In this document: positions 1 through 62,993 of the stretch, in pieces
Layout of the letters: every line of letters starts with the position of its first letter
Position numbering within the stretch: the first letter of the stretch is position 1
DNA from: a virus
Lineage: Duplodnaviria; Heunggongvirae; Uroviricota; Caudoviricetes
IMG/VR virus record: IMGVR_UViG_3300033120_000611
Length of the DNA stretch: 62,993 bases
Strand: one strand, 5' to 3'
Program-made: the position numbers and the translations under genes
The notes under the pieces: generated by a model
Seen by the model: only the letters and a program-made list of their open reading frames with translations
What the model was told of the DNA's origin: nothing
Databases searched by the model: none

Positions 1-1
1 A

Positions 2-3000
2 GATGTAGAGATTGAGATTGAGAAGCTTACTAAAGAGCTTCATAATAAGAACGAGAAGACTGCTAAGGGTACTCGTAGAGTAGATTTTACTAAACTACTT
101 ACTAAGGTCAGAGATCTTACTGCTCAACACGAAGCTTTGCAGAAGGTCCTTGATGATCTAGATACCCAAAAGAATGATATACAGAATGAGATAGACTATC
201 TCAATAAATACAAGGACCAGGATTTTGCTTCTGATAAGTCCCTAGTAGATCAATTCCTTGATGATTGGATTGATCTAAATGAGCAAAAATCTAAGATCGA
301 TGAAGTCATAGCTTCTATTGAGAAGCTAATGACTGGTATACAACAGTCTATTCGTAAGGTAGCTGATATAGTTAATAAGCTTGTTGCTGGATTTGAACGC
401 ACATATCCGGGTAGAGAGTTATCATTTGACCCATCAAGGATACTTGATTTAGTAACTGCTAATAATCAGACAACTAAAGAGTTTCCTAATACGAGAGATT
501 TCTTTTATCGCTATCCAGAGTATCTAAAAAATCTAAATAACTTTAATCAACTGGTTAATGATAATCTGGATAAGATTGATCTATCAGAAAGAAGATTAGA
601 GGATCTAAGCAAATCACTTGAAGCTAATGTTAAATTAGCTAAGAGTACTGCCGATCTTATTAGGTATCAGGAAGGACTAATAAAGGAAGCTCAAACTAAC
701 GAGAGTAAATTTAAGGCTGACCTCCGTAATAAGAAGGTACAAGCTATAGGGCAGGTCCTATTCAATAATCCCAAGCTCCTATCTAGTTCCGGAACAGGTA
801 ATCCTAATGAAGATATTAAGAAGGTAGGGTCACCTAAACTATCATTGTCACAGTTCTTTCAGACTACTACCTCAGGAGCTACATTCAATTCGAATGGCCT
901 AGATAATCCTCAGGTGCATAGACTACAGAACTTCCTTAATAACGTATCTGACTTCTCAGATAAGTATCTGCTTGTCATAACCAAGGATAATGCTAAGAAG
1001 TATGGTCTGGAGAATATAATCTGGACCGGTGGAGATATAACAAATGTTGGTGATGAGGAAAATAAGAATGATATCAAACTTGTATTCATTAAGGTATCTT
1101 CTGAAGGTAATCCTATCTTCCTTGATCAAAATGGACAGCCTATAGAAACATCTGATGGTAAGGTATCTCCGGATGAGATAGTATATTCATCAATGCGTCA
1201 GGCTAATTTAAACTGGAAGAATGGGGAAGAGGCTGTAGTTGATAAGGAAAATCTTGGTGAAGGCGCTGGTGAGCTTATTAGAAAGACTCATGCATCATTC
1301 CGCAATGATCTTATAAAGGCTGCGAAGAATTTAAAGAATAGTCCACGCCTTGCCATCTCTGGAGTATCTAGGGGATTTTCTACCCAGAAAACAGATGTCC
1401 CATTCACAGCTGCTCAAGCCTTTGGAAATAAAGTTCCAGATCTGGCTAATGTGGAAGTAGTTAAAATACCTATTCCAGATAAGTCTAGAAGTAACATCGG
1501 ACAGGTTCTCTATCCTGGTGGTAAGGCATTGATAAATATGCCAATAGGAAGACCTGTATATGCTCATGATCAAGATTTTGAGTTCTTGGATAACAGGAAA
1601 CTCAATAGGGTAGATGCAGAGAAGTTCCAAAGAATCTTCAGAAATATCTATGAAGGTATAGGATCAGCTCAGGATATTACTGATATGCTAGATTACGTTC
1701 GTAAAGTACTGTACTATAGGGACCCGTCAAAGGTATCTAAGATAACTAATACTGCTCAGGAGACTGAGGTAGGTAATAATCAAATCTGGTTCTCACAAGA
1801 GAATGGTCAACTTATATTGAATCTTGGTACTGCCAAGGTTCCTTTTAACTTTGAAAAAGGTAATATCGATTCTCTATTAGCAGTGGAAGCCTTCTTTACA
1901 GCTAATGATGTATACCACAATGTGGACAACCAGGATATGATAGGTAAAGAGTTTAAGGAATACTACCTTGATGGTAAGGAACTTAAGACTCGTGTATGGC
2001 CGGCATATCAACAATATCTACTAGCTAATACATATCCTGATGGAACAGCGAGGCCTATTGAAGATACTCCACTAACAGTAAGACTACAACCTTCTACTGA
2101 TCTTGCTCCTAACAAGGTTGGTAGATACGCTACATATAATAATACTAAGGTTCAGGATGTTGTAACAAAAACTGTTGCAGCTACTGCTGAAGCTAAACCA
2201 GCTACTATCTCAGCTACACCTAAATCGGAAGCTAGGGTAGAAGATGGATACTTAGTTAAGGAGATATCAGTGGCTGATATTGGATCACCTAATTCTGAGT
2301 TTGTAGGTCGTATGTATAACCTACAACAATTTGATAATGCTACAGATAAAGAACCTAAGTATGAGATAGCATTTAAGAAGTCTAATGGTAGATTTGTTAT
2401 TCTTGGTGTAGAGAATATTGATATGGAGCAAGCTGAAAAGGTTCTTGCTAAAACAATAGAGTCTAATAAAGAAATACAAAAGTCAACTGTTAAAGTCATA
2501 CAAGGAGACCCAATTAAAACAGAAGCTGAGAAGAAAGTAGAACCAGTCCTTACTATAGCTGAGGACGATGTTCCATTTGATACGTATGAGAAAGAAGTTG
2601 AAGCTGCTCCTACAACTGGAAAGAAGAAAGTAACTCGTCCATCAGGAGATAGAGGTAACTATCGTGTAGCTACTAGAGAAGACTACGTGAGGGAGAATCT
2701 AACTGAGGCCCGTAAATGGTGGAACGAGAGATTCTCTCTACCATTCCATATAGCATACCGTCTTGTAGATGGATTTGCTTGGGGTAAGATCTCTAATGGC
2801 GCTGTGACACTATCTAATGTAGCCGAGCAAGGTACTATATACCACGAAGCCTTTGAGGCATTCTGGAACTATTTTGCTACACCAAGAGAACAGAAACAAC
2901 TACTAAGGGAATTCCGGGATAGAGCTGGAAGCTTTACTGAGTATGATACAGGCAAAACTATAAAGTATAGAGATGCTACTGCAGCACAAGCTAAGGAGCA

Positions 3001-6000
3001 AATGGCTGAAGAATATCGTAACCTAGAACTGACTGGATCTCAGCCAATAGTAGAGCCAGCTAAGAAGGGCTTTATTAGAAAGTTCCTGGAGTCTATATAC
3101 GACTTTATCCATAGTAAGCTATTTGGTGATCCACTGACTATACAGGAGGCATTCAATAGAATCAGTAATGCTAAATATAGAGATGCTGTTCCAAGATCAG
3201 TTGAGTCTATTGATACTCAATATAGAAATGCATTACAGGAAACTAATCCTGTTCTGTTCAATACTATAATGAAGTCAATGACTAATCTCCTATTCCAAAA
3301 CCTACAGAATCTGAATGTTAGTATACCTGAGTTCTTACAGTCTAAGAACTACAGTGTACGTGAGCAATATGTTAGAGTAAAGGCTGACTTGGATAAATTC
3401 TATGGAGGTGATACTCTAACTTCATTAATTGCTCCTTATGTAGATAAGGATGACTTTGCAAGTAAGCTAGATAAGAATGATGATCTATATAATCAATTTG
3501 CAGAAGCTCTTGAACCTACCGGTTTAAATGCTAGCGTATTTGATAAGTACGAGCATATACTAAATATTACTGATGGTATCTATCCTCAAGAGATTCTAAA
3601 AAATCTGTATACCATACTTAAAAACTACGAGTATATAAATGATAATTGGAATAACCTAAAGGCTGAGCATGGTAAGTTCTTAGAAAGTAACTATAAGATC
3701 TCAGCTCCTGAAGACTCAGAGGTAGAGGATCTTGATGAGAAGAATCAGAATGAGTATGGCCCAGATCCACTTACAATCAATGCTAAGCAGAACGCAAGTA
3801 CTGAGATCAAGCTATTAATTGCTACTCTCATTAAGTCTGAATATAAGGATGCACTATCCGGGGTAGAGGGATTAGATAGAGAAGAGGTTCCAGTATTGAA
3901 TGATATGTTGCTATCAGAGTTAGTTGACTATGGTAAGACAATGATATCCTTACTATATAAGTTTGCTCCAGCTACTAGCTTTGATGAGATGGCTGATATC
4001 CTTAGAAAGGAAGCAGCAATCGATGCATCTTATAATGGTATAATCAGAAAGTTAAAACTTGACTCACCAATTAGTGAGCTATCAAACTATGATCGTGATC
4101 TAAGAGACAAGTTTTACATGTCTATGAATAAGATGCAGATCGATCATCAGTTAAATATACTAGACCCCGAGGATCTATCTGGTGCAATCATAGAGCTTAA
4201 TAATACTAATGCTATCAGAGTAATTAAGGATAAGTGGTCTAATAACTTAAAGGCTGATCATAACCTAACCAAGACTGATGCTGAAGGTAATAAGAGCTTT
4301 AATAAAGCTGCATTTGGTTCTCCTAGTATTACAAACTATGAAAGTGTAGTAAGATTCCTTAAGTCTATAAAGATAGATTTTGATAAGGTTCCTGCTAGGA
4401 GAATGAGTAAGAAGGAGACAGCAGATGTAATAGAAGCTGCTCGCGATCTACATAAGGTATTATCTTCTGGAAGTCCTAACAAGATATTCCTACAAAATGA
4501 TGCCTCAACTAGAGGGCCTTTAAATACTCTTGCTACTATCTATGCTAAGTATTCCGGATTCTATTCAGAGCCCCAATATCTGAACGTAGAGGGTAAGCCA
4601 GTACAAGCTATTATCCTGCACAACTTCATAGGGCTAACAAGTAAAATATTTAACTCATCATCAAACTATGATGAGCTAGTAAGGAATATACCTCAGTATA
4701 CCCAATCTGATGAGAACCCATACCTATCATTCTCTCAAGTGCTTGGTGTAGGTAATAGGTTCTTTGATGATGATGGCAATAGGACTAGAGACCTCAATAT
4801 AAAGATATTAGGTGGATCTAGAGTTCGTGGAAGTGAAACTGGTATAACTACGAGCTCACTATCTGCTCCGGATTATATAGCTCAGGAATTCTCTAATAAC
4901 CTAGAGGGTGATTATAGTATCCTAATCACAGCTGACTCTAAAACAGAATGGGGTATTAATTTTGGCACCTTCGTTACCAAGCTACAGTCTGCTAATATCT
5001 CATTTGTTTCAGATATACTTAAGAAGTATCTAGCATCTGAAATACTTACTGCTCAAAAATCTAAGGATTCAAACCTGGTTAATGTAAGAAAGACTGGTTT
5101 AAGATTAAGACAGTTTGAAGGTATTCTCCGTTCTATCGATAGTAAATATACTCTTCCATTATCGTATGATAAAAGTCCGGAGGATATAATAGCAGAGAAT
5201 GAAACTGATATTGATCAAGCAATAGAAAGATATATCCAACAGAGAGTTCAAAAGACTTTTGATTATTTTATGGAGAATAATATAATCAATAGGAAGAAGG
5301 CTGTAGCTGATGCTGATGGACTAATCATTGAGGGAGATGAAGAACTCTATACAGTACTTGGTGTTGCGAGGGAACATATAGGTGATGGCCTAAGTCTGGA
5401 CCAGATCAAGCAACTAATACAATTCAGGGAGATAAACTATACAATGGCAATGCTTGAGCAATTCAAGCTATTCTGGGGAGATCCTGCTCAATGGAAGGAT
5501 ATTTTCAAGAGAACTAAACCATATGTTTCAGGTAGAAATCTATCGATACATAATGCTCAATACTTTAATGATTGGCATAATCAACACTCTAATGTTAAAT
5601 CCTATGTAGATGAAAATGGTGAACTTCAAACTATTACTCTACAGCCGGGAGATATTGGACATATAAACTACAATGATGAAATACGTACCCAGACATACTC
5701 TGACGTTTTAACTAAGTCTGATATTGCTGAGCAACTATTCAAAGTCCTATTAGATAAAAGCGCTGAGCAATTATTTGGTAAGCAGTACGCAGATCTAACT
5801 GACGATGAAAGAACTATAGCTAATGTTCCATTTGTAGAAGATGGACGTCTGAAAAATCCTTATGAGAAAAATAATGAGGCAGATGCTCAGGCGTGGGCCT
5901 TCCCTCTTGGATATGAGGAGATGAGAAGACGTAATGCTGATTGGTCAGATGCTGACCAAGAGCAAATGGATTGGGATATGGCAAACTTCCGGAATGATAC

Positions 6001-9000
6001 CAACAGATATCCAGATGGAGAAAGAGGTGATAAGCTAAGAGCTTATGATAAAGCCTTAATAGCTCAGGGTAATCCATATACAAATAGATTTAAGGCTAAC
6101 GCTAAACTACCAGTTAGTAACGTCCTAAAGCCTATCTATTCCGGATGGAAGGAAGGTACTGTAGCTGCTCAAGATATACGTAAGATGTCTATTGCTCCAC
6201 TAAGCTGGTCCCTGGTTAAGGGTACTGCTATGGAACCAATATTCATTGCACACATCACAGCTGCTGAACCTACACACTTCATGAATATGGAGTCTGCACA
6301 AAAGGTAGGAGCTGAAATTGGAATGCAACCTATCTATAGTGATGGCAAAGCAAATACTAATGTTAAGCAAGAAAAGCTTAACTTCAAGTACTTTGGTATC
6401 CAAGTAGAGACCAAAACTCAGAAGGATAAGGTATCTCAAGGTACTCAGCTTAATAAGCTTGCTGTCCTTAATCTTGTAATCAATGGAGTTCCTATTGATT
6501 TCATCAAAGATAATAAAGGACTATCTAAGGAAGCTATTCGTAATAAGTGGAACTCTCTATCTAATACTGCTAAGGTACAACAATCAAGATATCATAATCT
6601 TATACAGAAGAATACCAAGTATCTTACTGCTATGAGAGTTATGGCAAAGAATGAAATCTTCGATGAGTTTGGTGTAGTACAAGATGGTAATAAATTAAGA
6701 TTCTCTAATTTTGAGAAGCTAGCTGAGCTAATAGCTAATGAGCTATCTTCCCGGGATGCTACAGAGAATCTAAAGCAAGCTATGACACTTGTCACAAAAG
6801 CTGATGGTACACAAGGATTTGAACTGCCTATGGACCTGGCTATTGGATCTGATCGTCTTGAAGCTATCTTCACATCTATAATCGATAGTCGTATCTTACG
6901 CCCTAAGATGTATGGTGGACAAATGCCTCAGGTTGCTTCTACTCTACTAGAGTCTAAAGCTAAATCCAGAGAATTAGTTCATAAGGATGCTAAGGGTGTA
7001 TGGCAAACAGTTACTGATCTTAATGATCTTAGTCCGGAGCAACGTGGTGGAGTTAGAATAACATCTAATGAACTTAAGTGGTATTCTAAGGAAGAGCCAT
7101 GGATTGAAGTTATGGTTCCATTCTACATGCAGGAACTTATATCAAAGGGACAAACCTTGTCAATAAAAGAATTACAAGATGCAGGTCTTGAGTGGGGAGT
7201 CGGTTTCCGTATTCCTACCCAGGAGCTTAACTCTGTAGAGCATATACGTATTAAGGGATTCCTTCCGGTTGAATATGGTAACTCTATAGTAGTGCCTACT
7301 GAAATCACAACCAAGGCTGGTTCTGACTTTGATATAGATAAACTTAACCTATACCTATATAACTACTCCATCAATCCACGTACTGGAAGGCCGGAGAAGA
7401 TTAAATACCTGGACAATGGTAATTCTATTGTTGAAGAGAGATACGAAGCTCTAAGAAAGCCACTATATACATTCCTTGACTCTCCACAGGGTTATGAGTA
7501 CTACAAGAAGCAAGTAGCTCAAGCTGCTATTACTAAGCTGATTGAGGACAACTCTGAGGATGCTATTGATCCATATGAAGGTAAGATAGATCCTAGAAAG
7601 ACTTACGAAGAGAACCTGAAGATAGCTGATGAGGAATATGAGAAAGGACTTGAAGAGTTTAAGAAGCTACCTATAGAACTACAGAACACAAGAGAAGCTA
7701 TCGATAATGCATATATCGATAACTTAAGAGATATTCTATCAGTGCCGGATAACTTCGCTCAGCTTATTCTTCCTAACTCAGCTAAGGTGCTTAGTGATCA
7801 AGCTGAGGAGATGAATACTCTGTGGGGTAATCATAGATCTAAGACTGACTATAGTGCATTCCTTGATTCTATGAAGAATGCTCAAACAAGAATAGCATTC
7901 CTTGTAGGTAAGGGTGGAGTTGCGATTGGTGCTGTAGCTCAAACTCTTCATGCCATATCTCAGATCAGCGCTATGGAGTTTACTGAGAATGAAGAAGATA
8001 CAATACCATTCCACTTCCCAACTAACTCAACTAAGGATGGAAATCTAAGAACTTATAATCTAGGAGAACAATTAACTACAGATGGCCAGTCTATCTCTAG
8101 TATTATCTCAGCGTTTATAAATGCATTCGTGGATATTGCAAAGGATCCATTTATCCTAGATATAAATGGTGATAAGAGTACTGCCGGCTTATACATAGCT
8201 GCATTCAAATTAGGTATGCCTGTACCTGAGGTGGTAAGATGGTTTAACCAACCTATCATCCGGGAGTATACAAAGATGCTACAACAAGCTAAGTCTACTT
8301 CAGCTGAAGTTACTGGTGCTGACATGACCAAGGCCCAAATACTTACTATACTTGGAGACAAGTTTAAGTTTGATACTAATGGGTACCAAATATCTACAAC
8401 TCCTCGCTCAGGAAACTATACAGTCCAGGAGCTAGAAGGTTATATAAAGGAATGGAGAGATCAGGAGGAAACTAAGTTAATTACTAATCTAGATGGAGAT
8501 GTAATTGATGATAAGACCCCAGGACTTAGCCAAAAGTTCTACGATAACCAAGCTAACCTCCTTGCTGAGTTCAGGAAACTTGATGGTATCACCTGGAGTA
8601 TCTCTGGGGTACAAAATGCTCTTGCAGACACTAAGAGGACAGTTAATTTCGATAGTATCCGGTTAGCTATGGCTAATGTAGTAAAAGCATTAGATGGGCC
8701 TTTTAGAGACTCTCTCATCACCATCCTGGAAGATACCTTCATAGGAAGCATACTTACTGCTAGAGCCCAGGTTCTACAGGCTATACAACCTTTATTCCTA
8801 ACTGAGTCTATAGAAGCTAGAAGAATACTTGGCCCAATGATGACCAGTATCTTTACTGCATTTGGTAGAGCTGATGTTAAAGAAGAGCTTGCAAAGAACA
8901 TGCGTAAGGAGTTCATTAACTATCTATTACAAACTATTCCAGTTCAAATAGAGCCAGGATCAAATGCGAAGGTTCTTACCTCAGCTATAAAGGATCTATT

Positions 9001-10198
9001 CATTGGAACTAAGGATAGTGAGCCGGCAATAAAGAGTCTAGGTAAACTACAGGGACAACTGGATTCAAGACAAGAGTCTAACTTCCTATTAGACAATATG
9101 TTAGGTGTAGACCCAACGACTATGGGTAAGACAGGTAATGTTAAAACTATTCAGATGATCAGAAGAATGTCTGATAAGATTGATAGTGACCTGGCTACTG
9201 CAGATTGGAATAACCTATTCAAGAATCCTGAGACTGCTAAGTTTGCTTATGACCTTATAAAGGTAGCGCTTCTACAGACTGGATTGAGGGTAGGACCAAC
9301 CTCATTCTCACAACTTATACCTAATGAGGTGTTTGCTTCAATAGCTCACCAGATCGAAGATTACTTTAATAGTTCGGATATATCAGATATTTTAAGTAAC
9401 TTCGAGGCCAGCTACTATCAGAATAACTGGTGGAATAGGGACCTTATTCCTAAAGCTCCACTTAAGACCGAGGAAATTGATCATGAGATTCTTGGGCCTA
9501 TAAAGAGAGTGAAGACGTTCAGACATGTAGATGGTATTGGTAGAGTACTTGCTTACTGGGCTGAGTCTGGTGGTGCTAACAAATCAGAATTCAAACCAGG
9601 TAAAGCTCTAAAGAATAAGTATCTATTCCATAGTGAGATGATCATGAATGATGAAGGTAAGCCTTTGTATAGTAATAGAGAAAGAGAAGATATGGCCAAG
9701 AGGGGAGACTTCTCATTCCTTAAAACAACTCTATATAAGAGATATGAAGTAACTAATCCGGATACAGGTTTTACAGATGTACCACTTGTGAAATTCCAGG
9801 ATAAGTCTTACACTAATCACTACGTTATCTACTACCCAGTACCTAAGTATGGACGTAGGAATGAAGTTACAGAACACTACTCAGAAATGAAAAAGTCAGC
9901 TGTAAACCCTATGTATCAGGATGAAGTTATACACTCAAGATCAGGTGGTAGTAGACCATTTGGAATTGATGACATAACTAAGGCAATAGTAGGCGCTGAT
10001 AAAGTATCAGGTAGATTCCTTAGCCAGATAACTGGAACAGATGAGGATAATGAGAAGTACCAACTAGCAATAAGCAATCCACTATACAAGCATCTAGCTG
10101 AGGATATGGAAGACTTAAGTAAAGTTGTACACCAATTACTGGAAAGTAGAACACCTAAGAAAGAATTAAAAACCGAGGAAGATCCTTTCAAATGCTAA
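2..10198 (+). CDS. Giant virion (non-canonical multisubunit-type) RNA polymerase, crAss-like; 5'-truncated by the window edge
   Basis: Frame is open from base 2, upstream of the track start at 137. Catalytic-loop motif GSDFDIDK (DFDID at 7325-7339) follows GFRIPTQ, as in the phi14:2 gp66-type virion RNAP. A zincin-like HEAFE segment lies at 2843-2857. Confidence 0.9.
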   Translation, partial: DVEIEIEKLTKELHNKNEKTAKGTRRVDFTKLLTKVRDLTAQHEALQKVLDDLDTQKNDIQNEIDYLNKYKDQDFASDKSLVDQFLDDWIDLNEQKSKIDEVIASIEKLMTGIQQSIRKVADIVNKLVAGFERTYPGRELSFDPSRILDLVTANNQTTKEFPNTRDFFYRYPEYLKNLNNFNQLVNDNLDKIDLSERRLEDLSKSLEANVKLAKSTADLIRYQEGLIKEAQTNESKFKADLRNKKVQAIGQVLFNNPKLLSSSGTGNPNEDIKKVGSPKLSLSQFFQTTTSGATFNSNGLDNPQVHRLQNFLNNVSDFSDKYLLVITKDNAKKYGLENIIWTGGDITNVGDEENKNDIKLVFIKVSSEGNPIFLDQNGQPIETSDGKVSPDEIVYSSMRQANLNWKNGEEAVVDKENLGEGAGELIRKTHASFRNDLIKAAKNLKNSPRLAISGVSRGFSTQKTDVPFTAAQAFGNKVPDLANVEVVKIPIPDKSRSNIGQVLYPGGKALINMPIGRPVYAHDQDFEFLDNRKLNRVDAEKFQRIFRNIYEGIGSAQDITDMLDYVRKVLYYRDPSKVSKITNTAQETEVGNNQIWFSQENGQLILNLGTAKVPFNFEKGNIDSLLAVEAFFTANDVYHNVDNQDMIGKEFKEYYLDGKELKTRVWPAYQQYLLANTYPDGTARPIEDTPLTVRLQPSTDLAPNKVGRYATYNNTKVQDVVTKTVAATAEAKPATISATPKSEARVEDGYLVKEISVADIGSPNSEFVGRMYNLQQFDNATDKEPKYEIAFKKSNGRFVILGVENIDMEQAEKVLAKTIESNKEIQKSTVKVIQGDPIKTEAEKKVEPVLTIAEDDVPFDTYEKEVEAAPTTGKKKVTRPSGDRGNYRVATREDYVRENLTEARKWWNERFSLPFHIAYRLVDGFAWGKISNGAVTLSNVAEQGTIYHEAFEAFWNYFATPREQKQLLREFRDRAGSFTEYDTGKTIKYRDATAAQAKEQMAEEYRNLELTGSQPIVEPAKKGFIRKFLESIYDFIHSKLFGDPLTIQEAFNRISNAKYRDAVPRSVESIDTQYRNALQETNPVLFNTIMKSMTNLLFQNLQNLNVSIPEFLQSKNYSVREQYVRVKADLDKFYGGDTLTSLIAPYVDKDDFASKLDKNDDLYNQFAEALEPTGLNASVFDKYEHILNITDGIYPQEILKNLYTILKNYEYINDNWNNLKAEHGKFLESNYKISAPEDSEVEDLDEKNQNEYGPDPLTINAKQNASTEIKLLIATLIKSEYKDALSGVEGLDREEVPVLNDMLLSELVDYGKTMISLLYKFAPATSFDEMADILRKEAAIDASYNGIIRKLKLDSPISELSNYDRDLRDKFYMSMNKMQIDHQLNILDPEDLSGAIIELNNTNAIRVIKDKWSNNLKADHNLTKTDAEGNKSFNKAAFGSPSITNYESVVRFLKSIKIDFDKVPARRMSKKETADVIEAARDLHKVLSSGSPNKIFLQNDASTRGPLNTLATIYAKYSGFYSEPQYLNVEGKPVQAIILHNFIGLTSKIFNSSSNYDELVRNIPQYTQSDENPYLSFSQVLGVGNRFFDDDGNRTRDLNIKILGGSRVRGSETGITTSSLSAPDYIAQEFSNNLEGDYSILITADSKTEWGINFGTFVTKLQSANISFVSDILKKYLASEILTAQKSKDSNLVNVRKTGLRLRQFEGILRSIDSKYTLPLSYDKSPEDIIAENETDIDQAIERYIQQRVQKTFDYFMENNIINRKKAVADADGLIIEGDEELYTVLGVAREHIGDGLSLDQIKQLIQFREINYTMAMLEQFKLFWGDPAQWKDIFKRTKPYVSGRNLSIHNAQYFNDWHNQHSNVKSYVDENGELQTITLQPGDIGHINYNDEIRTQTYSDVLTKSDIAEQLFKVLLDKSAEQLFGKQYADLTDDERTIANVPFVEDGRLKNPYEKNNEADAQAWAFPLGYEEMRRRNADWSDADQEQMDWDMANFRNDTNRYPDGERGDKLRAYDKALIAQGNPYTNRFKANAKLPVSNVLKPIYSGWKEGTVAAQDIRKMSIAPLSWSLVKGTAMEPIFIAHITAAEPTHFMNMESAQKVGAEIGMQPIYSDGKANTNVKQEKLNFKYFGIQVETKTQKDKVSQGTQLNKLAVLNLVINGVPIDFIKDNKGLSKEAIRNKWNSLSNTAKVQQSRYHNLIQKNTKYLTAMRVMAKNEIFDEFGVVQDGNKLRFSNFEKLAELIANELSSRDATENLKQAMTLVTKADGTQGFELPMDLAIGSDRLEAIFTSIIDSRILRPKMYGGQMPQVASTLLESKAKSRELVHKDAKGVWQTVTDLNDLSPEQRGGVRITSNELKWYSKEEPWIEVMVPFYMQELISKGQTLSIKELQDAGLEWGVGFRIPTQELNSVEHIRIKGFLPVEYGNSIVVPTEITTKAGSDFDIDKLNLYLYNYSINPRTGRPEKIKYLDNGNSIVEERYEALRKPLYTFLDSPQGYEYYKKQVAQAAITKLIEDNSEDAIDPYEGKIDPRKTYEENLKIADEEYEKGLEEFKKLPIELQNTREAIDNAYIDNLRDILSVPDNFAQLILPNSAKVLSDQAEEMNTLWGNHRSKTDYSAFLDSMKNAQTRIAFLVGKGGVAIGAVAQTLHAISQISAMEFTENEEDTIPFHFPTNSTKDGNLRTYNLGEQLTTDGQSISSIISAFINAFVDIAKDPFILDINGDKSTAGLYIAAFKLGMPVPEVVRWFNQPIIREYTKMLQQAKSTSAEVTGADMTKAQILTILGDKFKFDTNGYQISTTPRSGNYTVQELEGYIKEWRDQEETKLITNLDGDVIDDKTPGLSQKFYDNQANLLAEFRKLDGITWSISGVQNALADTKRTVNFDSIRLAMANVVKALDGPFRDSLITILEDTFIGSILTARAQVLQAIQPLFLTESIEARRILGPMMTSIFTAFGRADVKEELAKNMRKEFINYLLQTIPVQIEPGSNAKVLTSAIKDLFIGTKDSEPAIKSLGKLQGQLDSRQESNFLLDNMLGVDPTTMGKTGNVKTIQMIRRMSDKIDSDLATADWNNLFKNPETAKFAYDLIKVALLQTGLRVGPTSFSQLIPNEVFASIAHQIEDYFNSSDISDILSNFEASYYQNNWWNRDLIPKAPLKTEEIDHEILGPIKRVKTFRHVDGIGRVLAYWAESGGANKSEFKPGKALKNKYLFHSEMIMNDEGKPLYSNREREDMAKRGDFSFLKTTLYKRYEVTNPDTGFTDVPLVKFQDKSYTNHYVIYYPVPKYGRRNEVTEHYSEMKKSAVNPMYQDEVIHSRSGGSRPFGIDDITKAIVGADKVSGRFLSQITGTDEDNEKYQLAISNPLYKHLAEDMEDLSKVVHQLLESRTPKKELKTEEDPFKC

Positions 10199-10204
10199 TA
10201 ATAT

Positions 10205-13200
10205 ATGGCTTGTAATTCAAAAGAAAATACTATAAAAGCTCTTTTAGATAGAGGTATAATCAGTGATACACGTAGAATACTAAACCTAGGAGAGTTCAAT
10301 AGACTTAATGAGTTGTACACAAATACAGCTAAGCAGAAGTATGGAATAGATACTGGAGATCTTCTCCTCTTTAACAAAGAGGATGTGGAATCTAATGATG
10401 AGAAGTTTTTAAGAGCCTCTGCTAATCAGGAGTTCTTTACACTTATTGATGCTGCTATTAATACACCGGTTGATATCCAGGTTCCATATCAAGAAGCATC
10501 AGAGCCACAGACCGAGGTTGAAAAGATACTCAAGCAATCTACCACTCAGGGAGTTCTAGACTTTAATATCACTCCAGTTACTGAACTTACTACTTCAACC
10601 CGGAAGAAGGCTATTGAGAAAGTTGGCAAGATACTTGACATACTAAAGATAAAGACACAGTTTGCATCTCTAGATGAAGATACTGCAGCTCAGGTTGATA
10701 TGTTCAATAGATTGATTCAGTTCGCTGAAGGATATTTAACTGAGGATAACTTTACTGAAGAAGCAATGCACTTAGTTACAGAGATACTTGAACAAAAAAA
10801 CAAGCCTCTCTTTGACAAACTTAAATCTGAAATCTGGAAGTACCAGATATATACTGATGTCTTAAATGAATATTCAGGGGATAAAGCCTACCAAAATGAA
10901 GACGGATCTAGAAACATCGATAAGCTCAAGAAAGAAGCGATTGCTCAACTACTTACAGCGAAGGTTCTTAGTAATGAAGAAATACCTGATCCGAAAGGTT
11001 TTCTATCGTCTGTATGGGATACTGTTAAGCATTTTGTTAGAGGATATATACTTCGCTCACTGCCTACAGATGTACGTGATGAATACACTAATTTCGCTGA
11101 TAGAATCCTTGAGACCGATTTTATCGAACCCTCAGACGCTAAATATTTAGAGAGTAGGGAAGTATACAAGTCTCGTATAACTAATTTGCAGAAACAACAG
11201 GGTCGGGCTCGTAGATTATTCGCATCACTGAAATCTAATCTACGTGAATTTGGTACGTCTGAGGATATCTATCAGTACCTCTTAAATAGAGCTAGCACCA
11301 TCTCAAAAATAGCAGAGATGGAAGTTAATCCACAAACAGGAGAGAATGAGGAAGTAGAATACTACGTCTCTGAAACAGGTAAAAAGATGCGTATTACTTC
11401 GATGATTAGTAAATCAAATGAGAACCTGTATAAGAATATAGATCAATCTGATTTAGCTGTAGCACTTAGGGAAGCTAAGATGCAGAAAGGTACTCTAGTC
11501 CATGAGACTATAGAATCTATCATTGCTAGATTTGTAGATCCGGCTACCGGCCTAATTAAGGAGTATGTAGATGATCGTCCTAGGACTCTTCCTATGAATG
11601 AGAAATTCTATGATACTCTAGAGAAGTCTTTAATCAATAGATTAGCTTCTTACCCAGAGGGTACTAGGTTCTTATCTGAGACACCAGTAGTTGATGAGAA
11701 AGCTGGTTTAGCTGGAACTGTTGACTTTATAGCAATTCTGCCTAATGGCGCTATTGACATCCTGGACTGGAAGACAACTGATGTAACCTATAAAGAAGGT
11801 ACTACCAAGAAGACTCGTTTCGATATCTCTCCATATAACCAGGCGTACTGGAGAACTCAGCTAGGGCTCTATAAAGATGCTCTAGTGTCATATGGCCTAA
11901 CTAACTTTAGGCAGACTAGGGCTATTCCTATTCTACTTGAAACTACTGTCACAAGAGTAGACAAGACTAAGCCATTAGATGCATCCAACGCTATTACAGA
12001 AATTGCATCCCTAAAGATAGGAGATGTAGATCCTCTTAATATTCCACTAGAAGAATTTACAAGTATACCAGTACCCGACTATTTCGAATCTACCGGTAAC
12101 AAAGATCTTGATGAGGTTATCAAAAAGCTGTGGGGTATACATGAGCGTATACAAAATACTACCTATTCTCAAAATGAGAAATTTAAGAAAAGACTTGAGC
12201 TTGATAAGATATCTGCAGCTATACGTGAACTTCAGGTAAGAAAGACTGCAGTCCTATTCACGAACATATTCAATGATGCCTTTAGGCGTTATAATCAACT
12301 CTCTAAGGAGAAGCTTGATTTCCTAGATACCATTAACAATGAGACTCGATTCATGTCTCAGGAAGAGGAAGAGCAGGTAAACTTACATGTATCAGAGCTC
12401 TATGATGGAATAGAATTCCTATCAGCTTTCGAGGAGTATCCTCAGGTTATTAAGGAGATCTATCTACAGAGGGGTACACCTACTCCACAAGAAATAAAGA
12501 TACTTCAGGATATCACTAACATAGGTAGTAAAGGTTCCGGGATAAGAAAGGAGCTCATTAAAACTGCTAGTGAAGTAATGACCAAGCTAGCTAAAGCTTA
12601 CGATATTGAAAATGTAGCTGCCCTTGATATGGACAGTACTAATCGTCTTGGACTATACCTAACATCTATCCTTCATAGAAAGGAGAAGACCATACAGTAT
12701 GCTGCCCGGGTAATTAATGCTATGAGATTTATCTCAAAGAAAGAATCTGATAAGTATTTTGATCCAGAGAATGGTAGATTCCATCAGGTCTATAAATCAG
12801 TATCTGAATGGTCCAAGAAGAATAATATCAAGGCTAAGGATGCCTATAAGAAGATACTTGATCCAGACGGAAGACACTTACTATCTACTATCAAAGATGA
12901 CTTCCAGGAAGTTATGAAGAATCGTAGACAAGAATTAGCTAAGTGGTTCAAGATAGAACATGATAGACTATTCGAACAGAAGTATCGTGGTAAGAATCTA
13001 TCTACAGTATTACTGGCAAATTATAAGGCTGAAGTTCTTCCTTTCCTTAAGGAGAATTTTGATCTTGCAGCTTACGATGCTGCGTATGGAGCTGCCTTTA
13101 TTGCTAGGAAAGAAGCTTTGGCAAAGAGTAAGTTTGATGAAGATGATATAATCGATCAGGAAAGAAGAGATAGATTCCTGCAGGAATGGATAGATGAGCA

Positions 13201-15535
13201 CGATATATACATCTCTCCTAATGCTCTCACTCATACAAACCATCTTCTTGCTTTAAGAGATGATGTGTGGCAGTCAGCTGGATATAAGGAATTACTTAAG
13301 CCAGCCAATAAGCCACTCCTGGATATGTACAACCTATTCCTAGACATCAATAAAGATGCTAAGGATGCTGGTATGCTGAGTGATGTATATGATGCTCAAA
13401 GATTCTTACCAGTGATAGGTGAGAAGTCTAGGATTAAGGCGCTTAAGTCTACTGTTAATGAGATCAAGGAAACTATAGAAGAACAAAGAGCTCTTGGTGC
13501 TAAGATAACTCCTTGGAGCTACCTGACTACTGCAAGAAATGTTCTTAGTGATGTCTTCATACAGAGCTTAAAAGCTGATCGTGAAGAGGAAGCTAGATCG
13601 AAAGATGTAGACCTCCTTACAAAGAAGACAAAACAACGCCGTAGAGTTATGTACAAATCCGTGCAGGATGGTTTATTCCAGTCTGACGAAGTATTCGAAG
13701 CATATGCTCTATGGGCTAATCACATTATAAAGTATAAGACTGTATCTAACTTTGAGCAACGTCTTAAACTTATTGAGACAATCCAGAATAATAAGAAGGA
13801 TGTCTTTGATGTTGATTCTAAGGGAAATATAGCCAACCTGGCTAGGCCTATATCAAAACTGAAGGACCCAACAGTAAGATCTCAGACTGTTAAGTCTGGT
13901 TCAACTGATGATGATCTCCATAAGATACTTGCTCACTATCTATATAGTGATGACTTTGTAGCTATGCCGGCACTAAAGAATGTACTCGACTTACTTAAGA
14001 GTGGAGCTGCAGTCGCTTACCTGGGACTAAATGCTAAGCTGGGTATTGTGAATATAATTGGTGGTACAAGTTCAGCCAGTCTTCAAAAGGGTGGAGCTTT
14101 CAATTCTATTGATTTTGAGAAGGCTATGGCTTCTATTGTAGCCTTTGGTGTAGGAGATAAGTTAGGTCTTGAATCACAAGAAAAGACTCACTTTTTACTA
14201 GAAACATTCCAAACAAGAATAGAATCTGAGCACCATGCGGCTATGTTTGCGAAGTATAGAGGTAAGTGGACATCTAGACGCGATCCGGGTAGCTTAGGGT
14301 ATATCTTCCTTAGTGCAGGTGATACATGGATGCAAGATGCCATGGGACTTGCTATACTACGTAATACTATGGTTCATGATGGTAAGTTCGTGAATATCAA
14401 TGATTACGTTAAGAGTAAGTACAAAGATGAGCGACTTAAGAAAGGAATAACTAAGAAAGAACTCCAGGCAATGGATAAAAAGATTGCTAAGGAAGTTGCT
14501 GATCTTAAGAAGAGCTCAGCTATTACTGAGAAACTCGTAAAGACTGAAACTGGATATACTATCGATGGTATCGATATAAACACTAAGATTGGCCAGACCC
14601 AGGTATTAAACCTAAGTAATAAAATCCGTAGCTACTCTAAGACCGCCATAGGTAATATGGATGAGACAGATAAGTTTGTAGGAAAGATGTACTGGTGGTC
14701 CCAATACTTTACTCAGCTAAAGAACTGGATGTTCCGTGTATATGGATCCAGGATAGGTGGAGTTGAGACTGATTATGAAAGAGGTGAAATTACTTATGGT
14801 CGTTATAGAGCATATGGTAATGCATTATTCTCTAAACACTTCGTAGCAATGGCTACTGAAAGTGCTAAGGCATTACTTCCATTACTTGGATATGTTACTC
14901 CTGTATCTGGAGTAATTGGTTGGTCATTCTCAAAAGTAAGACAGAATACAGTAATGTATAATGTAGATATTATTGAGGCCGGCCGGGCTAAGTATTTTGA
15001 GGAAAAGGAAAAAGCTGCTAAGAGAGAGCTCCCCTTTAATATTCGTGAGGATGAGTTTATAGATCTCTATAGAAATCAAGTTAGAGCCACTTTACATGGT
15101 ATAAGACAGTTTGCTACAGTTGGGCTAGCAATCGCTCTCCTATTGGCTGCTAAGGGCAAATCTAAGGATTGGAAGTGGTATGAGCTAGCTAGTATACTAT
15201 TTGGTCTTGATCGGGAGCTTGGTGGTGATAAATCGCCTCAGCAATTGATAAATCTACTTGGTCAAACACTAATACCACTTGTCTCATATCTTAATGAGAT
15301 AGTTAAGTTCGCAGGGGAATTAAGTAAAGAAGCGCTTGGAGAAGCTGAAGTACTTGTTGGAGATTCTCATACAAAGGCTAGAGGTAGAAAGCGTATAGCT
15401 AAGGCTACTCCTTATGATAAGTTTATGAAAGTGGTCCCTATTCCGGGAGTTCGTAGACTACATATAGACATGCAGGCATACTCAGCTAAGTATGCTAAAT
15501 TCTCGAAGGTTCACCAGCCACGGGTCGCTCTTTAA
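10205..15535 (+). CDS. Large virion cargo/ejection protein with PD-(D/E)xK nuclease-like domain and degenerate zincin-like motif
   Basis: 1776-aa ORF starting 6 nt after the RNAP stop. Motifs GLAGTVDF...IDILDWKT (about 11700-11780) and EEAMH (10757-10771). Position matches crAss-like cargo genes. Confidence 0.65.
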   Translation: MACNSKENTIKALLDRGIISDTRRILNLGEFNRLNELYTNTAKQKYGIDTGDLLLFNKEDVESNDEKFLRASANQEFFTLIDAAINTPVDIQVPYQEASEPQTEVEKILKQSTTQGVLDFNITPVTELTTSTRKKAIEKVGKILDILKIKTQFASLDEDTAAQVDMFNRLIQFAEGYLTEDNFTEEAMHLVTEILEQKNKPLFDKLKSEIWKYQIYTDVLNEYSGDKAYQNEDGSRNIDKLKKEAIAQLLTAKVLSNEEIPDPKGFLSSVWDTVKHFVRGYILRSLPTDVRDEYTNFADRILETDFIEPSDAKYLESREVYKSRITNLQKQQGRARRLFASLKSNLREFGTSEDIYQYLLNRASTISKIAEMEVNPQTGENEEVEYYVSETGKKMRITSMISKSNENLYKNIDQSDLAVALREAKMQKGTLVHETIESIIARFVDPATGLIKEYVDDRPRTLPMNEKFYDTLEKSLINRLASYPEGTRFLSETPVVDEKAGLAGTVDFIAILPNGAIDILDWKTTDVTYKEGTTKKTRFDISPYNQAYWRTQLGLYKDALVSYGLTNFRQTRAIPILLETTVTRVDKTKPLDASNAITEIASLKIGDVDPLNIPLEEFTSIPVPDYFESTGNKDLDEVIKKLWGIHERIQNTTYSQNEKFKKRLELDKISAAIRELQVRKTAVLFTNIFNDAFRRYNQLSKEKLDFLDTINNETRFMSQEEEEQVNLHVSELYDGIEFLSAFEEYPQVIKEIYLQRGTPTPQEIKILQDITNIGSKGSGIRKELIKTASEVMTKLAKAYDIENVAALDMDSTNRLGLYLTSILHRKEKTIQYAARVINAMRFISKKESDKYFDPENGRFHQVYKSVSEWSKKNNIKAKDAYKKILDPDGRHLLSTIKDDFQEVMKNRRQELAKWFKIEHDRLFEQKYRGKNLSTVLLANYKAEVLPFLKENFDLAAYDAAYGAAFIARKEALAKSKFDEDDIIDQERRDRFLQEWIDEHDIYISPNALTHTNHLLALRDDVWQSAGYKELLKPANKPLLDMYNLFLDINKDAKDAGMLSDVYDAQRFLPVIGEKSRIKALKSTVNEIKETIEEQRALGAKITPWSYLTTARNVLSDVFIQSLKADREEEARSKDVDLLTKKTKQRRRVMYKSVQDGLFQSDEVFEAYALWANHIIKYKTVSNFEQRLKLIETIQNNKKDVFDVDSKGNIANLARPISKLKDPTVRSQTVKSGSTDDDLHKILAHYLYSDDFVAMPALKNVLDLLKSGAAVAYLGLNAKLGIVNIIGGTSSASLQKGGAFNSIDFEKAMASIVAFGVGDKLGLESQEKTHFLLETFQTRIESEHHAAMFAKYRGKWTSRRDPGSLGYIFLSAGDTWMQDAMGLAILRNTMVHDGKFVNINDYVKSKYKDERLKKGITKKELQAMDKKIAKEVADLKKSSAITEKLVKTETGYTIDGIDINTKIGQTQVLNLSNKIRSYSKTAIGNMDETDKFVGKMYWWSQYFTQLKNWMFRVYGSRIGGVETDYERGEITYGRYRAYGNALFSKHFVAMATESAKALLPLLGYVTPVSGVIGWSFSKVRQNTVMYNVDIIEAGRAKYFEEKEKAAKRELPFNIREDEFIDLYRNQVRATLHGIRQFATVGLAIALLLAAKGKSKDWKWYELASILFGLDRELGGDKSPQQLINLLGQTLIPLVSYLNEIVKFAGELSKEALGEAEVLVGDSHTKARGRKRIAKATPYDKFMKVVPIPGVRRLHIDMQAYSAKYAKFSKVHQPRVAL

Positions 15536-15749
15536 GAGCTCCTAATGAATACTGAGCTACGAGATCCACAAAGGTCTCGTGGCTTATTTCTTCCATATGC
15601 TTAGTACCAAATGAGAATCGTTCTTCATAGTCCATTGGTATAATCTCGAGATCCTGCGCATACACTAAGTCATCTCCCAGTACTCTTACAATTCTAAGGA
15701 ACATCATTGTCCCCCCAATCTCTTTTTTATAATACTTAAAGGTGTTCAT
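15495..15749 (-). CDS. Hypothetical protein
   Basis: ORF track; likely start MNTFK at 15749, just downstream of a TAACTTTG promoter. Confidence 0.55.
   Translation of the reverse strand: MNTFKYYKKEIGGTMMFLRIVRVLGDDLVYAQDLEIIPMDYEERFSFGTKHMEEISHETFVDLVAQYSLGALKERPVAGEPSRI
15556..15592 (+). terminator. Putative intrinsic terminator of the virion-protein operon
   Basis: Hairpin GCTACGAGA-TCC-ACAAA-GG-TCTCGTGGC followed by TTATTTCTT, 20 nt after the stop at 15535. Confidence 0.5.
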
Positions 15750-15770
15750 TTTATTTCGTATTTGACAATA

Positions 15771-15778
15771 CAAAGTTA
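15771..15778 (-). promoter_or_regulatory. Bacteroidota sigma70-type -7 element (TAACTTTG)
   Basis: Matches the TAnnTTTG consensus about 22 nt upstream of the ATG at 15749. Confidence 0.55.
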
Positions 15779-15837
15779 AGGACATTTCCACAGATAAATT
15801 TGTTAAATAATTTTTAACAATATTTCTTTGTAGGATA

Positions 15838-15868
15838 TTTGGTTAGTTGAATTAAAACACTATCTTTG
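15838..15868 (+). promoter_or_regulatory. Bacteroidota sigma70-type promoter (-33 TTTG / -7 TATCTTTG)
   Basis: TTTG at 15838-15841, 19-nt spacer, TATCTTTG at 15861-15868, upstream of the ATG at 15887. Confidence 0.7.
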
Positions 15869-15886
15869 CATTCAAGAAACCAACAT

Positions 15887-16336
15887 ATGCCTAAGTCTAA
15901 AAATAGGAAAGCACACAATATTAAGAAGAGTATTTCAAATTTTAAAAAACATAAACAACGTCAGATGGAGAACATCGCAAAAAACCAAAAAAATCCAGTT
16001 ACACTGGTCTATCATAAAGATAGGAAAACTGTGACCGTGCCTCTACAAGCATGGCAAATGTTGAATCAAGCTGCAAAGGAGCTTGGTCCTCTTGCTAACT
16101 TCGTAGCAGTAATGGAAAACATTGGCCAGCAACATATGGATGATGGTACTCTTATTCCAGTATACCAAGAGGATACTGAAGTAATCCCAGGTACTGAGAA
16201 TAATCCTGGCGGACCGCAAAGAAAGATCACAGATGAGTTCTGGGAAAGAAATTCTGAGGCTAAGGTTCCAGCAACCAATCTGGTTACACTTGCCGGGGAT
16301 CCACTTACATCAGAGGCTCCAAAGGTCGATCTGTAA
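15887..16336 (+). CDS. Hypothetical protein
   Basis: ORF with its own promoter and terminator; basic N-terminus. Confidence 0.65.
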   Translation: MPKSKNRKAHNIKKSISNFKKHKQRQMENIAKNQKNPVTLVYHKDRKTVTVPLQAWQMLNQAAKELGPLANFVAVMENIGQQHMDDGTLIPVYQEDTEVIPGTENNPGGPQRKITDEFWERNSEAKVPATNLVTLAGDPLTSEAPKVDL

Positions 16337-16355
16337 AGATAGTAACACAGGGGTT

Positions 16356-16396
16356 AAAAAAGAGGGGCTACCAAATCGGTAGCCCTTTTGTTTTTT
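16356..16396. terminator. Bidirectional intrinsic terminator
   Basis: A-run, stem GGGCTACC/GGTAGCCC with a 5-nt loop, T-run; sits between convergent genes. Confidence 0.75.
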
Positions 16397-16617
16397 TAAG
16401 CTGTAGCAGCTTTAACTGCCCACATAGCGGCTTCTTCATATGCTGCTTGAGCGAACTCTACATATCGATATGTATTCTCCTTCTCATTTTTGTATCTGAG
16501 AGTTTCAGTTAGGTTTATTAACTCTGCTGTCTTCTGTTTGATGAGACTAACAGTATCATCATTATTTGGATTGAATTCTACACGAACATAACGTTCGCCT
16601 ATGGTTTTTTCTGCCAT
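16396..16617 (-). CDS. Small helical-hairpin protein, candidate Acb2/Tad1-like nucleotide-signal sponge
   Basis: 73 aa; C-terminal helix FAQAAYEEAAMWAVKAA resembles the Tad1-type ALTHVEEALMW helix. Resemblance judged by eye. Confidence 0.45.
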   Translation of the reverse strand: MAEKTIGERYVRVEFNPNNDDTVSLIKQKTAELINLTETLRYKNEKENTYRYVEFAQAAYEEAAMWAVKAATA

Positions 16618-16636
16618 GTTATTGTTGTTTAAATTG

Positions 16637-17017
16637 TTACGCGTCAAAATGTGGATTATAGGCTTTTAGAATGAACTTATTTGGCCCAGTCTTTACCCAT
16701 GTAGCTCCACCAGCTACTACTGGATAACCTATTGGAAATTCCTCGTCTATCCCTGGTATATCAACTACTACGTTAGTATCTTCCGGGATATGAATGACAA
16801 GGCCTTTCGCAACATAGTTACTTCCTTCCAGCTTAGGTTTGGTTACAATCATTATTGATATGCCCTCATCACTCACTAAGATCTCTCCTAGTGCCGGCAC
16901 ATCCTGATTAAATACCAACTCGAATAAGTTATCCTTATTCTTATATCTCTTCCAGGAACAGATTATCCATGTCCGTAGGGACAAAATCTGTTTTGGAATC
17001 CAACTCTTTATCTTCAT
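16637..17017 (-). CDS. Hypothetical protein
   Basis: ORF track; co-directional within the operon. Confidence 0.5.
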   Translation of the reverse strand: MKIKSWIPKQILSLRTWIICSWKRYKNKDNLFELVFNQDVPALGEILVSDEGISIMIVTKPKLEGSNYVAKGLVIHIPEDTNVVVDIPGIDEEFPIGYPVVAGGATWVKTGPNKFILKAYNPHFDA

Positions 17018-17438
17018 ACTTTTGTTTTAGTTCATTCGTATATGCCTCAACTTTGGGACACATAGAAAGTTTTGTCTCTACCTGGTTATGTATTTCCGGT
17101 AATAAAAATACAATATTCCAAGCGCAATGCCTAAACTGTGGGTATGTAGCCTTTGGTAGTACGTGATGAAACATTGTGATTAAAGGCTTGTTGCCTAAGT
17201 ATCTACCTGTTTCGAAGCAGATATGTTCTCTCTCGTTCCATAGCTGGAGATAGAAAGCCATATCATTCTGGACAAGATCTTTCTTTAGGACCTTATTAGC
17301 TTTTCCCTTCTCAGAGATCTTCTTTATTCCTTTAGGCTTCTTGTCATCTGTTCTTAAAGACTGATGCCGGGTGCAGTAGCCCTTGGCGAACCTAGGTCTA
17401 CCACATCCGTATACAGTACATGGTTTTGATTTAATCAT
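16941..17438 (-). CDS. HNH-fold nuclease-like protein with N-terminal Cys/His Zn finger
   Basis: CTVYGC...YCTRH N-terminus; HHVLPKATYPQFR...N...H beta-beta-alpha-metal-like segment. Confidence 0.55.
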   Translation of the reverse strand: MIKSKPCTVYGCGRPRFAKGYCTRHQSLRTDDKKPKGIKKISEKGKANKVLKKDLVQNDMAFYLQLWNEREHICFETGRYLGNKPLITMFHHVLPKATYPQFRHCAWNIVFLLPEIHNQVETKLSMCPKVEAYTNELKQKYEDKELDSKTDFVPTDMDNLFLEEI

Positions 17439-17611
17439 CTTGCTACTATTGGTAAGTTATGCTTTTTAGCATAATCATTGATCGATTGAATTATATCAGA
17501 TTGTTCACCAGTTGGTGATACTATATGATGAGGAACATTATAGGTCTTCTTATCACATAGTGAAGGTCTCCCTCTTTTATTCTTACGTGTAAGCCTTAAT
17601 GTTATATTCAT
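17435..17611 (-). CDS. Small hypothetical protein (58 aa, absent from the ORF track)
   Basis: MNITLRLTRKNKRGRPSLCDKK...; ATGA start/stop overlaps with both neighbours. Confidence 0.55.
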   Translation of the reverse strand: MNITLRLTRKNKRGRPSLCDKKTYNVPHHIVSPTGEQSDIIQSINDYAKKHNLPIVAR

Positions 17612-18726
17612 GCCCTATTCTCTCCTGGAATCATCTTACGATACTGAGTAAAACCTCTAAAGTTACCAGACCATCCAGCTCTCGCATCAGATAATCCTAC
17701 ACCTCTTTCATCATTATAGTATTCCTGGTCAGACATAGCTTTAGCACAATGTTCAAATGGACTCATATGACCCGAGGATAAAAGTTGATCATGTAGTTTG
17801 ATATCTGCAGCATAATCATCTTTACCTTCGAAGTTAAGATAAGATACTCTGGCACATCTAGCAGTAGCTACTTTTATGAATAGGGGTGTTAAGTCACTTC
17901 CCCATAGATCTTTTATAGGTGCTATGAACTCCCATCTATTTACATCACTACTAATATTATTTCCAAATGGTATATGCCATTCACCTGGTTGAAGTTTTCT
18001 GGGAGTACTTTCATTCATAGCATCCCACATTGCTTCAGCTAATGCCATTATATGTATCTCTCCCTGACCTAAATTAATACCTTTCCAATCTACATCAGAT
18101 TCAGTTATCTTTTTATCAGCTGGATCTGAGTTATGATACTTAATATAATCTTTCTTACTTCTAAAAATAATTGAATCACCTTCTCCTACCCATTGATACT
18201 GAGGACACCTAAGAGCAAAGAAGTTTTCCCATTCAGTAGCTGTAATAATAGCTGTATGCCACATAAATGGTTCTAAATATCTATTACATATTTGTTTAGT
18301 TACTCCAAAAGTGGATTGATTAACTGCTTCAGCTACTGCTCTATCTCTAGCTCTTAGGTGATTAGCAACTAAAGTTTTTACTTGTTCATCGTTAAAGTAC
18401 TCAGTACCTTGCATACCTTTATGATCTTTCTGCCAGGCTATTGGTATAAATGGATCATCTAGAACCAACCTAACCATTTTCTCAAATGGTATAGCCCGGC
18501 TACTAGCTGAGTTACGGGAAAATGCTCTATGTGTGTTAAGCTCAGCAAGAATCCAACGATTACATGTAACTACAAATGTTGTGATTCTATTTCCTTGAGG
18601 ACTAAGACTATCAGCTATTATCCTAGCTCTTATCTTTTTCTTTTTAGGTTCTGACCATTGGCCTACCTCATCTATTACATGAGGGTTGACGCCTTTATTA
18701 TCATAAGCATTAATAGGCTTTTCCAT
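17608..18726 (-). CDS. thyX: FAD-dependent thymidylate synthase ThyX-like
   Basis: Motifs ELNTHRAFSRNSASSRAIP, ARCARVSY and HMSPFEH. Confidence 0.8.
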   Translation of the reverse strand: MEKPINAYDNKGVNPHVIDEVGQWSEPKKKKIRARIIADSLSPQGNRITTFVVTCNRWILAELNTHRAFSRNSASSRAIPFEKMVRLVLDDPFIPIAWQKDHKGMQGTEYFNDEQVKTLVANHLRARDRAVAEAVNQSTFGVTKQICNRYLEPFMWHTAIITATEWENFFALRCPQYQWVGEGDSIIFRSKKDYIKYHNSDPADKKITESDVDWKGINLGQGEIHIMALAEAMWDAMNESTPRKLQPGEWHIPFGNNISSDVNRWEFIAPIKDLWGSDLTPLFIKVATARCARVSYLNFEGKDDYAADIKLHDQLLSSGHMSPFEHCAKAMSDQEYYNDERGVGLSDARAGWSGNFRGFTQYRKMIPGENRA

Positions 18727-19147
18727 GCATAAACTCTCTCCCGGAGTTGTATCTCATTTTTAAATCTACAAATGTATTGAGGTCCAATCCAAGCATTCCT
18801 GCAAAGTCAAAGATCCTTATAATAGCATCTGCTAGCTCGTCTTCCACAGTATCCTTTATATAGGACTTAAATACTTTCTCAAAATTGGCTCTCTCCTCTT
18901 CAGGAGTAAGGAGACCATTATGTGATAAAGTAAGATCCTTTATTCTCTGTATGAATCCAGGAAGATCAGCTCTCTTACCTTTTCTATCTGCTTCTAAAGT
19001 CTCCCCTAGTTCAGATGTAATTAGCATTAGCTTAGCTGCTATTGTTTCGTATAAAGGATCATCGTGAAATCCTTTACTCTTAGCGCTTGTGAATGCTCTA
19101 TCTCTTAGATCATTTAGAGATGATTCTTCTATTGGTTTAATTGTCAT
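18710..19147 (-). CDS. MazG-like nucleotide pyrophosphohydrolase
   Basis: SELGETLEA...EDELAD...IRIFD...KMRYN all-alpha NTP-PPase pattern. Confidence 0.8.
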   Translation of the reverse strand: MTIKPIEESSLNDLRDRAFTSAKSKGFHDDPLYETIAAKLMLITSELGETLEADRKGKRADLPGFIQRIKDLTLSHNGLLTPEEERANFEKVFKSYIKDTVEDELADAIIRIFDFAGMLGLDLNTFVDLKMRYNSGREFMHGKAY

Positions 19148-19413
19148 ATTATTAGTTTAGCTAGGTAGTGTGAAATATAGAAGCCGGCTAGAGTTCCTAG
19201 AGCTGCTCCTGAGGCATATGTTATCCGGTCATACCAGTTACCAAACGCTACCTTCTTAACGTTAAATGTCCAAATCAGGCTTATTAGGAATCCTGTTATG
19301 ATCATTGGTAGTATCAAAGCTTTGCTAATGAATGTGATATTCATTGCTACAAAACATACTTGCATAGCTGCAGTACAGAATAACTCCATTCTTTGCTTTA
19401 CGGTTTCTTTCAT
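19144..19413 (-). CDS. Small membrane protein
   Basis: Three hydrophobic segments; ends GAALGTLAG. Confidence 0.6.
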   Translation of the reverse strand: MKETVKQRMELFCTAAMQVCFVAMNITFISKALILPMIITGFLISLIWTFNVKKVAFGNWYDRITYASGAALGTLAGFYISHYLAKLII

Positions 19414-20123
19414 TGTATTATTTTAAATTGTTTTAGGAAGTCCTCTACCTTAACTTCTAGTTGGTCAAGACTCCCATCATTTTCTATCACATAGTCAAAC
19501 TGATAGTTATCTAGACTTGTCTCAGATGGGTGGAGATCACCTTTGTTTTCTCCCGGTCTAGTTATTCTTATAACTACACCACCATGCTTTTTAACCGCAT
19601 CAGCTTCATTCGGGAATCTACAGTCGGTAATAATCCAGTTAGGGATCTCATCATGGCAGTCTACTAGCTGGTCCCTATACTTCATTGGCTTACATACCTT
19701 CTGTGGCTTATAATCAACGAATAGAGCATTTACCCAGGTATTAGGGTGTATGTTATCTCTAACAGCTTCAGTACCTAATTTTTGGAGGAATTCCCTAACT
19801 GTATAATTTACAGTTTCTAAATCCATTATTCCATCACCGCTTTTTGATGGTATAGTAGTTTTAACATATTGCCATAGATTTGGATCTAGATAAGTTTTCT
19901 TAAACTCTTGATCCTCGAATTTCTCTACCGGGATACCAGTAAGGAGGCTGGCTATATACTTTAGCTTAGCAGCAAACTTCTTGATCTGCCATCTATTAGT
20001 AAGGACTCCATTAACATCCACATCAGATCTATCTTTCTTCCTATCTGGATTAGCCAGATCTTGGATCATAGCTCCTACTGTATCTTTGCCAGATCCTATC
20101 CGGCCATTAATTGCTATTATCAT
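19410..20123 (-). CDS. Deoxynucleoside monophosphate kinase
   Basis: P-loop GRIGSGKDT; REFLQKLGTE; ITDCRFPNE; HPSE. Confidence 0.85.
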   Translation of the reverse strand: MIIAINGRIGSGKDTVGAMIQDLANPDRKKDRSDVDVNGVLTNRWQIKKFAAKLKYIASLLTGIPVEKFEDQEFKKTYLDPNLWQYVKTTIPSKSGDGIMDLETVNYTVREFLQKLGTEAVRDNIHPNTWVNALFVDYKPQKVCKPMKYRDQLVDCHDEIPNWIITDCRFPNEADAVKKHGGVVIRITRPGENKGDLHPSETSLDNYQFDYVIENDGSLDQLEVKVEDFLKQFKIIQ

Positions 20124-20328
20124 TTTTGGTTTTTTTATAACTTGTAATAAAGCCATACACATTGAAGACTATGCCTGCTTCTTTAGCAGACTCTTCAGCT
20201 TTCGCATGTGATAGTATACTCGAGAAGTATGGATAAGGGATAACTGTGTAGTAGCCTCTCTTATTTTTTACGATCTCAAAGCCTAGAGTCTTGAACCAGG
20301 CATAATCTTCTGCTGTGAAATTGAACAT
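20107..20328 (-). CDS. Hypothetical protein
   Basis: ORF track; overlaps the kinase start. Confidence 0.5.
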   Translation of the reverse strand: MFNFTAEDYAWFKTLGFEIVKNKRGYYTVIPYPYFSSILSHAKAEESAKEAGIVFNVYGFITSYKKTKNDNSN

Positions 20329-20412
20329 TATTTTTTAATTATTTCTAGATAGTGTTTAAGAATCTCTTCCTGTCTTGGTGTTGGATTATAAAATATAACC
20401 CAGCTCCCATCA

Positions 20413-21204
20413 TTACTTGGATGGGGAACTTTGATCTCCATGTTTTTTGGTTTTATGGTATTGGCCAATATCGGCCTTCTTTAAAAGCTTAAGGGCCTCA
20501 GCTGCTTTTGTTCCTTTAGGTTGTACACCATGAAGTAACATAGCAAATGATTTATCCTGCATAAATGCATGACTATCATCATGATCTATCTCTAGATTCT
20601 GGTCAGCTGCTTCTTTCTCACTATATACTACCTTGGCAAACTTTAGATTATTCTGATCTATTAGTTTGTCATATTTACCTCCCACTGAAGCATTCATCTT
20701 TAAGTTATCCGGAATCTCATTCTTTAGGGCCATCCAGAAGTTTATGCTTTTAGTATATGCATAGAATGTTATCTTAGGATAAGCCTTTGCAACTAAGATC
20801 CATGCTCTCATATAGTTCTTACTGTAGAAGTCTCCAGCTACATGTATTCTGATAACCAAGGCATCTTTAGGTAATGATGCTTCAATCTTTTCTGCCATTT
20901 CAAAGGCGTCTTTTGATGAGTTTAATACATCAAAATTATGTTGTCTCTGCATACGTACAGCTGGAAAAGCTGCTTCTTGAGTAGCTGAGAAACATCTAAA
21001 CTGCATCTTAGGTCCATCTTCTAAGGTAACTTTGCCATCTTTGACAAAGACCTTAGCTAGACACTCATTAGCTCCTGGACATGCATGGCCACTTGGAAGA
21101 GAGAAAGTATAAACCTTTCCTCCTAGGGATGCTAGCTTAGCATTACCCTTGGCCGGGCTGAACTTCAGTAGCTCTGTTGTTGTACTCATAACTAAAAATT
21201 TCAT
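20413..21204 (-). CDS. Phage GP88-family protein (radical-SAM-like Cys motif)
   Basis: FSLPSGHACPGANEC...RCF; RIHVAGDFYS; FYAYTK. Confidence 0.7.
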   Translation of the reverse strand: MKFLVMSTTTELLKFSPAKGNAKLASLGGKVYTFSLPSGHACPGANECLAKVFVKDGKVTLEDGPKMQFRCFSATQEAAFPAVRMQRQHNFDVLNSSKDAFEMAEKIEASLPKDALVIRIHVAGDFYSKNYMRAWILVAKAYPKITFYAYTKSINFWMALKNEIPDNLKMNASVGGKYDKLIDQNNLKFAKVVYSEKEAADQNLEIDHDDSHAFMQDKSFAMLLHGVQPKGTKAAEALKLLKKADIGQYHKTKKHGDQSSPSK

Positions 21205-21793
21205 TGTTTAGATCTAATCGATCCATTAATTCTGCTTCGTCTGATATATGTACCAAACTCTCTTCACTTCCTACTACGTTGCTTAATTTATCTTCTAGAA
21301 GTTTTTTATAATCCTTATGCTTGTGGATTATATAATACTCCTTCATATAGATAGTTCTGTTTGTAGTAGGATCAACCCTCTTAAAGTTATTAGCATAGTC
21401 AGCACCCATCTGACTATACTTAGATTTCATGAAGCTCTCTAATGCCTTTCTCCATCTGTTTTCAACCTTAAACATTACCACAATTAAATTGTGATCAAGA
21501 ATGTAGTCTCCTACATAGTTAGGATATCTTCTATAGACATTATAGAACTCATGAAATCTCCGCATAGCTTCAATAGTTGGATTAAACACGAGATACAGAG
21601 TATCTGATGATTTATCCTTACACTCTAAGTGATCGAGATAACAATTAACGAGACCAAAGTATTGGAGTAGACGGAACCCACTCTTTTCATTACTAAGGTT
21701 GAGGGCGGGTAACATAAACACTGTAGTCTTATTCTGGGGTATTCCTCGGAGATTTGGTCGCTGTATACCTCTTGTATTATCATTCTTTGTCAT
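21143..21793 (-). CDS. Hypothetical protein
   Basis: 216-aa ORF in the replication operon. Confidence 0.65.
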   Translation of the reverse strand: MTKNDNTRGIQRPNLRGIPQNKTTVFMLPALNLSNEKSGFRLLQYFGLVNCYLDHLECKDKSSDTLYLVFNPTIEAMRRFHEFYNVYRRYPNYVGDYILDHNLIVVMFKVENRWRKALESFMKSKYSQMGADYANNFKRVDPTTNRTIYMKEYYIIHKHKDYKKLLEDKLSNVVGSEESLVHISDEAELMDRLDLNNEIFSYEYNNRATEVQPGQG

Positions 21794-21974
21794 CTGGTAT
21801 AGGTGTAAAAAGGTCAGGTAATATTCTCACCTGGTGTAGCTTACATAGCTCTAAAAACTGCTTGTCTTTAAAGAAAGCATTGTCATAGAGAATGATTGAT
21901 TTATTCTTGGCTGTGTAATTACCCCAGGACTTTAGTACTTGTTTGAGGTTTACCTCTGTTGTTAGTTCTGCCAT
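21780..21974 (-). CDS. Hypothetical protein
   Basis: ORF track. Confidence 0.5.
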   Translation of the reverse strand: MAELTTEVNLKQVLKSWGNYTAKNKSIILYDNAFFKDKQFLELCKLHQVRILPDLFTPIPDDKE

Positions 21975-22106
21975 AGTTTACCATTTATCAAGATAGCCTA
22001 CAATTTTTTGTAGCTCTTCTTTAGTTAGTAATTCTTTTACCTTATCTAGTAGAAGGTTTAGGTTCTTCCTAGTGACTTTTATTTCTCTATTTTCCATATA
22101 AGTTAT

Positions 22107-24008
22107 TTAGTGGCAATCAGCATATGAATGACCAAAGTCTACTGATATACCAAGTTTAACATTTAACTTGATCTTATTATTAACTTCATCTATACATTCG
22201 TATAGTAATTTAGTTATCCTCTCCTTATCATCTTCTGGTAGATTAAATAAGATCTCATCATGCATCTGTAGAGAAATTTTAATACCCCTTCTCCTAGCTG
22301 CTAGAATTTGCATATCAAAACAATATACACCAGTTCCCTGATTTAATGTAGAGAACCTATCCTTTTCGGCTCTAAGGGAATACCAAAATCCACTTACCGG
22401 ATTGTATAACCACTTCTTGGCTTTGTGTGATTTTACTACACAAGCCTCAGCAGTCTTCTTAACTGCAGCATTTCTCTGCCAATATATCTTATGCAGGAGA
22501 GTAGCTTTAGCTAATGGAATATTACCAGTTGCAGCTATTTTTGGAGGGCCGGCACCATAAGTAGCTGAGAAGTTTGTAGTCTTAGCTAAGTGCCTAGTTG
22601 CCTTATGATTCTTTCCCTCCTTGCCTTTAGAAGTCCCATATAGTTTATGCTCATCAGATTCTTCCTGAGTCATTAATCCAGCTAAGACAGCAATGTCTAA
22701 GTGAGGATCAAATCCAGGTGTTCTCATTTCATTCACATAATCTGGGTCATAGTTGTAGATATAGTGTTGCTTGGTAGTATCTTCTAGAGAAGACATATCA
22801 GATCCACATAGTATCATACCCTCATTTGCTACGAATACTTCCCGGATCTCCTTTCCAAACTTCTTCTCTACTCCTGGAAGATTAACTACATTAGTATGTC
22901 TTAGGCGTAAGGTATTAGTAAACCCAAGCGCTGAAGCTTCTATGAAGCCATTCTTCTGGGTATTAAGGAGGCCCTCAAGAACACCTATCCTATGTGATAG
23001 GACAGTTAATCCTTCAAGAACTTCTAGCCTGGGCTCCTTATCAAATAGGTCCTTTATAGACTCACAGATACCTGTCTTGTCTACTGAGGCTATCTGAGGA
23101 ACCTTTCTCGTAGATCCATCCTTATTCTTGACCATATTAAAGTTACGGGGTACCCAGCCTAAGCTAAATAACCAGTCTTTCTTTTGATCTACGGAGTTTG
23201 GATTTGGTTCTTCATACCCAAGGATCTTTTCAGCTGTATACTCCGGAAGTACTTCATGCCCAAGAGATTTGTAGTGTTCAAACATTAGGTCTCCCTTTGT
23301 ATGAAACTCATCTCCAATTACGATCACATTCTTATAAACCTTCTTCTTTGTGATAGGCTTCTTAGGCATTATCTCAGCAAGTACCTTAGTTTTCTCCTCT
23401 TTTAGCTTTGTAAGCTTCTCAATATTAGCCTGAGTCTTGGGTATATCCATTCGTAGCTTAACTTCCTCTTGCTCTCTTATACAATCCATTTTAAACTGTA
23501 GATAAGTAATTAGCCTAGCTGCAGCTTTTTCATCTGTATAGATAGCTCTTAAGTCGGATATTAACAACTCCCAAAGCTTGAAGTTGATCTGAGTATCCAC
23601 TTCACATCTTTCGATGTACTGTTCACTGGTGAGATTTTTCCAATCTCCTATCTGAACCTTGGCTACTCCAAGTCTTTCTCCCCAGGCCTCTAAGGAATGT
23701 TTTTGATGTTCCGGATATAGATACCAGGATAGTGCTAAAGTATCAACAATATGGTCGTGATTCTTTATATCAACACCCAGTATATTTGCTGATACTCTTT
23801 CATCGTATAGAGTTATGTTATGACCAATTCTTATTATATCTCTACTAAAGAACTCAGTCATCTTATCATAATCTACGGTGGATTCTGTTTTGACTACACC
23901 ATCTCCATCCCTATAAGTCATACTTAAACAGTGGATCTTGGTGGCGTCATCTATTAGTCCATCAGTCTCTATGTCATAAATATAGAGAGGTTTTGATAAA
24001 TCGACCAT
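22107..24008 (-). CDS. polA: Family A DNA polymerase with 3'-5' exonuclease
   Basis: Exo motifs YDIETDG, GHNITLYD and CEVD; Pol motifs A (GSDMSSLE), B (RHLAKTTNFSATYG) and C (MHDE). Confidence 0.92.
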   Translation of the reverse strand: MVDLSKPLYIYDIETDGLIDDATKIHCLSMTYRDGDGVVKTESTVDYDKMTEFFSRDIIRIGHNITLYDERVSANILGVDIKNHDHIVDTLALSWYLYPEHQKHSLEAWGERLGVAKVQIGDWKNLTSEQYIERCEVDTQINFKLWELLISDLRAIYTDEKAAARLITYLQFKMDCIREQEEVKLRMDIPKTQANIEKLTKLKEEKTKVLAEIMPKKPITKKKVYKNVIVIGDEFHTKGDLMFEHYKSLGHEVLPEYTAEKILGYEEPNPNSVDQKKDWLFSLGWVPRNFNMVKNKDGSTRKVPQIASVDKTGICESIKDLFDKEPRLEVLEGLTVLSHRIGVLEGLLNTQKNGFIEASALGFTNTLRLRHTNVVNLPGVEKKFGKEIREVFVANEGMILCGSDMSSLEDTTKQHYIYNYDPDYVNEMRTPGFDPHLDIAVLAGLMTQEESDEHKLYGTSKGKEGKNHKATRHLAKTTNFSATYGAGPPKIAATGNIPLAKATLLHKIYWQRNAAVKKTAEACVVKSHKAKKWLYNPVSGFWYSLRAEKDRFSTLNQGTGVYCFDMQILAARRRGIKISLQMHDEILFNLPEDDKERITKLLYECIDEVNNKIKLNVKLGISVDFGHSYADCH

Positions 24009-24012
24009 AAAG

Positions 24013-24249
24013 TTATTTTAATATTTCAGAAGCCACTTGCTTCCTTAAATCATTCGCTAGTATTGGTAAATGATCTTCTATTTCCTCAGCATACTTAAGT
24101 AGAGCTACTTGACAAGCCCTAATATGCCTACGATCTTTACCTCCAGCATCATATCGAAGGACAAAGTACTTAGCATCATCATCTGTGACTGTGCCATCTG
24201 CATGGCTTATGATGTACTTTTTTATAAGTCCTTCCTTTGACTTTTTCAT
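24013..24249 (-). CDS. Hypothetical protein
   Basis: ORF track; likely start MKKSK. Confidence 0.55.
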   Translation of the reverse strand: MKKSKEGLIKKYIISHADGTVTDDDAKYFVLRYDAGGKDRRHIRACQVALLKYAEEIEDHLPILANDLRKQVASEILK

Positions 24250-24385
24250 GTTATTGGTTTTAGTTATCGATCTTCTCAGCAGTCCAATCATGGAAATCTG
24301 CCGCCCACTCTAGACCAGTAATTAGTAGTGGGTGCGCTATCACATTGTGTATGAAATACCAAAATTTCTCTTTCATATTGTGTTT

Positions 24386-25246
24386 TTAATCTAAGTACTC
24401 CCAGCTTCCTTTTGCCTCATCTGATATGATTGTCTCAACACAGTTGAAGCAGATTGGTTCTGGGATTGCAAATTTAACTCCTTCAGGTAACTGTTCCAAG
24501 TTTTCCAAGATCTTTAACAATTGATATTGCCTTGAAAATCTTGATATTCCCTGGTACTGTCCAAGGTAGCTTATAAATACCTGTAGCGCTGATATGATTG
24601 GATTATTATTCTCCATCCTAAGTAGTAACTCAGTCTCTGCAGTCTTGGGTCCCATACCCTTTATAAGATTTGGAACGCCATCAATAGCATCTCCAGTGAG
24701 GAGGGATATAGCAAAGTTATAGATTGCTTCCTCCCGGCTGGTTTCAATGAAGCAAGATTTATTCTTTCTAGCATCAAAGTGCCGGCCAGGTATACAATCC
24801 AGTACATCCTTATCAGCAGCTATTATAAAGCTATTAGGCAGATAATTCTTAGTAATGCTTACAAGATCATCAGCCTCTAGTCCTTCGACCTCTATAGCTC
24901 CCCATTGATCTGCTAGGTGCTGTTTTACTTCCTTGAACCATAGAGGTTTTTCCATACCTACTCTATTCGCCTTGTATGAGTCATCTAGCTTATGCCGGAA
25001 TGTCTCACCAGTAGTAAGGTATAGGATATAACTATCCGCATGAGTAATGTTTAGAATGTCATTCATATAAGTGTCACAGGTATTTATTGCTTCCTGGAGA
25101 GTCTTATCAGTATACACATATTTTCCAGCCTCCTTAAGTGGATGCCCGAATTGATTCATAACTTTGTTAGGGTTACAAGCAATCCATATAATATAGTCTG
25201 CATCTATTAAGGCAGTGCTAGTGAATTTGTTAGATATCTTTTCCAT
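24386..25246 (-). CDS. 5'-3' exonuclease / flap endonuclease (T7 gp6-like)
   Basis: LIDAD; YKANR; EADD; DKD; GDAIDGVP...GMGPKTA (H3TH). Confidence 0.85.
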   Translation of the reverse strand: MEKISNKFTSTALIDADYIIWIACNPNKVMNQFGHPLKEAGKYVYTDKTLQEAINTCDTYMNDILNITHADSYILYLTTGETFRHKLDDSYKANRVGMEKPLWFKEVKQHLADQWGAIEVEGLEADDLVSITKNYLPNSFIIAADKDVLDCIPGRHFDARKNKSCFIETSREEAIYNFAISLLTGDAIDGVPNLIKGMGPKTAETELLLRMENNNPIISALQVFISYLGQYQGISRFSRQYQLLKILENLEQLPEGVKFAIPEPICFNCVETIISDEAKGSWEYLD

Positions 25247-25251
25247 ACTTT

Positions 25252-25926
25252 TTATAGTAAGTCTTTTGCTGATTTGGCCATAAGTAATGTCTCCACGGAA
25301 AACCCGGAAGGCACTACAAAGATATTAAAATCTAGCTTTCTGAGAGCCGGGTCAGTGATATGAGTGAATTCACATAAAATATGTGGTATGTACTTAATCT
25401 TGTCATCTTGAATAATACCCAGCTTGTGTGGATACTTGACAGGATCAGTAGTAGAGGTAAGACAATCTATACCACACTTAACGAAAAGGTTGGCAAGATT
25501 ATCTAAATCAGGTAGTTTTGAAGTGTAAACATCATGGAAATTAAGACTGATTAACAGTCTATTCTTCCCTAAGTTTATGGTTGCCGGAAGTTGCTTTGAG
25601 AACTCCTTGTGGAACATCTCATGTAACTGATTGACTATTACACTCCTAACTGAGTGGTGAAGACCTACATAGATCTTCTGGGCATTGATACTCAACATTC
25701 TAGGTAGACCAGCAGTTTTAGAATTCTTGATTACTGGTTCCATTGTAGTCACATCTACTAGCCTATCTAGTAAGTTGAAGTCATATTTGGTTCTATCTGA
25801 ATACTTCTGGGGAATTCTACCCTTAGCATCATCTTTCCTGGTCCAGTAAGTTGGTCTTTTTTTCTTACTGACCTGCACCTCCGTAGGGAAGTCTGGAATA
25901 GTACATTTATAACTCTGGATTATCAT
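25252..25926 (-). CDS. RusA-like Holliday junction resolvase (putative)
   Basis: PDLDNL...KCGIDCL...IIQDD acidic pattern; ATGA-coupled to nrdJ. Confidence 0.5.
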   Translation of the reverse strand: MIIQSYKCTIPDFPTEVQVSKKKRPTYWTRKDDAKGRIPQKYSDRTKYDFNLLDRLVDVTTMEPVIKNSKTAGLPRMLSINAQKIYVGLHHSVRSVIVNQLHEMFHKEFSKQLPATINLGKNRLLISLNFHDVYTSKLPDLDNLANLFVKCGIDCLTSTTDPVKYPHKLGIIQDDKIKYIPHILCEFTHITDPALRKLDFNIFVVPSGFSVETLLMAKSAKDLL

Positions 25927-27884
25927 TTGATCACACATTTATCAGCATCACAATATAGTTCCGGTTTACTATCCTCTTTTAGAGATTCTATAACCAGGGG
26001 TTTAAGGCCCTTTGAAAGTTTCTCATATTCCTCCTTAGTGATTGATTCATAAGGCATTTGCTGATATGCTCCTTCTTCTAACTTCGGGAGGAATGAGATA
26101 GCCTTGAGATCATACTGATGATACTTCAATATAGCCGGGATCTCCTTCCCCTCTTCAGGATTGAAAGTCACAGTACATGATACCTGATTATCAGCCCACC
26201 ATTTCTGAATAAAAGCTGCAAGTTCTACCTGTTCCCAGATAGATACATCCTTTATAGTCCTACACTTTACTTCCACTGGAATGGATACCACAATAGTATT
26301 AGGATCTTTAACATCAGGTTCCATGTGATACCCAGCCTTCTTACAAGCTTCGATCAGTGGAGACATAATGCTAATTCTCATTCTACGAATATAGTAATCA
26401 TCCTCAGGATAGTGCATGCCAGGAGTTGCTCCAACCAATAGGCTAACAGTTCCAGATGGCTTAATACTTGTAGTCTTAATAGACTTAGGGATACAAAGCC
26501 AGTTTGAATAGATCTCATCATACTCTTGAACTGTCTTATAGCCGGCATCACACCACTGACGATATTCCTCCAGACTATGAGTCTCTAGGAATTGAGCTAT
26601 ACCAGATTGACTCAAGCCTATTCTCCTATTCCGGAGAAGAACCTTATTAGTATCCTTATTGTGAGTCTTTAGTAGTGTAACTGACTTAGCATATAAGTAT
26701 GCAAACTTCAGAGTACGCTGATAATCAGCTAGACTTTCATGATTATTTGGGAATGTTTCAACCAGGCAGCATAACTCGAAGTTCTCGAGACTTTGCTCAG
26801 CACATGGATTACATCCTACCACCTTATGATCCTTACCATTAGGCTTCTCACACATCCGGCCGTACTGTTGAGCATTTTCTAGCCAGAAATATCCCGGTTC
26901 ACCATTTATTGAGGTTCTCTTAGCCGCCTCAGTATAGTCTGTATTTTCATCACAGAATACACTATTATTAGAAGTCCAGCCAAAAGCTCCACGATGAGGA
27001 TTAACTTCCCAGTTCTTGAGATCCAGGTAAGTCTTATCCCCCGCATCACCAAACATGATCTGAGCGCTTCTTCTCACATTTCCTGATACTACACAAACAC
27101 CTATGATATTCATAATATCTGCTATATCAGTAGCTGTAAGAGTCTGACCATCCCTTTTATCTAGGATAGATCTTATCTGCTCATGCATGGACTTAAGAGG
27201 GCCAGGACCAGATGATATACCTCCAAAGGTCTTGATTGGTAAACCAGCTGCTCTTATAAGAGAATAGTCGAATCTTACTACTTTCTGATCTCCCTCTGTA
27301 TATGTATTGAGAAGTAATCTTAGACTTTCTACCCAGCCTTCTCTAGTATCTGGGATTACAAAAGTTTCATAATCATCAGCTTTAGACACGTATGGTTTAT
27401 CTATTGTGATCTTACCATCACCCTTTAGATCAAATCCCACCCCTACACCTAGCATAGACATATCCATCATGAATGTAAAAGGCTTAGAGAAGTTCTTGTC
27501 TATGTCTTTAGTAGATACGAATCCACAGTTATTCATAGCTGCACCTAGACCTTTCTTGATAATATCTGTACCACATGCCCATAGACCCCTACCCGGAGGA
27601 AGAAACTTAAAGGTAAACATGCGTTCATACATTTCTTGAGCTGAGTCTTGAGCTTTAGAATCATTCCAGCCTAGATCCTGAGATAAAATATGAGCTTTCT
27701 GAATTGAGTAGATACCATTTACTACTCTCTCCACAGTCTCAAACCACTTCTCATTTTCACCATTTTCCTTTAGCCTACTATAAGTTCTATAGTATGTGAG
27801 CTCACCCACACCATTAAAACCGAAGTTTGCTTTTTTCTTTCGATAGCTCTCTACGAACTCACTATCTAATTTAAAGTCTGTCAT
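25923..27884 (-). CDS. nrdJ: Class II (adenosylcobalamin-dependent) ribonucleotide reductase
   Basis: YYRTYSR; PPGRGLW; GNVRRSA; NPCAEQ; CCLVE; RRIGL; TSIKPSGTVS. Confidence 0.9.
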   Translation of the reverse strand: MTDFKLDSEFVESYRKKKANFGFNGVGELTYYRTYSRLKENGENEKWFETVERVVNGIYSIQKAHILSQDLGWNDSKAQDSAQEMYERMFTFKFLPPGRGLWACGTDIIKKGLGAAMNNCGFVSTKDIDKNFSKPFTFMMDMSMLGVGVGFDLKGDGKITIDKPYVSKADDYETFVIPDTREGWVESLRLLLNTYTEGDQKVVRFDYSLIRAAGLPIKTFGGISSGPGPLKSMHEQIRSILDKRDGQTLTATDIADIMNIIGVCVVSGNVRRSAQIMFGDAGDKTYLDLKNWEVNPHRGAFGWTSNNSVFCDENTDYTEAAKRTSINGEPGYFWLENAQQYGRMCEKPNGKDHKVVGCNPCAEQSLENFELCCLVETFPNNHESLADYQRTLKFAYLYAKSVTLLKTHNKDTNKVLLRNRRIGLSQSGIAQFLETHSLEEYRQWCDAGYKTVQEYDEIYSNWLCIPKSIKTTSIKPSGTVSLLVGATPGMHYPEDDYYIRRMRISIMSPLIEACKKAGYHMEPDVKDPNTIVVSIPVEVKCRTIKDVSIWEQVELAAFIQKWWADNQVSCTVTFNPEEGKEIPAILKYHQYDLKAISFLPKLEEGAYQQMPYESITKEEYEKLSKGLKPLVIESLKEDSKPELYCDADKCVIK

Positions 27885-27898
27885 TTTGTTGTATTTAA

Positions 27899-27931
27899 AA
27901 TAAATTCCCGGAGACTGACTATCCCCGGGAA
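27899..27931 (-). terminator. Putative intrinsic terminator
   Basis: TTCCCGG/CCGGGAA stem with an A-rich flank on the + strand, just after the rIIB stop. Confidence 0.5.
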
Positions 27932-27937
27932 TATGAA

Positions 27938-29080
27938 TTAATCAGCTAGTTCAAATCTATCAGCATCATACCAATCACGATCACCATCATTGTCTACAAT
28001 GAGAACCTGTTCTTCGTCTGCATCTAATACGAAGTATGTCTTTCCCCTGCTTAGGGGAACTTCATCTTCATCATCTACACAAATAATATAGCTATCCTCA
28101 GGGAAGCACTGCTCTACATCATCGTCATCATACTCTCCATTGACAAGATCTGATTCATTCTTATCTAGATTAACCAGTAGTTCTTTGATCTCCTTAGCTG
28201 AATCTACGAATGAAATAATTTGATACTCACAGGTACGTAGCTTAGCTTCATTCTCATTACATGCTATTACATCCTCTGGAAATACTTTGCATAGTACTCG
28301 AACATCACCACTGAAGTTATATGAGAAGGCTCCAATATGGAGACCATATCCACAAGCTTCTCTAAGCTCAAGCTCATTTAGTTTGACTCTTTCGATCTTC
28401 ACTACCTCTCCTACCTTCTGACGAATAGTCTTACTATGTACATCAACCATAAGTGGATTAACACTTTCTATAAATTGCTTGTATTTCTTTGCTACTGTCT
28501 TAGGTACTATACTACCATTGATTGCTCTGACTATTCCATCCTCACCTAGTGACAATTCTTCAAAGTCATCTGGCACATCTATCCTATTCTCACCTCTAAC
28601 GAAAAGGAGTTTCTTGTATCCAAGAAATGCTCCATCATCAGTGATAGGTAAATGATTTTTCTCTAGGAAATTAAATAGCTCAGTTACAGCTATATAATGA
28701 GGATTTCTTAAGCATGATTCCCAGAAGCGTACTAGTGAATCTACCGGTAGATCATTATCAATAAAGTCCAGTATCTTTTTAGATAGCTGTTCTGGTACTG
28801 GAGTAGTTGTACCAGTTAAGTACAATATTCCACCAGTTCCATCTATCTCAAATCTCTTATCAGATTTAAGTAGAGTTCTCTTTAGAGGACTAAAGAAGTC
28901 TTCTAGGGCCTCTCGGTCCGCTTGTGTCTGTGGACTTCTCCTAAACCTCTCTAAGGCCAGCACAACCTCATTGCGCTGGGCCTTAGATCTGATTTGGACT
29001 GTCCGACTCTTTCCTTCCAAGACTATCGTAATAGTCTCTTCAGTCGAGATATACGCGAGTTTATCTGTTGTTGCGAACAT
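27938..29080 (-). CDS. rIIB: RIIB-like protein
   Basis: ELFNFLE...LPITDDGAFLGYK; CGYGLHIG; KLRTCEY; lies directly downstream of rIIA. Confidence 0.75.
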   Translation of the reverse strand: MFATTDKLAYISTEETITIVLEGKSRTVQIRSKAQRNEVVLALERFRRSPQTQADREALEDFFSPLKRTLLKSDKRFEIDGTGGILYLTGTTTPVPEQLSKKILDFIDNDLPVDSLVRFWESCLRNPHYIAVTELFNFLEKNHLPITDDGAFLGYKKLLFVRGENRIDVPDDFEELSLGEDGIVRAINGSIVPKTVAKKYKQFIESVNPLMVDVHSKTIRQKVGEVVKIERVKLNELELREACGYGLHIGAFSYNFSGDVRVLCKVFPEDVIACNENEAKLRTCEYQIISFVDSAKEIKELLVNLDKNESDLVNGEYDDDDVEQCFPEDSYIICVDDEDEVPLSRGKTYFVLDADEEQVLIVDNDGDRDWYDADRFELAD

Positions 29081-29097
29081 GTTATTAATTTAGTTTG

Positions 29098-29105
29098 CGA
29101 ATATA
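29098..29105 (-). promoter_or_regulatory. Bacteroidota-type -7 element variant (TATATTCG)
   Basis: One mismatch to TAnnTTTG; lies in the rIIA-rIIB gap. Confidence 0.45.
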
Positions 29106-29111
29106 CAAAAA

Positions 29112-31496
29112 TTATACGACTTCTCGTTGCTCAAATTCAGCCTCAGCCTTTACTATTTCCTCTTCGATATCGAAGATCTCCTCCTCTACTTCAGGCTCCT
29201 GAAATGAGGGATAATCATCTGGATCTATTTCCGTATCTGGTTCAATTGAGGTAATCTCCTCAGATATAGGTAATCCTACTGGATCTACGTGTTTACCACG
29301 TTCTATTAGGAATTGTCTAATGAAATCCTTATTTAGATCAACATACTGATGAACATACTTTACAGTAGTTCCCTCCTTATCCCCATTCCTATGTGCAGGA
29401 GTATATAGATTGAAATTAACAGTCTTCAATAACTCAGCACCGGTAAAGTAGTCAGTGATTTCACTGAAATATCCTTCCATTTCTTTGTCAAGATTGTTAT
29501 GACACATATTTATGACTAGTTTATCTAGTCTATAGGCTTCAACCCAAGTACTACTAGTTTCTGTATTATGTCTAACTAATTCGTGCATCTTCAAGTACTT
29601 AGCACACAAATCTTGATTAATGTCCTGGAAGAATGATAGAATATGATATACATGCATATGCTCCTTAATCCTATAAGCAGATGCTATCCTAGCAAAGTCT
29701 GCATTTATAGGAGTCTTGAGATCAAGTACATGGTCAATATAGTGAGCATTATGCATAAATGCGAATTGCTTAGCATAATGCTTTCCTATCTTTAGAAATA
29801 GAATTCCATTTGGATCATTTACATTATATCCCCTTATCATATTATAGTTAACCTTACTTGAAGTGAGTATTCCTGCAGCCTGGCATAACTTGCTATGATC
29901 TTCTTGGAATCCATAGATTATACGAAGCTTCTTTACCTCTTCGAATTTTCCCTCGTACATACTGTAGTCAAATACTCCATCTAGACCAGATAGTTTTGAT
30001 CTATAAGCTATACCTAATTCCTTAGCAGTAAATTTACCCTCCAGTTTTCTCTGCTGTACGAGTTTCTTATACTGCTCCTTATAGTATGAGCTATTATCTT
30101 CCTGAGCTTCATCATCTGGGACCACTATATCATTGAAAGCTGGTAGTTGACTAGACCAAGATCTAGTTGCCTGGTAGTATGTATAAAGGTCAGGATTTTC
30201 GTTTATATCGATATCCTTAACTTTACTTACTACTATGAATCCTTTTGGATGGTGTTTCAATAGATATAGGGCTGTTCTAGCATTTAGCATAGTATCCAAC
30301 CAGAATATAGGCTTCTCTCTTAGTTCAGCAAGATCTACAGGCTTAGCTTCATACCCACTTGATGTCTGGCTATAGTTCCTACTCACTGATCTTACGTTAT
30401 GTCCAGCAAACCAATCTTCCTGGTTTGTGATCTCAAGTTTATCTCCATCAAAGTTAAACATACTAGCTCCCTTTATATTAGAGAACTTCCACTGATTACT
30501 GAAGGTACTAGTAGTACTAGTCATAATACTACCAAACCATTTCCCATAATCAGTTTCACCCTTCAGTTCAGCCTCTATCTGATTCCGGATAGATTTCTGA
30601 GCTTTTCTTATTCTCTCTTCTACAAGACTAGCTACTTTATCTGACCAGAATAAGCCTTCTCTACTTAAGGTAGGTTGTAATTCACCTATGTCAAACTTGA
30701 TACCTATCTTAGCATCTTTACACCTATCCGCTATCCCTTCACTCATACGCTCAAAATCAATTGCATATGGCACATTGCCTAGAACAATATGAGCATCATT
30801 TATAGGGGGAGTTTCCAAGAGAACACAATACTGGTCCTCATAAATGATATTATTGGCCGGCTTAGTAAAGCCCAAGTAATTCATTTTTTGGAAATAACTA
30901 AGCTGCCTATAGATAGCATTTTGAAATTTAGTGTAGTCCTCAGCTGACTTCTTGACTGGTATAACGATCTCTGTTCTATTAAGTAAGTCCACCTTAGCAC
31001 AATGCATCTCAGATATAGCGCCTAATTGTGAATCATCTATATAACAGAGATACTGAGTCTCAACTCCATCATATACTGTTTTCACAAAGAAGCTATCTGT
31101 ATATGCAAATGGAACCTTGGATCCTAGACCAAAGCCACCAATAGCATCATTGTCGTCTCTTTTGGTTGAACTCAAATAATTAGCGTAAACATCTCTCATT
31201 CTATCAGGACTTAGGCCAACACCAAAATCTCTGATAATAAGCTGGGCATCTACTCCCAGGATCCTATTCTCCGGTACCCACTGAACTTCACCAAATGCAT
31301 CTAGCTTCTTGGCTTCTGTATGTGAGTCTATAACGTTTGATACTAGCTCTCGCAGTATTGATCCGTATATATCAGAATATAGATTTGTACGTAGCATTTG
31401 AAATAGCAAAGCCAGGTTCTCTGTATTTACTCCATAGCTAACTGTCTTAAACTCACCACTCTTGGTGACATTTCTTCTTTCCTGATTAATTATCAT
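29112..31496 (-). CDS. rIIA: RIIA-like protein (GHKL ATPase N-terminus)
   Basis: ILRELVSNVIDS; IRDFGVGLS; SSTK...GGFGLGSK. Confidence 0.8.
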   Translation of the reverse strand: MIINQERRNVTKSGEFKTVSYGVNTENLALLFQMLRTNLYSDIYGSILRELVSNVIDSHTEAKKLDAFGEVQWVPENRILGVDAQLIIRDFGVGLSPDRMRDVYANYLSSTKRDDNDAIGGFGLGSKVPFAYTDSFFVKTVYDGVETQYLCYIDDSQLGAISEMHCAKVDLLNRTEIVIPVKKSAEDYTKFQNAIYRQLSYFQKMNYLGFTKPANNIIYEDQYCVLLETPPINDAHIVLGNVPYAIDFERMSEGIADRCKDAKIGIKFDIGELQPTLSREGLFWSDKVASLVEERIRKAQKSIRNQIEAELKGETDYGKWFGSIMTSTTSTFSNQWKFSNIKGASMFNFDGDKLEITNQEDWFAGHNVRSVSRNYSQTSSGYEAKPVDLAELREKPIFWLDTMLNARTALYLLKHHPKGFIVVSKVKDIDINENPDLYTYYQATRSWSSQLPAFNDIVVPDDEAQEDNSSYYKEQYKKLVQQRKLEGKFTAKELGIAYRSKLSGLDGVFDYSMYEGKFEEVKKLRIIYGFQEDHSKLCQAAGILTSSKVNYNMIRGYNVNDPNGILFLKIGKHYAKQFAFMHNAHYIDHVLDLKTPINADFARIASAYRIKEHMHVYHILSFFQDINQDLCAKYLKMHELVRHNTETSSTWVEAYRLDKLVINMCHNNLDKEMEGYFSEITDYFTGAELLKTVNFNLYTPAHRNGDKEGTTVKYVHQYVDLNKDFIRQFLIERGKHVDPVGLPISEEITSIEPDTEIDPDDYPSFQEPEVEEEIFDIEEEIVKAEAEFEQREVV

Positions 31497-31497
31497 C

Positions 31498-31728
31498 TTA
31501 ATTTCCTTTTGTCGAGTTAATTTGATCTTTACAGAGCTCTGACAATACTATCAGGCACTTTCCTTTTTTTGCCTCACACCACTCTATGAGCATCATTGGA
31601 TCACCAGTGATGATAGAGATATTTTCTATCTCGAAATCCTGAGTATATCCTACATCAGATTGTTCATCTATTGGCGTTCCAAGGATCTCTAGAGTAAGGC
31701 CAGGCTGCAACTCTACTATCTGGATCAT
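31498..31728 (-). CDS. Hypothetical protein
   Basis: ORF track; coupled to its neighbours. Confidence 0.55.
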   Translation of the reverse strand: MIQIVELQPGLTLEILGTPIDEQSDVGYTQDFEIENISIITGDPMMLIEWCEAKKGKCLIVLSELCKDQINSTKGN

Positions 31729-31925
31729 TTTATTTTATTTACCTTGTGATTTAATTGATACCATATCAGACCTAATCCGGACTCAGTTATAAGAGCCATC
31801 CATGTAAGACAGAACCATACTTCAGTATCTGGCTGTTCTTTAAAATGTGGCCGGATTATTAAAGTCAAATGGATATCAAGAGCAAATACGCATAATAGTA
31901 TTGCTACAAATTGCCATGTCTTCAT
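31725..31925 (-). CDS. Small membrane protein
   Basis: Two hydrophobic segments. Confidence 0.55.
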   Translation of the reverse strand: MKTWQFVAILLCVFALDIHLTLIIRPHFKEQPDTEVWFCLTWMALITESGLGLIWYQLNHKVNKIK

Positions 31926-31934
31926 GTTATTGAT

Positions 31935-32717
31935 TTAAAATGGTATGTCATCATTATCATCGACCATATCTACTAGATACTTGTCCCACAATATTTCTTG
32001 CTTACCATTTGTTCTTAAAAATTCGTTTGTTCTTGAGAATATCTTCTCGTGGTGCCAATCTCTCGATTGATATGCGCTAGCTGCAGGATGCTCTAGCTCT
32101 ATTACAGTGTGTACATTTCTATCTACCCTGGTAAGCATTTCATTAGCTACTTTACCAAATCCAGTAAATAGTAATCCCTTTTTCTCCTTGTTGAGTGTAT
32201 CAATTAGGAAATGGATAAAGGGCTTCCATATATCTGTATGTTTTCCAGCTGTACCTAAGACTGTTGTCAGGCCGGCATTAGCTAGAAGTATACCCTGATG
32301 GGCTAGAAAATCAAGCTCATTATACCTTAGCATATTCAGATTGATATCATTATATAGATCATTCTCAATAGCTTTATAAACTTTAAATAGACTAGGTGGC
32401 ACATTATGCTTTTGCTTTGTGCTAAAAGCCAATCCGTCAGCTACCAGGTCTTTTGAGTATGGATCTGTTGTATGATATGGACACAGACCAAGCCATACTA
32501 CTTTAAGGTCCTTATACCGGCACTCAGAGAATGCTCTGAATAGGTCATCAATCTTAGGAACAAGGCTAGCCATATCTGGTCCTAATTCCTTCTTTATCTT
32601 TTGCCACTGAGGGCCTTCAAAGAATGGATATAAACAAGTCCAGTCTTGGAGTTGTCTAGCCATCTTTTCTGTTATTGGATGCTTAATTTCTACGTCAAGC
32701 TTTAGTTGTTCACTCAT
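31935..32717 (-). CDS. ung: Family-1 uracil-DNA glycosylase-like protein with variant catalytic motif
   Basis: GLCPYH in place of GQDPYH; ADGLAFS; PPSL; QGILLAN; HPAA. Confidence 0.75.
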   Translation of the reverse strand: MSEQLKLDVEIKHPITEKMARQLQDWTCLYPFFEGPQWQKIKKELGPDMASLVPKIDDLFRAFSECRYKDLKVVWLGLCPYHTTDPYSKDLVADGLAFSTKQKHNVPPSLFKVYKAIENDLYNDINLNMLRYNELDFLAHQGILLANAGLTTVLGTAGKHTDIWKPFIHFLIDTLNKEKKGLLFTGFGKVANEMLTRVDRNVHTVIELEHPAASAYQSRDWHHEKIFSRTNEFLRTNGKQEILWDKYLVDMVDDNDDIPF

Positions 32718-32821
32718 ATACTACTTTTAATCTATTAATACTTCTGCTGCTCTTTTAAGAAAGAGTATGATCATTATTACTAATAGTATTACACCAGATC
32801 CAATTATGATCTCATCTATAC

Positions 32822-33847
32822 TCATAGTAAACCTTTCTTTTTAAGTTCGTTAATTAATATTTTGGATCCCTCCTCCCATCCAAAATGTCTTATGACATCT
32901 CCTGGATCAGTTAGGCCATGCTTTTCATAGAGGTCATTAGGTACATTAATCCACTTATACCCCCTCTTGTTCAACTTCTTGTTAGCTTCTTTGCCAGGAT
33001 CATCGCTATCAAACCAACAATATTTCTCTGGGAATTGAGAAAGGAATTCATCCTTCTCTGGTGGAATAGCGCTTTCAGATTCATTTTGGCATGAGCATAC
33101 ATTTACATATAGCTTACTGAGGATTATTCTATCCTTCCGGCTCTTAGTAACTATAACTGGCTTAGTGAAGTCAAAGTTAGGATTAGCCAGGCCCTCCATT
33201 TTGTGAGTACTAACATTTCCAAACCATTTAAACTCTTGTGAATCTGGACTGTAGATCTTGAATTTGTCTATATCCGGGAAGTGATATGCGAAGTGTAAGC
33301 CAGGCCTAAAGAATATTTCTTTCTTATTGATCCAGGCAGTTTTAATTCCATAGATTTTATTCTTCTTTAGATCAACTCCTGTGATATTAAACTGTCTCCA
33401 ATAGTCAAGCTCTCTTTCTGTCATCTTCCTTATATCTATTTGTATAAGATACTCTTGCTGGAATTGATCTTTAAAGGCTCTTGCTTCTTCAATCTGCTGT
33501 TTAGATACTAGTGGAATACTTCCCTTAATAATACCAAAGTCAGTAGCTATCTTCATGATAGCGTCTCTTAGTGTAAGGTGATAGATCTTCATTACCATAT
33601 CGAAGCAATCACCAGTTTCTCCTGTAGTATGATCCTTGTATAGTAGCTTAAGAAACTTCTGGCTGAGAAATATAGAAAAGCTTGGCTTTTTATCTACCCG
33701 GAATGGAGACTTAAAGGCTCTTCCTAGTTTAAATGATCCACCTAGGTAATACCTAAATATTAATAGATCATCAATCTTATTAAGGATATAGGAAGTATTA
33801 AGGTCCATTGTATCATGTTCGCTCAGATCAAATTTATTATCTTCCAT
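32822..33847 (-). CDS. DNA primase (DnaG-like TOPRIM)
   Basis: SPFRVDKKPSF...GDCFD N-domain; TKSRKD; FDSDDPG; DPGD. Confidence 0.8.
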   Translation of the reverse strand: MEDNKFDLSEHDTMDLNTSYILNKIDDLLIFRYYLGGSFKLGRAFKSPFRVDKKPSFSIFLSQKFLKLLYKDHTTGETGDCFDMVMKIYHLTLRDAIMKIATDFGIIKGSIPLVSKQQIEEARAFKDQFQQEYLIQIDIRKMTERELDYWRQFNITGVDLKKNKIYGIKTAWINKKEIFFRPGLHFAYHFPDIDKFKIYSPDSQEFKWFGNVSTHKMEGLANPNFDFTKPVIVTKSRKDRIILSKLYVNVCSCQNESESAIPPEKDEFLSQFPEKYCWFDSDDPGKEANKKLNKRGYKWINVPNDLYEKHGLTDPGDVIRHFGWEEGSKILINELKKKGLL

Positions 33848-33858
33848 TTTTAGAAATT

Positions 33859-33890
33859 AAAAAGGGCCACCTAGTGATAGGCAGCCCTTT
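33859..33890 (-). terminator. Intrinsic terminator
   Basis: AAAGGGC/GCCCTTT stem with inner CCTA-GTGA-TAGG; gives a U-run on the - strand. Confidence 0.6.
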
Positions 33891-33908
33891 GTGTTTGAAG
33901 GGAATTAA

Positions 33909-34580
33909 TTATAGTTCCTCCATTTTGGCGACATTAGCTATGCCACCAGAATGTGTTGGAGCAGGAGCTTGCTCTCTTTTCTTCACAGCGAACTTGTATT
34001 CAGATTCTGTGAAGTCTCTTTCCTCATTATACCTGCATAGTTGATTCTTCTTATCTGTGTAGTAGCAGAATGCAGAGTAAGTTAGCTTGGTGTATACCTT
34101 ACCATCTTCTGCCTCTTCACCACCAATCTTGAATATAGCAGTCTTTCCAGCTAGCTTCTTATTCAGGATCTCTGTGAGTTGAGCAGGATTAGGAATAGTA
34201 TAAGTTTCACTTGTACCATTACTTTGATCCTCCTTGGTATAAGTATATCTATCAGTCTTTATAGACATGATATCACCGGTAAGGCCCTTCGCCAATTCTT
34301 GTAGTCTTACTACAGATGACATTTGGTTAGCCTTATTGATCTTTCCACTCATATAGAAGTTCTCAGAGAATTCTATTGGGTCTCCATCTGGGTTTGCCTT
34401 ATGAGCAACCATTACTATGAGAGGAGTCTTACCAGCCTTTTCTTGCTCGTAAGTGAACTTATCTATAGTCAGCTTATGAAAGCCTGGCTTAAGATATTCT
34501 TTTTCCTTATTATCGGGAGCAGCTACGCCTCCCATATCAAACCCACCTTCGAGTTCCAGATCTTGATTTTCTGTTGACAT
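33909..34580 (-). CDS. Putative single-stranded DNA-binding protein
   Basis: Beta-rich sequence (YLKPGFHKLTI); lies between the AAA ATPase and the primase. Confidence 0.45.
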   Translation of the reverse strand: MSTENQDLELEGGFDMGGVAAPDNKEKEYLKPGFHKLTIDKFTYEQEKAGKTPLIVMVAHKANPDGDPIEFSENFYMSGKINKANQMSSVVRLQELAKGLTGDIMSIKTDRYTYTKEDQSNGTSETYTIPNPAQLTEILNKKLAGKTAIFKIGGEEAEDGKVYTKLTYSAFCYYTDKKNQLCRYNEERDFTESEYKFAVKKREQAPAPTHSGGIANVAKMEEL

Positions 34581-34612
34581 ATTTGTGATTTTATTTTACT
34601 TTGAAATGATGA

Positions 34613-34948
34613 TTATAGAGAAGATAGTTGGGCACTTGCATTAGCTTCAGAAGCTACTGCTGCTTGTGTAGTACTAGCCTCTAATTGACTAGTCTCTATC
34701 TTCTTAGGAGCTTTAACCGGATTCTTACCATCCAGGTTCACCTTCACTACGTAATCTCTTTCTGGAGCATCTGGTTCTGGTTCATTCTTTCTGATAGTAA
34801 AGCCACAATCTCTTAGGGCCTTCTTCATATCTTGGAAATCAATACCATACTTAGTTGCCAGATCTTTTACCGGGGTAAAGTCTACATTGTAATCAATGTT
34901 AAGTTCTCTTTGTGAGAGGGTTACTACTTTCTTTTCTGTTGTTGACAT
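34613..34948 (-). CDS. Hypothetical protein
   Basis: ORF track. Confidence 0.6.
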   Translation of the reverse strand: MSTTEKKVVTLSQRELNIDYNVDFTPVKDLATKYGIDFQDMKKALRDCGFTIRKNEPEPDAPERDYVVKVNLDGKNPVKAPKKIETSQLEASTTQAAVASEANASAQLSSL

Positions 34949-34962
34949 GTTGTTAATTTTAA

Positions 34963-35637
34963 TTATTTAGCGAATTCTATGATAGCTTTGTGTACCTCAT
35001 TGATGTCATTAGGAATCTTATAGACATCTTCCCCAAAGATACCAGGGGGACATTTTGCTGAAGTATTTTCTTCAGCTAGTTTGAAAAAGTATTCTGGTTT
35101 ACCAGCTTCGTTGAATTTATTATCAGCAATTAAGACGATAGTAAATTCTTTCTCTACAACTCCTTCCCACTCCTTACCTTTTACTTTTGCCCTCTTTTCT
35201 AAGTTTCCTTCCATACCTAGAATTTCGTAGTGAGCAGTAAGATATACTTCTTTATTGATCTTTTTGATCAATGTAAAGAATTTAGCTAACTCCTCATTGT
35301 AAAAGTTAAAAATTTCATAGCCTTTTTTAGTTGCTCTCGCATCAGCCATGAGCATATCTGTATATGCTGAGAATGAATCTATTCCTATAGCTTCAATTTC
35401 AGGATTTTTGGCATACGAAACTAGAGCATTATTTAGCTCAACTCGATCTTTTGGACGAGATTCGTGTACAAAATTGTTCTTGAATGGTAGAGGTTTATTC
35501 TCTACGTTAATGAAGCCAAATGTCTTGGGATTGACATTGCGGAATGAGCTGGTTTTTCCCTTGCCCGGAGGACCAAGTAGTAGCACCTTGTAAAAGTCTT
35601 TACGTGGCGCTACCACTGGGTTTGATTGTTCTGCCAT
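34963..35637 (-). CDS. AAA-family P-loop ATPase (Sak4/AAA_24-like recombination protein)
   Basis: Walker A GPPGKGKT; IGIDSFS; EKEFTIVL; SAKCPPG. Confidence 0.75.
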   Translation of the reverse strand: MAEQSNPVVAPRKDFYKVLLLGPPGKGKTSSFRNVNPKTFGFINVENKPLPFKNNFVHESRPKDRVELNNALVSYAKNPEIEAIGIDSFSAYTDMLMADARATKKGYEIFNFYNEELAKFFTLIKKINKEVYLTAHYEILGMEGNLEKRAKVKGKEWEGVVEKEFTIVLIADNKFNEAGKPEYFFKLAEENTSAKCPPGIFGEDVYKIPNDINEVHKAIIEFAK

Positions 35638-35656
35638 TTATTGTTTTTTGTTGATG

Positions 35657-35664
35657 CAAATATA
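35657..35664 (-). promoter_or_regulatory. Bacteroidota-type -7 element (TATATTTG)
   Basis: Exact TAnnTTTG match 20 nt upstream of the ATPase ATG. Confidence 0.6.
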
Positions 35665-35672
35665 AGTATAAA

Positions 35673-37286
35673 CTATGAGTTTTGCAAGTTTTCAACAGGT
35701 ATTTTTGTGATGGAATTCAATCTTTCTCTGATCTCTGAGAGAGTACTTAGATTGGATAATTTGCCATCCAAAAATATGGTTTGAAGCAGGCCGCCTTCCT
35801 CTTGTTCAGGAGTTACTTGTTGATTCAGGACCAGGTTATCTTGTCCATCATATCTCATCATCCAACCTGGACAATCTGGCCTATTGTTAAATACTTGTAA
35901 TCTACCCTTAGCTGACTTCTTCTCTCCGGAATCAGTAATAGGCGATTTGAATATCTCCCTACCTACCCTAACTTCTTTTGTTATATCGCCAATAGGCTCA
36001 TCAGATAGCTGGACTTCCATAACTTCGCCATAAGTAGCTTTCATCGCAAAGCCAAAAGTATCTCTCGTATTGTACTGATAAGTATAAGAACCAATACCAA
36101 AAACAATATTAGTGGAGGCAAACCCTTTTGCTTTAAGTCTCTCACAAATTGCTTCCGCTCTTTCCAGAGTAATCGAATCCCCGTAAATAGCACCAATATG
36201 AGGATCAAGTTCTTTATAACCATATTCATTGATTTTACCACCAAATACATCCCATAGAAGTTCTATTACTCCCTTTTGGACTGGAGTGAAATCTTTTTGA
36301 GCATCATTCCACATCTCATAATCGATAGGCTGTTCTGTCCCACAGATAATATCTACTGGATCTCCTGAGTCAGGACGAATTACCACCTTACCATCCCTGG
36401 CCAGGATCTCATCTTTAAGGATAGGCAAATACTCTGTGCATACCTTCCAGAGATCCCAAGTATCTGATACTATGGAGATTATACCCTTAGGTACGATTTC
36501 ATGGATTAGTCTTCTAAAGGTACCAATCTCATCATCTTTAGTACCCATACACATAACACTATGCTCAGTAGCCGGGACAGATGTACCTACTAACTCAGCT
36601 TCAATATTTGCTCCATAGTATTGCTCTAGGAACTCAATAGCTGCGATAGTATCTGAGCCACTAAAGGAGAGAAGGTGACCAGCACCACTAGTGCAAGCAG
36701 ACTCCAAAGAAGACATACCACGCATACTAAAATCATGTCCTTGAAACTGTACGAAGTCTGTAGATCCTGTTGTTTCGATAGCATATCTCGAAAGAAGCTT
36801 TTTGTACTCATGAGCTATTGTTGCTGAAGTCATTGGCTGCCATACTGTACAGCTTAGAATAGTTTCTAGATAATTAACCAGCCAGTACTCCTGATCCCGG
36901 GTATTAGTTATAGTTATACATGGAACTCCTATTGGACACAAGGTTCCTTCAGGAAGAGTCTTTACATGAAGAGGAAGATATCCAAGATCCCATAAATCTT
37001 CCATGTATTTAGTGCTTACAGCATCTTTACCTAAGGTAAAGTCCATCATTCTTTTATACCTGGCTATAGCTATTTCTTTAGGCATATGGAAGAAGTTCTC
37101 CCCCCACTGTCTAATCAAGATCTCTAGCACCCAGTATTGAGGACCAAAGACTACAACCTTATTAACTCCTTTCATTCTACTCTTTCTTGGAGTTAGATTG
37201 CTAGAGATCTTAACTGTTCTATTAGGATACATTGGGGCATGACTAGGCTTATAAAAATCCACCTGGTTTGGCGGGAATATGTTCAT
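35673..37286 (-). CDS. Nicotinamide phosphoribosyltransferase-like protein (Nampt/Namat)
   Basis: DFYKPSH; HDFSMRG; PATEHSVM; VSDTWD; IRPDSGDP; IYGDSIT; RDTFGFAMKAT. Confidence 0.9.
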   Translation of the reverse strand: MNIFPPNQVDFYKPSHAPMYPNRTVKISSNLTPRKSRMKGVNKVVVFGPQYWVLEILIRQWGENFFHMPKEIAIARYKRMMDFTLGKDAVSTKYMEDLWDLGYLPLHVKTLPEGTLCPIGVPCITITNTRDQEYWLVNYLETILSCTVWQPMTSATIAHEYKKLLSRYAIETTGSTDFVQFQGHDFSMRGMSSLESACTSGAGHLLSFSGSDTIAAIEFLEQYYGANIEAELVGTSVPATEHSVMCMGTKDDEIGTFRRLIHEIVPKGIISIVSDTWDLWKVCTEYLPILKDEILARDGKVVIRPDSGDPVDIICGTEQPIDYEMWNDAQKDFTPVQKGVIELLWDVFGGKINEYGYKELDPHIGAIYGDSITLERAEAICERLKAKGFASTNIVFGIGSYTYQYNTRDTFGFAMKATYGEVMEVQLSDEPIGDITKEVRVGREIFKSPITDSGEKKSAKGRLQVFNNRPDCPGWMMRYDGQDNLVLNQQVTPEQEEGGLLQTIFLDGKLSNLSTLSEIRERLNSITKIPVENLQNS

Positions 37287-37304
37287 ATTATTTGATTAAA
37301 GATT

Positions 37305-37338
37305 AAAAAATAAGGGTACCCCAGATTAGGATACCCTT
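37305..37338 (-). terminator. Putative intrinsic terminator
   Basis: AAGGGTA/TACCCTT stem with an A6 run on the + strand. Confidence 0.55.
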
Positions 37339-37354
37339 GCTACCTATTCACTAA

Positions 37355-38176
37355 TTACTTGATCCTGTATAGTTCTCCACCTATCTTCAAAGACTTGAGT
37401 GTCTGAAGATTAACCTGGCGAATAGGATTTGGTTGTGTCTTATCTCTTAGCTTAGAAGCCTCCTTGACCTTAATATATCCAAGAACCGGTGCTCCCTGGT
37501 TAGCTAGATATTGACAGTTCATTACTCTTTCAGCTCCTTCCTTATCTATAAAGGTAGCAGTGAAGAAGTGCCCCCTATTGTTTTCCATTCTGGCCTGAGC
37601 ATCTTTACGAGACATATACTTAGTCTTAGATGCTGGCTTAACTGTCTTAGTAGCAGTTGTGGTAGATCTCCTTCCCTTACTTGTAGAAGCTTTTGGAGAT
37701 GATGGAACCGGGCTATTGATAGCTGAATATACTCTATGAGCGCTTGCTCCTGATCCTACAGTAGTGTAAGTCCAACGGCCGGCTGCTAGTTCATCCATGA
37801 TATCACTAATCATTTGTTGATCCCAGTAGTATTCTTTTTCGTAGTCAAACAGTAGTCTTGACTTTATCTCTAAAGTAGTTACTGTGTTATTAGCTTTGAG
37901 CAAGCTTTCTGCTGCCTCTAGAACGAGGTCTTTCTTTTTTTGAGATGCCATATATTTGTTTTTTAATTTGATATCATTGTATGATACATACCACCCATCT
38001 ACCCCAAAAGATGGAACCTTGTTAGAGTTCTCTCTTTCAGCATAGTAGTATGGATTTCCAGTGTGCTTATCATGTACACTAATAATAACTACAGTTGTTC
38101 CCAAACTAAATTGGTGACCACCAGACTTACCAATTATTGTACAGACATCACCTTTCTTATAGCCTACTTTAACCAT
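37355..38176 (-). CDS. Hypothetical multi-domain protein
   Basis: 273-aa ORF; SH3-like N-terminus, S/T/K-rich linker, C-terminal FFTATFIDKEG...RVMNC. Confidence 0.6.
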   Translation of the reverse strand: MVKVGYKKGDVCTIIGKSGGHQFSLGTTVVIISVHDKHTGNPYYYAERENSNKVPSFGVDGWYVSYNDIKLKNKYMASQKKKDLVLEAAESLLKANNTVTTLEIKSRLLFDYEKEYYWDQQMISDIMDELAAGRWTYTTVGSGASAHRVYSAINSPVPSSPKASTSKGRRSTTTATKTVKPASKTKYMSRKDAQARMENNRGHFFTATFIDKEGAERVMNCQYLANQGAPVLGYIKVKEASKLRDKTQPNPIRQVNLQTLKSLKIGGELYRIK

Positions 38177-39372
38177 ATGATGTATTTTATCCGGTTCTGT
38201 TGCTCTTTATAAGCAATGATCTCCGAGTTAAGTAATCCATGTCCAGCATTGACATGAGTAGAATCAAATCCCCTACTATCAAGCTCCTTGAAGTTTAGTG
38301 GGAAAGAATTTCCTTTGTACCACCCATCATACACAAATGGATTTCCAGTATGAACTTCATATACTAATAAGATCTTATCTGGGTCATGACCAGTGTAGTT
38401 CAGGGATTTATTCACTACTTCAGAGAAGTAATTACCATCTCCATAAACTTTACCAGAGAACTGGAAGTTGCCTTGTGGTCTAATCTTTAATCCTATCTCT
38501 AGGATTGGTACAACTGATGTACATTTAGTACCATGAATTAGTATCCTGGTTTTCTTATCCTTCCGGCTTGCTACCCATTGATCAAAGTCTTTATCTTCAG
38601 ATGGCTTATTAACTTCAAATATAGACTCTATTCTACGACCAGTATTATTAATCTGCTTGATTAGATAGTCGATCTCTGGTGTTGCCTTACATTCCTTCAT
38701 TGTAATACCAAGCACATCTAAGATAGTCTTGGTCTTTTTAGAGACTTTCTTTTTCTTAGCTGGTTTATCAGTCTGCATAGACACCTGTGAAGCCATAGCG
38801 TCAAGATTATCTTGCTCCTGGATCATAGTCCTATCGAAGTCTATAACAGGCAGAATGTGATGTCTCACGTTACTCATCTTTCTCGGAATAGTAGTATACA
38901 AAGATACTAAAAATTCATTAGCTTTTGCTTCAAAATCCTTTTTCTTTTTGTCTAAACCATTCAATTTATTAATGATACTTTGAGCCTCATCAACTTGAGC
39001 CTGAGTAACACTAGTAGCCTTAACAGAATAGGTAGTAGATATGAGGTGATTAGTATATCTGGTCATAAGGGCCATAAACTCTTCCACCTTATTATCAGAT
39101 ATTTTTGATAAGCTTGTTGGTGTAGAGTCATCCTTCTTGACTTCTACTGATACAAAAGCTGTTACATCTTTATACCCCTTTTTGACTTTCTCATCATACT
39201 TACTCTTTCACTGACTTGCTGGGTAGGACTTTACTTGAGGAGTTCCTCCCTCAACTCTTCCATACTTAACAGAAAAGTTCGAGCTTACTCCATCATGTGT
39301 CATCTCATAAAACTTATTGTTATTAGCTTCGTGAGTGACCATTATAAGCTTTACGAATTTAGCCTCTGCCAT
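38164..39372 (-). CDS. PARP-like ADP-ribosyltransferase (WGR + helical + catalytic domains) with an in-frame TGA at codon 55 (39208-39210)
   Basis: ATG at 39372 reads NNNKFYEM...KYGRV...Q*KSKYDEKVKKGY in frame with the track ORF at 39087. The downstream part has LYTTIPRKM (helical domain) and HGT / GNYFS / KSLNY / NSEII (H-Y-E triad). Confidence 0.8.
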
Positions 39373-39764
39373 AGATTTCTGAATTTAGATTTAAAAACTT
39401 CGATTTTAGTTTTTGTTGTATACGATTTTAAATCTTTATCATCTCCAATATAGATAAGATTTTCTGCTACCATATCACCCCCAATTCCTATACAATACTT
39501 TGTACCTTTTGGTATAATGAAGTTTCTAATTGTTCCGTAAGTTGGTTTAGCTATATACGAGTGGTAACCCTCACTTACAATAAATTCACCCTCTACTCCA
39601 CTAAATACTATAGGGACGTGTGGTTGTAATTCCCCCTTCTTGTATCTATAGTAGTCTTGATAATATGGTTCGAAGGTATCATCAGGTTTTATATAACCCT
39701 TTTTATAGCAAACAATATCTTTGTCAGCTATTTTTAAATCTCTATCAAATGTTGTTAGACACAT
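39351..39764 (-). CDS. Hypothetical protein
   Basis: KIADKDIVCYK...GYHSY...IPKGTKY. Confidence 0.6.
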   Translation of the reverse strand: MCLTTFDRDLKIADKDIVCYKKGYIKPDDTFEPYYQDYYRYKKGELQPHVPIVFSGVEGEFIVSEGYHSYIAKPTYGTIRNFIIPKGTKYCIGIGGDMVAENLIYIGDDKDLKSYTTKTKIEVFKSKFRNLWQRLNS

Positions 39765-40269
39765 CTTGCTTTGGTTTATAGATCACAACTGTTACGTCTA
39801 GATCTGTTAAATAATCTTGGATAAGTTTCTTGACGTCATTCCAGTTTCCTTTAGCTAATCCACAACCTATTTGAGGTAAGCCTATATGCTGACCCTTAAA
39901 TCGGTGATTGATCTTTTGGAGACACATGATTAGCGCTGGATAGCTTAATGGATGAGTAGCTCCTACTCTATGGGAGTATCCCGGACCAAATTGAGTATAA
40001 CAGTTTATAACTGTAAGGAATGCTTTCACAGGAGATCTCTCAACTGATAGTTTAGCTTTTCCATAATCGATCTGGCCTAGTTTATTTATATCTCCACGAT
40101 AGCAAAGAGCTTCAAGTTTAAACCTATCACATTCAAATGCTCTGGCCATCTGAGGAGCTATTCCGGCTCCCATAGTACAGAAGCAATTACATCCATGAGC
40201 TACAATGTCAAACTGTCCTTGTTCTGCGAGATCAATGAGATCTCCATCTACTTCTTTATATGTTCCCAT
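39745..40269 (-). CDS. Macrodomain protein (ADP-ribose binding/hydrolase)
   Basis: GDL; AHGCNC...MGAGIA; INCYTQ; LPQIGCGLAKGNW. Confidence 0.85.
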   Translation of the reverse strand: MGTYKEVDGDLIDLAEQGQFDIVAHGCNCFCTMGAGIAPQMARAFECDRFKLEALCYRGDINKLGQIDYGKAKLSVERSPVKAFLTVINCYTQFGPGYSHRVGATHPLSYPALIMCLQKINHRFKGQHIGLPQIGCGLAKGNWNDVKKLIQDYLTDLDVTVVIYKPKQDVSNNI

Positions 40270-41174
40270 TAGAATACATTTAGTTGTTTAACATTGTCTT
40301 CTATCCACTTCACTTCTCTTGAGGGTAATCCTCCCTTAAGATAGTTGCTATAGGAGTTGGTGGTATAGATCTTATCAAAGCTATCCATCAATCCTCCCCA
40401 ACCAGCTGAAAATATTCCGTGAGTTACTATTAAGTACCTCTTACCAGTTCTTTCTGGCTGAGCTAACTTAAATTCATTAGAAATATTGATGAAAGTTCTA
40501 CCTCCATCACAGATATCATCTACTATGATAATATCCTTTGAGAAGTGATCTACTCTTACTGGAACATGTACCTTAGTAAGCTTTCCATCAGTATCCCGGA
40601 ATTTACTACAGCATATGATTTCGTCCTTAAAGCCTATCTCATCCGCAAGATGGTATATTTTCTTAAGAGCTCCACCATCTGGGGAGACCAAAACGAAATT
40701 ATCTTCAGTATTGGGACCATAGAGATCGTGTAGGGCAAACCTAACCAAGTCCTTATTAGATTTACTCTTTAGGCCATTTATACATGCTAGAGCTATATCT
40801 GAGTGTACATCTAAGCACTCTATAGATTCATAGTTTTGTGCATTAAGTATAGGTGCTATAATATCAACTAGATACGATGTTCCACCCTCTACGAATTGCC
40901 TATCACTACGAGCTCCTAGGATGTAGGGAATATAGAGATGAATCTCTTTAGTCCCATATCTTTTTAGCGCTTTAGTTGCACATATGATAAGCTCTAGGTC
41001 TTTAAATGAGTTTAATCTAGAGACAATTTTTATTGCCTGACCGGACCAATCTCCTATCCAAGTACTACTTAGCTTACGTCCGGTTATAGTCACATCCTGT
41101 TGCCCATCAGGGAATTTGGATATCTTATACTTTAGCCCAGACCTGTCTTCACTTGTTAGATCTAGTGTTACCAT
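40269..41174 (-). CDS. Ribose-phosphate pyrophosphokinase-like protein (Prs/Adps)
   Basis: FPDGQ; PYILGARSDR; DVHS; SPDGGA; IVDDICDGGRTF; VTHGIFS. Confidence 0.85.
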   Translation of the reverse strand: MVTLDLTSEDRSGLKYKISKFPDGQQDVTITGRKLSSTWIGDWSGQAIKIVSRLNSFKDLELIICATKALKRYGTKEIHLYIPYILGARSDRQFVEGGTSYLVDIIAPILNAQNYESIECLDVHSDIALACINGLKSKSNKDLVRFALHDLYGPNTEDNFVLVSPDGGALKKIYHLADEIGFKDEIICCSKFRDTDGKLTKVHVPVRVDHFSKDIIIVDDICDGGRTFINISNEFKLAQPERTGKRYLIVTHGIFSAGWGGLMDSFDKIYTTNSYSNYLKGGLPSREVKWIEDNVKQLNVF

Positions 41175-41385
41175 TGTCTTTAGTTGAGAATTTGTAAATA
41201 AAATATGCGATTAGAATAGCCCACCAGTATCTTACGAATAGTAGACTAACTATAAACTGAGGTAGCGGTGTATACTTCCACTTTTTGAATTTGTCTACTG
41301 TAAAAACGAAACAAATTACAAATAGGCAGATTTTAATTGCTAGATCATATTCTGATAGCATCACTTGGTACTTATACATGATCAT
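41149..41385 (-). CDS. Small membrane protein
   Basis: Hydrophobic ORF bridging the ligase and Prs-like genes. Confidence 0.5.
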   Translation of the reverse strand: MIMYKYQVMLSEYDLAIKICLFVICFVFTVDKFKKWKYTPLPQFIVSLLFVRYWWAILIAYFIYKFSTKDNGNTRSNK

Positions 41386-42463
41386 CTCCTTTTGTTTTAT
41401 CAAGACGGACTCCAAGCATAACTGGGTGTCTTGGTACTCCATCTTCGGAATACTCAAAGAATCTTAACTCAGCTACTTTGCCTATGTAGTCATTCTTGTT
41501 TATTAGTAGATCTTCCCTTTCTTCATGAGACATCCTCCAGCCGGCTTTAACTTCATCGTCCTTAGCCCCCTTCCATTCGAATACTGGAACTCCCCACTCT
41601 GGTCTTTGATCAGCTGGACGAATATCCTTTATCACTAGAGCTATATCTAAGAAGTCTTTACGTTTTAGTAGATTTGAACTTCTACCATTGACTTTATAGC
41701 CTGCATCTCCCCAGCGTAATATACTTCCCTCGTATCCTTCGGCAAGGAACTTAGCATGTAGTTTGTCATACTCAGCTTTGCTTCTAACCGGATAAGTTGG
41801 TACTATTTGGATAACTCCTTTATGTTCCTCCGGAACTAATGCTACCCACTTTTGGAGCTCTGAATATCTTACAGTAAATGGCTGATCTATAGTAAGATCA
41901 TAGACATGATATCCAAGAGCCTCACTTTCACCAGGACGATACTTCTTAGCTAATCTCATATTACCTTGGAAGGTAAGACCATGGGAATAAAGTTCTCCAT
42001 CCCATGCTATATTAGGCATAGATTCCAAGACCTTCATAATATGAGGTACAGTAGTAATATCAGTACCTTCTCGAGATTTAATCCCGGTTGTAGTACCTAA
42101 AGCTCTCATACCATCTAGTTTAGGCTGAGCATAGGCGTTATTCCAGTCAATCTTTTTAGACTCTTTGGAATACTCCTTAGCTAACATAGGTAGCATAACA
42201 TCTCCATCTTCAGCCTCCCTCTGGGTCTGGAAATAGCCCTCTTTAATCTTTTGTGCTACAAGTGATTCCATCTCTAGAATAGCCTGAGCTTGAGGAGTAG
42301 TTTCATTCGATCTCCCCTCATTTTTTGTCTTACAAGTAGTTTTATGTAGTAAAGGCTTATCAGTACCCACTACACCACTCTCTTGTAAGTGGACAGCACC
42401 CTCTGTCCAGGTCTTTAGATACCGGATCTTCCCCTTAGTATCTTTTTTGAATATTGTTACCAT
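41372..42463 (-). CDS. lig: ATP-dependent DNA ligase
   Basis: PMLA; QPKLDGMRA; DGELY; YDL; EGSILR; LLKRK; PRHP. Confidence 0.9.
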   Translation of the reverse strand: MVTIFKKDTKGKIRYLKTWTEGAVHLQESGVVGTDKPLLHKTTCKTKNEGRSNETTPQAQAILEMESLVAQKIKEGYFQTQREAEDGDVMLPMLAKEYSKESKKIDWNNAYAQPKLDGMRALGTTTGIKSREGTDITTVPHIMKVLESMPNIAWDGELYSHGLTFQGNMRLAKKYRPGESEALGYHVYDLTIDQPFTVRYSELQKWVALVPEEHKGVIQIVPTYPVRSKAEYDKLHAKFLAEGYEGSILRWGDAGYKVNGRSSNLLKRKDFLDIALVIKDIRPADQRPEWGVPVFEWKGAKDDEVKAGWRMSHEEREDLLINKNDYIGKVAELRFFEYSEDGVPRHPVMLGVRLDKTKGDDHV

Positions 42464-42930
42464 TATCCTATTTTTACAGTTCTCTTTTTGACTACAATTG
42501 CAGCCCCGATTGTACTATCTTCCCTCCAATTAGGAATATCAGACCAGTCTCCACTATCCATTCTCTCATAGTAGTCTGTTAGATCTTTAGCAAATTGTCT
42601 TAGAAGCTTTAGTTTATCCTGATCGAGAGTATCTGGATGACGAATCTCTGAGATCTCATTAAGATCAAAATGCCCATTTTCTGGTCCATCTTCAACTTTT
42701 TCTTTAGTCTCTCTAAGATTATATGGAGTATAAAGAATATCTCCTATGATAAGGATTTCTCCATCATCATATTGTAACTCTCCTTCGTGTCCAAATAGCT
42801 CTAGACATTTTTCTGGACTTGTCATTCCATAATCTCTCCAAAGGCACCACTCTTCATGATCTGGCCCAACCATATCATATTCTTTTATAGGAGTCTTCCA
42901 CTGAATAGGATGATCTTGTTCTGTTGTCAT
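42463..42930 (-). CDS. Hypothetical protein
   Basis: ORF track; coupled to its neighbours. Confidence 0.6.
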   Translation of the reverse strand: MTTEQDHPIQWKTPIKEYDMVGPDHEEWCLWRDYGMTSPEKCLELFGHEGELQYDDGEILIIGDILYTPYNLRETKEKVEDGPENGHFDLNEISEIRHPDTLDQDKLKLLRQFAKDLTDYYERMDSGDWSDIPNWREDSTIGAAIVVKKRTVKIG

Positions 42931-43130
42931 GGCTTTATTATTACATTTTTGTGATATTGGCGAACTTCATGACTTATCTGAGCACAGGATATGCTAAGCG
43001 TTTTATCCGCTATGGATTTAACTTTGCCTAACATAAGATCCTTATATCCAGGTCTCATGAATGCGATCTCTTGACCAACTTCTAGTTTCTGATTGAAAAA
43101 GTCGTAGGCTATAATTGGCTCTCTTTTCAT
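42927..43130 (-). CDS. Hypothetical protein
   Basis: ORF track; ATGA overlaps. Confidence 0.6.
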   Translation of the reverse strand: MKREPIIAYDFFNQKLEVGQEIAFMRPGYKDLMLGKVKSIADKTLSISCAQISHEVRQYHKNVIIKP

Positions 43131-43966
43131 TTTGTTCTACCTTTTTGTTCTGGATATAATTCTTTTACAGGATCACTTTGCCAAAACTGCATAGTATCTG
43201 TATCCATAATAGTTAACTTTCCATCAAAGCCAGCTCCAGTATCAAGATTGATAACATTACCAGCTATAATAGGACGATCCATCATCTCTTCATAACTTGG
43301 TATAGTTTCAATAAATGATGCTTCTCCACCAAACTCTCTTCTATTTGGATAGTATCTACCATTTGGTAGAAAATCTGATTTATGCCAGTCAGTTACTTTT
43401 GTATGTCCTATAAAGACTCTCTTAATTCCATCAAGGTAAAATTTTATCTCATCTGGTTTCATACTAGCTGCTAAAGCTTGTGAGAATAGATCTCTATCCC
43501 AGAATAGTGTAGTGAAACCACCTGGTTGTTGATGTAATGGAAAATGCCTATTCATTCCACCATGTACGAAGAGTGTTCCATCTTCATCCAGATGATAGTT
43601 TCCGAGCTCATGGAAGAACTTCTTATGCTCTACCGGAATATGTATAGGATCTAATTGCTCAATATCTAGGGCCTTCTGATATGACTCATATGTGCCCCAG
43701 CCACCATGCTTCCAGTTAGGCTGATGTTCTCCAGTAACTATATACTTCTGGAACCAATGGTCATGATTACCAAGAATAAATATACACTCATTGGTTTTAC
43801 TCAACTCTATACATTTATCTATTACCTGGTATACCTCATCCCATCCATCTACATAATCACCAAGAAATACTAGGCGATCATCTGGAGTAACCTCAGCTCT
43901 CTCCAGCACTTGTAATAGTGCCCGGTAAGCTCCATGGATATCTCCTATTGCAAGTGTTCTTCTCAT
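43127..43966 (-). CDS. Calcineurin-like metallophosphoesterase (Ser/Thr phosphatase type)
   Basis: GDIHG; GDYVDG; GNHD; FVHGG; GHT; DTGA. Confidence 0.85.
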   Translation of the reverse strand: MRRTLAIGDIHGAYRALLQVLERAEVTPDDRLVFLGDYVDGWDEVYQVIDKCIELSKTNECIFILGNHDHWFQKYIVTGEHQPNWKHGGWGTYESYQKALDIEQLDPIHIPVEHKKFFHELGNYHLDEDGTLFVHGGMNRHFPLHQQPGGFTTLFWDRDLFSQALAASMKPDEIKFYLDGIKRVFIGHTKVTDWHKSDFLPNGRYYPNRREFGGEASFIETIPSYEEMMDRPIIAGNVINLDTGAGFDGKLTIMDTDTMQFWQSDPVKELYPEQKGRTK

Positions 43967-44709
43967 AATATTGTTATTATTGATGGTTTAAATAGTATCT
44001 GCTTATACCTATTATTAAGGACTGCAGCATTAGAAAATATTACGTTTCTACCAACGATTTTATGAGATTCAATCCTAGTTGGTCCTTCATGAATATGTCC
44101 AAAGCAGTGAAGTTTCAAAGAATATAATCTCTCTTTAATTACATTCATTAGATCTTCACATCCTCTATGTACATCTTCATCAGCATACTGTTTAAAAGCT
44201 TCTGGGATAACATCTAGAATCCCATATGGCGGACCATGAGTTATAAGAACCTGAGTATCGATATCTATCTTATCCCAGATCTTTTTTATCTCTCTACCTC
44301 TATCAGCATTATAGGCCCAGTACTGCTTATGAAATGATGGTGTATAAGCTGATCCATAGAATTTAATTCCCTCATAGGTATAGGAATTATCATCTAGAAA
44401 TACTACTCCTGATCCATCTATCATAGCCATAGCATCAGCGTACATATTATCTGCAGCTATTTGTGGCATCTGACCTAGATGTACTCTACTATCCAAAAAC
44501 TTCTTGTCAAGTACTATATCATGGTTACCTGGTATGAAGATCTTCACATTTGCTGGCTGTCGTTTAAACCAGTCTAGAAAGTCTCCTAACTCCTCAATAT
44601 TAGTCCTTCCACCAATATCTCCGGAATGTATTAAGACATCACATTTAGGTATATCCATATTCCTATGGAACTTTCCTCCATGTGTGTCTGAAATGTGTAC
44701 TATATTCAT
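43963..44709 (-). CDS. Calcineurin-like metallophosphoesterase (MPPED-like)
   Basis: SDTH; HSGD; GNHD; THGPP; FGHIHE. Confidence 0.85.
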   Translation of the reverse strand: MNIVHISDTHGGKFHRNMDIPKCDVLIHSGDIGGRTNIEELGDFLDWFKRQPANVKIFIPGNHDIVLDKKFLDSRVHLGQMPQIAADNMYADAMAMIDGSGVVFLDDNSYTYEGIKFYGSAYTPSFHKQYWAYNADRGREIKKIWDKIDIDTQVLITHGPPYGILDVIPEAFKQYADEDVHRGCEDLMNVIKERLYSLKLHCFGHIHEGPTRIESHKIVGRNVIFSNAAVLNNRYKQILFKPSIITIL

Positions 44710-44868
44710 TATCCTTTTCTTATTATTTTAATTGAATGGTTATGAGGTAAATATGATAATGCTATCATTAGTATTCCTACTACATAATGGCCAGATATAG
44801 TTACTATAAATCCCCACAGAATGAGTGCTATACCTATTGCTAGATATAATACACTATCGTCTTCTTGA

Positions 44869-45984
44869 TTATTTCCCATACTTCTTTTTGAAGTTTTCGT
44901 AAAACTGATTTAGCTCACGTGGTTCGTCCTTAGCGTGTGGAAGCTGGATAAAAGTCTCACTTGCTCCATTAAAGTATAGGCCTAGCTCATATCCTGAGTC
45001 TGACTCATTAGATTTAAGTATTGATAGGTTTCTATAATTATTCTGGAGGAGGGTAATATCATATCCTAAATCCTCCTCAAATTCAAACCGATCTGGACTG
45101 AATATACCAAAGACTATGTGATAATCCCGGGAAGTAGTCTTATTCTCTCCCAGCGCTGCTATGGATGGCTTAACCTTAGCTTTAATTGCCTCACCCTGGT
45201 AAGATGAGAATGTAAGCTTTTGGCTATATAAGTCTTGCTGCTGTATGGTTACTACCGTAGCATCATAAAACTTACATAGCTGCCGGCGGGCATACTTAGC
45301 TGTCCACTCTCCCATTGCTGCCTTCAGATCTTGATGATGGTCCTCTTTAGTCATATTAGATAGGTTATCTACTATTACTATGACATGCATCTCAGGATCT
45401 TTAGGTGTATATAGCTTAGGAATATCATGTGTTACTCCCTTACTATCAACTTTCTTCTCGATCTCAACAGTTCCATTTTGGACAAAATATTCCCTAACTT
45501 CCTTGTAGATTCCATAAGGATTATGGATATTATCAATAATAGTCAGGTATTTCTCCAAATCCTGGAAGTACTCTTCACAACTTCTTATCTTAGCCAATAC
45601 ATTATCTGGTAATATGTCGGACTTTGATTCGAGTTGCTGCAGTGTTATATCTATCCCAAACTCCTTCTTAAGTCTGAAACAGATCATATTATTCATTACC
45701 CGGGATGCTGGATCTTCTAGTAGAAATAGGAATATCTTAGGCTTTATACCACAATCCGGATTCTCCTTAATAAAGGAGTACACGGAATATATGTACATAA
45801 ACCGGATAAACTTACTTTTACTAATACCAGTACCAGCTGTGACGCCAATATGCTGTCCCCTCTCAATACCAGGTAGAACCTTAACTAATCGAGAGAATGG
45901 ATAAGGAATACAGACAAACTTTCCTGATTCCCTGATCTCCTTATTTCTCTCTAATTTGGCCAGGGCCTCTTTGAATCTTGTCAT
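44869..45984 (-). CDS. DnaB-like replicative helicase
   Basis: GIERGQHIGVTAGTGISKS; IVDNLS; IQQQ; LSILKS. Confidence 0.7.
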   Translation of the reverse strand: MTRFKEALAKLERNKEIRESGKFVCIPYPFSRLVKVLPGIERGQHIGVTAGTGISKSKFIRFMYIYSVYSFIKENPDCGIKPKIFLFLLEDPASRVMNNMICFRLKKEFGIDITLQQLESKSDILPDNVLAKIRSCEEYFQDLEKYLTIIDNIHNPYGIYKEVREYFVQNGTVEIEKKVDSKGVTHDIPKLYTPKDPEMHVIVIVDNLSNMTKEDHHQDLKAAMGEWTAKYARRQLCKFYDATVVTIQQQDLYSQKLTFSSYQGEAIKAKVKPSIAALGENKTTSRDYHIVFGIFSPDRFEFEEDLGYDITLLQNNYRNLSILKSNESDSGYELGLYFNGASETFIQLPHAKDEPRELNQFYENFKKKYGK

Positions 45985-46712
45985 TATAGTCTTTTTTCGA
46001 ATTTATTAATAGCTTTCTTATCCAGACCTTGGCTTATAGCTAGTATCTCGTCAGCTAGAGCTGACTTCTCATTCTTCTGGATGAAGTATGATGATGTAAC
46101 CATAAACTTGTATCCATCCTTAGCGTACCTATCTACATAGTTCTTGGTAGCTGCTAGTATTAATTCATCAGTAAGCTTAATCTTATAGTGCTTTTTAAAC
46201 ACTGATCGATAGTTTCTAATAAATGTCTTTAGCTTCTTCTCAATCTCCACAGCAGATGACCTCGCATATTTTTGAGATGGTAACTTGATTTTTGGAAATA
46301 GCTCCAGATACTCAAAAGATAATTTACTAGTATCTATTACTGGTTCTTGCTCCTCTTGGCATTCAAATCCGGCCATTAACTCCTCCACTAACTCAATTCC
46401 CTTTTCAGATATTCCATACATAAGAGTATCGCTAGATTGATCCAGGAATCCATGCATATGGAGATTCTGATACTCATAAATAAGTACCTGAGATCTAGTT
46501 CCATTATTATCATAGAGATCTAGGAGATCTATCTTATTTTGATGTAAAGCTATTAGAATAAATAGCTCATTGATGGACATATCTTCTTTTAGAAGAGTAT
46601 TAAGGACTACAGAGTTAATAGTAAGACCTATGGTTGAGGATGCAACTGGAGTAACCTCTTCAGTTTGAGATATTTGTGGAGGTAGTTGCTCATTGATCTT
46701 TGGTAGGGTCAT
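45984..46712 (-). CDS. Hypothetical protein adjacent to the helicase (possible loader/initiator)
   Basis: HTH-like N-terminal half; coupled to the DnaB-like gene. Confidence 0.55.
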   Translation of the reverse strand: MTLPKINEQLPPQISQTEEVTPVASSTIGLTINSVVLNTLLKEDMSINELFILIALHQNKIDLLDLYDNNGTRSQVLIYEYQNLHMHGFLDQSSDTLMYGISEKGIELVEELMAGFECQEEQEPVIDTSKLSFEYLELFPKIKLPSQKYARSSAVEIEKKLKTFIRNYRSVFKKHYKIKLTDELILAATKNYVDRYAKDGYKFMVTSSYFIQKNEKSALADEILAISQGLDKKAINKFEKRL

Positions 46713-46890
46713 CTTCTGTTTTATTTAATTCGTGAAGTAATTTACGCTCCTCAAACTCTTGTCTAAGGGCGTCAAAAGTATCGATACTATCTGGATTTTC
46801 CAAGAAATTTATAGATTCTTTTGCATCCAAATAGATGAGCCAAAACCTGAGTTCATTACTCATTTCCGGCTCCTTAGATGGAGTTGGCAT
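46690..46890 (-). CDS. Hypothetical protein
   Basis: ORF track. Confidence 0.5.
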   Translation of the reverse strand: MPTPSKEPEMSNELRFWLIYLDAKESINFLENPDSIDTFDALRQEFEERKLLHELNKTEDDPTKDQ

Positions 46891-48109
46891 TGTAGTATTT
46901 TACTTTAGATAAGTCAAAGAATTCCAGGGCTTTATCTAGCCACTCTAGTTCTACTGTATTTGTACATACAATATACACCTTAGCTACCTTTCCAGGATTA
47001 TCATACTCGAATCCAGTTAGGCGAGATATCCTCTGGCCAAGATTCTCAGGATTACTATCATGACTATTAATTATAGCTAGATTTATAGGCTTGACTGTTA
47101 CGCCAGCCTCAAACATATCTACAGTTGCTAGTATCAATCCTTTACCTTCCAGGAAGTCTTCTTTGACCTTAATGTCTTTCTTTTTTGAATGGTATACCGG
47201 TACTCCCAGCTGATCTGCTATCTCTGTTAATCCACAAAATATAATAGCTCTCTTATTCTGCTCTTTAGCTTTAGCTATCAGTCTTTTAGTGACATTAAGT
47301 TTAGCTAGAGATTTCTTAAAGAGATTCATCCTCTGAATTGGCAAGAATCCATAATCATCTGATAGATTGGGCTTACTTTCTTGGTGTTTTTCTCTTGCTT
47401 CGAGATCATTTTCAGGTATTTGCATAAGTTTATTTTCCCAAACTTCCTTCTTATGCCAATACTGTATCTTAATTTCTTCCATTCTATTGGTTAGAAATCT
47501 ATATCTATCTGCCTCAGTAACTGTAAAGTTCTTCAGCTTTGCCGGCCTTACATAGCGTGTTACACTATCCAGGTCAGTCAGTAAAACGTATATCTCATAG
47601 TCAGTAATAACTTTCTCTCGAATTCCTGTCTCTATGTCGTACCAACCTACAATGGGTAAACCAGTTGCAGCTTTGATCTCTCTTTCCGTCTTATCTGAGA
47701 TTGTACCACTTAGGCCCAGAATGTTTTTACATCCTAGTTCCTTAAGCTTGTTGAGCTCTTCTAGGTTAGCCGGGGAGAACATATGTATCTCATCAGCTAT
47801 TATAAGATCGTAAAGAAGGCCATTTTCAGCCTTTTCTACCATCTTCCATAGACTTGCTGTAGTTGTGTAGTGTATAACTGCAGGATTATAGCCCCATTTC
47901 TCCAAATCAGCCTCCCAGGAGGCCTTAATGGTCTCTATTGGATGGATGATAAGGACAGATGGAATTTTATCCAGATTAGCGCCTAATTTATTCAAGGCAT
48001 TGATAGATGTTTTGATCTTACCAAACCTAGGACATAAATGTAAGATACCAAATTTGCTTTGCAGCCACTTATCAGCAAATTCCTGCTGTCGAATATCTCT
48101 TAGTGACAT
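46874..48109 (-). CDS. Superfamily 2 helicase
   Basis: PRFGK; IADEIH; GLSGT; FEAGV; QRISR. Confidence 0.8.
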   Translation of the reverse strand: MSLRDIRQQEFADKWLQSKFGILHLCPRFGKIKTSINALNKLGANLDKIPSVLIIHPIETIKASWEADLEKWGYNPAVIHYTTTASLWKMVEKAENGLLYDLIIADEIHMFSPANLEELNKLKELGCKNILGLSGTISDKTEREIKAATGLPIVGWYDIETGIREKVITDYEIYVLLTDLDSVTRYVRPAKLKNFTVTEADRYRFLTNRMEEIKIQYWHKKEVWENKLMQIPENDLEAREKHQESKPNLSDDYGFLPIQRMNLFKKSLAKLNVTKRLIAKAKEQNKRAIIFCGLTEIADQLGVPVYHSKKKDIKVKEDFLEGKGLILATVDMFEAGVTVKPINLAIINSHDSNPENLGQRISRLTGFEYDNPGKVAKVYIVCTNTVELEWLDKALEFFDLSKVKYYNANSI

Positions 48110-48303
48110 TATAATTTAGTTATGAAGAAGTTATCCGGATTCACTGTCTGTCCAGGTTTAATTGTAATATCTTCCTGCTCTACTAGGTCTCTTATCATGC
48201 TTTCAGTTATAATAATTGTCCTCTCGGGCTGTTCTTCGAACTCTGCATCTGTCATACTATCGTCGTCTATAACATAGGTGACACTTAATATTTGCTTACT
48301 CAT
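48109..48303 (-). CDS. Hypothetical protein
   Basis: ORF track; coupled. Confidence 0.55.
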   Translation of the reverse strand: MSKQILSVTYVIDDDSMTDAEFEEQPERTIIITESMIRDLVEQEDITIKPGQTVNPDNFFITKL

Positions 48304-48656
48304 TCTGAAAATCCTGTTGGTAAATTAATCTGATTCTCGTTAGCAAAGGCTTGAACCTTGATCATATACTCTGACCATTGTTTAGTATCAAAACCTTTTG
48401 TACTTTGACCTTTATTATAGGTCTTTTTCATATACTCGTGAACTTCATCTCCAGAATCCCATCCATACTCCTGAGCAATTATATCACACCACTTGTGGTA
48501 TAATTTTGATTGATCAGTATTATTACTGGATCCAGTTGGAGTTACTTGAATAGTGAACCAGCTATCATCTGGAAATTGACTAAGCCACTCTATTAGCTTG
48601 TCCTTCTGTTGAATTCGTAGTATCTTGCCGTCCCAAAATAGTTTGCCTGTGTACAT
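48300..48656 (-). CDS. NinB-like protein (tentative)
   Basis: DQSKLYHKW...VHEYMK...STKGFDTKQWSEY pattern. Confidence 0.4.
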   Translation of the reverse strand: MYTGKLFWDGKILRIQQKDKLIEWLSQFPDDSWFTIQVTPTGSSNNTDQSKLYHKWCDIIAQEYGWDSGDEVHEYMKKTYNKGQSTKGFDTKQWSEYMIKVQAFANENQINLPTGFSE

Positions 48657-48876
48657 TTTTATTTGATTTTTCTATTGGAATTGGATTCTTCTTTCTCTTA
48701 TAACCGGTTTCCTCCATAAATTCACTATTGAGCTGGTGAATTCTATCGAGATACTTTTGTCCAAACTCATTGAATAACTCATCTGAGGTAAGCATCTCTT
48801 CTTTCATACAGTCAATCATCTTATAGAACTCATCTCTGAGCTCTTTCTCCTTTTTCAGGATTCCTAAAAAACTCAT
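48580..48876 (-). CDS. Hypothetical protein
   Basis: ORF track. Confidence 0.5.
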   Translation of the reverse strand: MSFLGILKKEKELRDEFYKMIDCMKEEMLTSDELFNEFGQKYLDRIHQLNSEFMEETGYKRKKNPIPIEKSNKNVHRQTILGRQDTTNSTEGQANRVA

Positions 48877-49409
48877 TTAATTTGTTTTAATCGTTGAGAA
48901 TATGTTTTTCCATCTACTATTGTTGTGCAATATACCTTATCTAGGAAGTAATAGTAGTCCTCATCACTCTCAATATTGAATGCATAGGCAGCTTGCCATA
49001 TTCCATAATCGATTAGTGATTCTTTCCAGTTATCATATGATGCCATGATTGGATCTATATTAGTTCCAGTTGATGGTCTTCCCAGACAAGCATGCATACC
49101 GGTAACATTATTATACATCTTAAAATATGGACTTGTGTAGTGAGCGCTTTCTATTACTGTTTGCTGCCATACTATATGCTGATGCTTTAGATGTATCTTA
49201 TCTATATAAGCTATTACGTTTTCATCTGTACATGCATCAGTTCTAGGAGTTAATACTACTGGTATTCTTTCAACAATAGTATTTACCTTAACAGCTGATC
49301 CGAACCCCATAACTAAAAACACACAAGCAACTAGAATACCTAATCTAAGATTCCAAGTTTTTGTGTGTTCATACTGCAAAGTCTTTTCATTAAATTTGTA
49401 AAGTTTCAT
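48873..49409 (-). CDS. Membrane-anchored glucosaminidase/lysozyme-like protein
   Basis: N-terminal TM helix; QTVIESAHYTS...NNVTGM...YDNWKESLIDY. Confidence 0.55.
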   Translation of the reverse strand: MKLYKFNEKTLQYEHTKTWNLRLGILVACVFLVMGFGSAVKVNTIVERIPVVLTPRTDACTDENVIAYIDKIHLKHQHIVWQQTVIESAHYTSPYFKMYNNVTGMHACLGRPSTGTNIDPIMASYDNWKESLIDYGIWQAAYAFNIESDEDYYYFLDKVYCTTIVDGKTYSQRLKQIK

Positions 49410-49431
49410 AAACTTTGTTTCGTTAAGAAAT

Positions 49432-49478
49432 ATAAGCTTATAACCTTATAATATTGTAATATAAGGATATAGGCTTAT
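49432..49478 (-). terminator. Long AT-rich hairpin closing the ncRNA array (terminator or processing stem)
   Basis: ATAAGCTTATA-A-CCTTATA / TATAAGG-A-TATAGGCTTAT inverted repeat, followed by a U-rich tract on the - strand. Confidence 0.45.
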
Positions 49479-49481
49479 TAG

Positions 49482-49596
49482 CGAGGCACATGGGAGTCGA
49501 ACCCAATACTTTTCCTATTCTCTCACTACGTTTGTGAGTCTTTCAGATTAGCCGATATATTATTACATGTCTCCCGACAAGCTCAATATGCACCTC
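49482..49596 (-). ncRNA. tRNA-like RNA (acceptor stem + T-arm, non-canonical middle)
   Basis: GAGGTGCA/TGTGCCTC stem, TGGG-TTCGACT-CCCA T-arm, hairpins TGTC-GGGA-GACA and CTCAC/GTGAG; no canonical anticodon arm. Confidence 0.55.
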
Positions 49597-49601
49597 AGAT
49601 A

Positions 49602-49825
49602 GAGTATGTTTGATGCCCTAGTTTATCTTTCCGAGCAGTTTTATTATGCTGCCTTAGACACTACGCTCCTATTAAGTAGTGGTCTGTCTAAACTGAATCC
49701 CACTACAATAACGTCACAAAGTCTATCTTCAACTCGTTACATGGTAAGGGTTTGTTCCCGTCCTTCCATATAACAAAACACAGTGAGTTTATTTTTGACT
49801 GAAACGCTAGGTTTACGCCATACTC
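49602..49825 (-). ncRNA. Unassigned 224-nt structured RNA
   Basis: Terminal stem GAGTATG/CATACTC, CCTAG/CTAGG, several hairpins and two potential pseudoknot pairings (7 bp and 10 bp). Confidence 0.6.
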
Positions 49826-49828
49826 TTG

Positions 49829-49980
49829 TACGTATAGTAGGATTCGAACCTACAATTCCTTAGGATTATTGCTACCACCGGAATGTCAAATTACAGCCAT
49901 GAGCAAGGCCCTCACACAGTCAATGCTATGGGACTCTTATAGGCCTTCTAAGATGTGTACGCCAATTCCACCATATACGT
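49829..49980 (-). ncRNA. tRNA-like RNA with an 86-nt domain in place of the anticodon loop
   Basis: ACGTATA/TATACGT acceptor stem, A73, GTG-GAATTGGCGTA-CAC D-arm, TCTTA/TAAGG stem, GTAGG-TTCGAAT-CCTAC T-arm. Confidence 0.7.
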
Positions 49981-49984
49981 ATTG

Positions 49985-50361
49985 TGGACCAGGTGGGAGT
50001 TGAACCCACGTCCGGACAAGTTCGTCTTTACGATTTATTCATAAGCTTAGGTAGTTTTTAGCGATCTACCAACGATTGGGGCACCCAGTTTTACGTGAGG
50101 CCAACTCCACCATATGCATTAAGGCGATGCATAAACCTGATTATCTGTAGCCTTCTGTTACTAAGACAAAAGGACTCTGGCTTACACCAGGTCTCTTTCT
50201 GCTACAAGCTCGTTGCTCTCTACAAACGCCATAGCGTCTTCGAAAGTCATAGAAGATAGTTCTTCTGCGATTGTTGTTTGATACCTATTTTTATGGTGTT
50301 GAGTATCATTCACCAGCTTAATCGTAAAAATGTCTGCTCCCCGTCAATACCCGGCTGGCCC
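49985..50361 (-). ncRNA. ssrA: tmRNA
   Basis: Acceptor GGGCCAG/CTGGTCC with G3-U70 and A73; 5' GGTATTGAC; T-arm GTGGG-TTCAACT-CCCAC; tag frame 50268-50182 after AACAATC. Confidence 0.9.
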
Positions 50362-50367
50362 TTTATA

Positions 50368-50571
50368 TTATCTTCTCTCTCGAGATTGTTTTATTCCATC
50401 TAAGGATGTTTTTATATCATATAGAGATCTCCAGGTAAGTTGATACCTTTCGCCAAGAGATGCTAGATCATTACACATCTCTTCAAGTTTAGTTATACCA
50501 AAACTTAACTCCTTATCAGATATATGATCTCCATCTCTAAACTTCTTCACTACTTGTCCTATCAGTTCCAT
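50368..50571 (-). CDS. Hypothetical protein
   Basis: ORF track. Confidence 0.55.
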   Translation of the reverse strand: MELIGQVVKKFRDGDHISDKELSFGITKLEEMCNDLASLGERYQLTWRSLYDIKTSLDGIKQSRERR

Positions 50572-51205
50572 CTTGTGGTTTTTGATCCGGTACGTATAAT
50601 ACAGTCGGATTATTTTTATGAATCTCTATTCCTGGATGAGCTTTACTAAATTCAAGGCTATTAAAAGCCTTAGTGATTAGGTGCATTCCACTTTTGCTTG
50701 GTATCTTGGCAAGGATTTTATTGGATCCTGGTTCTGGTTGTAGTGATGTGATTGTTCTCTCGATATCCATCATTCTTTTAAAGAAGCTACTAACTCCTTC
50801 TCCTTCAGTAAGATCAAGATCTATTATCCATGTCTTATCAGTTCCTAATGAAGCACCACAGGATGAATTATATGCCTTGGCTACGTCATAAATACCTGAT
50901 CTTATCGACTCAGAAACTCTTGTAAGAGTATCTAGAGCAACTGCTTTTCTACTTCTAGGATTTAGATTTATACCTACCCTTGCGTTAAAGAGATTAGCAA
51001 GCGCTATCATCTCAGGCTTATATTCCAGAAGCTTCTCTAGTGAGTTTATGTAGTATGGTCTTATTAGGCGGGCATTATTATTCCGGCCTAATCTCTTATT
51101 CTCTTCCTTATGATCCTTCTTTCTCTGTATTACTTGTACAAAGTAGAACTTATCTGGATCATCAAAATTGAGTAGAGGTATTATCAAATCGAAGTTATCT
51201 ATCAT
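50537..51205 (-). CDS. Hypothetical protein with AEP primase/polymerase-like motifs
   Basis: WIIDLD (DxD) and PSKSGMHLI (SxxGxH). Confidence 0.45.
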   Translation of the reverse strand: MIDNFDLIIPLLNFDDPDKFYFVQVIQRKKDHKEENKRLGRNNNARLIRPYYINSLEKLLEYKPEMIALANLFNARVGINLNPRSRKAVALDTLTRVSESIRSGIYDVAKAYNSSCGASLGTDKTWIIDLDLTEGEGVSSFFKRMMDIERTITSLQPEPGSNKILAKIPSKSGMHLITKAFNSLEFSKAHPGIEIHKNNPTVLYVPDQKPQDGTDRTSSEEV

Positions 51206-51208
51206 AGT

Positions 51209-51478
51209 TTATAATTTAACTGAAAAAGCTGTTTCTGGTACTAGTAATTCCCATAATCCAGTATTTCTACCATCTAACATTATTCCTGAACCCTCTAACC
51301 TATATAGTCTAATACCAAGATATATAGAATCTTGTTTTAAGATATAAAGGTCTTTACCAAAACATGGGTTCCAATCCCTTTTAGGAAAACCCATTATCTC
51401 TCTAAGCTCATTAACTCTATCAGAATTTCCTATAAGCCTAACTATCGTTCCTTCTTTAAGCTCTTCTGTATTAGTCAT
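51209..51478 (-). CDS. Hypothetical protein
   Basis: ORF track. Confidence 0.55.
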   Translation of the reverse strand: MTNTEELKEGTIVRLIGNSDRVNELREIMGFPKRDWNPCFGKDLYILKQDSIYLGIRLYRLEGSGIMLDGRNTGLWELLVPETAFSVKL

Positions 51479-51623
51479 AGTTATAGTTTTATGTGATCTC
51501 GCCTATTCTTCTTAGCTGTATACCATAGAAGAAGATGGCCCTCGCTAGTATAATCCAGGCGAGGGCTAAATCTTACTTCAATAATTACTATAGCTAATAA
51601 GGCTAATAGTAAGTATGTCATAG

Positions 51624-52214
51624 TTATGGTTTGAATTCTCCTTTATTATCGATGATATTCTGCATAATAGCCTTTAGTCTACCTTCAGAAGAATCAAATT
51701 TTTCTCCAAAGTTGATAGCTTTCCTTTCATCAATTTCGGATGGTACATAACCATTATCATTACCTGCTACGTAAGTTTCAAAAGCAGTTTCAATAAGAGT
51801 TAATTGTTTTGATGAGAAATGTTTTCTTAAAAGTTTTCTCATGTCATCATCTCCTATACCACTTAATTCTTTAATACCTTCTCTATCATCCCACCAAGCA
51901 TCATTAAGCATATTACCTGATAGTTTAAACCGGTCTGCTTTTCTAACTAAAGAGTAAAATGCAGCTCCTATTCCACAAACTTCACAGGTATTAGTTTTAC
52001 TTGAGCATAGTAGCTTTTGTAGATCAGCACCTTCTTTAGTTAATACTTCATCCGAGGATCTAAAGTACGTGCCTCTTTGTGCTATTATCTTACCAGCTTT
52101 TACCATCTTTATAACGTCTTTGGCAATTTCAACCCTTTGTTGAGCCTTAGGCAAAGATAAGAATTTCTCATTTCTTAATTGCTGTCTACTTTTCTTTTTA
52201 ACTACCTTTTCCAT
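51624..52214 (-). CDS. Hypothetical protein
   Basis: 196-aa ORF with CEVC. Confidence 0.65.
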   Translation of the reverse strand: MEKVVKKKSRQQLRNEKFLSLPKAQQRVEIAKDVIKMVKAGKIIAQRGTYFRSSDEVLTKEGADLQKLLCSSKTNTCEVCGIGAAFYSLVRKADRFKLSGNMLNDAWWDDREGIKELSGIGDDDMRKLLRKHFSSKQLTLIETAFETYVAGNDNGYVPSEIDERKAINFGEKFDSSEGRLKAIMQNIIDNKGEFKP

Positions 52215-52228
52215 TTTGTTAGTTTTTA

Positions 52229-52423
52229 TTAATTATTTTCAATCTCGACCTTTATATCAAGTATTTTAGCATTTTTGTCTCCAGGGTACTTATCATAGAT
52301 CTTACCTCTAGTAGGACTGAATATGCCAAAATCTTGGTAATATACGTTTCCATCTTTATCAGTTAGTTCCTTAGTTCCACCATCCCGATACATGTTTGTT
52401 TGTCTGACTTTTACAGTACGCAT
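52229..52423 (-). CDS. Hypothetical protein
   Basis: Start trimmed to MRTVK because the longer track start lies inside tRNA-Leu. Confidence 0.55.
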   Translation of the reverse strand: MRTVKVRQTNMYRDGGTKELTDKDGNVYYQDFGIFSPTRGKIYDKYPGDKNAKILDIKVEIENN

Positions 52424-52437
52424 GATTTTCAATTTAG

Positions 52438-52523
52438 TACCCCCGACAGGACTCGAACCTGCACGCCCCTTACGGAGCAAGGGATTTTAAGTCCCTCGTG
52501 TCTACCAGTTCCACCACGGAGGC
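52438..52523 (-). tRNA. tRNA-Leu(UAA)
   Basis: Cloverleaf; AGGGA-CTTAAAA-TCCCT; long variable arm. Confidence 0.92.
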
Positions 52524-52555
52524 ATCAAGATCCCAGTCTCCCGGGATCTCATGAA

Positions 52556-53047
52556 TTATAGTGATGATGGCATCACTTGTTCTACCTGTCTGGTAGCCAG
52601 GTTAGAAGCCAAAGCTATTACCGGTCCTTCAGTTTGTTCTCTGTTAGTAAGAACACCACCAACCACAACACATGCTCTATTAGGAGCTAGTTGTTTGTTA
52701 GCATACTCGATAGGATCCTCATGACCAAATATAGTACATGTATAGCTTGTGAGCTCTTTTGTAGGATTGTCTCCTATAGTATAAGGAGTAGTTTGGAATC
52801 TTACGATTGATCCCTCTACAAGGCTACCCTTGATAACCTGGCCATCTTTAATTAGTGACCAAAGACCATCAGCTTTAAAGCCTTCAAACTCATCCCATAT
52901 GGTTCTAGTTCCGGTACTTTGATTACTAAATATTGGAGTACCATCATCGAGTAGATTATTTGTAGTAAATCTTACTACACGATAGTTTCTTCCACGCTTG
53001 TCCTGTTGCATATCTCCAATGTCGGAGACTCTTAGCATCTTTTGCAT
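52556..53047 (-). CDS. Hypothetical protein (possible OB fold)
   Basis: ORF track; beta-rich. Confidence 0.6.
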   Translation of the reverse strand: MQKMLRVSDIGDMQQDKRGRNYRVVRFTTNNLLDDGTPIFSNQSTGTRTIWDEFEGFKADGLWSLIKDGQVIKGSLVEGSIVRFQTTPYTIGDNPTKELTSYTCTIFGHEDPIEYANKQLAPNRACVVVGGVLTNREQTEGPVIALASNLATRQVEQVMPSSL

Positions 53048-53066
53048 AGTTGTAAATTTAAAATGA

Positions 53067-53408
53067 TTATTTCGTTCTCATTGGAACAGGTTTCACCCTA
53101 TCCAAATAGTCTATTGGTGTGTTTAGATCAAAAGGAACCTTAGAGGTTGTTCTTTTGTAGCCTGGCCAATAACTTTCAAGAAATAGTTTACATCCAGTCT
53201 TCAGATTCTTTAAATGAAAAGGTACAAATTTTTCAGGAAGCTCGTAGGAAGGAGATACTTGCTCCTCTGTTGTAGTCCAGGTCTTTATAGGATCTGGAAC
53301 AGTATTCCTTTTAATGAGTCTGATTCTGGTGGAATATTTCTTTCCATCTGTCGCAGCTACAAGTGTAAAAGGTCTCCCTTCTTGCTCTGAGGTCTTATTA
53401 AGTTCCAT
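53067..53408 (-). CDS. Hypothetical protein
   Basis: ORF track. Confidence 0.55.
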   Translation of the reverse strand: MELNKTSEQEGRPFTLVAATDGKKYSTRIRLIKRNTVPDPIKTWTTTEEQVSPSYELPEKFVPFHLKNLKTGCKLFLESYWPGYKRTTSKVPFDLNTPIDYLDRVKPVPMRTK

Positions 53409-53430
53409 CTTTTAATATTTAGGTTAAAAT

Positions 53431-53460
53431 AAAAAAGCCCTACCTCTTTCGAGATAGGGC
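53431..53460 (-). terminator. Intrinsic terminator
   Basis: GCCCTA..CTC-TTTC-GAG..TAGGGC stem with an A6 run on the + strand. Confidence 0.65.
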
Positions 53461-53480
53461 ACACCAAATTCCACTCCGGA

Positions 53481-53780
53481 TTAAGAAGCTTGTTCTGGTC
53501 CAAAAAGTTCCGCTCCAAGCGCATCAAGATCAGCTAAGGACTGTGAAAGGTCCTCGATCTCATTTTGCTTGTCCAGAATATCCTGGAATTTAAGCGTCTT
53601 AGCTCCCTTCAGAGATTCTAACGCGCTTTTTGCCTGAGACAGAGATTTCCTGGTATTGAGGATTGTACCCTGCAATGACAGTCTTTCTGTGTCCACATCG
53701 AATTGGATCTGAGCTGCATCCTTCTCCTTGTCCGTCTGTTGACGTCTCTCTCTGTACGAGAGTACTGTTGTTTGTGACAT
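53481..53780 (-). CDS. Coiled-coil hypothetical protein
   Basis: Heptad-like pattern; AT-rich leader. Confidence 0.6.
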   Translation of the reverse strand: MSQTTVLSYRERRQQTDKEKDAAQIQFDVDTERLSLQGTILNTRKSLSQAKSALESLKGAKTLKFQDILDKQNEIEDLSQSLADLDALGAELFGPEQAS

Positions 53781-54522
53781 GTTGATTGTTTAAATTGTTA
53801 AATTCTTTATTTTCGTCTAAAGGTACTTCTACACATGGGTTCATGGATGGAGTAGATATTATCTGAGCCCATTTATCAGCTTTCTTAGAATAGAGGAATC
53901 CAGATCCAGCATCTATATCTCCATCAGAGAATTGATGATGCTTTGAATCTACTATAGATATAACATCTTGACCATAATAAGAAGTTCCATCACTATCTAA
54001 AGCTTTATATTGAGTACCAGGTGGATATAGTCTTATAGCTTTCTCGAGATTGGTTTCCTTGCTATTAATTATATCTGCCCACTCTCCATCTTGATAGATA
54101 AATCCTGGATCTCCTGCTGACCATGCTAAAGTTTTGCCTCCTACAAGTGATTGGTGATCTATATAGTATTTCTTATCTCTATTTTCATTTTTTGGTAACT
54201 GTAATGGAATATATTCTGATCCATCCGGATATCTTCTTTTTATCTCTCTAATTAGTTCTATACCCTCGAATAACTCTTTTCCAGTTATCTTAGTCGCCCA
54301 CTTATTAGCACTTGCAGAATAGATATATCCTGTTCCACACTCAATATCATTTCCATACAATACTGGAGTTTTATTGGATACCTGTTCTCCATATCCAGAG
54401 GGTTCACCTATCGAGTTTATAGAGTCATACTTAGTCCCAATTGGATATTCTCTTATTGCTATCTCTAACAATTGATCTAATGTAAGACTACTAGGAGTAG
54501 TTATTGTTTTCCTATCTATCAT
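53599..54522 (-). CDS. Protein with three tandem ~60-aa repeats
   Basis: Repeat unit L(E/R)xAxRxYPxG(T/S)xY...GxGxIY....WAxI(I). Confidence 0.65.
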   Translation of the reverse strand: MIDRKTITTPSSLTLDQLLEIAIREYPIGTKYDSINSIGEPSGYGEQVSNKTPVLYGNDIECGTGYIYSASANKWATKITGKELFEGIELIREIKRRYPDGSEYIPLQLPKNENRDKKYYIDHQSLVGGKTLAWSAGDPGFIYQDGEWADIINSKETNLEKAIRLYPPGTQYKALDSDGTSYYGQDVISIVDSKHHQFSDGDIDAGSGFLYSKKADKWAQIISTPSMNPCVEVPLDENKEFNNLNNQHVTNNSTLVQRETSTDGQGEGCSSDPIRCGHRKTVIAGYNPQYQEISVSGKKRVRISEGS

Positions 54523-54532
54523 ACAAATAAGT

Positions 54533-54838
54533 TTAGTAGTGTTTTATAATTACGTTCTCACTAATTAGTTGAGCCATTACAGCCTTCTGGCTATAGTGTT
54601 TAGCTGTCATGTCCATAATTAGGTTAATCTGCTCTTCAGAACAAGCTATTCGTACTGGAATCATCCTTTCTATGAATATCTCCCCAACTGGACTTATCCA
54701 CTGTCCCTTACTCACAGGCATGATAGTTAGTCCACCGGTGATCTCTCTTACCTTGGCATCCCATACTCTGTGGTATCTCGTTCTCCATGGCACTCCTTCA
54801 TTAGAGATAGTTGGTACCATAATTTCCCAAAGTTTCAT
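54533..54838 (-). CDS. Hypothetical protein
   Basis: ORF track. Confidence 0.65.
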   Translation of the reverse strand: MKLWEIMVPTISNEGVPWRTRYHRVWDAKVREITGGLTIMPVSKGQWISPVGEIFIERMIPVRIACSEEQINLIMDMTAKHYSQKAVMAQLISENVIIKHY

Positions 54839-54851
54839 ATCGTTATTTTAG

Positions 54852-54922
54852 TGTACCCGCTGAGGATCGAACTCAGGCCTTCTCATTAAAAGTGAGTAGC
54901 TCTACCCTTGAGCTACGGATAC
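54852..54922 (-). tRNA. tRNA-Lys(UUU)
   Basis: Cloverleaf; loop CTTTTAA; T-arm CTGAG-TTCGATC-CTCAG. Confidence 0.88.
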
Positions 54923-54956
54923 AAAAAAGCCCGAGATATTTCTACCCCAGGCTTTT
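54923..54956 (-). terminator. Terminator-like hairpin abutting the 5' end of tRNA-Lys
   Basis: AAAAGCC/GGCTTTT inverted repeat. Confidence 0.45.
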
Positions 54957-54960
54957 ATAT

Positions 54961-55344
54961 TTATGCTTCTAGTGCATCTAGCTCTTTTTGCAGATCTTCA
55001 AGAGACTTGCTTTCAAGAGAATCAAGTTGTTTCTTAGCCATAAGCTCCTTGATCTGAGCTCTCTTAGCAGCCTTTTCAGCACGTACCTTAGCGGCTTCTT
55101 GTTCAGCTAACCTAGTTTCGATGATATACTTAGCTATATCAAATCGAAGTTCAGTAGTCTTATCTGAAGTTTTTGGTTTGATAAATGAATCAGTTTCATT
55201 TTCGCCTAGTTCTTTCTTTAGAGCTATAGCTATTTTATCTACGATCTTAAGATCAAGATCCCATAGATCCTCGACTGATACATTACCTGTACCCGATTTG
55301 AAGCGCAGTTTCAGCTTCGATGCTTTTATGAAGTTTCCTTCCAT
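54961..55344 (-). CDS. Hypothetical coiled-coil protein
   Basis: KLRF...SVEDLWDL N-terminus followed by a long helix. Confidence 0.7.
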   Translation of the reverse strand: MEGNFIKASKLKLRFKSGTGNVSVEDLWDLDLKIVDKIAIALKKELGENETDSFIKPKTSDKTTELRFDIAKYIIETRLAEQEAAKVRAEKAAKRAQIKELMAKKQLDSLESKSLEDLQKELDALEA

Positions 55345-55362
55345 ACTTGTTATATTGTTGGT

Positions 55363-57369
55363 TTAAAAATTGATTTTTAGGATTCTTTCGAAATTACCCT
55401 GTACCTTTACGATAAGCGAGTTTCTTTGAGTTGATGAAAATCCAAGACCACTCACTTCTTTATCAGCCGGCTCCACCTTGAGCTTATTAGCGAGTACTTC
55501 AAATACTCTCTTATGATCCCTAGTGAGATCATCTCTCAGAAACTCATTAAAGAACCCTCTAGTAGGCTCATCTGACTTAACTCCTTCCAGGATAAAGAAT
55601 ATGTGGGAGTTACCTACTGTTTTTCCATCCCAATAGTTAGGCGAGTTCATGATCATAGATACCTTATGGAATTTATTACTAGAGATATTCCATTTCTCCT
55701 TAGAGACAGTTTTAGAGGCAGACTGATTACCAGTTATTACCTTTACACCATCTTTTTTAGAGTATTCGAACTCAACTACGTTCATACTCTGGCCATTAGC
55801 TGGAGACTTATCAGATGCAAATGTAAGTGTTTGTCCTTGACATTCTATCTCTATAGAGAAACCAGAGTCAGCAGATTCCCTCTTATTGTAGTTATTAACT
55901 ACAACACGATATCTACCTTCTTTGATTTTAACCTGGCTTGGCCAGATCACATTCTCCACAGCATCTCTTACCGGGCTAGATACATTCATATCTACGTCCA
56001 ATTCACCATTAGTAGGTGATCTCCTATCCCCAAAGTATATATGGTAACCTGAAGGCTCATATACGTGTAGATCTAAATCATCTGTATTCTGCCATGCAAG
56101 TGATACTCTAAGCTCACCATCTACCTTTCCACCTGCAGCTTTGACCTTCTCTTTTATAGAGTCAGTTAAACCATTAGTATAACTCCAGGAAAATGGATTA
56201 GGCCACTTGAATAGAGTAGGAGCGTTTTCATTCTTTGCAGTTACTAAGGTAACAAAGTTACTCATTTGGTGATTCTCAAATAATACTTCTATACCCTTAG
56301 CTGTAGGAAGGATCTTCTCAAGAAAGTCTCCTATAGTTACCTCATCTATCTTTGATAGAGATTTAGGATTTACTGGAGCATCATCCTTCATTTCAGCGAA
56401 GATTCCCTTACCTTTCTTAGCGTCTCTATCAACAAATAGAAGATTATTAACTGATATATCTTCAGGATTAGCTAATCTTCTACCAAGTGAGTTAGTGAGG
56501 CCTAGTTCTTCTATCTCTTTTTCAGCTCTTTCTACCATAGCCTTAGTAACAATAGCAGTAGGTCTCTTATAGTTAGCTGGAGCCATCATCCTTTCGAATG
56601 CAGTTACAGCATAATCTAGTTCCTTACCTTCTGTTATATCAATTAGGAGAGTACCTATAGCAGAGTTTCTAATCTTAGCTATAGATGCTGGTAGGTTTAC
56701 AGCTGCTTGCCAAGTATAGTTTTCTTTATCCTCTACTTTTGAATACTGTCTTTTGTATTTAAGAAACTCTGTCAAAGCGCCTTTGAATTCATCTCCTCTA
56801 TATAGAGATCCTTGAGCTATAAGTTCTAGAACTGTCTCAAGAGTTTCTATAGATATTTCTTCTAGAGCTCTCTTAAACACGTTTCTATTATCCCGGTAAT
56901 GGCCCATTAAAGATTCGATAGAATCTGAACTAGTAATTACGAAGTTTCTAGGCAGCTCTATATAAAAGTGATTCCATTTGATTACTCCCTGGTTCTCTGT
57001 TAGCTGAGTATTAAAATCTACTCCTAGCTTAGCAAACTTGCTAAAGAATACATTGTAGATAGGATATTGAGCTACCTTATCTGCTAGAGCTTTTCTAGCA
57101 ATTTCATATGATCCTTCTGATTGAAAGTCCCATATGCTTTTTGCCTTACCATCTACTAGAGCAACTATATTGCCATAATGCCGGATAAAGCTTTTACATG
57201 CACTACATGTATGACTCTGTTTCTCTACTGGATCAGTAAAGGAGTTAATGTAAGTGTCCCAGAGTTCATCTGGTAGAATAGGCACAACATAGAGGTGTGT
57301 CTGATTTTTAATGAGGGCTACGAAGGCATCCTGCATTTGTTTCTTGAATTGTCTGAATTCAATTGCCAT
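55363..57369 (-). CDS. Large hypothetical protein with YfaP/DUF2135-like domain
   Basis: LRVSLAW...DDLDLHV.EP...LDVDMN...ENVIW...YRVVVNNY; N-terminal HTCSAC. Confidence 0.65.
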   Translation of the reverse strand: MAIEFRQFKKQMQDAFVALIKNQTHLYVVPILPDELWDTYINSFTDPVEKQSHTCSACKSFIRHYGNIVALVDGKAKSIWDFQSEGSYEIARKALADKVAQYPIYNVFFSKFAKLGVDFNTQLTENQGVIKWNHFYIELPRNFVITSSDSIESLMGHYRDNRNVFKRALEEISIETLETVLELIAQGSLYRGDEFKGALTEFLKYKRQYSKVEDKENYTWQAAVNLPASIAKIRNSAIGTLLIDITEGKELDYAVTAFERMMAPANYKRPTAIVTKAMVERAEKEIEELGLTNSLGRRLANPEDISVNNLLFVDRDAKKGKGIFAEMKDDAPVNPKSLSKIDEVTIGDFLEKILPTAKGIEVLFENHQMSNFVTLVTAKNENAPTLFKWPNPFSWSYTNGLTDSIKEKVKAAGGKVDGELRVSLAWQNTDDLDLHVYEPSGYHIYFGDRRSPTNGELDVDMNVSSPVRDAVENVIWPSQVKIKEGRYRVVVNNYNKRESADSGFSIEIECQGQTLTFASDKSPANGQSMNVVEFEYSKKDGVKVITGNQSASKTVSKEKWNISSNKFHKVSMIMNSPNYWDGKTVGNSHIFFILEGVKSDEPTRGFFNEFLRDDLTRDHKRVFEVLANKLKVEPADKEVSGLGFSSTQRNSLIVKVQGNFERILKINF

Positions 57370-57395
57370 CTTTTTGTTGGTTTTGTTAATTAATG

Positions 57396-57468
57396 TGTCC
57401 CCTCTAGGATTCGAACCTAGGATCCCCTGATTAAGAGTCAGGTGCTGTAGCCACTTAGCTAAGAAGAC
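57396..57468 (-). tRNA. tRNA-Lys(CUU)
   Basis: Cloverleaf; CCTGA-CTCTTAA-TCAGG. Confidence 0.92.
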
Positions 57469-57469
57469 G

Positions 57470-57685
57470 TTATTCCACCCAATAGGGTCTATTAATTCGG
57501 TAATCTAAGCATTTTATAAAGAAGTCATCCTTCTTATCAATATAGAAACCTTGATCATCTTTCTGTACTTTAGCAGAATAGGATCCGGAACAGAAAGAAG
57601 GCATATCAAAATATAGGGTGTCTCCAACCTTTACTTCTTTCTGTAAAAAATTAGGCAAATATCTTTTTACCATATCTTCCACCAT
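57470..57685 (-). CDS. Hypothetical protein
   Basis: ORF track. Confidence 0.55.
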   Translation of the reverse strand: MVEDMVKRYLPNFLQKEVKVGDTLYFDMPSFCSGSYSAKVQKDDQGFYIDKKDDFFIKCLDYRINRPYWVE

Positions 57686-57885
57686 TTAGGTTTAGGAACA
57701 CTAGCTTGTGCTTCGACTTCCTTCATACGTCTTTTATTAACTATATCTAATTCTTCTGAGGTATAATACCCTACAAAGTAATTAAAAAAGCTAGAATCAT
57801 ATGCAGGATGTCTAATAGTGCCATCCCCTAATTCAAATGATGGTCTTTGAGATCCTTCTTCAAAGAAGATTCTTTTTACATCCAT
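57667..57885 (-). CDS. Hypothetical protein
   Basis: Start trimmed to MDVKR because the longer start overlaps tRNA-Pro. Confidence 0.5.
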   Translation of the reverse strand: MDVKRIFFEEGSQRPSFELGDGTIRHPAYDSSFFNYFVGYYTSEELDIVNKRRMKEVEAQASVPKPKWWKIW

Positions 57886-57900
57886 ATTATTGGTTTTAAG

Positions 57901-57974
57901 TCCAAGTGAGAGGATTCGAACCTCTGATCTCTCGCTCCCAAAGCGAGTGGGTATAGCCGCTGCCCGACACCTAG
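57901..57974 (-). tRNA. tRNA-Pro(UGG)
   Basis: Cloverleaf; CTCGC-TTTGGGA-GCGAG. Confidence 0.9.
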
Positions 57975-58242
57975 TTTTGGAGTTTGTTAAACGGGTCTCC
58001 ATCCCGTACTCATTATAGTAATCACCACTATGAATCTTTCCAGAGGGTGAGTGATGTATTCCAGAAACAGCGAGGCTTATATCTTATGGGCTCCTCCTTT
58101 CACGTCTCATTGAGTTATCAATGGAAATGCAAAACCATTGCTCATACCACGGCGTCTGTTTCCTATTACTATATAACGCCTATTTTCCCCCGAGTTCAGA
58201 GAAACTATTGCACACCCTCTACCCATCTTAGAGGACGACATT
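57975..58242 (-). ncRNA. Unassigned ~265-nt structured RNA between tRNA-His and tRNA-Pro
   Basis: Long-range pairs AGAGGGTG/CACCCTCT and GAAACAG/CTGTTTC; hairpins GGCGT/ACGCC, CAATGG/CCATTG and ACGGG/CCCGT. Confidence 0.5.
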
Positions 58243-58320
58243 TGGGGTGTTTAGGGGGATTCGAACCCCTCATCTACGGGAACCACAATCCCGGGCTCTA
58301 CCAGTTGAACTATAAACACC
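58243..58320 (-). tRNA. tRNA-His(GUG) with encoded G-1 and CCA
   Basis: G-GTGTTTA/TAAACAC-C-CCA; CGGGA-TTGTGGT-TCCCG. Confidence 0.93.
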
Positions 58321-58322
58321 GG

Positions 58323-58393
58323 CTCCTTCTGCTAGAATCGAACTAACATCCAGCGATTAACAGTCGCTTGCTCTACCATTGAGCTAAAAAGGA
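58323..58393 (-). tRNA. tRNA-Asn(GUU)
   Basis: U1-A72, G73; AGCGA-CTGTTAA-TCGCT. Confidence 0.92.
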
Positions 58394-58397
58394 ATAA

Positions 58398-58483
58398 AGA
58401 TAAGATCAGAGCACCTGAGGACCTCCTTATCGGTGGCCCGGTTAACATACTTGCTTAAGGTATGCCAGTGGTTAATCTTATCT
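58398..58483 (-). ncRNA. Unassigned 86-nt multi-stem element
   Basis: 9-bp closing stem AGATAAGAT/ATCTTATCT enclosing GCATAC/GTATGT and GGGCC/GGTCC hairpins. Confidence 0.4.
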
Positions 58484-58488
58484 AAGCG

Positions 58489-58561
58489 AGCTTCTCCAGT
58501 GACTCGAACACTGTGTCTGTTGATTACAAATCAACCGCTTCACCATCAAAGCTTGAGAAGC
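58489..58561 (-). tRNA. tRNA-Thr(UGU)
   Basis: Cloverleaf; GTTGA-TTTGTAA-TCAAC. Confidence 0.92.
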
Positions 58562-58565
58562 ATAA

Positions 58566-59018
58566 CTACTTATGAAAACAATCCGATTCAGTTTCAATAG
58601 TAGTATTACATTTATTACACTTCCAGAAAATACGATATGTTTTTATCCACTTTCCATTTTCTGAATGCGCTCCTAGACTCTTTGCAGGAGTAACCCCATC
58701 TATATCTGTATAAAGTCTCTCGACTTTACCACCACATTTACAGTCATATGTATATGATTCAAAGCAATTAGCTACTCCACTAAATACCTTTCCCTCATCT
58801 CCAGTGATCCATAAATTTCCACTCTTATACTCAACTGTGTAGAATTTACTACAAGAGTTACATTTCCTACGATTCCAATGATGATTTCCAGATCCCATCA
58901 TAGTTTTCATAGTTCCTAAATCTTCATAGTCATTTGAGTTACAGTAAGGGCATACTGCCTCACTATAATGCATTTGGATTGGTTTCTGAACTATTAGTTC
59001 TAATACTTCATCATTCAT
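58566..59018 (-). CDS. Multi-zinc-ribbon protein
   Basis: CPYC, CNSC, DCKC and CNKC pairs. Confidence 0.65.
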   Translation of the reverse strand: MNDEVLELIVQKPIQMHYSEAVCPYCNSNDYEDLGTMKTMMGSGNHHWNRRKCNSCSKFYTVEYKSGNLWITGDEGKVFSGVANCFESYTYDCKCGGKVERLYTDIDGVTPAKSLGAHSENGKWIKTYRIFWKCNKCNTTIETESDCFHK

Positions 59019-59041
59019 ATATTTGGTTTTAGATGAAACTG

Positions 59042-59113
59042 AGCGAGTATCCGGATTTGAACCGAATTCCTAAGTTTGGAAGACTTATACATCACCGCAA
59101 ATGCTTCACTCGC
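59042..59113 (-). tRNA. tRNA-Gly(UCC)
   Basis: GCGAGTG/TACTCGC, U73; TAAGT-CTTCCAA-ACTTA. Confidence 0.9.
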
Positions 59114-59153
59114 TTTTAATATCTTACCACCTTTTTAAGTAGTGGAAAACTTG

Positions 59154-59227
59154 TGGACCGAGTGGGGTTCGAACCCACCACACTCTCCTTGCAAGGGAGA
59201 ATCGCCAGCCAAGGAACATGCCAGCCC
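59154..59227 (-). tRNA. tRNA-Ala(UGC)
   Basis: G3-U70, A73; TCTCC-CTTGCAA-GGAGA. Confidence 0.9.
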
Positions 59228-59232
59228 AACTC

Positions 59233-59523
59233 CTACCTACCATTTCTGGCTGCAGGATATTTCTTATTACTTCTTCCATCATCTATAGCATCCATTAGAA
59301 GTCCAAGTAGAACTCCTACTCCTAATGACATAAAGAAAGCAAGTCCTATAGTCATACATAAGACTACAGCCCATACTATCAGTTTGACAAGGACAGCATA
59401 TTGAGTTTGATCAGTTCCTCCTAATAGATGATAAACAGCTGATACTATCCAGGAGTCTACATAAATTATGGAGAATAGAAAGAAGGCGATACCCACTATT
59501 ATGGGCACTATAATTTTTAACAT
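59233..59523 (-). CDS. Membrane protein
   Basis: Two to three hydrophobic helices; start MLKII. Confidence 0.6.
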   Translation of the reverse strand: MLKIIVPIIVGIAFFLFSIIYVDSWIVSAVYHLLGGTDQTQYAVLVKLIVWAVVLCMTIGLAFFMSLGVGVLLGLLMDAIDDGRSNKKYPAARNGR

Positions 59524-59533
59524 CTTGTTGGTT

Positions 59534-59965
59534 TTAAATGTTTGACAAATATACGTAAGACCGGTGATATTTTTCGATTCTATCAAAGTCTTTTTTCGTA
59601 AGTCCTTTTAGCCTAGTAATGTTGGAGTTATCACGAAGATCTTCCTTCTTCACTTTGGTAGCATCAACATTAAAAGCTATTTTCTTAATATACTCATCAT
59701 AGGGAACATCATGATCGTGCTTTAGTAAATATAAAGCGCTTAGAACTCTTTCACTAAAGCCTTCCTTCTGGAGTCTAGCGAATGTCCATTCAGGACAATC
59801 TTCCGGAACATCATGTAAGACTGCTATAGCGTTGAGCTCCTCATCTTCTGAGTGTAGTTTATGCATTACTCTTAGACAGTGTAGGATATAAGGCTTACCT
59901 GCTTTATCTTTCTTATCTACAAATGCATCTGCAGCAATCTGTATTGCTTTAGCTAGTTGATTCAT
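59534..59965 (-). CDS. HD-domain protein, small alarmone hydrolase (SpoT/Mesh1-HD)-like
   Basis: DKAGKPYILHCLRV; VLHDVPED; KVKKEDLRDN. Confidence 0.8.
   Translation of the reverse strand: MNQLAKAIQIAADAFVDKKDKAGKPYILHCLRVMHKLHSEDEELNAIAVLHDVPEDCPEWTFARLQKEGFSERVLSALYLLKHDHDVPYDEYIKKIAFNVDATKVKKEDLRDNSNITRLKGLTKKDFDRIEKYHRSYVYLSNI
59546..59553 (-). promoter_or_regulatory. Bacteroidota-type -7 element (TATATTTG)
   Basis: Exact consensus about 23 nt upstream of the ATG at 59523. Confidence 0.5.
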
Positions 59966-59992
59966 TTCAATAGTTTTAGTTTGTTAATTAGT

Positions 59993-60064
59993 GGCGATAG
60001 AGAGAATCGAACTCCCAACCCCGCGCCCATGATGCACGTGCTCTGCCAATTGAGCTATATCGCT
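59993..60064 (-). tRNA. tRNA(CAU), atypical (A1-C72 mismatch, loop ATCATGG)
   Basis: Cloverleaf; CGTGC-ATCATGG-GCGCG; T-arm GGGAG-TTCGATT-CTCTC. Confidence 0.75.
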
Positions 60065-60221
60065 AAGTAAGGGGACACTGATCTACTACTCCAATGCACT
60101 AAAGTAATAAATCTCTCCCCCGTGTAAAGATCGAACAGAGGTAAGATTTGAGATGGTAGAAACCATTTAGGCGCACCTCTTTCTCTCTTAAGGTTGTATC
60201 TACTTTAACCACCTTCTGTTC

Positions 60222-60312
60222 TGGAGGTAGGACTCAGATTCGAACTGAGGGAACTGTTACATCCTCCTGTTTTCAAGACAGGTGCCTTAAACCAGACTCG
60301 AGCCACCCTACC
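60222..60312 (-). tRNA. tRNA-Ser(UGA), CCA encoded
   Basis: CCTGT-CTTGAAA-ACAGG; long variable arm. Confidence 0.9.
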
Positions 60313-60392
60313 TTATGTAGTATCGACCTTTATAGGTGGCCGAATCATTGCTGAACGTGGACCTAAGCTATCCACTACACCATATCTTTTGG

Positions 60393-60731
60393 TTATACCG
60401 CTATTGCGAAATCACCAGTGATTTGTATACTACCTAAAGATAGCACACCATTTTTTACTTCTATCCTCTTACCAGATGTACTATGCTTTGTGCTAAATAC
60501 ATTCTTGGTGTTTGATAGTTTTTTGTCTGAGGATTTAGTGTGAAATACTTTCTTACCTCCTCTGATACTAGAATACCACTTATTGCTGATTGAATCAGCT
60601 GATCTATTTATTTCAGCTGCAGCAGATTCAAAAGCTCTAGATAGATTGTCCGGATTCTGTTTTACAAAATTACGGATAGTGCTGATCTCTTTAGTGGTAA
60701 ACGGATTACCATGTCCTCCTTTGTTACTCAT
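60393..60731 (-). CDS. Hypothetical protein (HTH/Myb-like)
   Basis: Start trimmed to MSNKG; FTTKEI...SRAFESAAAEINRS...KWY. Confidence 0.55.
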   Translation of the reverse strand: MSNKGGHGNPFTTKEISTIRNFVKQNPDNLSRAFESAAAEINRSADSISNKWYSSIRGGKKVFHTKSSDKKLSNTKNVFSTKHSTSGKRIEVKNGVLSLGSIQITGDFAIAV

Positions 60732-60761
60732 TACGTTTAAATTTTGATTAATTAATAAAAG

Positions 60762-60836
60762 CACCCCCGATGGGACTTGAACCCATGGTCTCTTCCGTGA
60801 CAGGGAAGCATCCGTTCCAACCCGGACCGCGAGGGT
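60762..60836 (-). tRNA. tRNA-Asp(GUC)
   Basis: G73; CTTCC-CTGTCAC-GGAAG. Confidence 0.9.
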
Positions 60837-60840
60837 ATTT

Positions 60841-60965
60841 AGTAAATGAGCCACCATCCTTAGGTATTGATTGCTCCTGACCTTTGATTGTCTACACCGT
60901 TTCATTGAAGATTACTGGGAAGCTTTCTCCATCATTCAACTATTGTAGGTTCTAACTCATTTACT
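60841..60965 (-). ncRNA. Unassigned 125-nt structured element between tRNA-Ile and tRNA-Asp
   Basis: Perfect 10-bp closing stem AGTAAATGAG/CTCATTTACT with inner CTACA/TGTAG, TTGAA/TTCAA and AGGT/ACCT. Confidence 0.45.
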
Positions 60966-60967
60966 TG

Positions 60968-61041
60968 TTGGTAGTGGCGGAATTGAACCACCTTCCTCCT
61001 GGATATCAGCCAGGCGCATTACCAGGAAATGCTAACTACCA
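60968..61041 (-). tRNA. tRNA-Ile(GAU)
   Basis: TGGTAGT/ACTACCA; CCTGG-CTGATAT-CCAGG. Confidence 0.88.
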
Positions 61042-61047
61042 GTTTGA

Positions 61048-61278
61048 TTATAGATGATTAGCTACTATTTCATCATCATCTGTAAATACTCTTTCAATAC
61101 CAAGAGTTTCTAGTTCCTTATCAATATCATCTTGTAATTCATCTGAATTGGCTTGATAATATTTTTCTTCTAGATCAGTGAATAGTTTACCAAAAGAATC
61201 TGTCTTATCTTCAGGAACCATGTAAAGACCTACTCTTACGCCTTCACCGTCAACTACTTGCATTAATATACTTTTCAT
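61048..61278 (-). CDS. Hypothetical acidic protein
   Basis: Start trimmed to MKSIL. Confidence 0.55.
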   Translation of the reverse strand: MKSILMQVVDGEGVRVGLYMVPEDKTDSFGKLFTDLEEKYYQANSDELQDDIDKELETLGIERVFTDDDEIVANHL

Positions 61279-61293
61279 TTCAATTTGTTTTAG

Positions 61294-61333
61294 TGTCCTT
61301 AGATGGATTTGAACCAACGACCTTCACATTATG
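61294..61333 (-). pseudogene. 3' half (positions 34-73) of an interrupted tRNA(CAU)
   Basis: CAT-AA-TGTGA-AGGTC-GTTGG-TTCAAAT-CCATC-TAAGGAC-A; pairs with the 5' half at 62291-62326. Confidence 0.85.
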
Positions 61334-61337
61334 AGTA

Positions 61338-61544
61338 TTAGTTCATGAAGCCATAATCCCATTCGTGTATCAGAAAGTTAATGGCTTTGTTCACCTCTGG
61401 ATCATTACCTATATAGATAATTACTCCTTTGTTGATCTTGCCTCCACCTTTGATAATTATTTCCTCAGCTTCACCTATACCATCTGTAGGTTCTTCGTCT
61501 GTGCCCATGAACTGGCTTCTTAGTTCTTCGCTTGCTTGTGGCAT
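61338..61544 (-). CDS. Hypothetical protein (cassette)
   Basis: ORF track; stop codon 4 nt from the cassette junction. Confidence 0.55.
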   Translation of the reverse strand: MPQASEELRSQFMGTDEEPTDGIGEAEEIIIKGGGKINKGVIIYIGNDPEVNKAINFLIHEWDYGFMN

Positions 61545-61599
61545 TGTTAATTTTGTTTAAAAGTTTGAATAATTATGAACTTCTTCATAACTTAGAGTT

Positions 61600-61989
61600 A
61601 TGAAACAATGTATTATTTGTGGAAATGACCTATCCATAACCCAGGTCAAGTATTGTAGTAACACCTGTAAGCAATCAGCCCACTACAAGAAGTTTAAGAC
61701 TGACAATCCTAACTCTACCTACTCTCAGTTCAGTCGAGCTGATAAGAGAAAGAAAGAATTTATCAGACAGCTTGGTGGAAAGTGCTCTAAATGTGGGTAT
61801 AGTAAGAATTATGGCGCTCTCAGCTTTCATCACAAAGGTGATAAGCTCTTTCCTTTGGATTCTCGTAACATAGGTAACAGAAGTTTGGAATCTCTTAAGC
61901 TGGAAGTAGCTAAGTGTGATCTCTTGTGCCTTAACTGTCACATGGAATTACATAATCCTCAGTGTCTCCTACACGATTCGAACGTGTGA
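61600..61989 (+). CDS. HNH endonuclease with N-terminal Zn finger
   Basis: CIIC...YCSNTC; GGKCSKCGY...FHH...KCDLLCLNCH..LH. It is the only credible + strand gene in 46 kb. Confidence 0.85.
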   Translation: MKQCIICGNDLSITQVKYCSNTCKQSAHYKKFKTDNPNSTYSQFSRADKRKKEFIRQLGGKCSKCGYSKNYGALSFHHKGDKLFPLDSRNIGNRSLESLKLEVAKCDLLCLNCHMELHNPQCLLHDSNV

Positions 61990-62037
61990 TCTCTTTCTTA
62001 TGAGGGAAGTGCTTTAGACCAACTAAGCTAAGGAAAC
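61963..62037 (-). tRNA. tRNA(CAU) (Met or Ile2), inside the cassette
   Basis: GTTTCCT/AGGAGAC, A73; loop CTCATAA; T-arm CACACG-TTCGAAT-CGTGT. Confidence 0.85.
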
Positions 62038-62042
62038 GGAAG

Positions 62043-62276
62043 TCATTTTGACAGTTTGATAGATAACCAAGTACCTAGAAAAGCTCCTATCATTGCTGCT
62101 ACAATCATCTGGTTATTGTCTACAATGTAAACTACTACTAGTTTTCCAAACAGAATATTAGCGGACGACCAAAGTCCAGCACTAATAGCCTTGTTTTGAG
62201 CAATCTTCTTAATGTAAATAGCACAAGTACCTTCAGCGAGAAGCATCATCACTATTACTGCTATAAATTTGATCAT
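62043..62276 (-). CDS. Small membrane protein (cassette)
   Basis: Hydrophobic; ends GAFLGTWLS. Confidence 0.55.
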   Translation of the reverse strand: MIKFIAVIVMMLLAEGTCAIYIKKIAQNKAISAGLWSSANILFGKLVVVYIVDNNQMIVAAMIGAFLGTWLSIKLSK

Positions 62277-62290
62277 AAGAATTGTGTTTA

Positions 62291-62326
62291 AGTGTGTTGC
62301 TACTGACCGGGCTGAGCTATAAGGAC
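62291..62326 (-). pseudogene. 5' half (positions 1-33) of an interrupted tRNA(CAU)
   Basis: GTCCTTA-TA-GCTCAGCCCGGTCAGTAGC-A-ACACA-CT; acceptor strand is 7/7 complementary to TAAGGAC. Confidence 0.85.
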
Positions 62327-62398
62327 TTGTTGAGGTGGCCATAATTAAAGACCTTTGGCTCTTAGTATCGGAACGGTCATGCGATCTACCTCAAGTAG

Positions 62399-62471
62399 TA
62401 TTTCCAGCTGGATTCGAACCAACATCCTCTAATCCGTAGTTAGAGATTCTGTTCCATTGAACTATGGAAAC
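62399..62471 (-). tRNA. tRNA-Arg(ACG)
   Basis: TCTAA-CTACGGA-TTAGA. Confidence 0.9.
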
Positions 62472-62476
62472 AAGTG

Positions 62477-62549
62477 TGGAACCCCTAGGAGTCGAACCTA
62501 GATTGCCGGCTTTTCAAACCGGTGCATTGACCAACTCTGCCAGAGATCC
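62477..62549 (-). tRNA. tRNA-Phe(GAA)
   Basis: CCGGT-TTGAAAA-GCCGG; T-arm CTAGG-TTCGACT-CCTAG. Confidence 0.85.
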
Positions 62550-62556
62550 ATCAAGA

Positions 62557-62862
62557 TTAGTAGTTAGAATATACACTAAATTCATAATCTCTTTTTCTTA
62601 GATTACCATGCGTAACTTTGATTTTTGTCAAATCAAGAATATTTACACCATAATCTAGAGATACCTTAGACCCACTTAATATTTTACAATAGTCTACTAT
62701 TGCATCATGTATAGTTGAACCTGTACCATAAGATCCTATTGAAAGCCCTCCTTCAATCTTACTTAGATTTTTGATCATAACTTGATAACCCTTACGAGTA
62801 TCTTGCCATGTTTTAACTTCTATTTTTCTATTTACGAGAATAGATACTTCATGCAATGTCAT
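62557..62862 (-). CDS. Hypothetical protein
   Basis: ORF track. Confidence 0.55.
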   Translation of the reverse strand: MTLHEVSILVNRKIEVKTWQDTRKGYQVMIKNLSKIEGGLSIGSYGTGSTIHDAIVDYCKILSGSKVSLDYGVNILDLTKIKVTHGNLRKRDYEFSVYSNY

Positions 62863-62881
62863 TTTTAATAGTTTAAGTTAG

Positions 62882-62965
62882 CGGAAAGCTGAAGCCCTGA
62901 TCTCCTAACGTGTTATCGTCTCATCCCGTTAGCACCGGGAGCTAGCTCTTGCTAGTTAACCTTCC
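62882..62965 (-). tRNA. tRNA-Ser(GCU), atypical T-loop
   Basis: GGAAGGT/GCTTTCC, G73; TCCCG-GTGCTAA-CGGGA; long variable arm; T-loop ATCAGGG. Confidence 0.7.
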
Positions 62966-62993
62966 AAATTTTAGATGTATTGCGTACCAGAGT

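Follow-up and report, generated by a model that had tools for sequence, protein, structure and literature searches.

A PARP cassette within a predicted NARP1-AP-type gene set of an uncultured phage: probably separable modules in a replication/repair region

A 63-kb stretch of the roughly 127-kb genome of an uncultured phage (hereafter the window) carries Adps, macrodomain and Namat genes that, judged by homology, are the published NARP1-AP set, with a PARP gene and a conserved partner gene placed between macrodomain and Namat. We make this assignment because the Nampt-like protein matches solved Namat structures, the Prs-like protein belongs with verified Adps enzymes, and the macrodomain protein is homologous to the one in the Thalassavirus operon, with the same 1-nt junction to Adps. 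The preliminary description of this DNA had proposed that the four enzymes form a closed NAD+ cycle. Having compared about 28 distinct PARP loci, we consider it probable that the block consists of separable modules lying side by side within a replication/repair region and not of a four-enzyme machine; a dedicated closed cycle is possible but not supported. We found no paper describing a PARP cassette inside NARP1-AP.

The Adps, macrodomain, 137-aa, PARP, partner and Namat frames are co-directional on the minus strand, where the preliminary description had placed them. Five of the six were confirmed as ORFs, as was the DNA ligase upstream, whereas the PARP at 38164-39372 is not a single ORF. 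Each gene from Adps to the partner overlaps its neighbour by 1-22 nt, and the 3 kb separating Adps from Namat hold four genes and a terminator-like hairpin. Upstream lies an ATP-dependent DNA ligase (41372-42463, minus strand; Pfam DNA_ligase_A_M 5e-12, OB_2 2e-07; phrog_114 4e-72), a gene found directly upstream of PARP in most relatives. The gap between ligase and Adps is occupied by a 76-aa hydrophobic ORF (41149-41379, minus strand) recognized by sequence inspection and an AAGGAG-type ribosome-binding site; its end overlaps the Adps start, and it is also called as a gene in loci L031 and L032. Both this ORF and the hairpin before Namat had been omitted from the preliminary description. The 137-aa ORF (39351-39764, minus strand), which we treat as an accessory gene, has no match in Pfam, PHROG or NCBIfam and gave no usable match in an Atlas search; homologues occur in L001 and, at a different position, in L026, and none in L028. 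Downstream of Namat is a Sak4-like AAA_24 single-strand annealing protein (34963-35637, minus strand; Pfam AAA_24 2.5e-09; phrog_2872 8e-28), and the wider neighbourhood consists of replication and repair genes (helicase, Mre11-like phosphoesterases, ligase, Sak4, primase, UDG, RNR, exonuclease and Pol A).

The Nampt-like protein (537 aa; 35673-37286, minus strand) is, on sequence comparison, a Namat, a nicotinamide ADP-ribose transferase far nearer to the solved Namat than to true NAMPTs. It matches PDB 9W5X/9W5W, the structures of SPbetaL1 Namat (PMC12774641), at 9e-159 (532 bits), compared to 1e-59 (205 bits) for the best canonical NAMPT, and is 51% identical to SPbetaL1 Namat. In that enzyme, Arg40 of the SCL and the SCH aromatics Phe392 and Tyr396 form the adenine-selectivity clamp, with a catalytic His and Arg306 (PMC12774641); by alignment the window protein has R37 at the position of R40, Tyr at both F392 and Y396, and retains catalytic H245 and R306. 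The Prs-like protein (301 aa, PRPS fold; 40269-41174, minus strand) groups with verified Adps and is predicted to be an ADP-ribose pyrophosphokinase. It falls in phrog_619 (2e-55), as does the verified SPbetaL1 Adps (2e-73), and lies below the cutoff of every PRPS family, including TIGR01251, where it scores 74.5 bits and the verified Adps 106, both under the cutoff of 113; its Pfam match is likewise below threshold (22 bits, cutoff 26). Its PP loop, DDICDGGRTFI, is identical in the NARP1 Adps of E. coli phage outra. Equivalents of Arg87, His121, Asp161, Asp212, Asp213, Asp216 and Lys185 are all kept (alignment A6; Adps structures, PMC13586617), although PRPS enzymes share these residues and the PP loop is itself variable across verified Adps. 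The suggestion that the Prs-like and Nampt-like proteins make up a NARP1 pair (Adps and Namat) is borne out by the Namat structure match and by the PHROG and cutoff behaviour of Adps.

Bacillus phage SPbetaL1 and E. coli phage Bas63 carry NARP1 systems (Osterman et al. 2024). The window Namat is 51% identical to that of SPbetaL1 with clamp and catalytic residues kept, and the SPbetaL1 Adps belongs to the same PHROG with acceptor, PP-loop Asp and Lys185-equivalent residues kept, although identity is only 29%. In those systems Adps and Namat sit side by side in a single operon, whereas those of the window are 3 kb apart. Closer in layout is NARP1-AP, the Adps-Adpp-Namat set known from Vibrio phage Gary and from other Thalassavirus phages (bioRxiv 10.64898/2026.01.28.702374, Osterman et al.), which has the same three families in the same order, its macrodomain gene starting on the last Adps base; we made the sequence comparison with Thalassa, which is congeneric with Gary. 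The window differs in the 137-aa ORF, PARP, partner and terminator-like hairpin inserted between macrodomain and Namat genes.

The macrodomain protein (174 aa; 39745-40269, minus strand) is of the Adpp/SCO6735-like type, the start of its gene sharing 1 nt with the Adps stop. Its Pfam match is below threshold (18 bits, cutoff 22), and the assignment is supported by phrog_335 (3e-50) and by pairwise homology: it aligns over its full length with Thalassa gp184, encoded between Adps and Namat (34% identity, E 7e-20). In NARP1-AP the protein at this position is the ADPR-1''-phosphate phosphatase Adpp (bioRxiv 10.64898/2026.01.28.702374). Among solved structures it matched SCO6735 (PDB 5e3b, 7e-08) and, partially, Poa1p (1.7e-4). 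Its motifs NCYTQ and IGCGLAKGNW place Gln and Ala where TARG1 has Lys84 and Asp125, whose catalytic roles are established (PMC9411070), so the TARG1-type Lys/Asp dyad is absent by alignment from the window macrodomain family; the distant macrodomain of L022 has ITK and GCGLDG at the dyad positions. The ALC1-like macrodomains SCO6735 and Bt_1257 (PDB 5E3B, 2FG1; PMC9411070) likewise have Gln for the catalytic Lys and GCGLAxG without the TARG1 Asp. However, SCO6735 has low sequence identity to the window protein and is a bacterial DNA/protein de-ADP-ribosylase with no link to NAD+ reconstitution. The family is very widespread among phages in many genomic contexts, and since orthologues (56-62% identity) adjoin PARP in genomes without NARP1, the protein has a role apart from Adpp, possibly that of PARP eraser. 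An orthologue found with NARP1 alone, with PARP alone or with both suggests a general ADP-ribose-liberating enzyme, which bears on the annotation 'Adpp'.

The PARP frame (402 codons; 38164-39372, minus strand) matches the Pfam catalytic domain (2e-17) and WGR (7e-4) and PHROG phrog_23333. Its profile aligns with the WGR, HD and ART domains of PARP1/2/3, and the H-Y-E triad (H280, Y315, E384) is invariant and intact (alignment A1), an architecture common to the DNA-dependent (clade 1) PARPs that upholds the earlier suggestion of a break-sensing family. The preliminary description had read this frame as one ORF, yet it is split at codon 55 by an in-frame TGA (39208-39210, minus strand), one transition from TGG, leaving a 54-aa WGR fragment (39208-39372) and a 303/307-aa ORF with the HD and catalytic domains (38164-39087). 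All 21 full-length relatives have intact frames and encode Trp at this position, each with TGG, and apart from Trp55 the window frame and every other invariant residue are intact (alignment A1). The identical TGA occurs in JGI 3300033066, where a separate assembly yielded a variant genotype, as well as in two Logan assemblies; the codon is real and inherited and not unique to one assembly. A 7.3-kb block around it is identical between the two genotypes. We found no other in-frame TGA on the coding strand and no genome-wide recoding, and none of the window's 15 tRNAs is a suppressor. The proposed cycle, which by its own account would fail with an inactive PARP, here encounters an enzyme at least partly disabled by a nonsense codon, while the NARP1-AP genes of the window, unlike PARP, are intact. 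Because its own PARP is interrupted, the window is a weak exemplar of the PARP-in-NARP1-AP layout.

The start of the partner gene (273 aa; 37355-38176, minus strand) overlaps the PARP end by 13 nt, and the gene follows PARP at 21 of the 22 metagenome loci that could be assessed and at most IMG/VR loci. Its predicted structure (model pLDDT 82) opens with a variable SH3-like N-terminus, continues through a winged helix and a disordered linker, and ends in a WYL-like barrel, with fold matches to an AFDB WYL domain (9.5e-6) and to Atlas WYL_2 clusters (TM 0.71 by target). It had no PDB match at E <= 0.001 (CapW/BrxR were weak, E 0.03-0.1) and no Pfam match. The predicted domain order resembles that of the wHTH-WYL regulators CapW, BrxR and PafBC, in which a winged helix precedes the WYL barrel, but there is no sequence-level match to them and the partner has the additional SH3-like N-terminus and long disordered linker. 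A terminator-like hairpin (37338-37312, minus strand) between the partner gene and Namat has a 12-bp stem followed by a T-run and a minimum free energy of -19.5 kcal/mol (z -3.4, with 0 of 200 shuffles equally stable). A hairpin directly follows the partner gene in six of six relatives folded as well as in the window, where it sets Namat apart from the Adps-PARP array. The PARP cassette consists of PARP, partner and terminator, usually adjoining DNA ligase.

We then surveyed co-occurrence of the four enzyme genes. The nested layout does recur beyond this genome, in its closest relatives: the order Adps-macrodomain-PARP-partner-Namat is confined on the PARP tree to one clade of three phages (72-73% PARP identity), and a short, more divergent contig, L049, has Adps-macrodomain-PARP-partner in a layout only partly resolved. 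Outside this clade and L049, loci on the PARP tree are ligase-PARP-partner, and most PARP-partner loci of relatives have no Adps or Namat nearby. Among the more complete genomes, G006 (97% complete) has macrodomain-PARP-partner and lacks both Adps and Namat, G010 (100%) has PARP and no NARP1, G003 (99%) carries its sole macrodomain copy in a contiguous Namat-Adps-macrodomain operon 45 kb from PARP-partner, and G002 has Adps and Namat 26 kb away from PARP. Adps-like genes occur in more than a thousand phage records, compared to only 15 for this PARP. Adps and Namat are adjacent in cultured phages SPbetaL1, ICP1, Tr1 and outra, and the annotated flanks of the PARP loci checked in cultured phages contained no NARP1 gene. 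The idea that the four enzymes behave as one system is not supported: PARP and partner mostly occur without NARP1 nearby, NARP1 is absent from G006 and G010 and lies 45 kb from PARP in G003, a macrodomain protein between Adps and Namat already has a published role, and the hairpin isolates Namat.

Under the separable-module reading that we favour, the first module would be a NARP1-AP-type NAD+ reconstitution set whose steps can be predicted from homology to characterised enzymes. The Adpp-type macrodomain protein would convert ADPR-1''-phosphate, and perhaps other ADP-ribose conjugates, to free ADP-ribose, the Adps-like enzyme would convert ADP-ribose and ATP to pyrophosphorylated ADP-ribose (ADPR-PP), and the Namat-like enzyme would combine ADPR-PP with nicotinamide to give NAD+, which would counter host NADase defences. 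The second module would be a self-contained cassette made up of a WGR-HD-ART PARP, the terminator and, between them, a winged-helix/WYL-like partner translationally coupled to PARP; in the window clade it is placed between Adpp and Namat. With TGG changed to TGA at Trp55, full-length PARP would arise only by rare UGA read-through, the products otherwise being a WGR stub of 54 aa and perhaps a protein that begins at Met100 and lacks WGR. ADP-ribose and nicotinamide set free by PARP and macrodomain could be recycled through NARP1, as a side benefit and not as the reason for the genes.

A dedicated closed cycle, in which PARP writes, the macrodomain erases, Adps and Namat keep the NAD+ pool undrained and gene order reflects the unit, is coherent biochemically, given that the products of PARP and macrodomain, ADP-ribose and nicotinamide, are exactly the NARP1 substrates (PMC12774641; 10.1101/2024.02.11.579819). 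The macrodomain orthologue associates with both PARP and NARP1, genes from Adps to the partner overlap, and retention of the nested order in three phages and partly in L049 may indicate selection for togetherness. Nevertheless, we judge this cycle unlikely in view of the many PARP-partner loci without NARP1 nearby, the two complete or near-complete genomes lacking it, the 26-45 kb separation in two others, the disparity between more than a thousand Adps-like records and 15 PARP records, the hairpin before Namat, the interruption of PARP beside intact NARP1-AP genes, and a macrodomain without the TARG1 catalytic dyad. An elaborated form, in which a freshwater phage clade co-opted NARP1-AP to regenerate NAD+ from its own PARP and macrodomain products in a self-sustaining ADP-ribosylation cycle at breaks, with the TGA as a leaky throttle, seems to us quite unlikely. 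UGA is the leakiest stop codon and is misread by tRNA-Trp. A programmed stop of this kind, admitting Trp at low frequency to throttle a costly NAD+ consumer, would fit a TGA that falls precisely on an invariant Trp, differs from TGG by a single base in an otherwise intact frame, and is present in two genotypes or samples. However, TGG stands at this codon in each of the 21 aligned relatives, we identified no read-through signal, the window has no suppressor tRNA and no other in-frame TGA, and the identity of the 7.3-kb block in both genotypes means that the mutation may be very recent, leaving programmed read-through very doubtful compared to a loss-of-function allele.

SCO6735, the nearest solved homologue of the macrodomain, shares its Gln and efficiently reverses DarT thymidine ADP-ribosylation (PMC9411070), there is a weak NCBIfam DarG match, and the family's spread across many phage contexts would suit a protein whose main job is removing ADP-ribose from DNA modified by a host DarT-type defence, and which is neither Adpp nor PARP eraser. 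Yet the Adps-macrodomain junction is laid out identically to that of verified NARP1-AP operons, whose macrodomain is homologous, and the sole copy in G003 sits in its Namat-Adps-macrodomain operon, making a primarily anti-DarT role distinctly unlikely. That the Prs-like and Nampt-like proteins are an ordinary salvage pair, a PRPP synthetase and a NAMPT making NMN for a host or phage NMNAT, is highly improbable. All core catalytic residues are indeed common with PRPS and NAMPT, the two genes are not adjacent here, and Namat keeps NMN-forming activity in vitro (PMC12774641); but the 532 bits to Namat against 205 to NAMPTs, the Namat clamp, the failure of the Prs-like protein at all PRPS cutoffs and its place in the verified Adps PHROG argue against salvage, and the window ORFs tested (63 kb of the ~127-kb genome) included no Nudix gene and no NMNAT, the partner whose absence distinguishes NARP1 from NARP2.

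The phage counter-defences NARP1 and NARP1-AP were described recently and are well characterised; PARPs of phages have been catalogued only, and we found no demonstrated target of any phage PARP in the literature searched. A clade with a PARP cassette inside NARP1-AP makes it practical to examine whether phages offset the NAD+ they themselves consume, and the conserved PARP-partner-ligase linkage is a testable lead on prokaryotic and viral PARP function. The PARP probably uses ADP-ribosylation to signal or mark DNA breaks. Its linkage to DNA ligase, remarked on in the preliminary description, recurs as far away as Cellulophaga phages: the PHROG 23333 proteins of phi4:1 and phi17:2, annotated as poly(ADP-ribose) polymerase, share WGR-HD-ART, H-Y-E and a nearby ligase with the window PARP, although they are 34% identical to it and the window copy has the premature TGA. 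In phi17:2, the gene that follows PARP shows weak homology to the partner (E 3e-4).

The preliminary description of the window reported six co-directional genes, and ORF calling recovered all six on the minus strand: a Prs-like gene (40269-41174), a macrodomain gene (39745-40269), a 137-aa ORF (39351-39764), a PARP frame (38164-39372), a 273-aa gene directly after the PARP, hereafter the partner (37355-38176), and a Nampt-like gene (35673-37286). From the Prs-like gene through the 273-aa gene the block is tightly packed, with neighbours overlapping by 1-22 nt. An ATP-dependent DNA ligase gene (41372-42463, minus strand) lies upstream of the block, in a replication/repair region with a gene set of helicase, two Mre11-like phosphoesterases, ligase, Sak4, primase, UDG, RNR, exonuclease and Pol A. 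The interval between the ligase and Prs-like genes is filled by a 76-aa hydrophobic ORF (41149-41379, minus strand) with an AAGGAG ribosome-binding site, and this Shine-Dalgarno-like site hints at a host with SD-led initiation. Upstream of the ligase, calcineurin-like (Mre11/SbcD-type) phosphoesterase genes form a tandem pair (43127-44709, minus strand), and in many relatives one of the two keeps synteny with ligase-PARP. Between DNA ligase and Adps, the closest relatives have a gene for an RNA ligase (PF09414; 6965-7564 of locus L026 and 7346-7951 of locus L028); its absence from the window indicates that end-repair gene content near the PARP varies. The 137-aa ORF had no match in Pfam, PHROGs, NCBIfam or Atlas, and a megablast search of 50,697 phage records with the 5.5-kb block as query returned zero matches.

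By homology, the outer genes of the block belong to NARP1, the NAD+ reconstitution pair composed of Adps (Prs-like) and Namat (Nampt-like), as had been proposed for both. The Nampt-like protein matched the solved SPbetaL1 Namat (9W5X/9W5W; PMC12774641) far better than canonical NAMPTs (E values of 9e-159 versus 1e-59), with 51% identity to the SPbetaL1 protein. ADPR-PP specificity of Namat is enforced by Arg40, Phe392 and Tyr396 (PMC12774641); in an alignment to the solved Namat, Arg40 corresponds to Arg37 of the window protein, Phe392 is replaced by Tyr and Tyr396 is retained, and the catalytic residues His245 and Arg306 are also kept. The Prs-like protein scored below the cutoff of every canonical PRPS family (TIGR01251, 74.5 bits versus 113) and matched phrog_619 at 2e-55, a pattern shared with the verified SPbetaL1 Adps (TIGR01251, 106 bits versus 113; phrog_619, 2e-73), supporting its assignment as an Adps homologue. 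When the window Adps was aligned with those of SPbetaL1, ICP1, Thalassa and outra, the equivalents of Lys185, Asp212, Asp213 and Asp216 were conserved, and its PP loop (DDICDGGRTFI) is that of the Adps of E. coli phage outra, whose gene adjoins a Namat. These PP-loop and acceptor residues fit an Adps but are not decisive because they are common to Adps and PRPS (PMC13586617), and we dropped them as a discriminator between the two.

The window and Vibrio phage Thalassa share a 1-nt junction between the Adps and macrodomain genes, and the window macrodomain protein is 34% identical over its full length to Thalassa gp184 (E = 7e-20). In Thalassa, which we assume shares a genus with the tested phage Gary, Adps is followed by gp184 (157 aa, starting on the last Adps base) and then Namat. 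A macrodomain protein between Adps and Namat is the published layout of NARP1-AP, present in 15% of NARP1 operons, in which the macrodomain protein Adpp is an ADPR-1''-phosphate phosphatase that lets NARP1 beat aRES defence (10.64898/2026.01.28.702374). The closest solved homologue of the window macrodomain is SCO6735 (7e-08), which takes ADP-ribose off DarT-modified DNA efficiently and off protein less well, and whose essential Gln85 stands in for the catalytic Lys of TARG1/DarG (PMC9411070). The window macrodomain family retains this Gln (NCYTQ) and has Ala at the position of TARG1 Asp125, and these two differences argue that the window protein is not a TARG1-mechanism eraser; it may still have SCO6735-type eraser or anti-DarT activity. 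Macrodomain orthologues of relatives are 56-62% identical to the window's in every context. The orthologue in a Namat-Adps-macrodomain operon of genome record G003 (C1:6254-6847; locus L038:3255-3851) has a ~25-aa insertion, and a whole-record search found one TAA within the match; this gene may be interrupted, or merely carry an insert.

The PARP-family profile aligned to the WGR, helical regulatory and ART domains of PARP1/2/3. Across 25 IMG/VR and 26 metagenome loci, which partly overlap, a 273-aa gene homologue generally comes next after the PARP (21 of the metagenome loci, out of 22 that could be assessed), and the ligase is usually directly upstream. In Cellulophaga phage phi17:2, whose PARP is 34% identical to the window's, a weak partner homologue comes after the PARP and an ATP-dependent ligase after that. 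The partner was modelled (pLDDT 82) with an SH3-like fold at the N-terminus, then a winged helix and, beyond a disordered linker, a C-terminal barrel that matches WYL-domain clusters (AFDB, 9.5e-6; Atlas WYL_2, TM 0.71 by target); CapW and BrxR gave weak matches only, and a Foldseek search of the partner fold against the PDB returned nothing at E <= 0.001. In the window, a GC-rich hairpin (12-bp stem and T-run, z -3.4) separates the partner gene from Namat, and a hairpin also lies 3' of the partner in all six relatives folded, indicating that the PARP cassette ends a predicted transcription unit. Break sensing by the PARP, DNA or ligand binding by the partner, and the transcription-unit boundaries are inferences.

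The nested layout described for the window, with PARP and macrodomain between Prs-like and Nampt-like genes, recurs in its two closest distinct relatives (loci L026/L027 and L028/L029) but not in most PARP lineages. Both relatives have the order Adps, macrodomain, intact PARP, partner, two small ORFs and Namat, and a 3-kb contig (L049) carries Adps-macrodomain-PARP-partner. The PARP tree groups the window with L026 and L028 in a single well-supported clade (100/99); the placement of L049 is not resolved, and every other lineage has ligase-PARP-partner. Whole-record searches found macrodomain-PARP-partner with neither Adps nor Namat in G006 (97% complete), and a PARP and a TARG1-like macrodomain with no NARP1 in G010 (100% complete). 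G003 (99% complete) has a contiguous Namat-Adps-macrodomain operon, holding its sole macrodomain copy, 45 kb from PARP-partner; in G002 the PARP lies 26 kb from Adps and Namat, and the whole-record search gave no macrodomain. Among cultured-phage records, 1,026 have an Adps-like gene versus 15 with a window-type PARP, and none of the three cultured-phage loci inspected had an annotated NARP1 gene in the PARP flanks. The literature searched, including the supplement of the aRES preprint, yielded no account of a PARP inside a NARP1 operon or next to one.

The block best fits separable modules lying side by side in a replication/repair region, one of which would be a NARP1-AP counter-defence set and the other a ligase-linked PARP-partner cassette. 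The preliminary description had instead proposed that the four enzymes could form a closed NAD+ cycle, which is chemically coherent and which the conserved layout within the clade still permits. As a dedicated unit, however, the cycle is not borne out, since the modules occur apart (G006, G010, G003 and G002) and neither needs it. Gene positions, the TGA discussed below, homology-based family assignments, conserved residues and synteny counts were computed directly, and all enzyme activities of the block are predicted from sequence.

The PARP is the one broken gene of the set in the window phage. Although 38164-39372 was initially taken as a single ORF, its codon 55 is TGA (39208-39210), so that the frame yields a 54-aa WGR fragment and, for the helical and catalytic domains, a 303/307-aa ORF. 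An alignment of the window product, with the stop read as Trp, to 21 full-length relatives (mostly about 390-410 aa, 61-73% identical) placed the stop at an invariant Trp of the family, and all remaining invariant residues were kept, including His280, Tyr315 and Glu384. An identical TGA is present in JGI assembly 3300033066, a variant genotype of the window phage, and in two Logan assemblies, indicating that it is inherited and no one-off assembly error; the sequencing-run matches to the stretch were Logan contigs of one study only, with no RNA run listed among them. The window and the JGI variant are without differences over 7.3 kb (34733-42072), with SNP-rich flanks, and the 7 kb upstream (42073-49056, compared to locus L030) contains about 80 clustered, mostly synonymous SNPs. 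This contrast between block and flank amounts to a recombination mosaic, or else the block has recently swept. Because the block is unchanged between the two genotypes, the TGA allele could be recent, and the comparison carries no signal on PARP decay.

Genome-wide recoding of TGA was rejected, with 12 of 53 long ORFs terminating in this codon. The window's coding strand has no second in-frame TGA, the standard code already gives a coding density of 0.87, which barely shifts with TGA as sense, and the window's 15 tRNAs include no suppressor. Met100 of the PARP frame has an AAGGTGG sequence 8 nt before it (39075-39100, minus strand), which could permit translation of an HD+ART protein that starts beyond the TGA and lacks WGR. 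A PARP in a 212-kb relative with 28% GC (IMGVR_UViG_638276288_000001, L018:7992-9248) also has one in-frame TGA, aligned to the family's invariant Gly222. Reading TGA as sense raises coding density at that locus from 0.64 (standard code) to 0.88, with a similar gain at a low-GC control locus, and this phage may use TGA as Gly (code 25) or another TGA recoding.

What the first reader, a model, noticed from the sequence alone, without database searches (positions are those of the whole stretch)
49432..50361. Butt-joined ~900-nt array of four non-coding RNAs headed by tmRNA
Seen on the - strand, with no ORF: tmRNA (50361-49985), CAAT, 152-nt tRNA-like RNA (49980-49829), CAA, 224-nt RNA (49825-49602), TATCT, 115-nt tRNA-like RNA (49596-49482), then a long hairpin. 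Each unit is closed by its own 7-8-bp terminal stem, with 3-5-nt linkers. Inference: one precursor is punctuated by tRNA-like folds and cut by RNase P/Z-type processing into a functional RNA set. It may be a translation-rescue or anti-defence RNA machine, or a relative of large phage RNAs found near tRNAs (GOLLD/ROOL).
Basis: partly seen in the sequence, partly recalled or inferred. Interest (0 to 1): 0.78.

Follow-up and report, generated by a model that had tools for sequence, protein, structure and literature searches.

The report
Swappable phage RNA slot behind tmRNA
A soil phage carries a real ribosome-rescue RNA gene (tmRNA) followed directly by three folded RNAs that no database lists; relatives put different RNAs, a plain tRNA or nothing in the same place, so this is a swappable row of small stable RNAs like those long known from phages T4 and T5, not one four-part machine.

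Summary
Only the tmRNA is in Rfam. The 115-nt unit has one homologue: 5 compensatory changes, 0 of 33 pairs broken. The 152-nt unit is a tRNA-Leu-type frame without an anticodon; it has one 71%-identical homologue in an unrelated phage and belongs to a large class of such phage RNAs. The 224-nt unit is a singleton. Release by tRNA-processing enzymes is well supported but inferred: no promoter match, tmRNA 5-6 nt behind a stop codon, the same C74 as all 15 phage tRNAs. The 'functional set' is not supported. Of seven relatives with this tmRNA, five carry other RNAs there, one a true tRNA-Leu and one nothing, and the 115-nt RNA survives tmRNA deletion. It is not GOLLD or ROOL. T4 (rnaD, rnaC) and T5 (RNA1, RNAI, RNAIII) have the same butt-joined layout, and this scan noted similar arrays and tRNA-framed RNAs in many other phages. 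Verdict: a new member of a known kind, with uncatalogued RNA families of untested function.

The parts
49985..50361 (-). One-piece tmRNA; acceptor stem with G3-U70, discriminator A, CCA not encoded (followed by CAA)
   Evidence: ARAGORN; Rfam RF00023 67.7 bits; family alignment of 8 phage tmRNAs
50182..50268 (-). Tag reading frame, AEELSSMTFEDAMAFVESNELVAERDLV*: acidic, no C-terminal Ala-Ala; the core F-E-D-A-M-x-F-V is shared by relatives
   Evidence: Bxz1 tmRNA also has a long acidic tag ending in -LV
49829..49980 (-). Unit 2: tRNA-framed RNA (7-bp acceptor, A73, Leu-type D arm, canonical T arm) with a domain of about 85-100 nt in place of the anticodon/variable region; no anticodon
   Evidence: homologue in unrelated phage L080, E 3e-12, 71% identity; inner domain 60 of 87 columns identical; class common in IMG/VR; same frame as T5 RNA1
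49602..49825 (-). Unit 3: 224-nt stem-closed RNA with no T arm; nested terminal helices, a long hairpin and a possible H-type pseudoknot (49706-49676 with 49692-49653); singleton
   Evidence: fold z -2.25; helix list; no homologue
49482..49596 (-). Unit 4: 115-nt RNA with 8-bp acceptor and 4-bp T stem, a GNRA-capped first arm, and a second arm ending in a 5-bp stem with a 7-nt loop that holds a 4-nt palindrome (49531-49528)
   Evidence: homologue L117/L207, E 9e-19; 5 compensatory, 2 wobble-consistent, 0 broken of 33 pairs
49432..49478 (-). 17-bp AU-rich hairpin; possible RNase III-type or 3'/5' boundary element; absent behind unit 4 in L117
   Evidence: z -3.9; not scored as an intrinsic terminator
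49410..49431 (-). T-run, TTAAC and A-rich leader of the next gene (glucosaminidase-like, 48873-49409); not part of the RNA array
   Evidence: the same leader closes the slot in L115, L116, L117, L345, L372; PF01832 weak hit, below cut-off
50368..50571 (-). 67-aa ORF whose stop codon ends 6 nt before the tmRNA, leaving no room for a promoter
   Evidence: gaps of 5 nt in L115, L345, L346, L372

Best explanation
This is the last, most variable slot of a phage tRNA gene region. Separately inherited stable-RNA genes are stacked there because any RNA closed by an acceptor-like 7-8-bp stem is released from the read-through transcript by the host's tRNA-processing enzymes. Steps: (1) the row is transcribed from upstream genes (inferred). 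(2) RNase P cuts at the 5' ends of tmRNA, unit 2 and unit 4; 3' trimming and CCA addition finish them like the phage's CCA-less tRNAs; unit 3 is freed mostly by its neighbours' cuts (inferred). (3) The tmRNA is charged with alanine and rescues stalled ribosomes, adding an acidic tag that is probably a poor ClpXP signal (identity shown; tag effect inferred). (4) Units 2 and 4 do not decode. Their tRNA half is a chassis for processing and stability that displays a conserved folded domain (structure shown for unit 4, partly for unit 2). My single most likely role for them is a decoy or ligand for a host tRNA-binding or tRNA-cutting protein during infection (about 35%, untested). The four RNAs share a promoter and a processing route, not a job.
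For: T4 (tRNA-Arg, rnaD, rnaC; linkers 1 and 6 nt) and T5 (RNA1, RNAI, RNAIII, tRNA-His; linkers 0-4 nt) have the same layout, and T5 RNA1 has the frame of unit 2. The slot behind the same tmRNA holds a 228-nt RNA (L115), 225 + 84 nt (L116), 95 nt (L119), a ~75-nt stem-closed RNA plus tRNA-Leu (L345), a ~60-nt 8/4 mini-tRNA (L346), a canonical tRNA-Leu(UAA) (L372), or nothing (L121). A soil relative with a ~96% identical tmRNA diverges at 49981, just behind its 3' end. L117/L207 lost the tmRNA except its last ~33 nt but kept a tRNA-framed RNA and unit 4. All 15 tRNAs of the window, the tmRNA, unit 2 and unit 4 have C right after the discriminator; unit 3 does not. No host-type promoter match on the - strand between 49400 and 52150; sigma-70 and terminator matches are at chance level. 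A 7-bp acceptor stem is a major RNase P determinant (PMC4201824).
Against: No RNA data, so no end is mapped. Units 2 and 4 rest on two sequences each, and unit 3 on one. The phage may use its own polymerase and promoters that my scans cannot see. Independent inheritance does not exclude interactions in this one genome. The decoy role has no direct evidence.
Confidence: 0.7

Rival explanations
1. The four RNAs form one translation-rescue or anti-defence machine.
For: Tight packing, more than chance gives; all on one strand; two of the three unknown units are tRNA-like and could meet the ribosome.
Against: No relative carries the same set. The unit 2 homologue lies in an unrelated phage between protein genes, and its 12.9-kb locus has no tmRNA call. 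The unit 4 homologue lies behind a deleted tmRNA. Several related tmRNAs stand alone (L121, L123, L181).
Confidence: 0.07
2. Unit 2 is a tRNA with an intron that is removed to give a decoding tRNA, like the intron-bearing tRNAs reported for Lak phages.
For: ARAGORN can force an intron call; Lak phage tRNAs with conserved inserts are published (PMC6784885).
Against: The forced calls disagree between homologues (Ile-AAT versus Gly-CCC). The 6-bp 'anticodon stem' of the window shrinks to about 3 bp in L080. No excision leaves a normal loop with a purine at 37. The insert is too short for a group I intron and has no Rfam hit.
Confidence: 0.05
3. Units 2-4 are decaying tRNA or tmRNA remnants left by recombination at the tmRNA 3' end, with no function.
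For: The slot turns over fast; a tmRNA 3' remnant exists in L117; unit 3 has no homologue.
Against: Unit 4 has 19 differences from its homologue, 12 of them in stems, with no broken pair (random placement 2.5e-5). The inner domain of unit 2 is 69% identical between unrelated phages while the acceptor stem changed at four pairs and stayed paired.
Confidence: 0.1
4. Unit 3 is a detached tmRNA message domain: an alternative tag template used in trans with a tRNA-like partner.
For: 49796-49787 matches the resume context of this tmRNA family at 9 of 10 positions, is the only such match in the window, and is followed by 27 open codons. Earlier scan notes describe message-only tmRNA relatives in other phages (unchecked).
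Against: No pseudoknot before the site; the frame runs through a strong hairpin; first codon Ser, not Ala; no likeness to the family tag; 1.3 such matches are expected in the window by chance; noticed after the fact; no tmRNA model hit on unit 3 alone.
Confidence: 0.04
5. The array is a GOLLD- or ROOL-like large ornate RNA.
For: GOLLD and ROOL lie near phage tRNA islands, and GOLLD linkers can hold tRNAs (PMC12286853).
Against: No GOLLD or ROOL hit up to E 10; the units close on themselves and are exchanged one by one.
Confidence: 0.02

Closest known systems
T5 stable RNAs RNA1, RNAI, RNAIII (also RNA2, RNA2H, RNAIV), NC_005859
   Same: Three stem-closed RNAs of 106-144 nt joined with 0-4-nt linkers to each other and to a tRNA. 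RNA1 has a Leu/Ser-type D arm, an enlarged middle and a T arm, like unit 2. All are annotated as of unknown function.
   Different: No sequence similarity beyond the D and T arms; no tmRNA is annotated in the T5 cluster; T5 RNAs are annotated as stable RNAs, whereas no RNA data exist for these.
T4 RnaC and RnaD (species 1 and 2), NC_000866
   Same: 119 and 139 nt, butt-joined behind tRNA-Arg at the end of the tRNA cluster; RnaC has a T arm; expressed late, function unknown (PMC9697503).
   Different: Unrelated sequences; headed by a tRNA, not a tmRNA.
tmRNA (SsrA), Rfam RF00023; phage tmRNAs such as that of mycobacteriophage Bxz1
   Same: Unit 1 is a member. Bxz1 also has a long acidic tag ending in -LV. 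Phage tmRNAs are published (PMC12656738).
   Different: The family-wide tag core F-E-D-A-M-x-F-V and the row of RNAs behind it.
(8/4) allo-tRNAs and polycistrons of irregular tRNAs (Mukai et al., PMC5389517)
   Same: Unit 4 has an 8-bp acceptor, a 4-bp T stem and a long tetraloop-capped first arm; irregular tRNA polycistrons are described there.
   Different: Unit 4 has no separate variable arm, no U33 or purine 37, and its loop triplet differs between homologues.
Bacterial and phage Y RNAs (YrlA)
   Same: [quoted passage not shown]
   Different: [quoted passage not shown]
GOLLD and ROOL RNAs
   Same: Phage non-coding RNAs near tRNA islands with unknown function.
   Different: Single large RNAs (many GOLLD exceed 800 nt) that form cages (PMC12286853); no model hit here.

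Membership tests
tmRNA (RF00023) | Covariance-model score above the gathering threshold | tested here: met
   67.7 bits against 47, full length
tmRNA (RF00023) | Acceptor stem with G3-U70 and A73, T arm, tag frame with resume codon and stop | tested here: met
tmRNA (RF00023) | Alanylation, SmpB binding, trans-translation | not testable with these tools
   needs an in vitro or in vivo assay
T4/T5-type stable RNAs of phage tRNA clusters (a class by layout, not a sequence family) | Non-coding units of about 100-250 nt closed by an acceptor-like stem and joined to tRNA-type genes by 0-6-nt linkers | tested here: met
T4/T5-type stable RNAs of phage tRNA clusters (a class by layout, not a sequence family) | Sequence homology to RnaC, RnaD or T5 RNAs | tested here: not met
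   only D/T-arm level blastn hits; the unit 4 model finds nothing in the T4 and T5 regions
T4/T5-type stable RNAs of phage tRNA clusters (a class by layout, not a sequence family) | Accumulate as discrete stable RNAs during infection | not testable with these tools
   no RNA holder listed
Canonical tRNA (RF00005), units 2 and 4 | Model hit and 7-nt anticodon loop with U33 and purine 37 | tested here: not met
   no RF00005 hit on these units; loops non-canonical and not conserved
Canonical tRNA (RF00005), units 2 and 4 | Acceptor plus T stem of 12 bp, T loop, discriminator followed by C | tested here: met
   7/5 in unit 2 and 8/4 in unit 4
(8/4) allo-tRNA, unit 4 | 8/4 acceptor branch and long D-type stem with tetraloop | tested here: met
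(8/4) allo-tRNA, unit 4 | Cloverleaf with a normal anticodon loop and a long variable arm | tested here: not met
   only two arms between acceptor and T arm; the loop lacks U33
GOLLD / ROOL | Hit to the Rfam models; one continuous large RNA | tested here: not met
   modular exchange in relatives
Y RNA (YrlA) | YrlA model hit; Ro60 (TROVE) gene within 4 kb | tested here: not met
   no Rfam hit; ORFs within 4 kb are 411 aa or shorter and the longest is a helicase; the short ones were not all scanned for TROVE
RNase P RNA, 6S RNA, SRP RNA, small ribozymes, riboswitches (unit 3) | Rfam model hit | tested here: not met
   none up to E 10; by inspection no 3' strand for an RNase P P4 helix

The most novel reading that the evidence does not exclude
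The slot behind the tmRNA is a rack of exchangeable RNA counter-defence modules. Natural tRNA scaffolds (units 2 and 4) carry folded cargo domains that neutralise specific host tRNA-directed defences, are swapped as fast as anti-defence protein genes, and unit 4 pairs with copies of itself through its palindromic loop (ACGT here, AGCT in the homologue).
Probability: 0.2. Interest if true: 0.75.

Novelty: new member of a known kind. Interest (0 to 1): 0.42.

Why it matters
The function of the stable RNAs in phage tRNA clusters is an old open question; T4 RnaC and RnaD were still 'of unknown function' in 2022 (PMC9697503). This locus adds two RNA families with comparative support and one orphan, none in Rfam. 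It also shows one slot filled in turn by a true tRNA-Leu, tRNA-framed RNAs, unrelated folded RNAs or nothing. That fast turnover under structural selection is what host-phage conflict would produce, and it provides a natural series for one screen. The host is not known from my own tests and no function is shown, which limits the impact.

Tried and rejected
Rfam at the gathering threshold and at E up to 10: only tmRNA. blastn against cultured phages for the whole array, the unit 2 homologue and unit 4, and against plasmids for unit 3: nothing beyond T-arm matches. Single-protein locus searches in IMG/VR: none. Pattern scans: unit 2 in IMG/VR gave only L080; unit 2 in GTDB genomes gave only chance matches; unit 4 in IMG/VR none; unit 3 only chance matches; the tmRNA pattern in metagenomes gave one further family tmRNA (two records) among 34 hits. 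A unit 4 covariance model over 87 loci found only L117/L207. Fifty whole virus records: only L080; many are fragments, so absence is not shown. Sequencing runs: no RNA holder listed, which says nothing on expression. No whole genome was held. Paper searches found no description of these families; most subscription papers are not held, and the T4 genome review was not available. Rejected: intron in unit 2, RNase P or 6S identity of unit 3, Y RNA, GOLLD/ROOL, intrinsic terminator for the hairpin (4 G-C pairs, weak U run, not scored), and a 242-nt unit in L345 (its closing stem lies in a short ORF and is probably chance). A crAss-like identity is taken from earlier notes; my scans of the two large + strand proteins did not confirm it.

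Full report
Observation. Unit 1 is a tmRNA by ARAGORN and Rfam. Units 2 (49980-49829), 3 (49825-49602) and 4 (49596-49482) have no Rfam match even at E up to 10. Each folds with its ends paired, and the terminal stems also form in the whole precursor. Three abutting stem-closed units filling this stretch arose in 1 of 1000 shuffles. A second assembly is identical here and one contig spans the region.

Context. The window is half of a ~127-kb phage contig with DNA polymerase A, ribonucleotide reductase, rIIA/rIIB, primase and Nampt genes and 15 tRNAs upstream on the same strand. The array is the last RNA block before a glucosaminidase-like gene. Earlier notes call the phage crAss-like with a Bacteroidota host; I did not confirm that.

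The tmRNA. It has G3-U70, A73 and an intact tag frame. Relatives carry homologues whose tags share F-E-D-A-M-x-F-V with third-position variation, which points to selection on the peptide. Most end in -LV, -EA, -CV or -Y rather than Ala-Ala. From established knowledge, ClpX reads the C-terminal Ala-Ala, so these tags are probably weak degrons (inference). Bxz1 has a similar acidic -LV tag, so this is not unique.

Unit 4. One homologue was found (L117/L207; E 9e-19). I took the helices from the fold of the window alone and then compared: of 33 pairs, 5 change on both sides, 2 change to or from a wobble, and none breaks. Random placement of the 19 differences leaves all pairs intact with probability 2.5e-5. 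The tool's count agrees: 5 double changes, none in slid registers. The frame is 8/4, the first arm ends in a GNRA loop in both, and the second arm ends in a 5-bp stem with a 7-nt loop. Two of the few loop differences turn ACGT into AGCT, which keeps a 4-nt palindrome. This hints at kissing dimers but is weak with two sequences, and I took the idea partly from earlier notes.

Unit 2. One homologue lies in an unrelated 78-kb phage, between protein genes (L080). The acceptor (four pairs), D and T stems changed and stayed paired, and the inner domain is identical at 60 of 87 columns. No anticodon is conserved and forced intron calls disagree. A capped IMG/VR scan for a Leu-type D arm 85-115 nt before a T arm gave 114 stretches; about 50 are closed tRNA frames with unrelated middles. 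Unit 2 is one family within that large class, and T5 RNA1 is a cultured example.

Unit 3. It folds better than shuffles (z -2.25) and offers alternative helices and a possible pseudoknot. No homologue turned up in any search, so its status as a functional RNA rests on its position and closing stem. A resemblance to the tmRNA resume context is kept as a 4% lead.

Is it a set? No. Behind the same tmRNA, L115 has a 228-nt RNA, L116 225 plus 84 nt, L119 95 nt, L345 a ~75-nt RNA plus tRNA-Leu, L346 a ~60-nt mini-tRNA, L372 a canonical tRNA-Leu(UAA) close to the window's tRNA at 52438-52523, and L121 nothing. None of these RNAs resembles units 2-4 or each other beyond T arms. A soil relative with a ~96% identical tmRNA diverges right behind its 3' end. 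In L117/L207 the tmRNA is reduced to its 3' end, but a tRNA-framed RNA and unit 4 remain. L205 has no RNA at the site.

How it most likely works. The tmRNA starts 5-6 nt after a stop codon in five genomes, and no promoter match lies upstream, so the row must be cut out of a longer transcript (inference). A 7-bp acceptor stem is a major RNase P determinant (PMC4201824). All 15 tRNAs, the tmRNA and units 2 and 4 have C after the discriminator, mostly without encoded CCA, while unit 3 does not. This fits tRNA-type maturation of three units and passive release of unit 3. The tmRNA then rescues ribosomes. Units 2 and 4 use the tRNA half as a chassis for a folded domain; a decoy or ligand role against host tRNA-directed proteins is my best guess (about 35%), with no direct evidence.

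Comparison. T4 has tRNA-Arg, rnaD and rnaC with 1- and 6-nt linkers; T5 has RNA1, RNAI, RNAIII and tRNA-His with 0-4-nt linkers. Their function is still unknown (PMC9697503). The array works like these but is not homologous to them. It fails the tests for GOLLD, ROOL, Y RNA and canonical tRNA. The scan has recorded similar arrays and tRNA-framed RNAs in many other phages (unchecked notes).

Verdict. Real and accurately described; one known RNA plus two supported and one unsupported uncatalogued RNA in a known type of layout; not a machine. New member of a known kind, interest 0.42.

Noticed in passing
window 62882-62965 (-): Probable (8/4) tRNA-Ser(GCU) missed by ARAGORN and Rfam: 8-bp acceptor, 5-bp D stem with tetraloop, long variable arm, G73; anticodon kept and stems covary in L115 and L116. 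It matches the phage (8/4) tRNA-Ser of PMC5389517.
   Followed up: partly
window 62330-62393, 61800-61960, 60840-60964, 60313-60383, 60130-60220, 58397-58485 (-): At least six more stem-closed non-tRNA units lie between the tRNA genes; no homologues among the loci held.
   Followed up: partly
window 57975-58242 (-): A non-coding stretch of about 265 nt between tRNA-His and tRNA-Pro has homologues in L116, L206 and L115 (E 3e-7 to 1.5e-3); a candidate conserved RNA.
   Followed up: no
window 50182-50268 (-) and related loci: Phage tmRNA tags share the core S-x-F-x-F-E-D-A-M-x-F-V across distant phages (L115, L119, L121, L123, L181, L322, L345, L346, L372), whether or not they end in Ala-Ala; possibly a binding helix.
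   Followed up: partly
window 59160-59235 (-): A tRNA-like gene with a GCA (Cys) anticodon that neither ARAGORN nor Rfam listed; it has a homologue in L176.
   Followed up: no
L346:6138-6197: A ~60-nt mini-tRNA behind the tmRNA, with 8/4 frame, G3-U70 pair and a T arm identical to that of unit 4; it could be an alanine acceptor.
   Followed up: no
L116:6835-7060: A 225-nt RNA behind the tmRNA with a tmRNA-like 3' end (T arm and acceptor strand) but no G3-U70; perhaps derived from a tmRNA duplicate.
   Followed up: no
L322:660-806 (-): A more distant phage tmRNA is followed directly by a ~147-nt tRNA frame with a GUC loop and a very large variable region.
   Followed up: no
L121:2548-3501 and L345:3707-4648: A reverse-transcriptase gene (PF00078) lies inside the tRNA cluster of two relatives, directly before tRNA-Thr.
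   Followed up: no

Follow-up and report, generated by a model that had tools for sequence, protein, structure and literature searches.

A tRNA(CAU) gene in the tRNA cluster of a phage is interrupted between U33 and C34 by an insert that carries no ribozyme, holds an HNH homing-endonuclease gene and brings an intact tRNA(CAU) of its own (Table 1). The interpretation favoured here, with moderate confidence, is that of a ribozyme-free homing cassette which destroys the tRNA it targets and provides a stand-in for it; the cleavage specificity of the enzyme and the function of the cassette tRNA are inferred. The window, by which is meant the whole 62,993-nt stretch of DNA that was analysed, has a long tRNA and tmRNA cluster on its - strand. 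It belongs to an uncultured phage, and the longest contig with the window's proteins is 126,993 bp.

Table 1. Features of the interrupted tRNA(CAU) locus in the window.
Feature	Position	Strand	Content or evidence
5' piece of split tRNA(CAU)	62291..62326 (36 nt)	-	Acceptor 5' strand, D-arm, 5' anticodon-stem strand, C32, U33; last letters CT; sequence, ARAGORN on joined pieces
3' piece of split tRNA(CAU)	61294..61333 (40 nt)	-	C34 A35 U36, 3' anticodon-stem strand, variable loop, T-arm, acceptor 3' strand, A73; sequence, ARAGORN on joined pieces
Insert at U33/C34	61334..62290 (957 bp)	.	No ribozyme
HNH homing-endonuclease gene, 129 aa	61600..61989	+	Antisense to tRNA cluster; phrog_2255
Cassette tRNA(CAU), intact	61962..62037	-	ARAGORN; Rfam tRNA 59.7 bits
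Hairpin, 7 bp, loop GAAG, then ATTCAAAC (to 61563)	61573..61590	-	Directly upstream of HNH start
68-aa ORF, Pam3_gp59 family	61338..61544	-	Pfam PF23986, 28 bits, E 2.9e-6
77-aa hydrophobic membrane-like ORF	62043..62276	-	ORF list; between 5' piece and cassette tRNA

Once the two pieces are joined, the second of which opens with CATAA, ARAGORN calls a tRNA-Met(cat) with 7/7 acceptor pairs, 4/5 anticodon-stem pairs, the anticodon loop CTCATAA and the T-loop TTCAAAT. The joined molecule meets tRNA criteria (cloverleaf, 7-bp acceptor, 7-nt loop with U33, TTCRANY-type T-loop), and its irregularities are one T-stem mismatch and a D-stem of 3 bp; the GTAGC D-stem variant is also present in intact relatives (L001, L012-L014 and L111). 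The intron option of ARAGORN missed the split gene, and positions 61294-61352 gave a weak truncated tRNA match of 14.9 bits. The 23 nt over the joint run unbroken through complete tRNA(CAU) genes of 14 IMG/VR contigs, and the rejoined tRNA is therefore beyond chance. The intact tRNA(CAU) of L006, a relative whose tmRNA tag resembles that of the window, shows 75% identity to the rejoined gene, against 67-72% for the remaining tRNA pairs shared by these phages. The joint match together with the L006 identity shows that the two pieces formerly made up a single gene of a recognisable phage tRNA type. They are likely the remnants of one phage tRNA(CAU) gene, probably encoding an accessory tRNA that decodes AUA or AUG. 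A sequence-only reading, made before any database was searched, had proposed these two pieces and their 76-nt cloverleaf with the same acceptor and anticodon-stem pairing, and had described a 957-bp insert with an antisense HNH gene overlapping an intact tRNA(CAU) and two small ORFs; all of this held, the cloverleaf by ARAGORN and by the sequence itself.

An intact allele in relatives, which that reading would lead one to expect, is represented by the intact joint in the 14 contigs; no same-locus empty site was found, since the T-arm and acceptor of the 3' piece, searched exactly in IMG/VR, and the D-arm of the 5' piece, searched in JGI metagenome contigs, gave 0 matches each. Relatives with an intact tRNA(CAU) have different acceptor stems, and none of them is a same-locus empty site in a close relative. 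Among GenBank phages nothing related to the locus was found except single tRNAs, the flanking 101-aa ORF had no relative in IMG/VR, and the flanking 76/89-aa ORF matched only itself in a large protein collection.

The order of the insert in the tRNA sense is 77-aa ORF, tRNA(CAU), antisense HNH gene, hairpin and 68-aa ORF, with genes thus lying on both strands. The 3' 28 nt of the cassette tRNA overlap the C-terminal codons of the HNH gene on the opposite strand, and the cassette tRNA is 66% identical to the rejoined split tRNA, with anticodon-stem pairs that differ at 5/5. The 77-aa ORF belongs to no family in Pfam/PHROG-type searches, and the 68-aa ORF occupies the place of the catalytic core in related introns. 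The two ORFs are accessory cargo and are absent from a co-occurring strain, by which the earlier description of them as parts of the insert holds only partly: they are present and not part of its core. The ACT direct repeat is likewise present, terminating both the 5' piece and the insert; it has no counterpart in relatives and is likely due to chance or microhomology. The insert starts with TAAAC, and related group I introns start with TAAAG or TAAAA. The hairpin is kept beside the HNH start in L023, L028, L031, L111 and L114. In the Rfam alignment of the L053 intron it aligns with a small hairpin ahead of P3 and J3/4, and the hairpin together with ATTCAAAC resembles the small hairpin plus P3-to-J3/4 stretch of that intron. 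A promoter-like hexamer pair at 61544-61573 (+) scored no better than chance. The insert ends are not mutually complementary: their duplex energy of -12.8 kcal/mol compares with a mean of -11.8 (sd 3.0) for shuffled ends, and 35% of the shuffles are equally low.

No match to Intron_gpI or to any other Rfam ribozyme was obtained at E<=10 within 61250-62380, no ribozyme was found by Rfam anywhere in the window, and the insert gave no match to an nhmmer profile made from related intron cores. The final insert base is T and not the terminal G of group I introns, and the 5' exon does end in U33. The Rfam RF00028 positive controls scored 63.6 bits (L053) and 59.4 bits (L096), the threshold being 50. 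Group I, group II, twister, hammerhead and similar ribozymes were found neither in the insert nor in the corresponding inserts of relatives; a twister-P1-like match in L023 is located elsewhere, outside the insert. A group I catalytic core is present in L053, L072 and L096, in which the tRNA(CAU) also brackets an antisense HNH gene (the core of L072 was detected by the nhmmer profile), and in L048 and L057 the tRNA(CAU) is interrupted by a group I intron of 201 nt without an ORF, and an HNH gene abuts the tRNA. These five are genuine group I introns, above threshold in Rfam. All of them have U33 as the last base of the 5' exon, a terminal G in the intron and CATAA at the head of the 3' exon, and the break in the window is at the identical phosphodiester (U33/C34). 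The element therefore looks like an intron-type homing element without a ribozyme, because both the 33/34 site and the HNH family are common to true introns. The claim that the insert lacks group I hallmarks thus held for the terminal G and the catalytic core, and required the correction that the element does have a link to group I introns. Descent from an intron is plausible and has not been shown, because the hairpin also occurs in the free-standing module of L111; an origin either from an intron with a lost core or from a free-standing tRNA-HNH module is possible, and both are inferences.

The HNH protein of the window matches the HNH endonuclease family phrog_2255 (E 2.3e-20) and contains 20/20 family-invariant residues, C62, C65, H77, N112/C113/H114 and H118 included, together with an N-terminal CxxC zinc-finger-like region. 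Pfam PF01844 remained below threshold on this protein and reached it on the homologue P0016. The gene was missed by the public gene calls in this contig. Homologues with 37-73% identity numbered 36 in public assemblies, and a profile search of IMG/VR added 80 further HNH loci. The HNH family is linked to tRNA(CAU/UAU) genes: across 93 non-redundant loci, 44/70 of the tRNAs at most 150 nt from the HNH gene were CAU/UAU, against 27/265 of those farther away in the same loci. That the family is specialised on phage tRNA genes is likely, as inferred from position and without cleavage data.

An antisense HNH gene between two tRNA halves was found in L022, L023, L028, L031, L114, L116, L118, L120, L121 and L122, these ten being every close homologue whose context was examined for tRNA halves besides L113 and L111. 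In L113 there is a 5' half only and the contig ends before the 3' half; L111 has a free-standing HNH gene beside a whole tRNA(CAU), with the antisense overlap and the same hairpin. The acceptor strands of the split tRNAs are complementary within each locus and different between loci. In a maximum-likelihood tree the window HNH falls in a supported clade of 13 (96/81), of which 11 members are antisense inside ribozyme-less split tRNAs; throughout the clade the HNH gene has its stop codon within the 5' exon or at most 3 nt from it. The same architecture recurs in other samples, in over 20 unrelated contigs. Many IMG/VR loci have a convergent pair of a whole tRNA(CAU) and an HNH gene, which fits the definition of a free-standing homing endonuclease gene, a gene between genes; the window does not meet this definition, as its HNH gene lies inside the tRNA gene. 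An early idea of a fixed HNH-tRNA(CAU) module was set aside: some homologues seemed to be without a CAU tRNA, and the flanking split halves were then recognised. The HNH lineage holds to one fixed tRNA site (33/34), and it takes the forms of a self-splicing intron, an intron with an adjacent endonuclease, a ribozyme-less cassette with a spare tRNA and a bare endonuclease insertion.

Ribozyme-less inserts usually carry an internal tRNA or tRNA-like gene with the anticodon CAU or UAU. In the window, L031 and L079 it is a canonical tRNA(CAU); in L022, L023, L028, L071, L089-L099, L113, L114 and L116 it is a 76-nt D-armless tRNA-like gene, the loop of which is CTTATAC (UAU) and in L113 CTCATAA (CAU). 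The introns carrying an HNH gene (L053, L072, L096) have no internal tRNA. Five ribozyme-less inserts (L037, L118, L120, L121 and L122) are also without one, and compensation is therefore not obligatory. The sequence-only reading had advised looking for the cassette in other tRNA genes; an independent case, and the closest parallel to the window, is L103, in which an 863-bp insert splits a tRNA-Arg(UCU) at 33/34 and holds a complete tRNA-Arg(UCU); its HNH is a distant family member in sense orientation. Across the family the internal tRNA takes three different positions relative to the HNH gene, which suggests repeated acquisition and not a single accident. In sense-oriented relatives it is directly upstream of the HNH ORF. 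The cassette tRNA of the window is on the opposite side of the HNH gene from the internal tRNAs of most relatives, and perhaps it was for this reason a chance acquisition.

The UAU anticodon decodes AUA, as lysidine-modified CAU would. The two anticodons may thus be functionally equivalent if the target is a lysidine-modified Ile tRNA reading AUA, a possibility only, as the isoacceptor (Met or lysidine-Ile) is unresolved. The lysidine-Ile reading fits because Ile in the window is most often encoded by AUA (32.6 per 1000), because a tRNA-Ile(GAU) is already present in the cluster, and because a PP-loop (TilS-family) gene scoring 94 bits adjoins the HNH-tRNA(CAU) pair of L015.

The state of the broken tRNAs differs with the presence of a ribozyme. 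The anticodon stem-loop is intact in 5/5 ribozyme-bearing genes, where five stem pairs, U33 and CAU are all kept, against 3/17 ribozyme-less split tRNAs, namely those of the window, L121 and L103; in the other 14 U33, C34 or the stem pairing is gone. Detection of a split tRNA needed a complementary acceptor stem and a good T-arm, a bias against decayed cases. Because decay of the stem-loop tracks the absence of a ribozyme, the split tRNAs appear dead and not rejoined, and this is the pattern expected if splicing, where present, keeps the exons under selection and they are released from it where splicing is absent. The outer arms remain in good order even in split tRNAs whose anticodon arm is lost. 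The preferred explanation, an inference, is that live tRNA genes were invaded recently or repeatedly and that the sequence near the break was co-converted from the donor, although detection favours kept arms; that it instead means retained function remains possible. The window ORFs of at least 200 aa, which leave the other half of the genome uncovered, showed no RNA ligase, RtcB or Pnkp domain, and the search for RNA-repair genes returned only a DNA ligase and two metallophosphoesterases.

The locus was found in independent assemblies. The JGI contig L030 is 99.99% identical over 7.3 kb spanning both junctions, and each junction is bridged by Logan contigs from two runs, which makes misassembly unlikely. 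Run X3 contains a second strain at about 1/3 depth, whose HNH gene and downstream ORF diverge by approximately 8%. This strain skips 62038-62296 and 61333-61556, with joints from 62037 to 62297 (3 other letters between) and from 61332 to 61557, and keeps the halves, the cassette tRNA and the HNH gene without either small ORF. It is also without 7 nt of the anticodon stem-loop, C34 included, and its split tRNA can therefore not be restored by rejoining. Selection was considered as the cause of the identical halves in the two X3 strains and was rejected, as the adjoining intergenic spacer is identical too; the identity therefore points to mosaic recombination blocks. The small shares found in runs X1 and X2 are tRNAs of other organisms or a 180-nt piece that stops at 62318, and these runs support no conclusion on habitat or allele.

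In the mechanism proposed here, a mobile HNH-centred cassette interrupted the tRNA(CAU) gene between U33 and C34. During mixed infection the enzyme would make its cut close to the anticodon loop of a tRNA gene that is still whole, and the cassette would be copied into that gene as the break is repaired. Without a ribozyme the interrupted tRNA would be unrestorable and would remain as a pseudogene in two pieces, and the cassette tRNA(CAU), with its anticodon stem different at all five pairs, would assume the job of the split tRNA. The insertion would then be tolerable to the phage, and hence heritable, through replacement of the lost tRNA. Cleavage at the site, homing, resistance of the cassette tRNA and compensation are all inferred, there being no cleavage, homing or expression data; site-specific cutting of the element-free allele and preferential inheritance are deduced solely from where the HNH gene lies, within its target and at an intron site. 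The proposal of a selfish HNH element that breaks the anticodon loop and carries a same-anticodon tRNA had already been made in the sequence-only reading; it is now supported by comparative evidence, with function still inferred.

Other explanations were weighed against this mechanism. That the assembly is at fault, or has merged two strains into a chimera, is favoured by the finding that the X3 strains differ exactly at this locus, a situation able to break assemblies, and by the start of L030 just 46 nt ahead of the 5' piece. This explanation is nevertheless virtually ruled out by the bridging of both junctions in two runs and in L030 and by the repetition of the architecture in the unrelated contigs from other samples; misassembly, which would have refuted the element, was thus not borne out. 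A second explanation holds that the halves are still used, a protein cutting at both junctions with subsequent ligation or function as a nicked pair, so that the insert would be a protein-dependent intron or the gene a split tRNA; the cutting might be done by RNase P and RNase Z as they process the internal tRNA, or by an anticodon nuclease partnered by a repair ligase. In its favour, the window exons are complete except for the one T-stem mismatch, those of L121 and L103 are perfect too, and the acceptor stems of the halves stay complementary family-wide despite their different sequences. The break is moreover 5' of the wobble base, the cut site of known anticodon nucleases whose products are resealed by phage ligases; PrrC cuts 5' of the wobble base and T4 Pnkp and Rnl1 reseal. 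Against it stand the damaged anticodon arms of 14/17 ribozyme-less split tRNAs beside the 5/5 perfect ribozyme-bearing ones, the 7 nt with C34 missing from the co-occurring X3 strain, insert-end complementarity not above that of shuffled controls, the lack of any ribozyme found, the lack of RNA ligase, RtcB or Pnkp domains in the window ORFs of at least 200 aa, and insert genes on both strands. Rejoining is on this evidence highly improbable, and its standing as the less likely alternative, assigned to it by the earlier reading, has been weakened further by the damage to most ribozyme-less anticodon arms.

A closer rival accepts that the cassette kills the tRNA and denies that the internal tRNA compensates. 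The internal tRNA could be a passenger, a whole tRNA(CAU) beside a free-standing HNH gene having been dragged along by illegitimate repair, or it could be a signal that only processes or terminates the HNH transcript. This rival is supported by the free-standing module of L111, in which a whole tRNA(CAU) occurs with an overlapping antisense HNH gene and the hairpin, by the convergent tRNA(CAU)-HNH pair at many IMG/VR loci and by the five ribozyme-less inserts without an internal tRNA. It is also supported by the antisense T-arm of the cassette tRNA, a hairpin with a terminator-like score where the HNH gene ends, and by the internal tRNA directly upstream of the HNH ORF in sense-oriented relatives. 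The rival is contradicted by the anticodon match, seen for two anticodons, CAU and UCU, by the finding that where the anticodon differs it is UAU, also AUA-decoding like lysidine-modified CAU, and by the three different positions of the internal tRNA relative to the HNH gene. This rival is considered improbable, less so than rejoining, and the killing of a target with supply of a substitute remains the preferred reading. A bolder form of it, against which we lean slightly when it is taken as a whole, is that ribozyme-free 'tRNA-swapping' homing elements are a distinct and widespread class. The HNH enzyme would cut phage tRNA genes at 33/34 and insert itself along with a cleavage-resistant tRNA of the same decoding specificity, and the spare tRNA would replace the ribozyme as the device rendering the insertion harmless.

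The prevailing view is that endonuclease genes persist inside other genes only through intron or intein repair or because the pieces still cooperate. The locus and its relatives suggest a third solution, to wreck the target and bring a replacement. If true, this would partly explain tRNA-gene turnover and patchwork in large phages, and the elements would spread tRNAs between phages, including the unusual 76-nt D-armless AUA decoder. The loci would also form a natural series from self-splicing intron through intron with neighbouring endonuclease and spare-tRNA cassette to bare insertion, suited to the study of intron loss. Orphan tRNA halves in phage tRNA clusters could serve annotators as a marker of such elements.

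By analogy, the known kinds that come closest are tRNA group I introns with anticodon-specific endonucleases, SegB, collaborative homing at psbA and genes split by mobE or mobA. Among bacteria, the anticodon loops of Azoarcus tRNA-Ile(CAU) and of cyanobacterial tRNA-fMet are known to hold group I introns, the latter with I-Ssp6803I (PMC13168695; PMC3984707). Like these, the window has an insertion in the anticodon loop of a CAU-tRNA, a 5' exon ending in U and a companion homing endonuclease directed at the anticodon region, this targeting being inferred for the window. Unlike them, its insert is without catalytic core and terminal G and can for these reasons not self-splice, and its endonuclease is an antisense HNH running into the 5' exon. 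The Azoarcus intron sits 3' of the anticodon, with which the exon lengths in PMC13168695 agree, whereas the site in the window is 33/34. No description of such introns in phage tRNA genes was found in the literature searched, and the window's arrangement of split tRNA, HNH gene and spare tRNA is likewise undescribed there, which is not proof of absence.

Free-standing endonucleases of intronless homing in T4-like phages include SegB in the T4 tRNA cluster (PMC2330249) and mobE (PMC2790892). The window resembles them in having a selfish endonuclease gene within the tRNA cluster of a phage and in its presumed inheritance, by cutting of the rival allele and repair that copies the gene with flanking DNA. 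SegB is a GIY-YIG enzyme encoded between tRNA genes, none of which is broken, whereas the HNH gene of the window is inside its target tRNA, at an intron site and with a substitute tRNA. In cyanophage S-PM2 the free-standing F-CphI is reported to lie beside an intron-containing psbA (Zeng, Bonocora and Shub 2009), an arrangement of collaborative homing. L048 and L057 share this layout with their ORF-less 201-nt intron in tRNA(CAU) and abutting HNH gene, which suggests that the HNH family moves between intron-borne and free-standing states. Unlike psbA, the window has no intron that protects or restores the target, and a second tRNA gene seems to do the restoring.

In Aeromonas phage Aeh1 nrdA is split by mobE, and T4 genes 39/60 are separated with mobA. 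As in those cases, the window has an endonuclease gene inside a host gene without intron or intein, with two pieces left. The nrdA and 39/60 genes encode proteins, the two products of which reassemble into an active enzyme, whereas a tRNA cut in the anticodon loop is useless unjoined and a spare copy seems to supply the function. The split tRNA halves of Nanoarchaeum equitans have complementary GC-rich leaders, and the archaeal splicing endonuclease joins them together with a ligase. The window shares with them two half-genes, a break near the anticodon loop and acceptor strands that pair; unlike them, it has no flanking complementarity, its halves are colinear around a mobile cassette, and the halves of most relatives are degenerate. 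What is likely new beside these systems is the combination of a break at the group I site, an HNH family shared with introns and a ribozyme-less spare-tRNA design that recurs in many uncultured phages.

The insert that splits the tRNA(CAU) gene contains an HNH gene missed by public annotation. In the public gene calls of L030, a JGI contig 99.99% identical to the window across both junctions, no gene is placed on either strand over the HNH reading frame (61600-61989 of the window), and the window's HNH protein was not returned by a homologue search of protein collections. The endonuclease is absent from these collections because the public L030 calls omit its reading frame.

A second strain in sequencing run X3, present at about 53x depth versus 135x, diverges by about 8%, in blocks. 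The window stretches that bear on the difference are 62482-62880, 62038-62296 and 61333-61556. The second strain is without three small reading frames, namely a 101-aa frame spanning 62557-62862 and both frames of the insert, of 77 aa and 68 aa; the block of tRNA-Arg and tRNA-Phe with its spacer is identical to the window. Small genes thus seem to have come and gone in a mosaic fashion within the tRNA cluster.

Several inserts of relatives carry a 76-nt tRNA-like gene, listed in the table below with the other features. Its topology is non-canonical, though the acceptor stem and T-arm are typical of tRNA: the anticodon hairpin is nested within a 3-bp D-stem-like helix and the variable loop is replaced by a connector containing TTGGT. 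Compensatory changes occur at 17 of the 19 pairs, with 98% of cells paired, and the Rfam tRNA score is narrowly over threshold (30.5 bits). The anticodon loop reads CTTATAC, or CTCATAA in the HNH-clade member L113, and the gene may be an unusual AUA decoder. On contig L007 it is free-standing within a tRNA array.

Features on the window and on other contigs (L numbers)
Feature	Contig	Coordinates	Remark
76-nt tRNA-like gene	L007	5321-5396	alignment A2
76-nt tRNA-like gene	L022	3911-3985	alignment A2
76-nt tRNA-like gene	L023	3909-3984	alignment A2
76-nt tRNA-like gene	L028	575-650	alignment A2
76-nt tRNA-like gene	L113	448-523	alignment A2
76-nt tRNA-like gene	L089	1348-1423	alignment A2
PP-loop ATPase, TilS family	L015	3116-3757	PF01171, 94 bits
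Third tRNA(CAU) of cluster	window	59991-60064	A1/C72 mismatch
Permuted tmRNA (Rfam tmRNA_permuted)	L031	2083-2334	53.8 bits
Permuted tmRNA (Rfam tmRNA_permuted)	L022	5713-5939	56.8 bits
Type-P1 twister-like match	L023	7095-7161	61.4 bits
Split tRNA-Arg(UCU)	L103	1063-2000	broken at 33/34 by 863-bp insert
ORF-less 201-nt group I intron in tRNA(CAU)	L048	1860-2134	at U33|C34
ORF-less 201-nt group I intron in tRNA(CAU)	L057	1870-2143	at U33|C34
Partial intron-core match (second in contig)	L048	2703-2840	
Partial intron-core match	L046	2023-2134	

On a 211-kb viral contig the phage-encoded PP-loop ATPase gene adjoins an HNH-tRNA(CAU) pair, and its product could be a phage lysidine synthetase serving the phage's own tRNA-Ile(CAU). 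In the third tRNA(CAU) of the window's cluster the anticodon loop is unusual: it reads ATCATGG and so carries G37 and G38. Two phages bearing relatives of the cassette each have a permuted tmRNA gene within the tRNA cluster. The twister-like match falls slightly below the gathering score of 67.2 and lies on a contig with a split tRNA, yet not within the insert.

Among the neighbour tRNAs of the HNH family tRNA-Arg(UCU) ranks second, with 10 loci, and in L103 it is itself split, by an insert comprising a whole tRNA-Arg(UCU), an HNH gene in sense orientation and one further reading frame. Group I introns without a reading frame interrupt tRNA(CAU) in two other contigs, with further partial intron-core matches recorded, and in both an HNH gene abuts the 3' end of the intron-bearing tRNA(CAU), an arrangement of intron and adjoining HNH gene similar to 'collaborative homing'.
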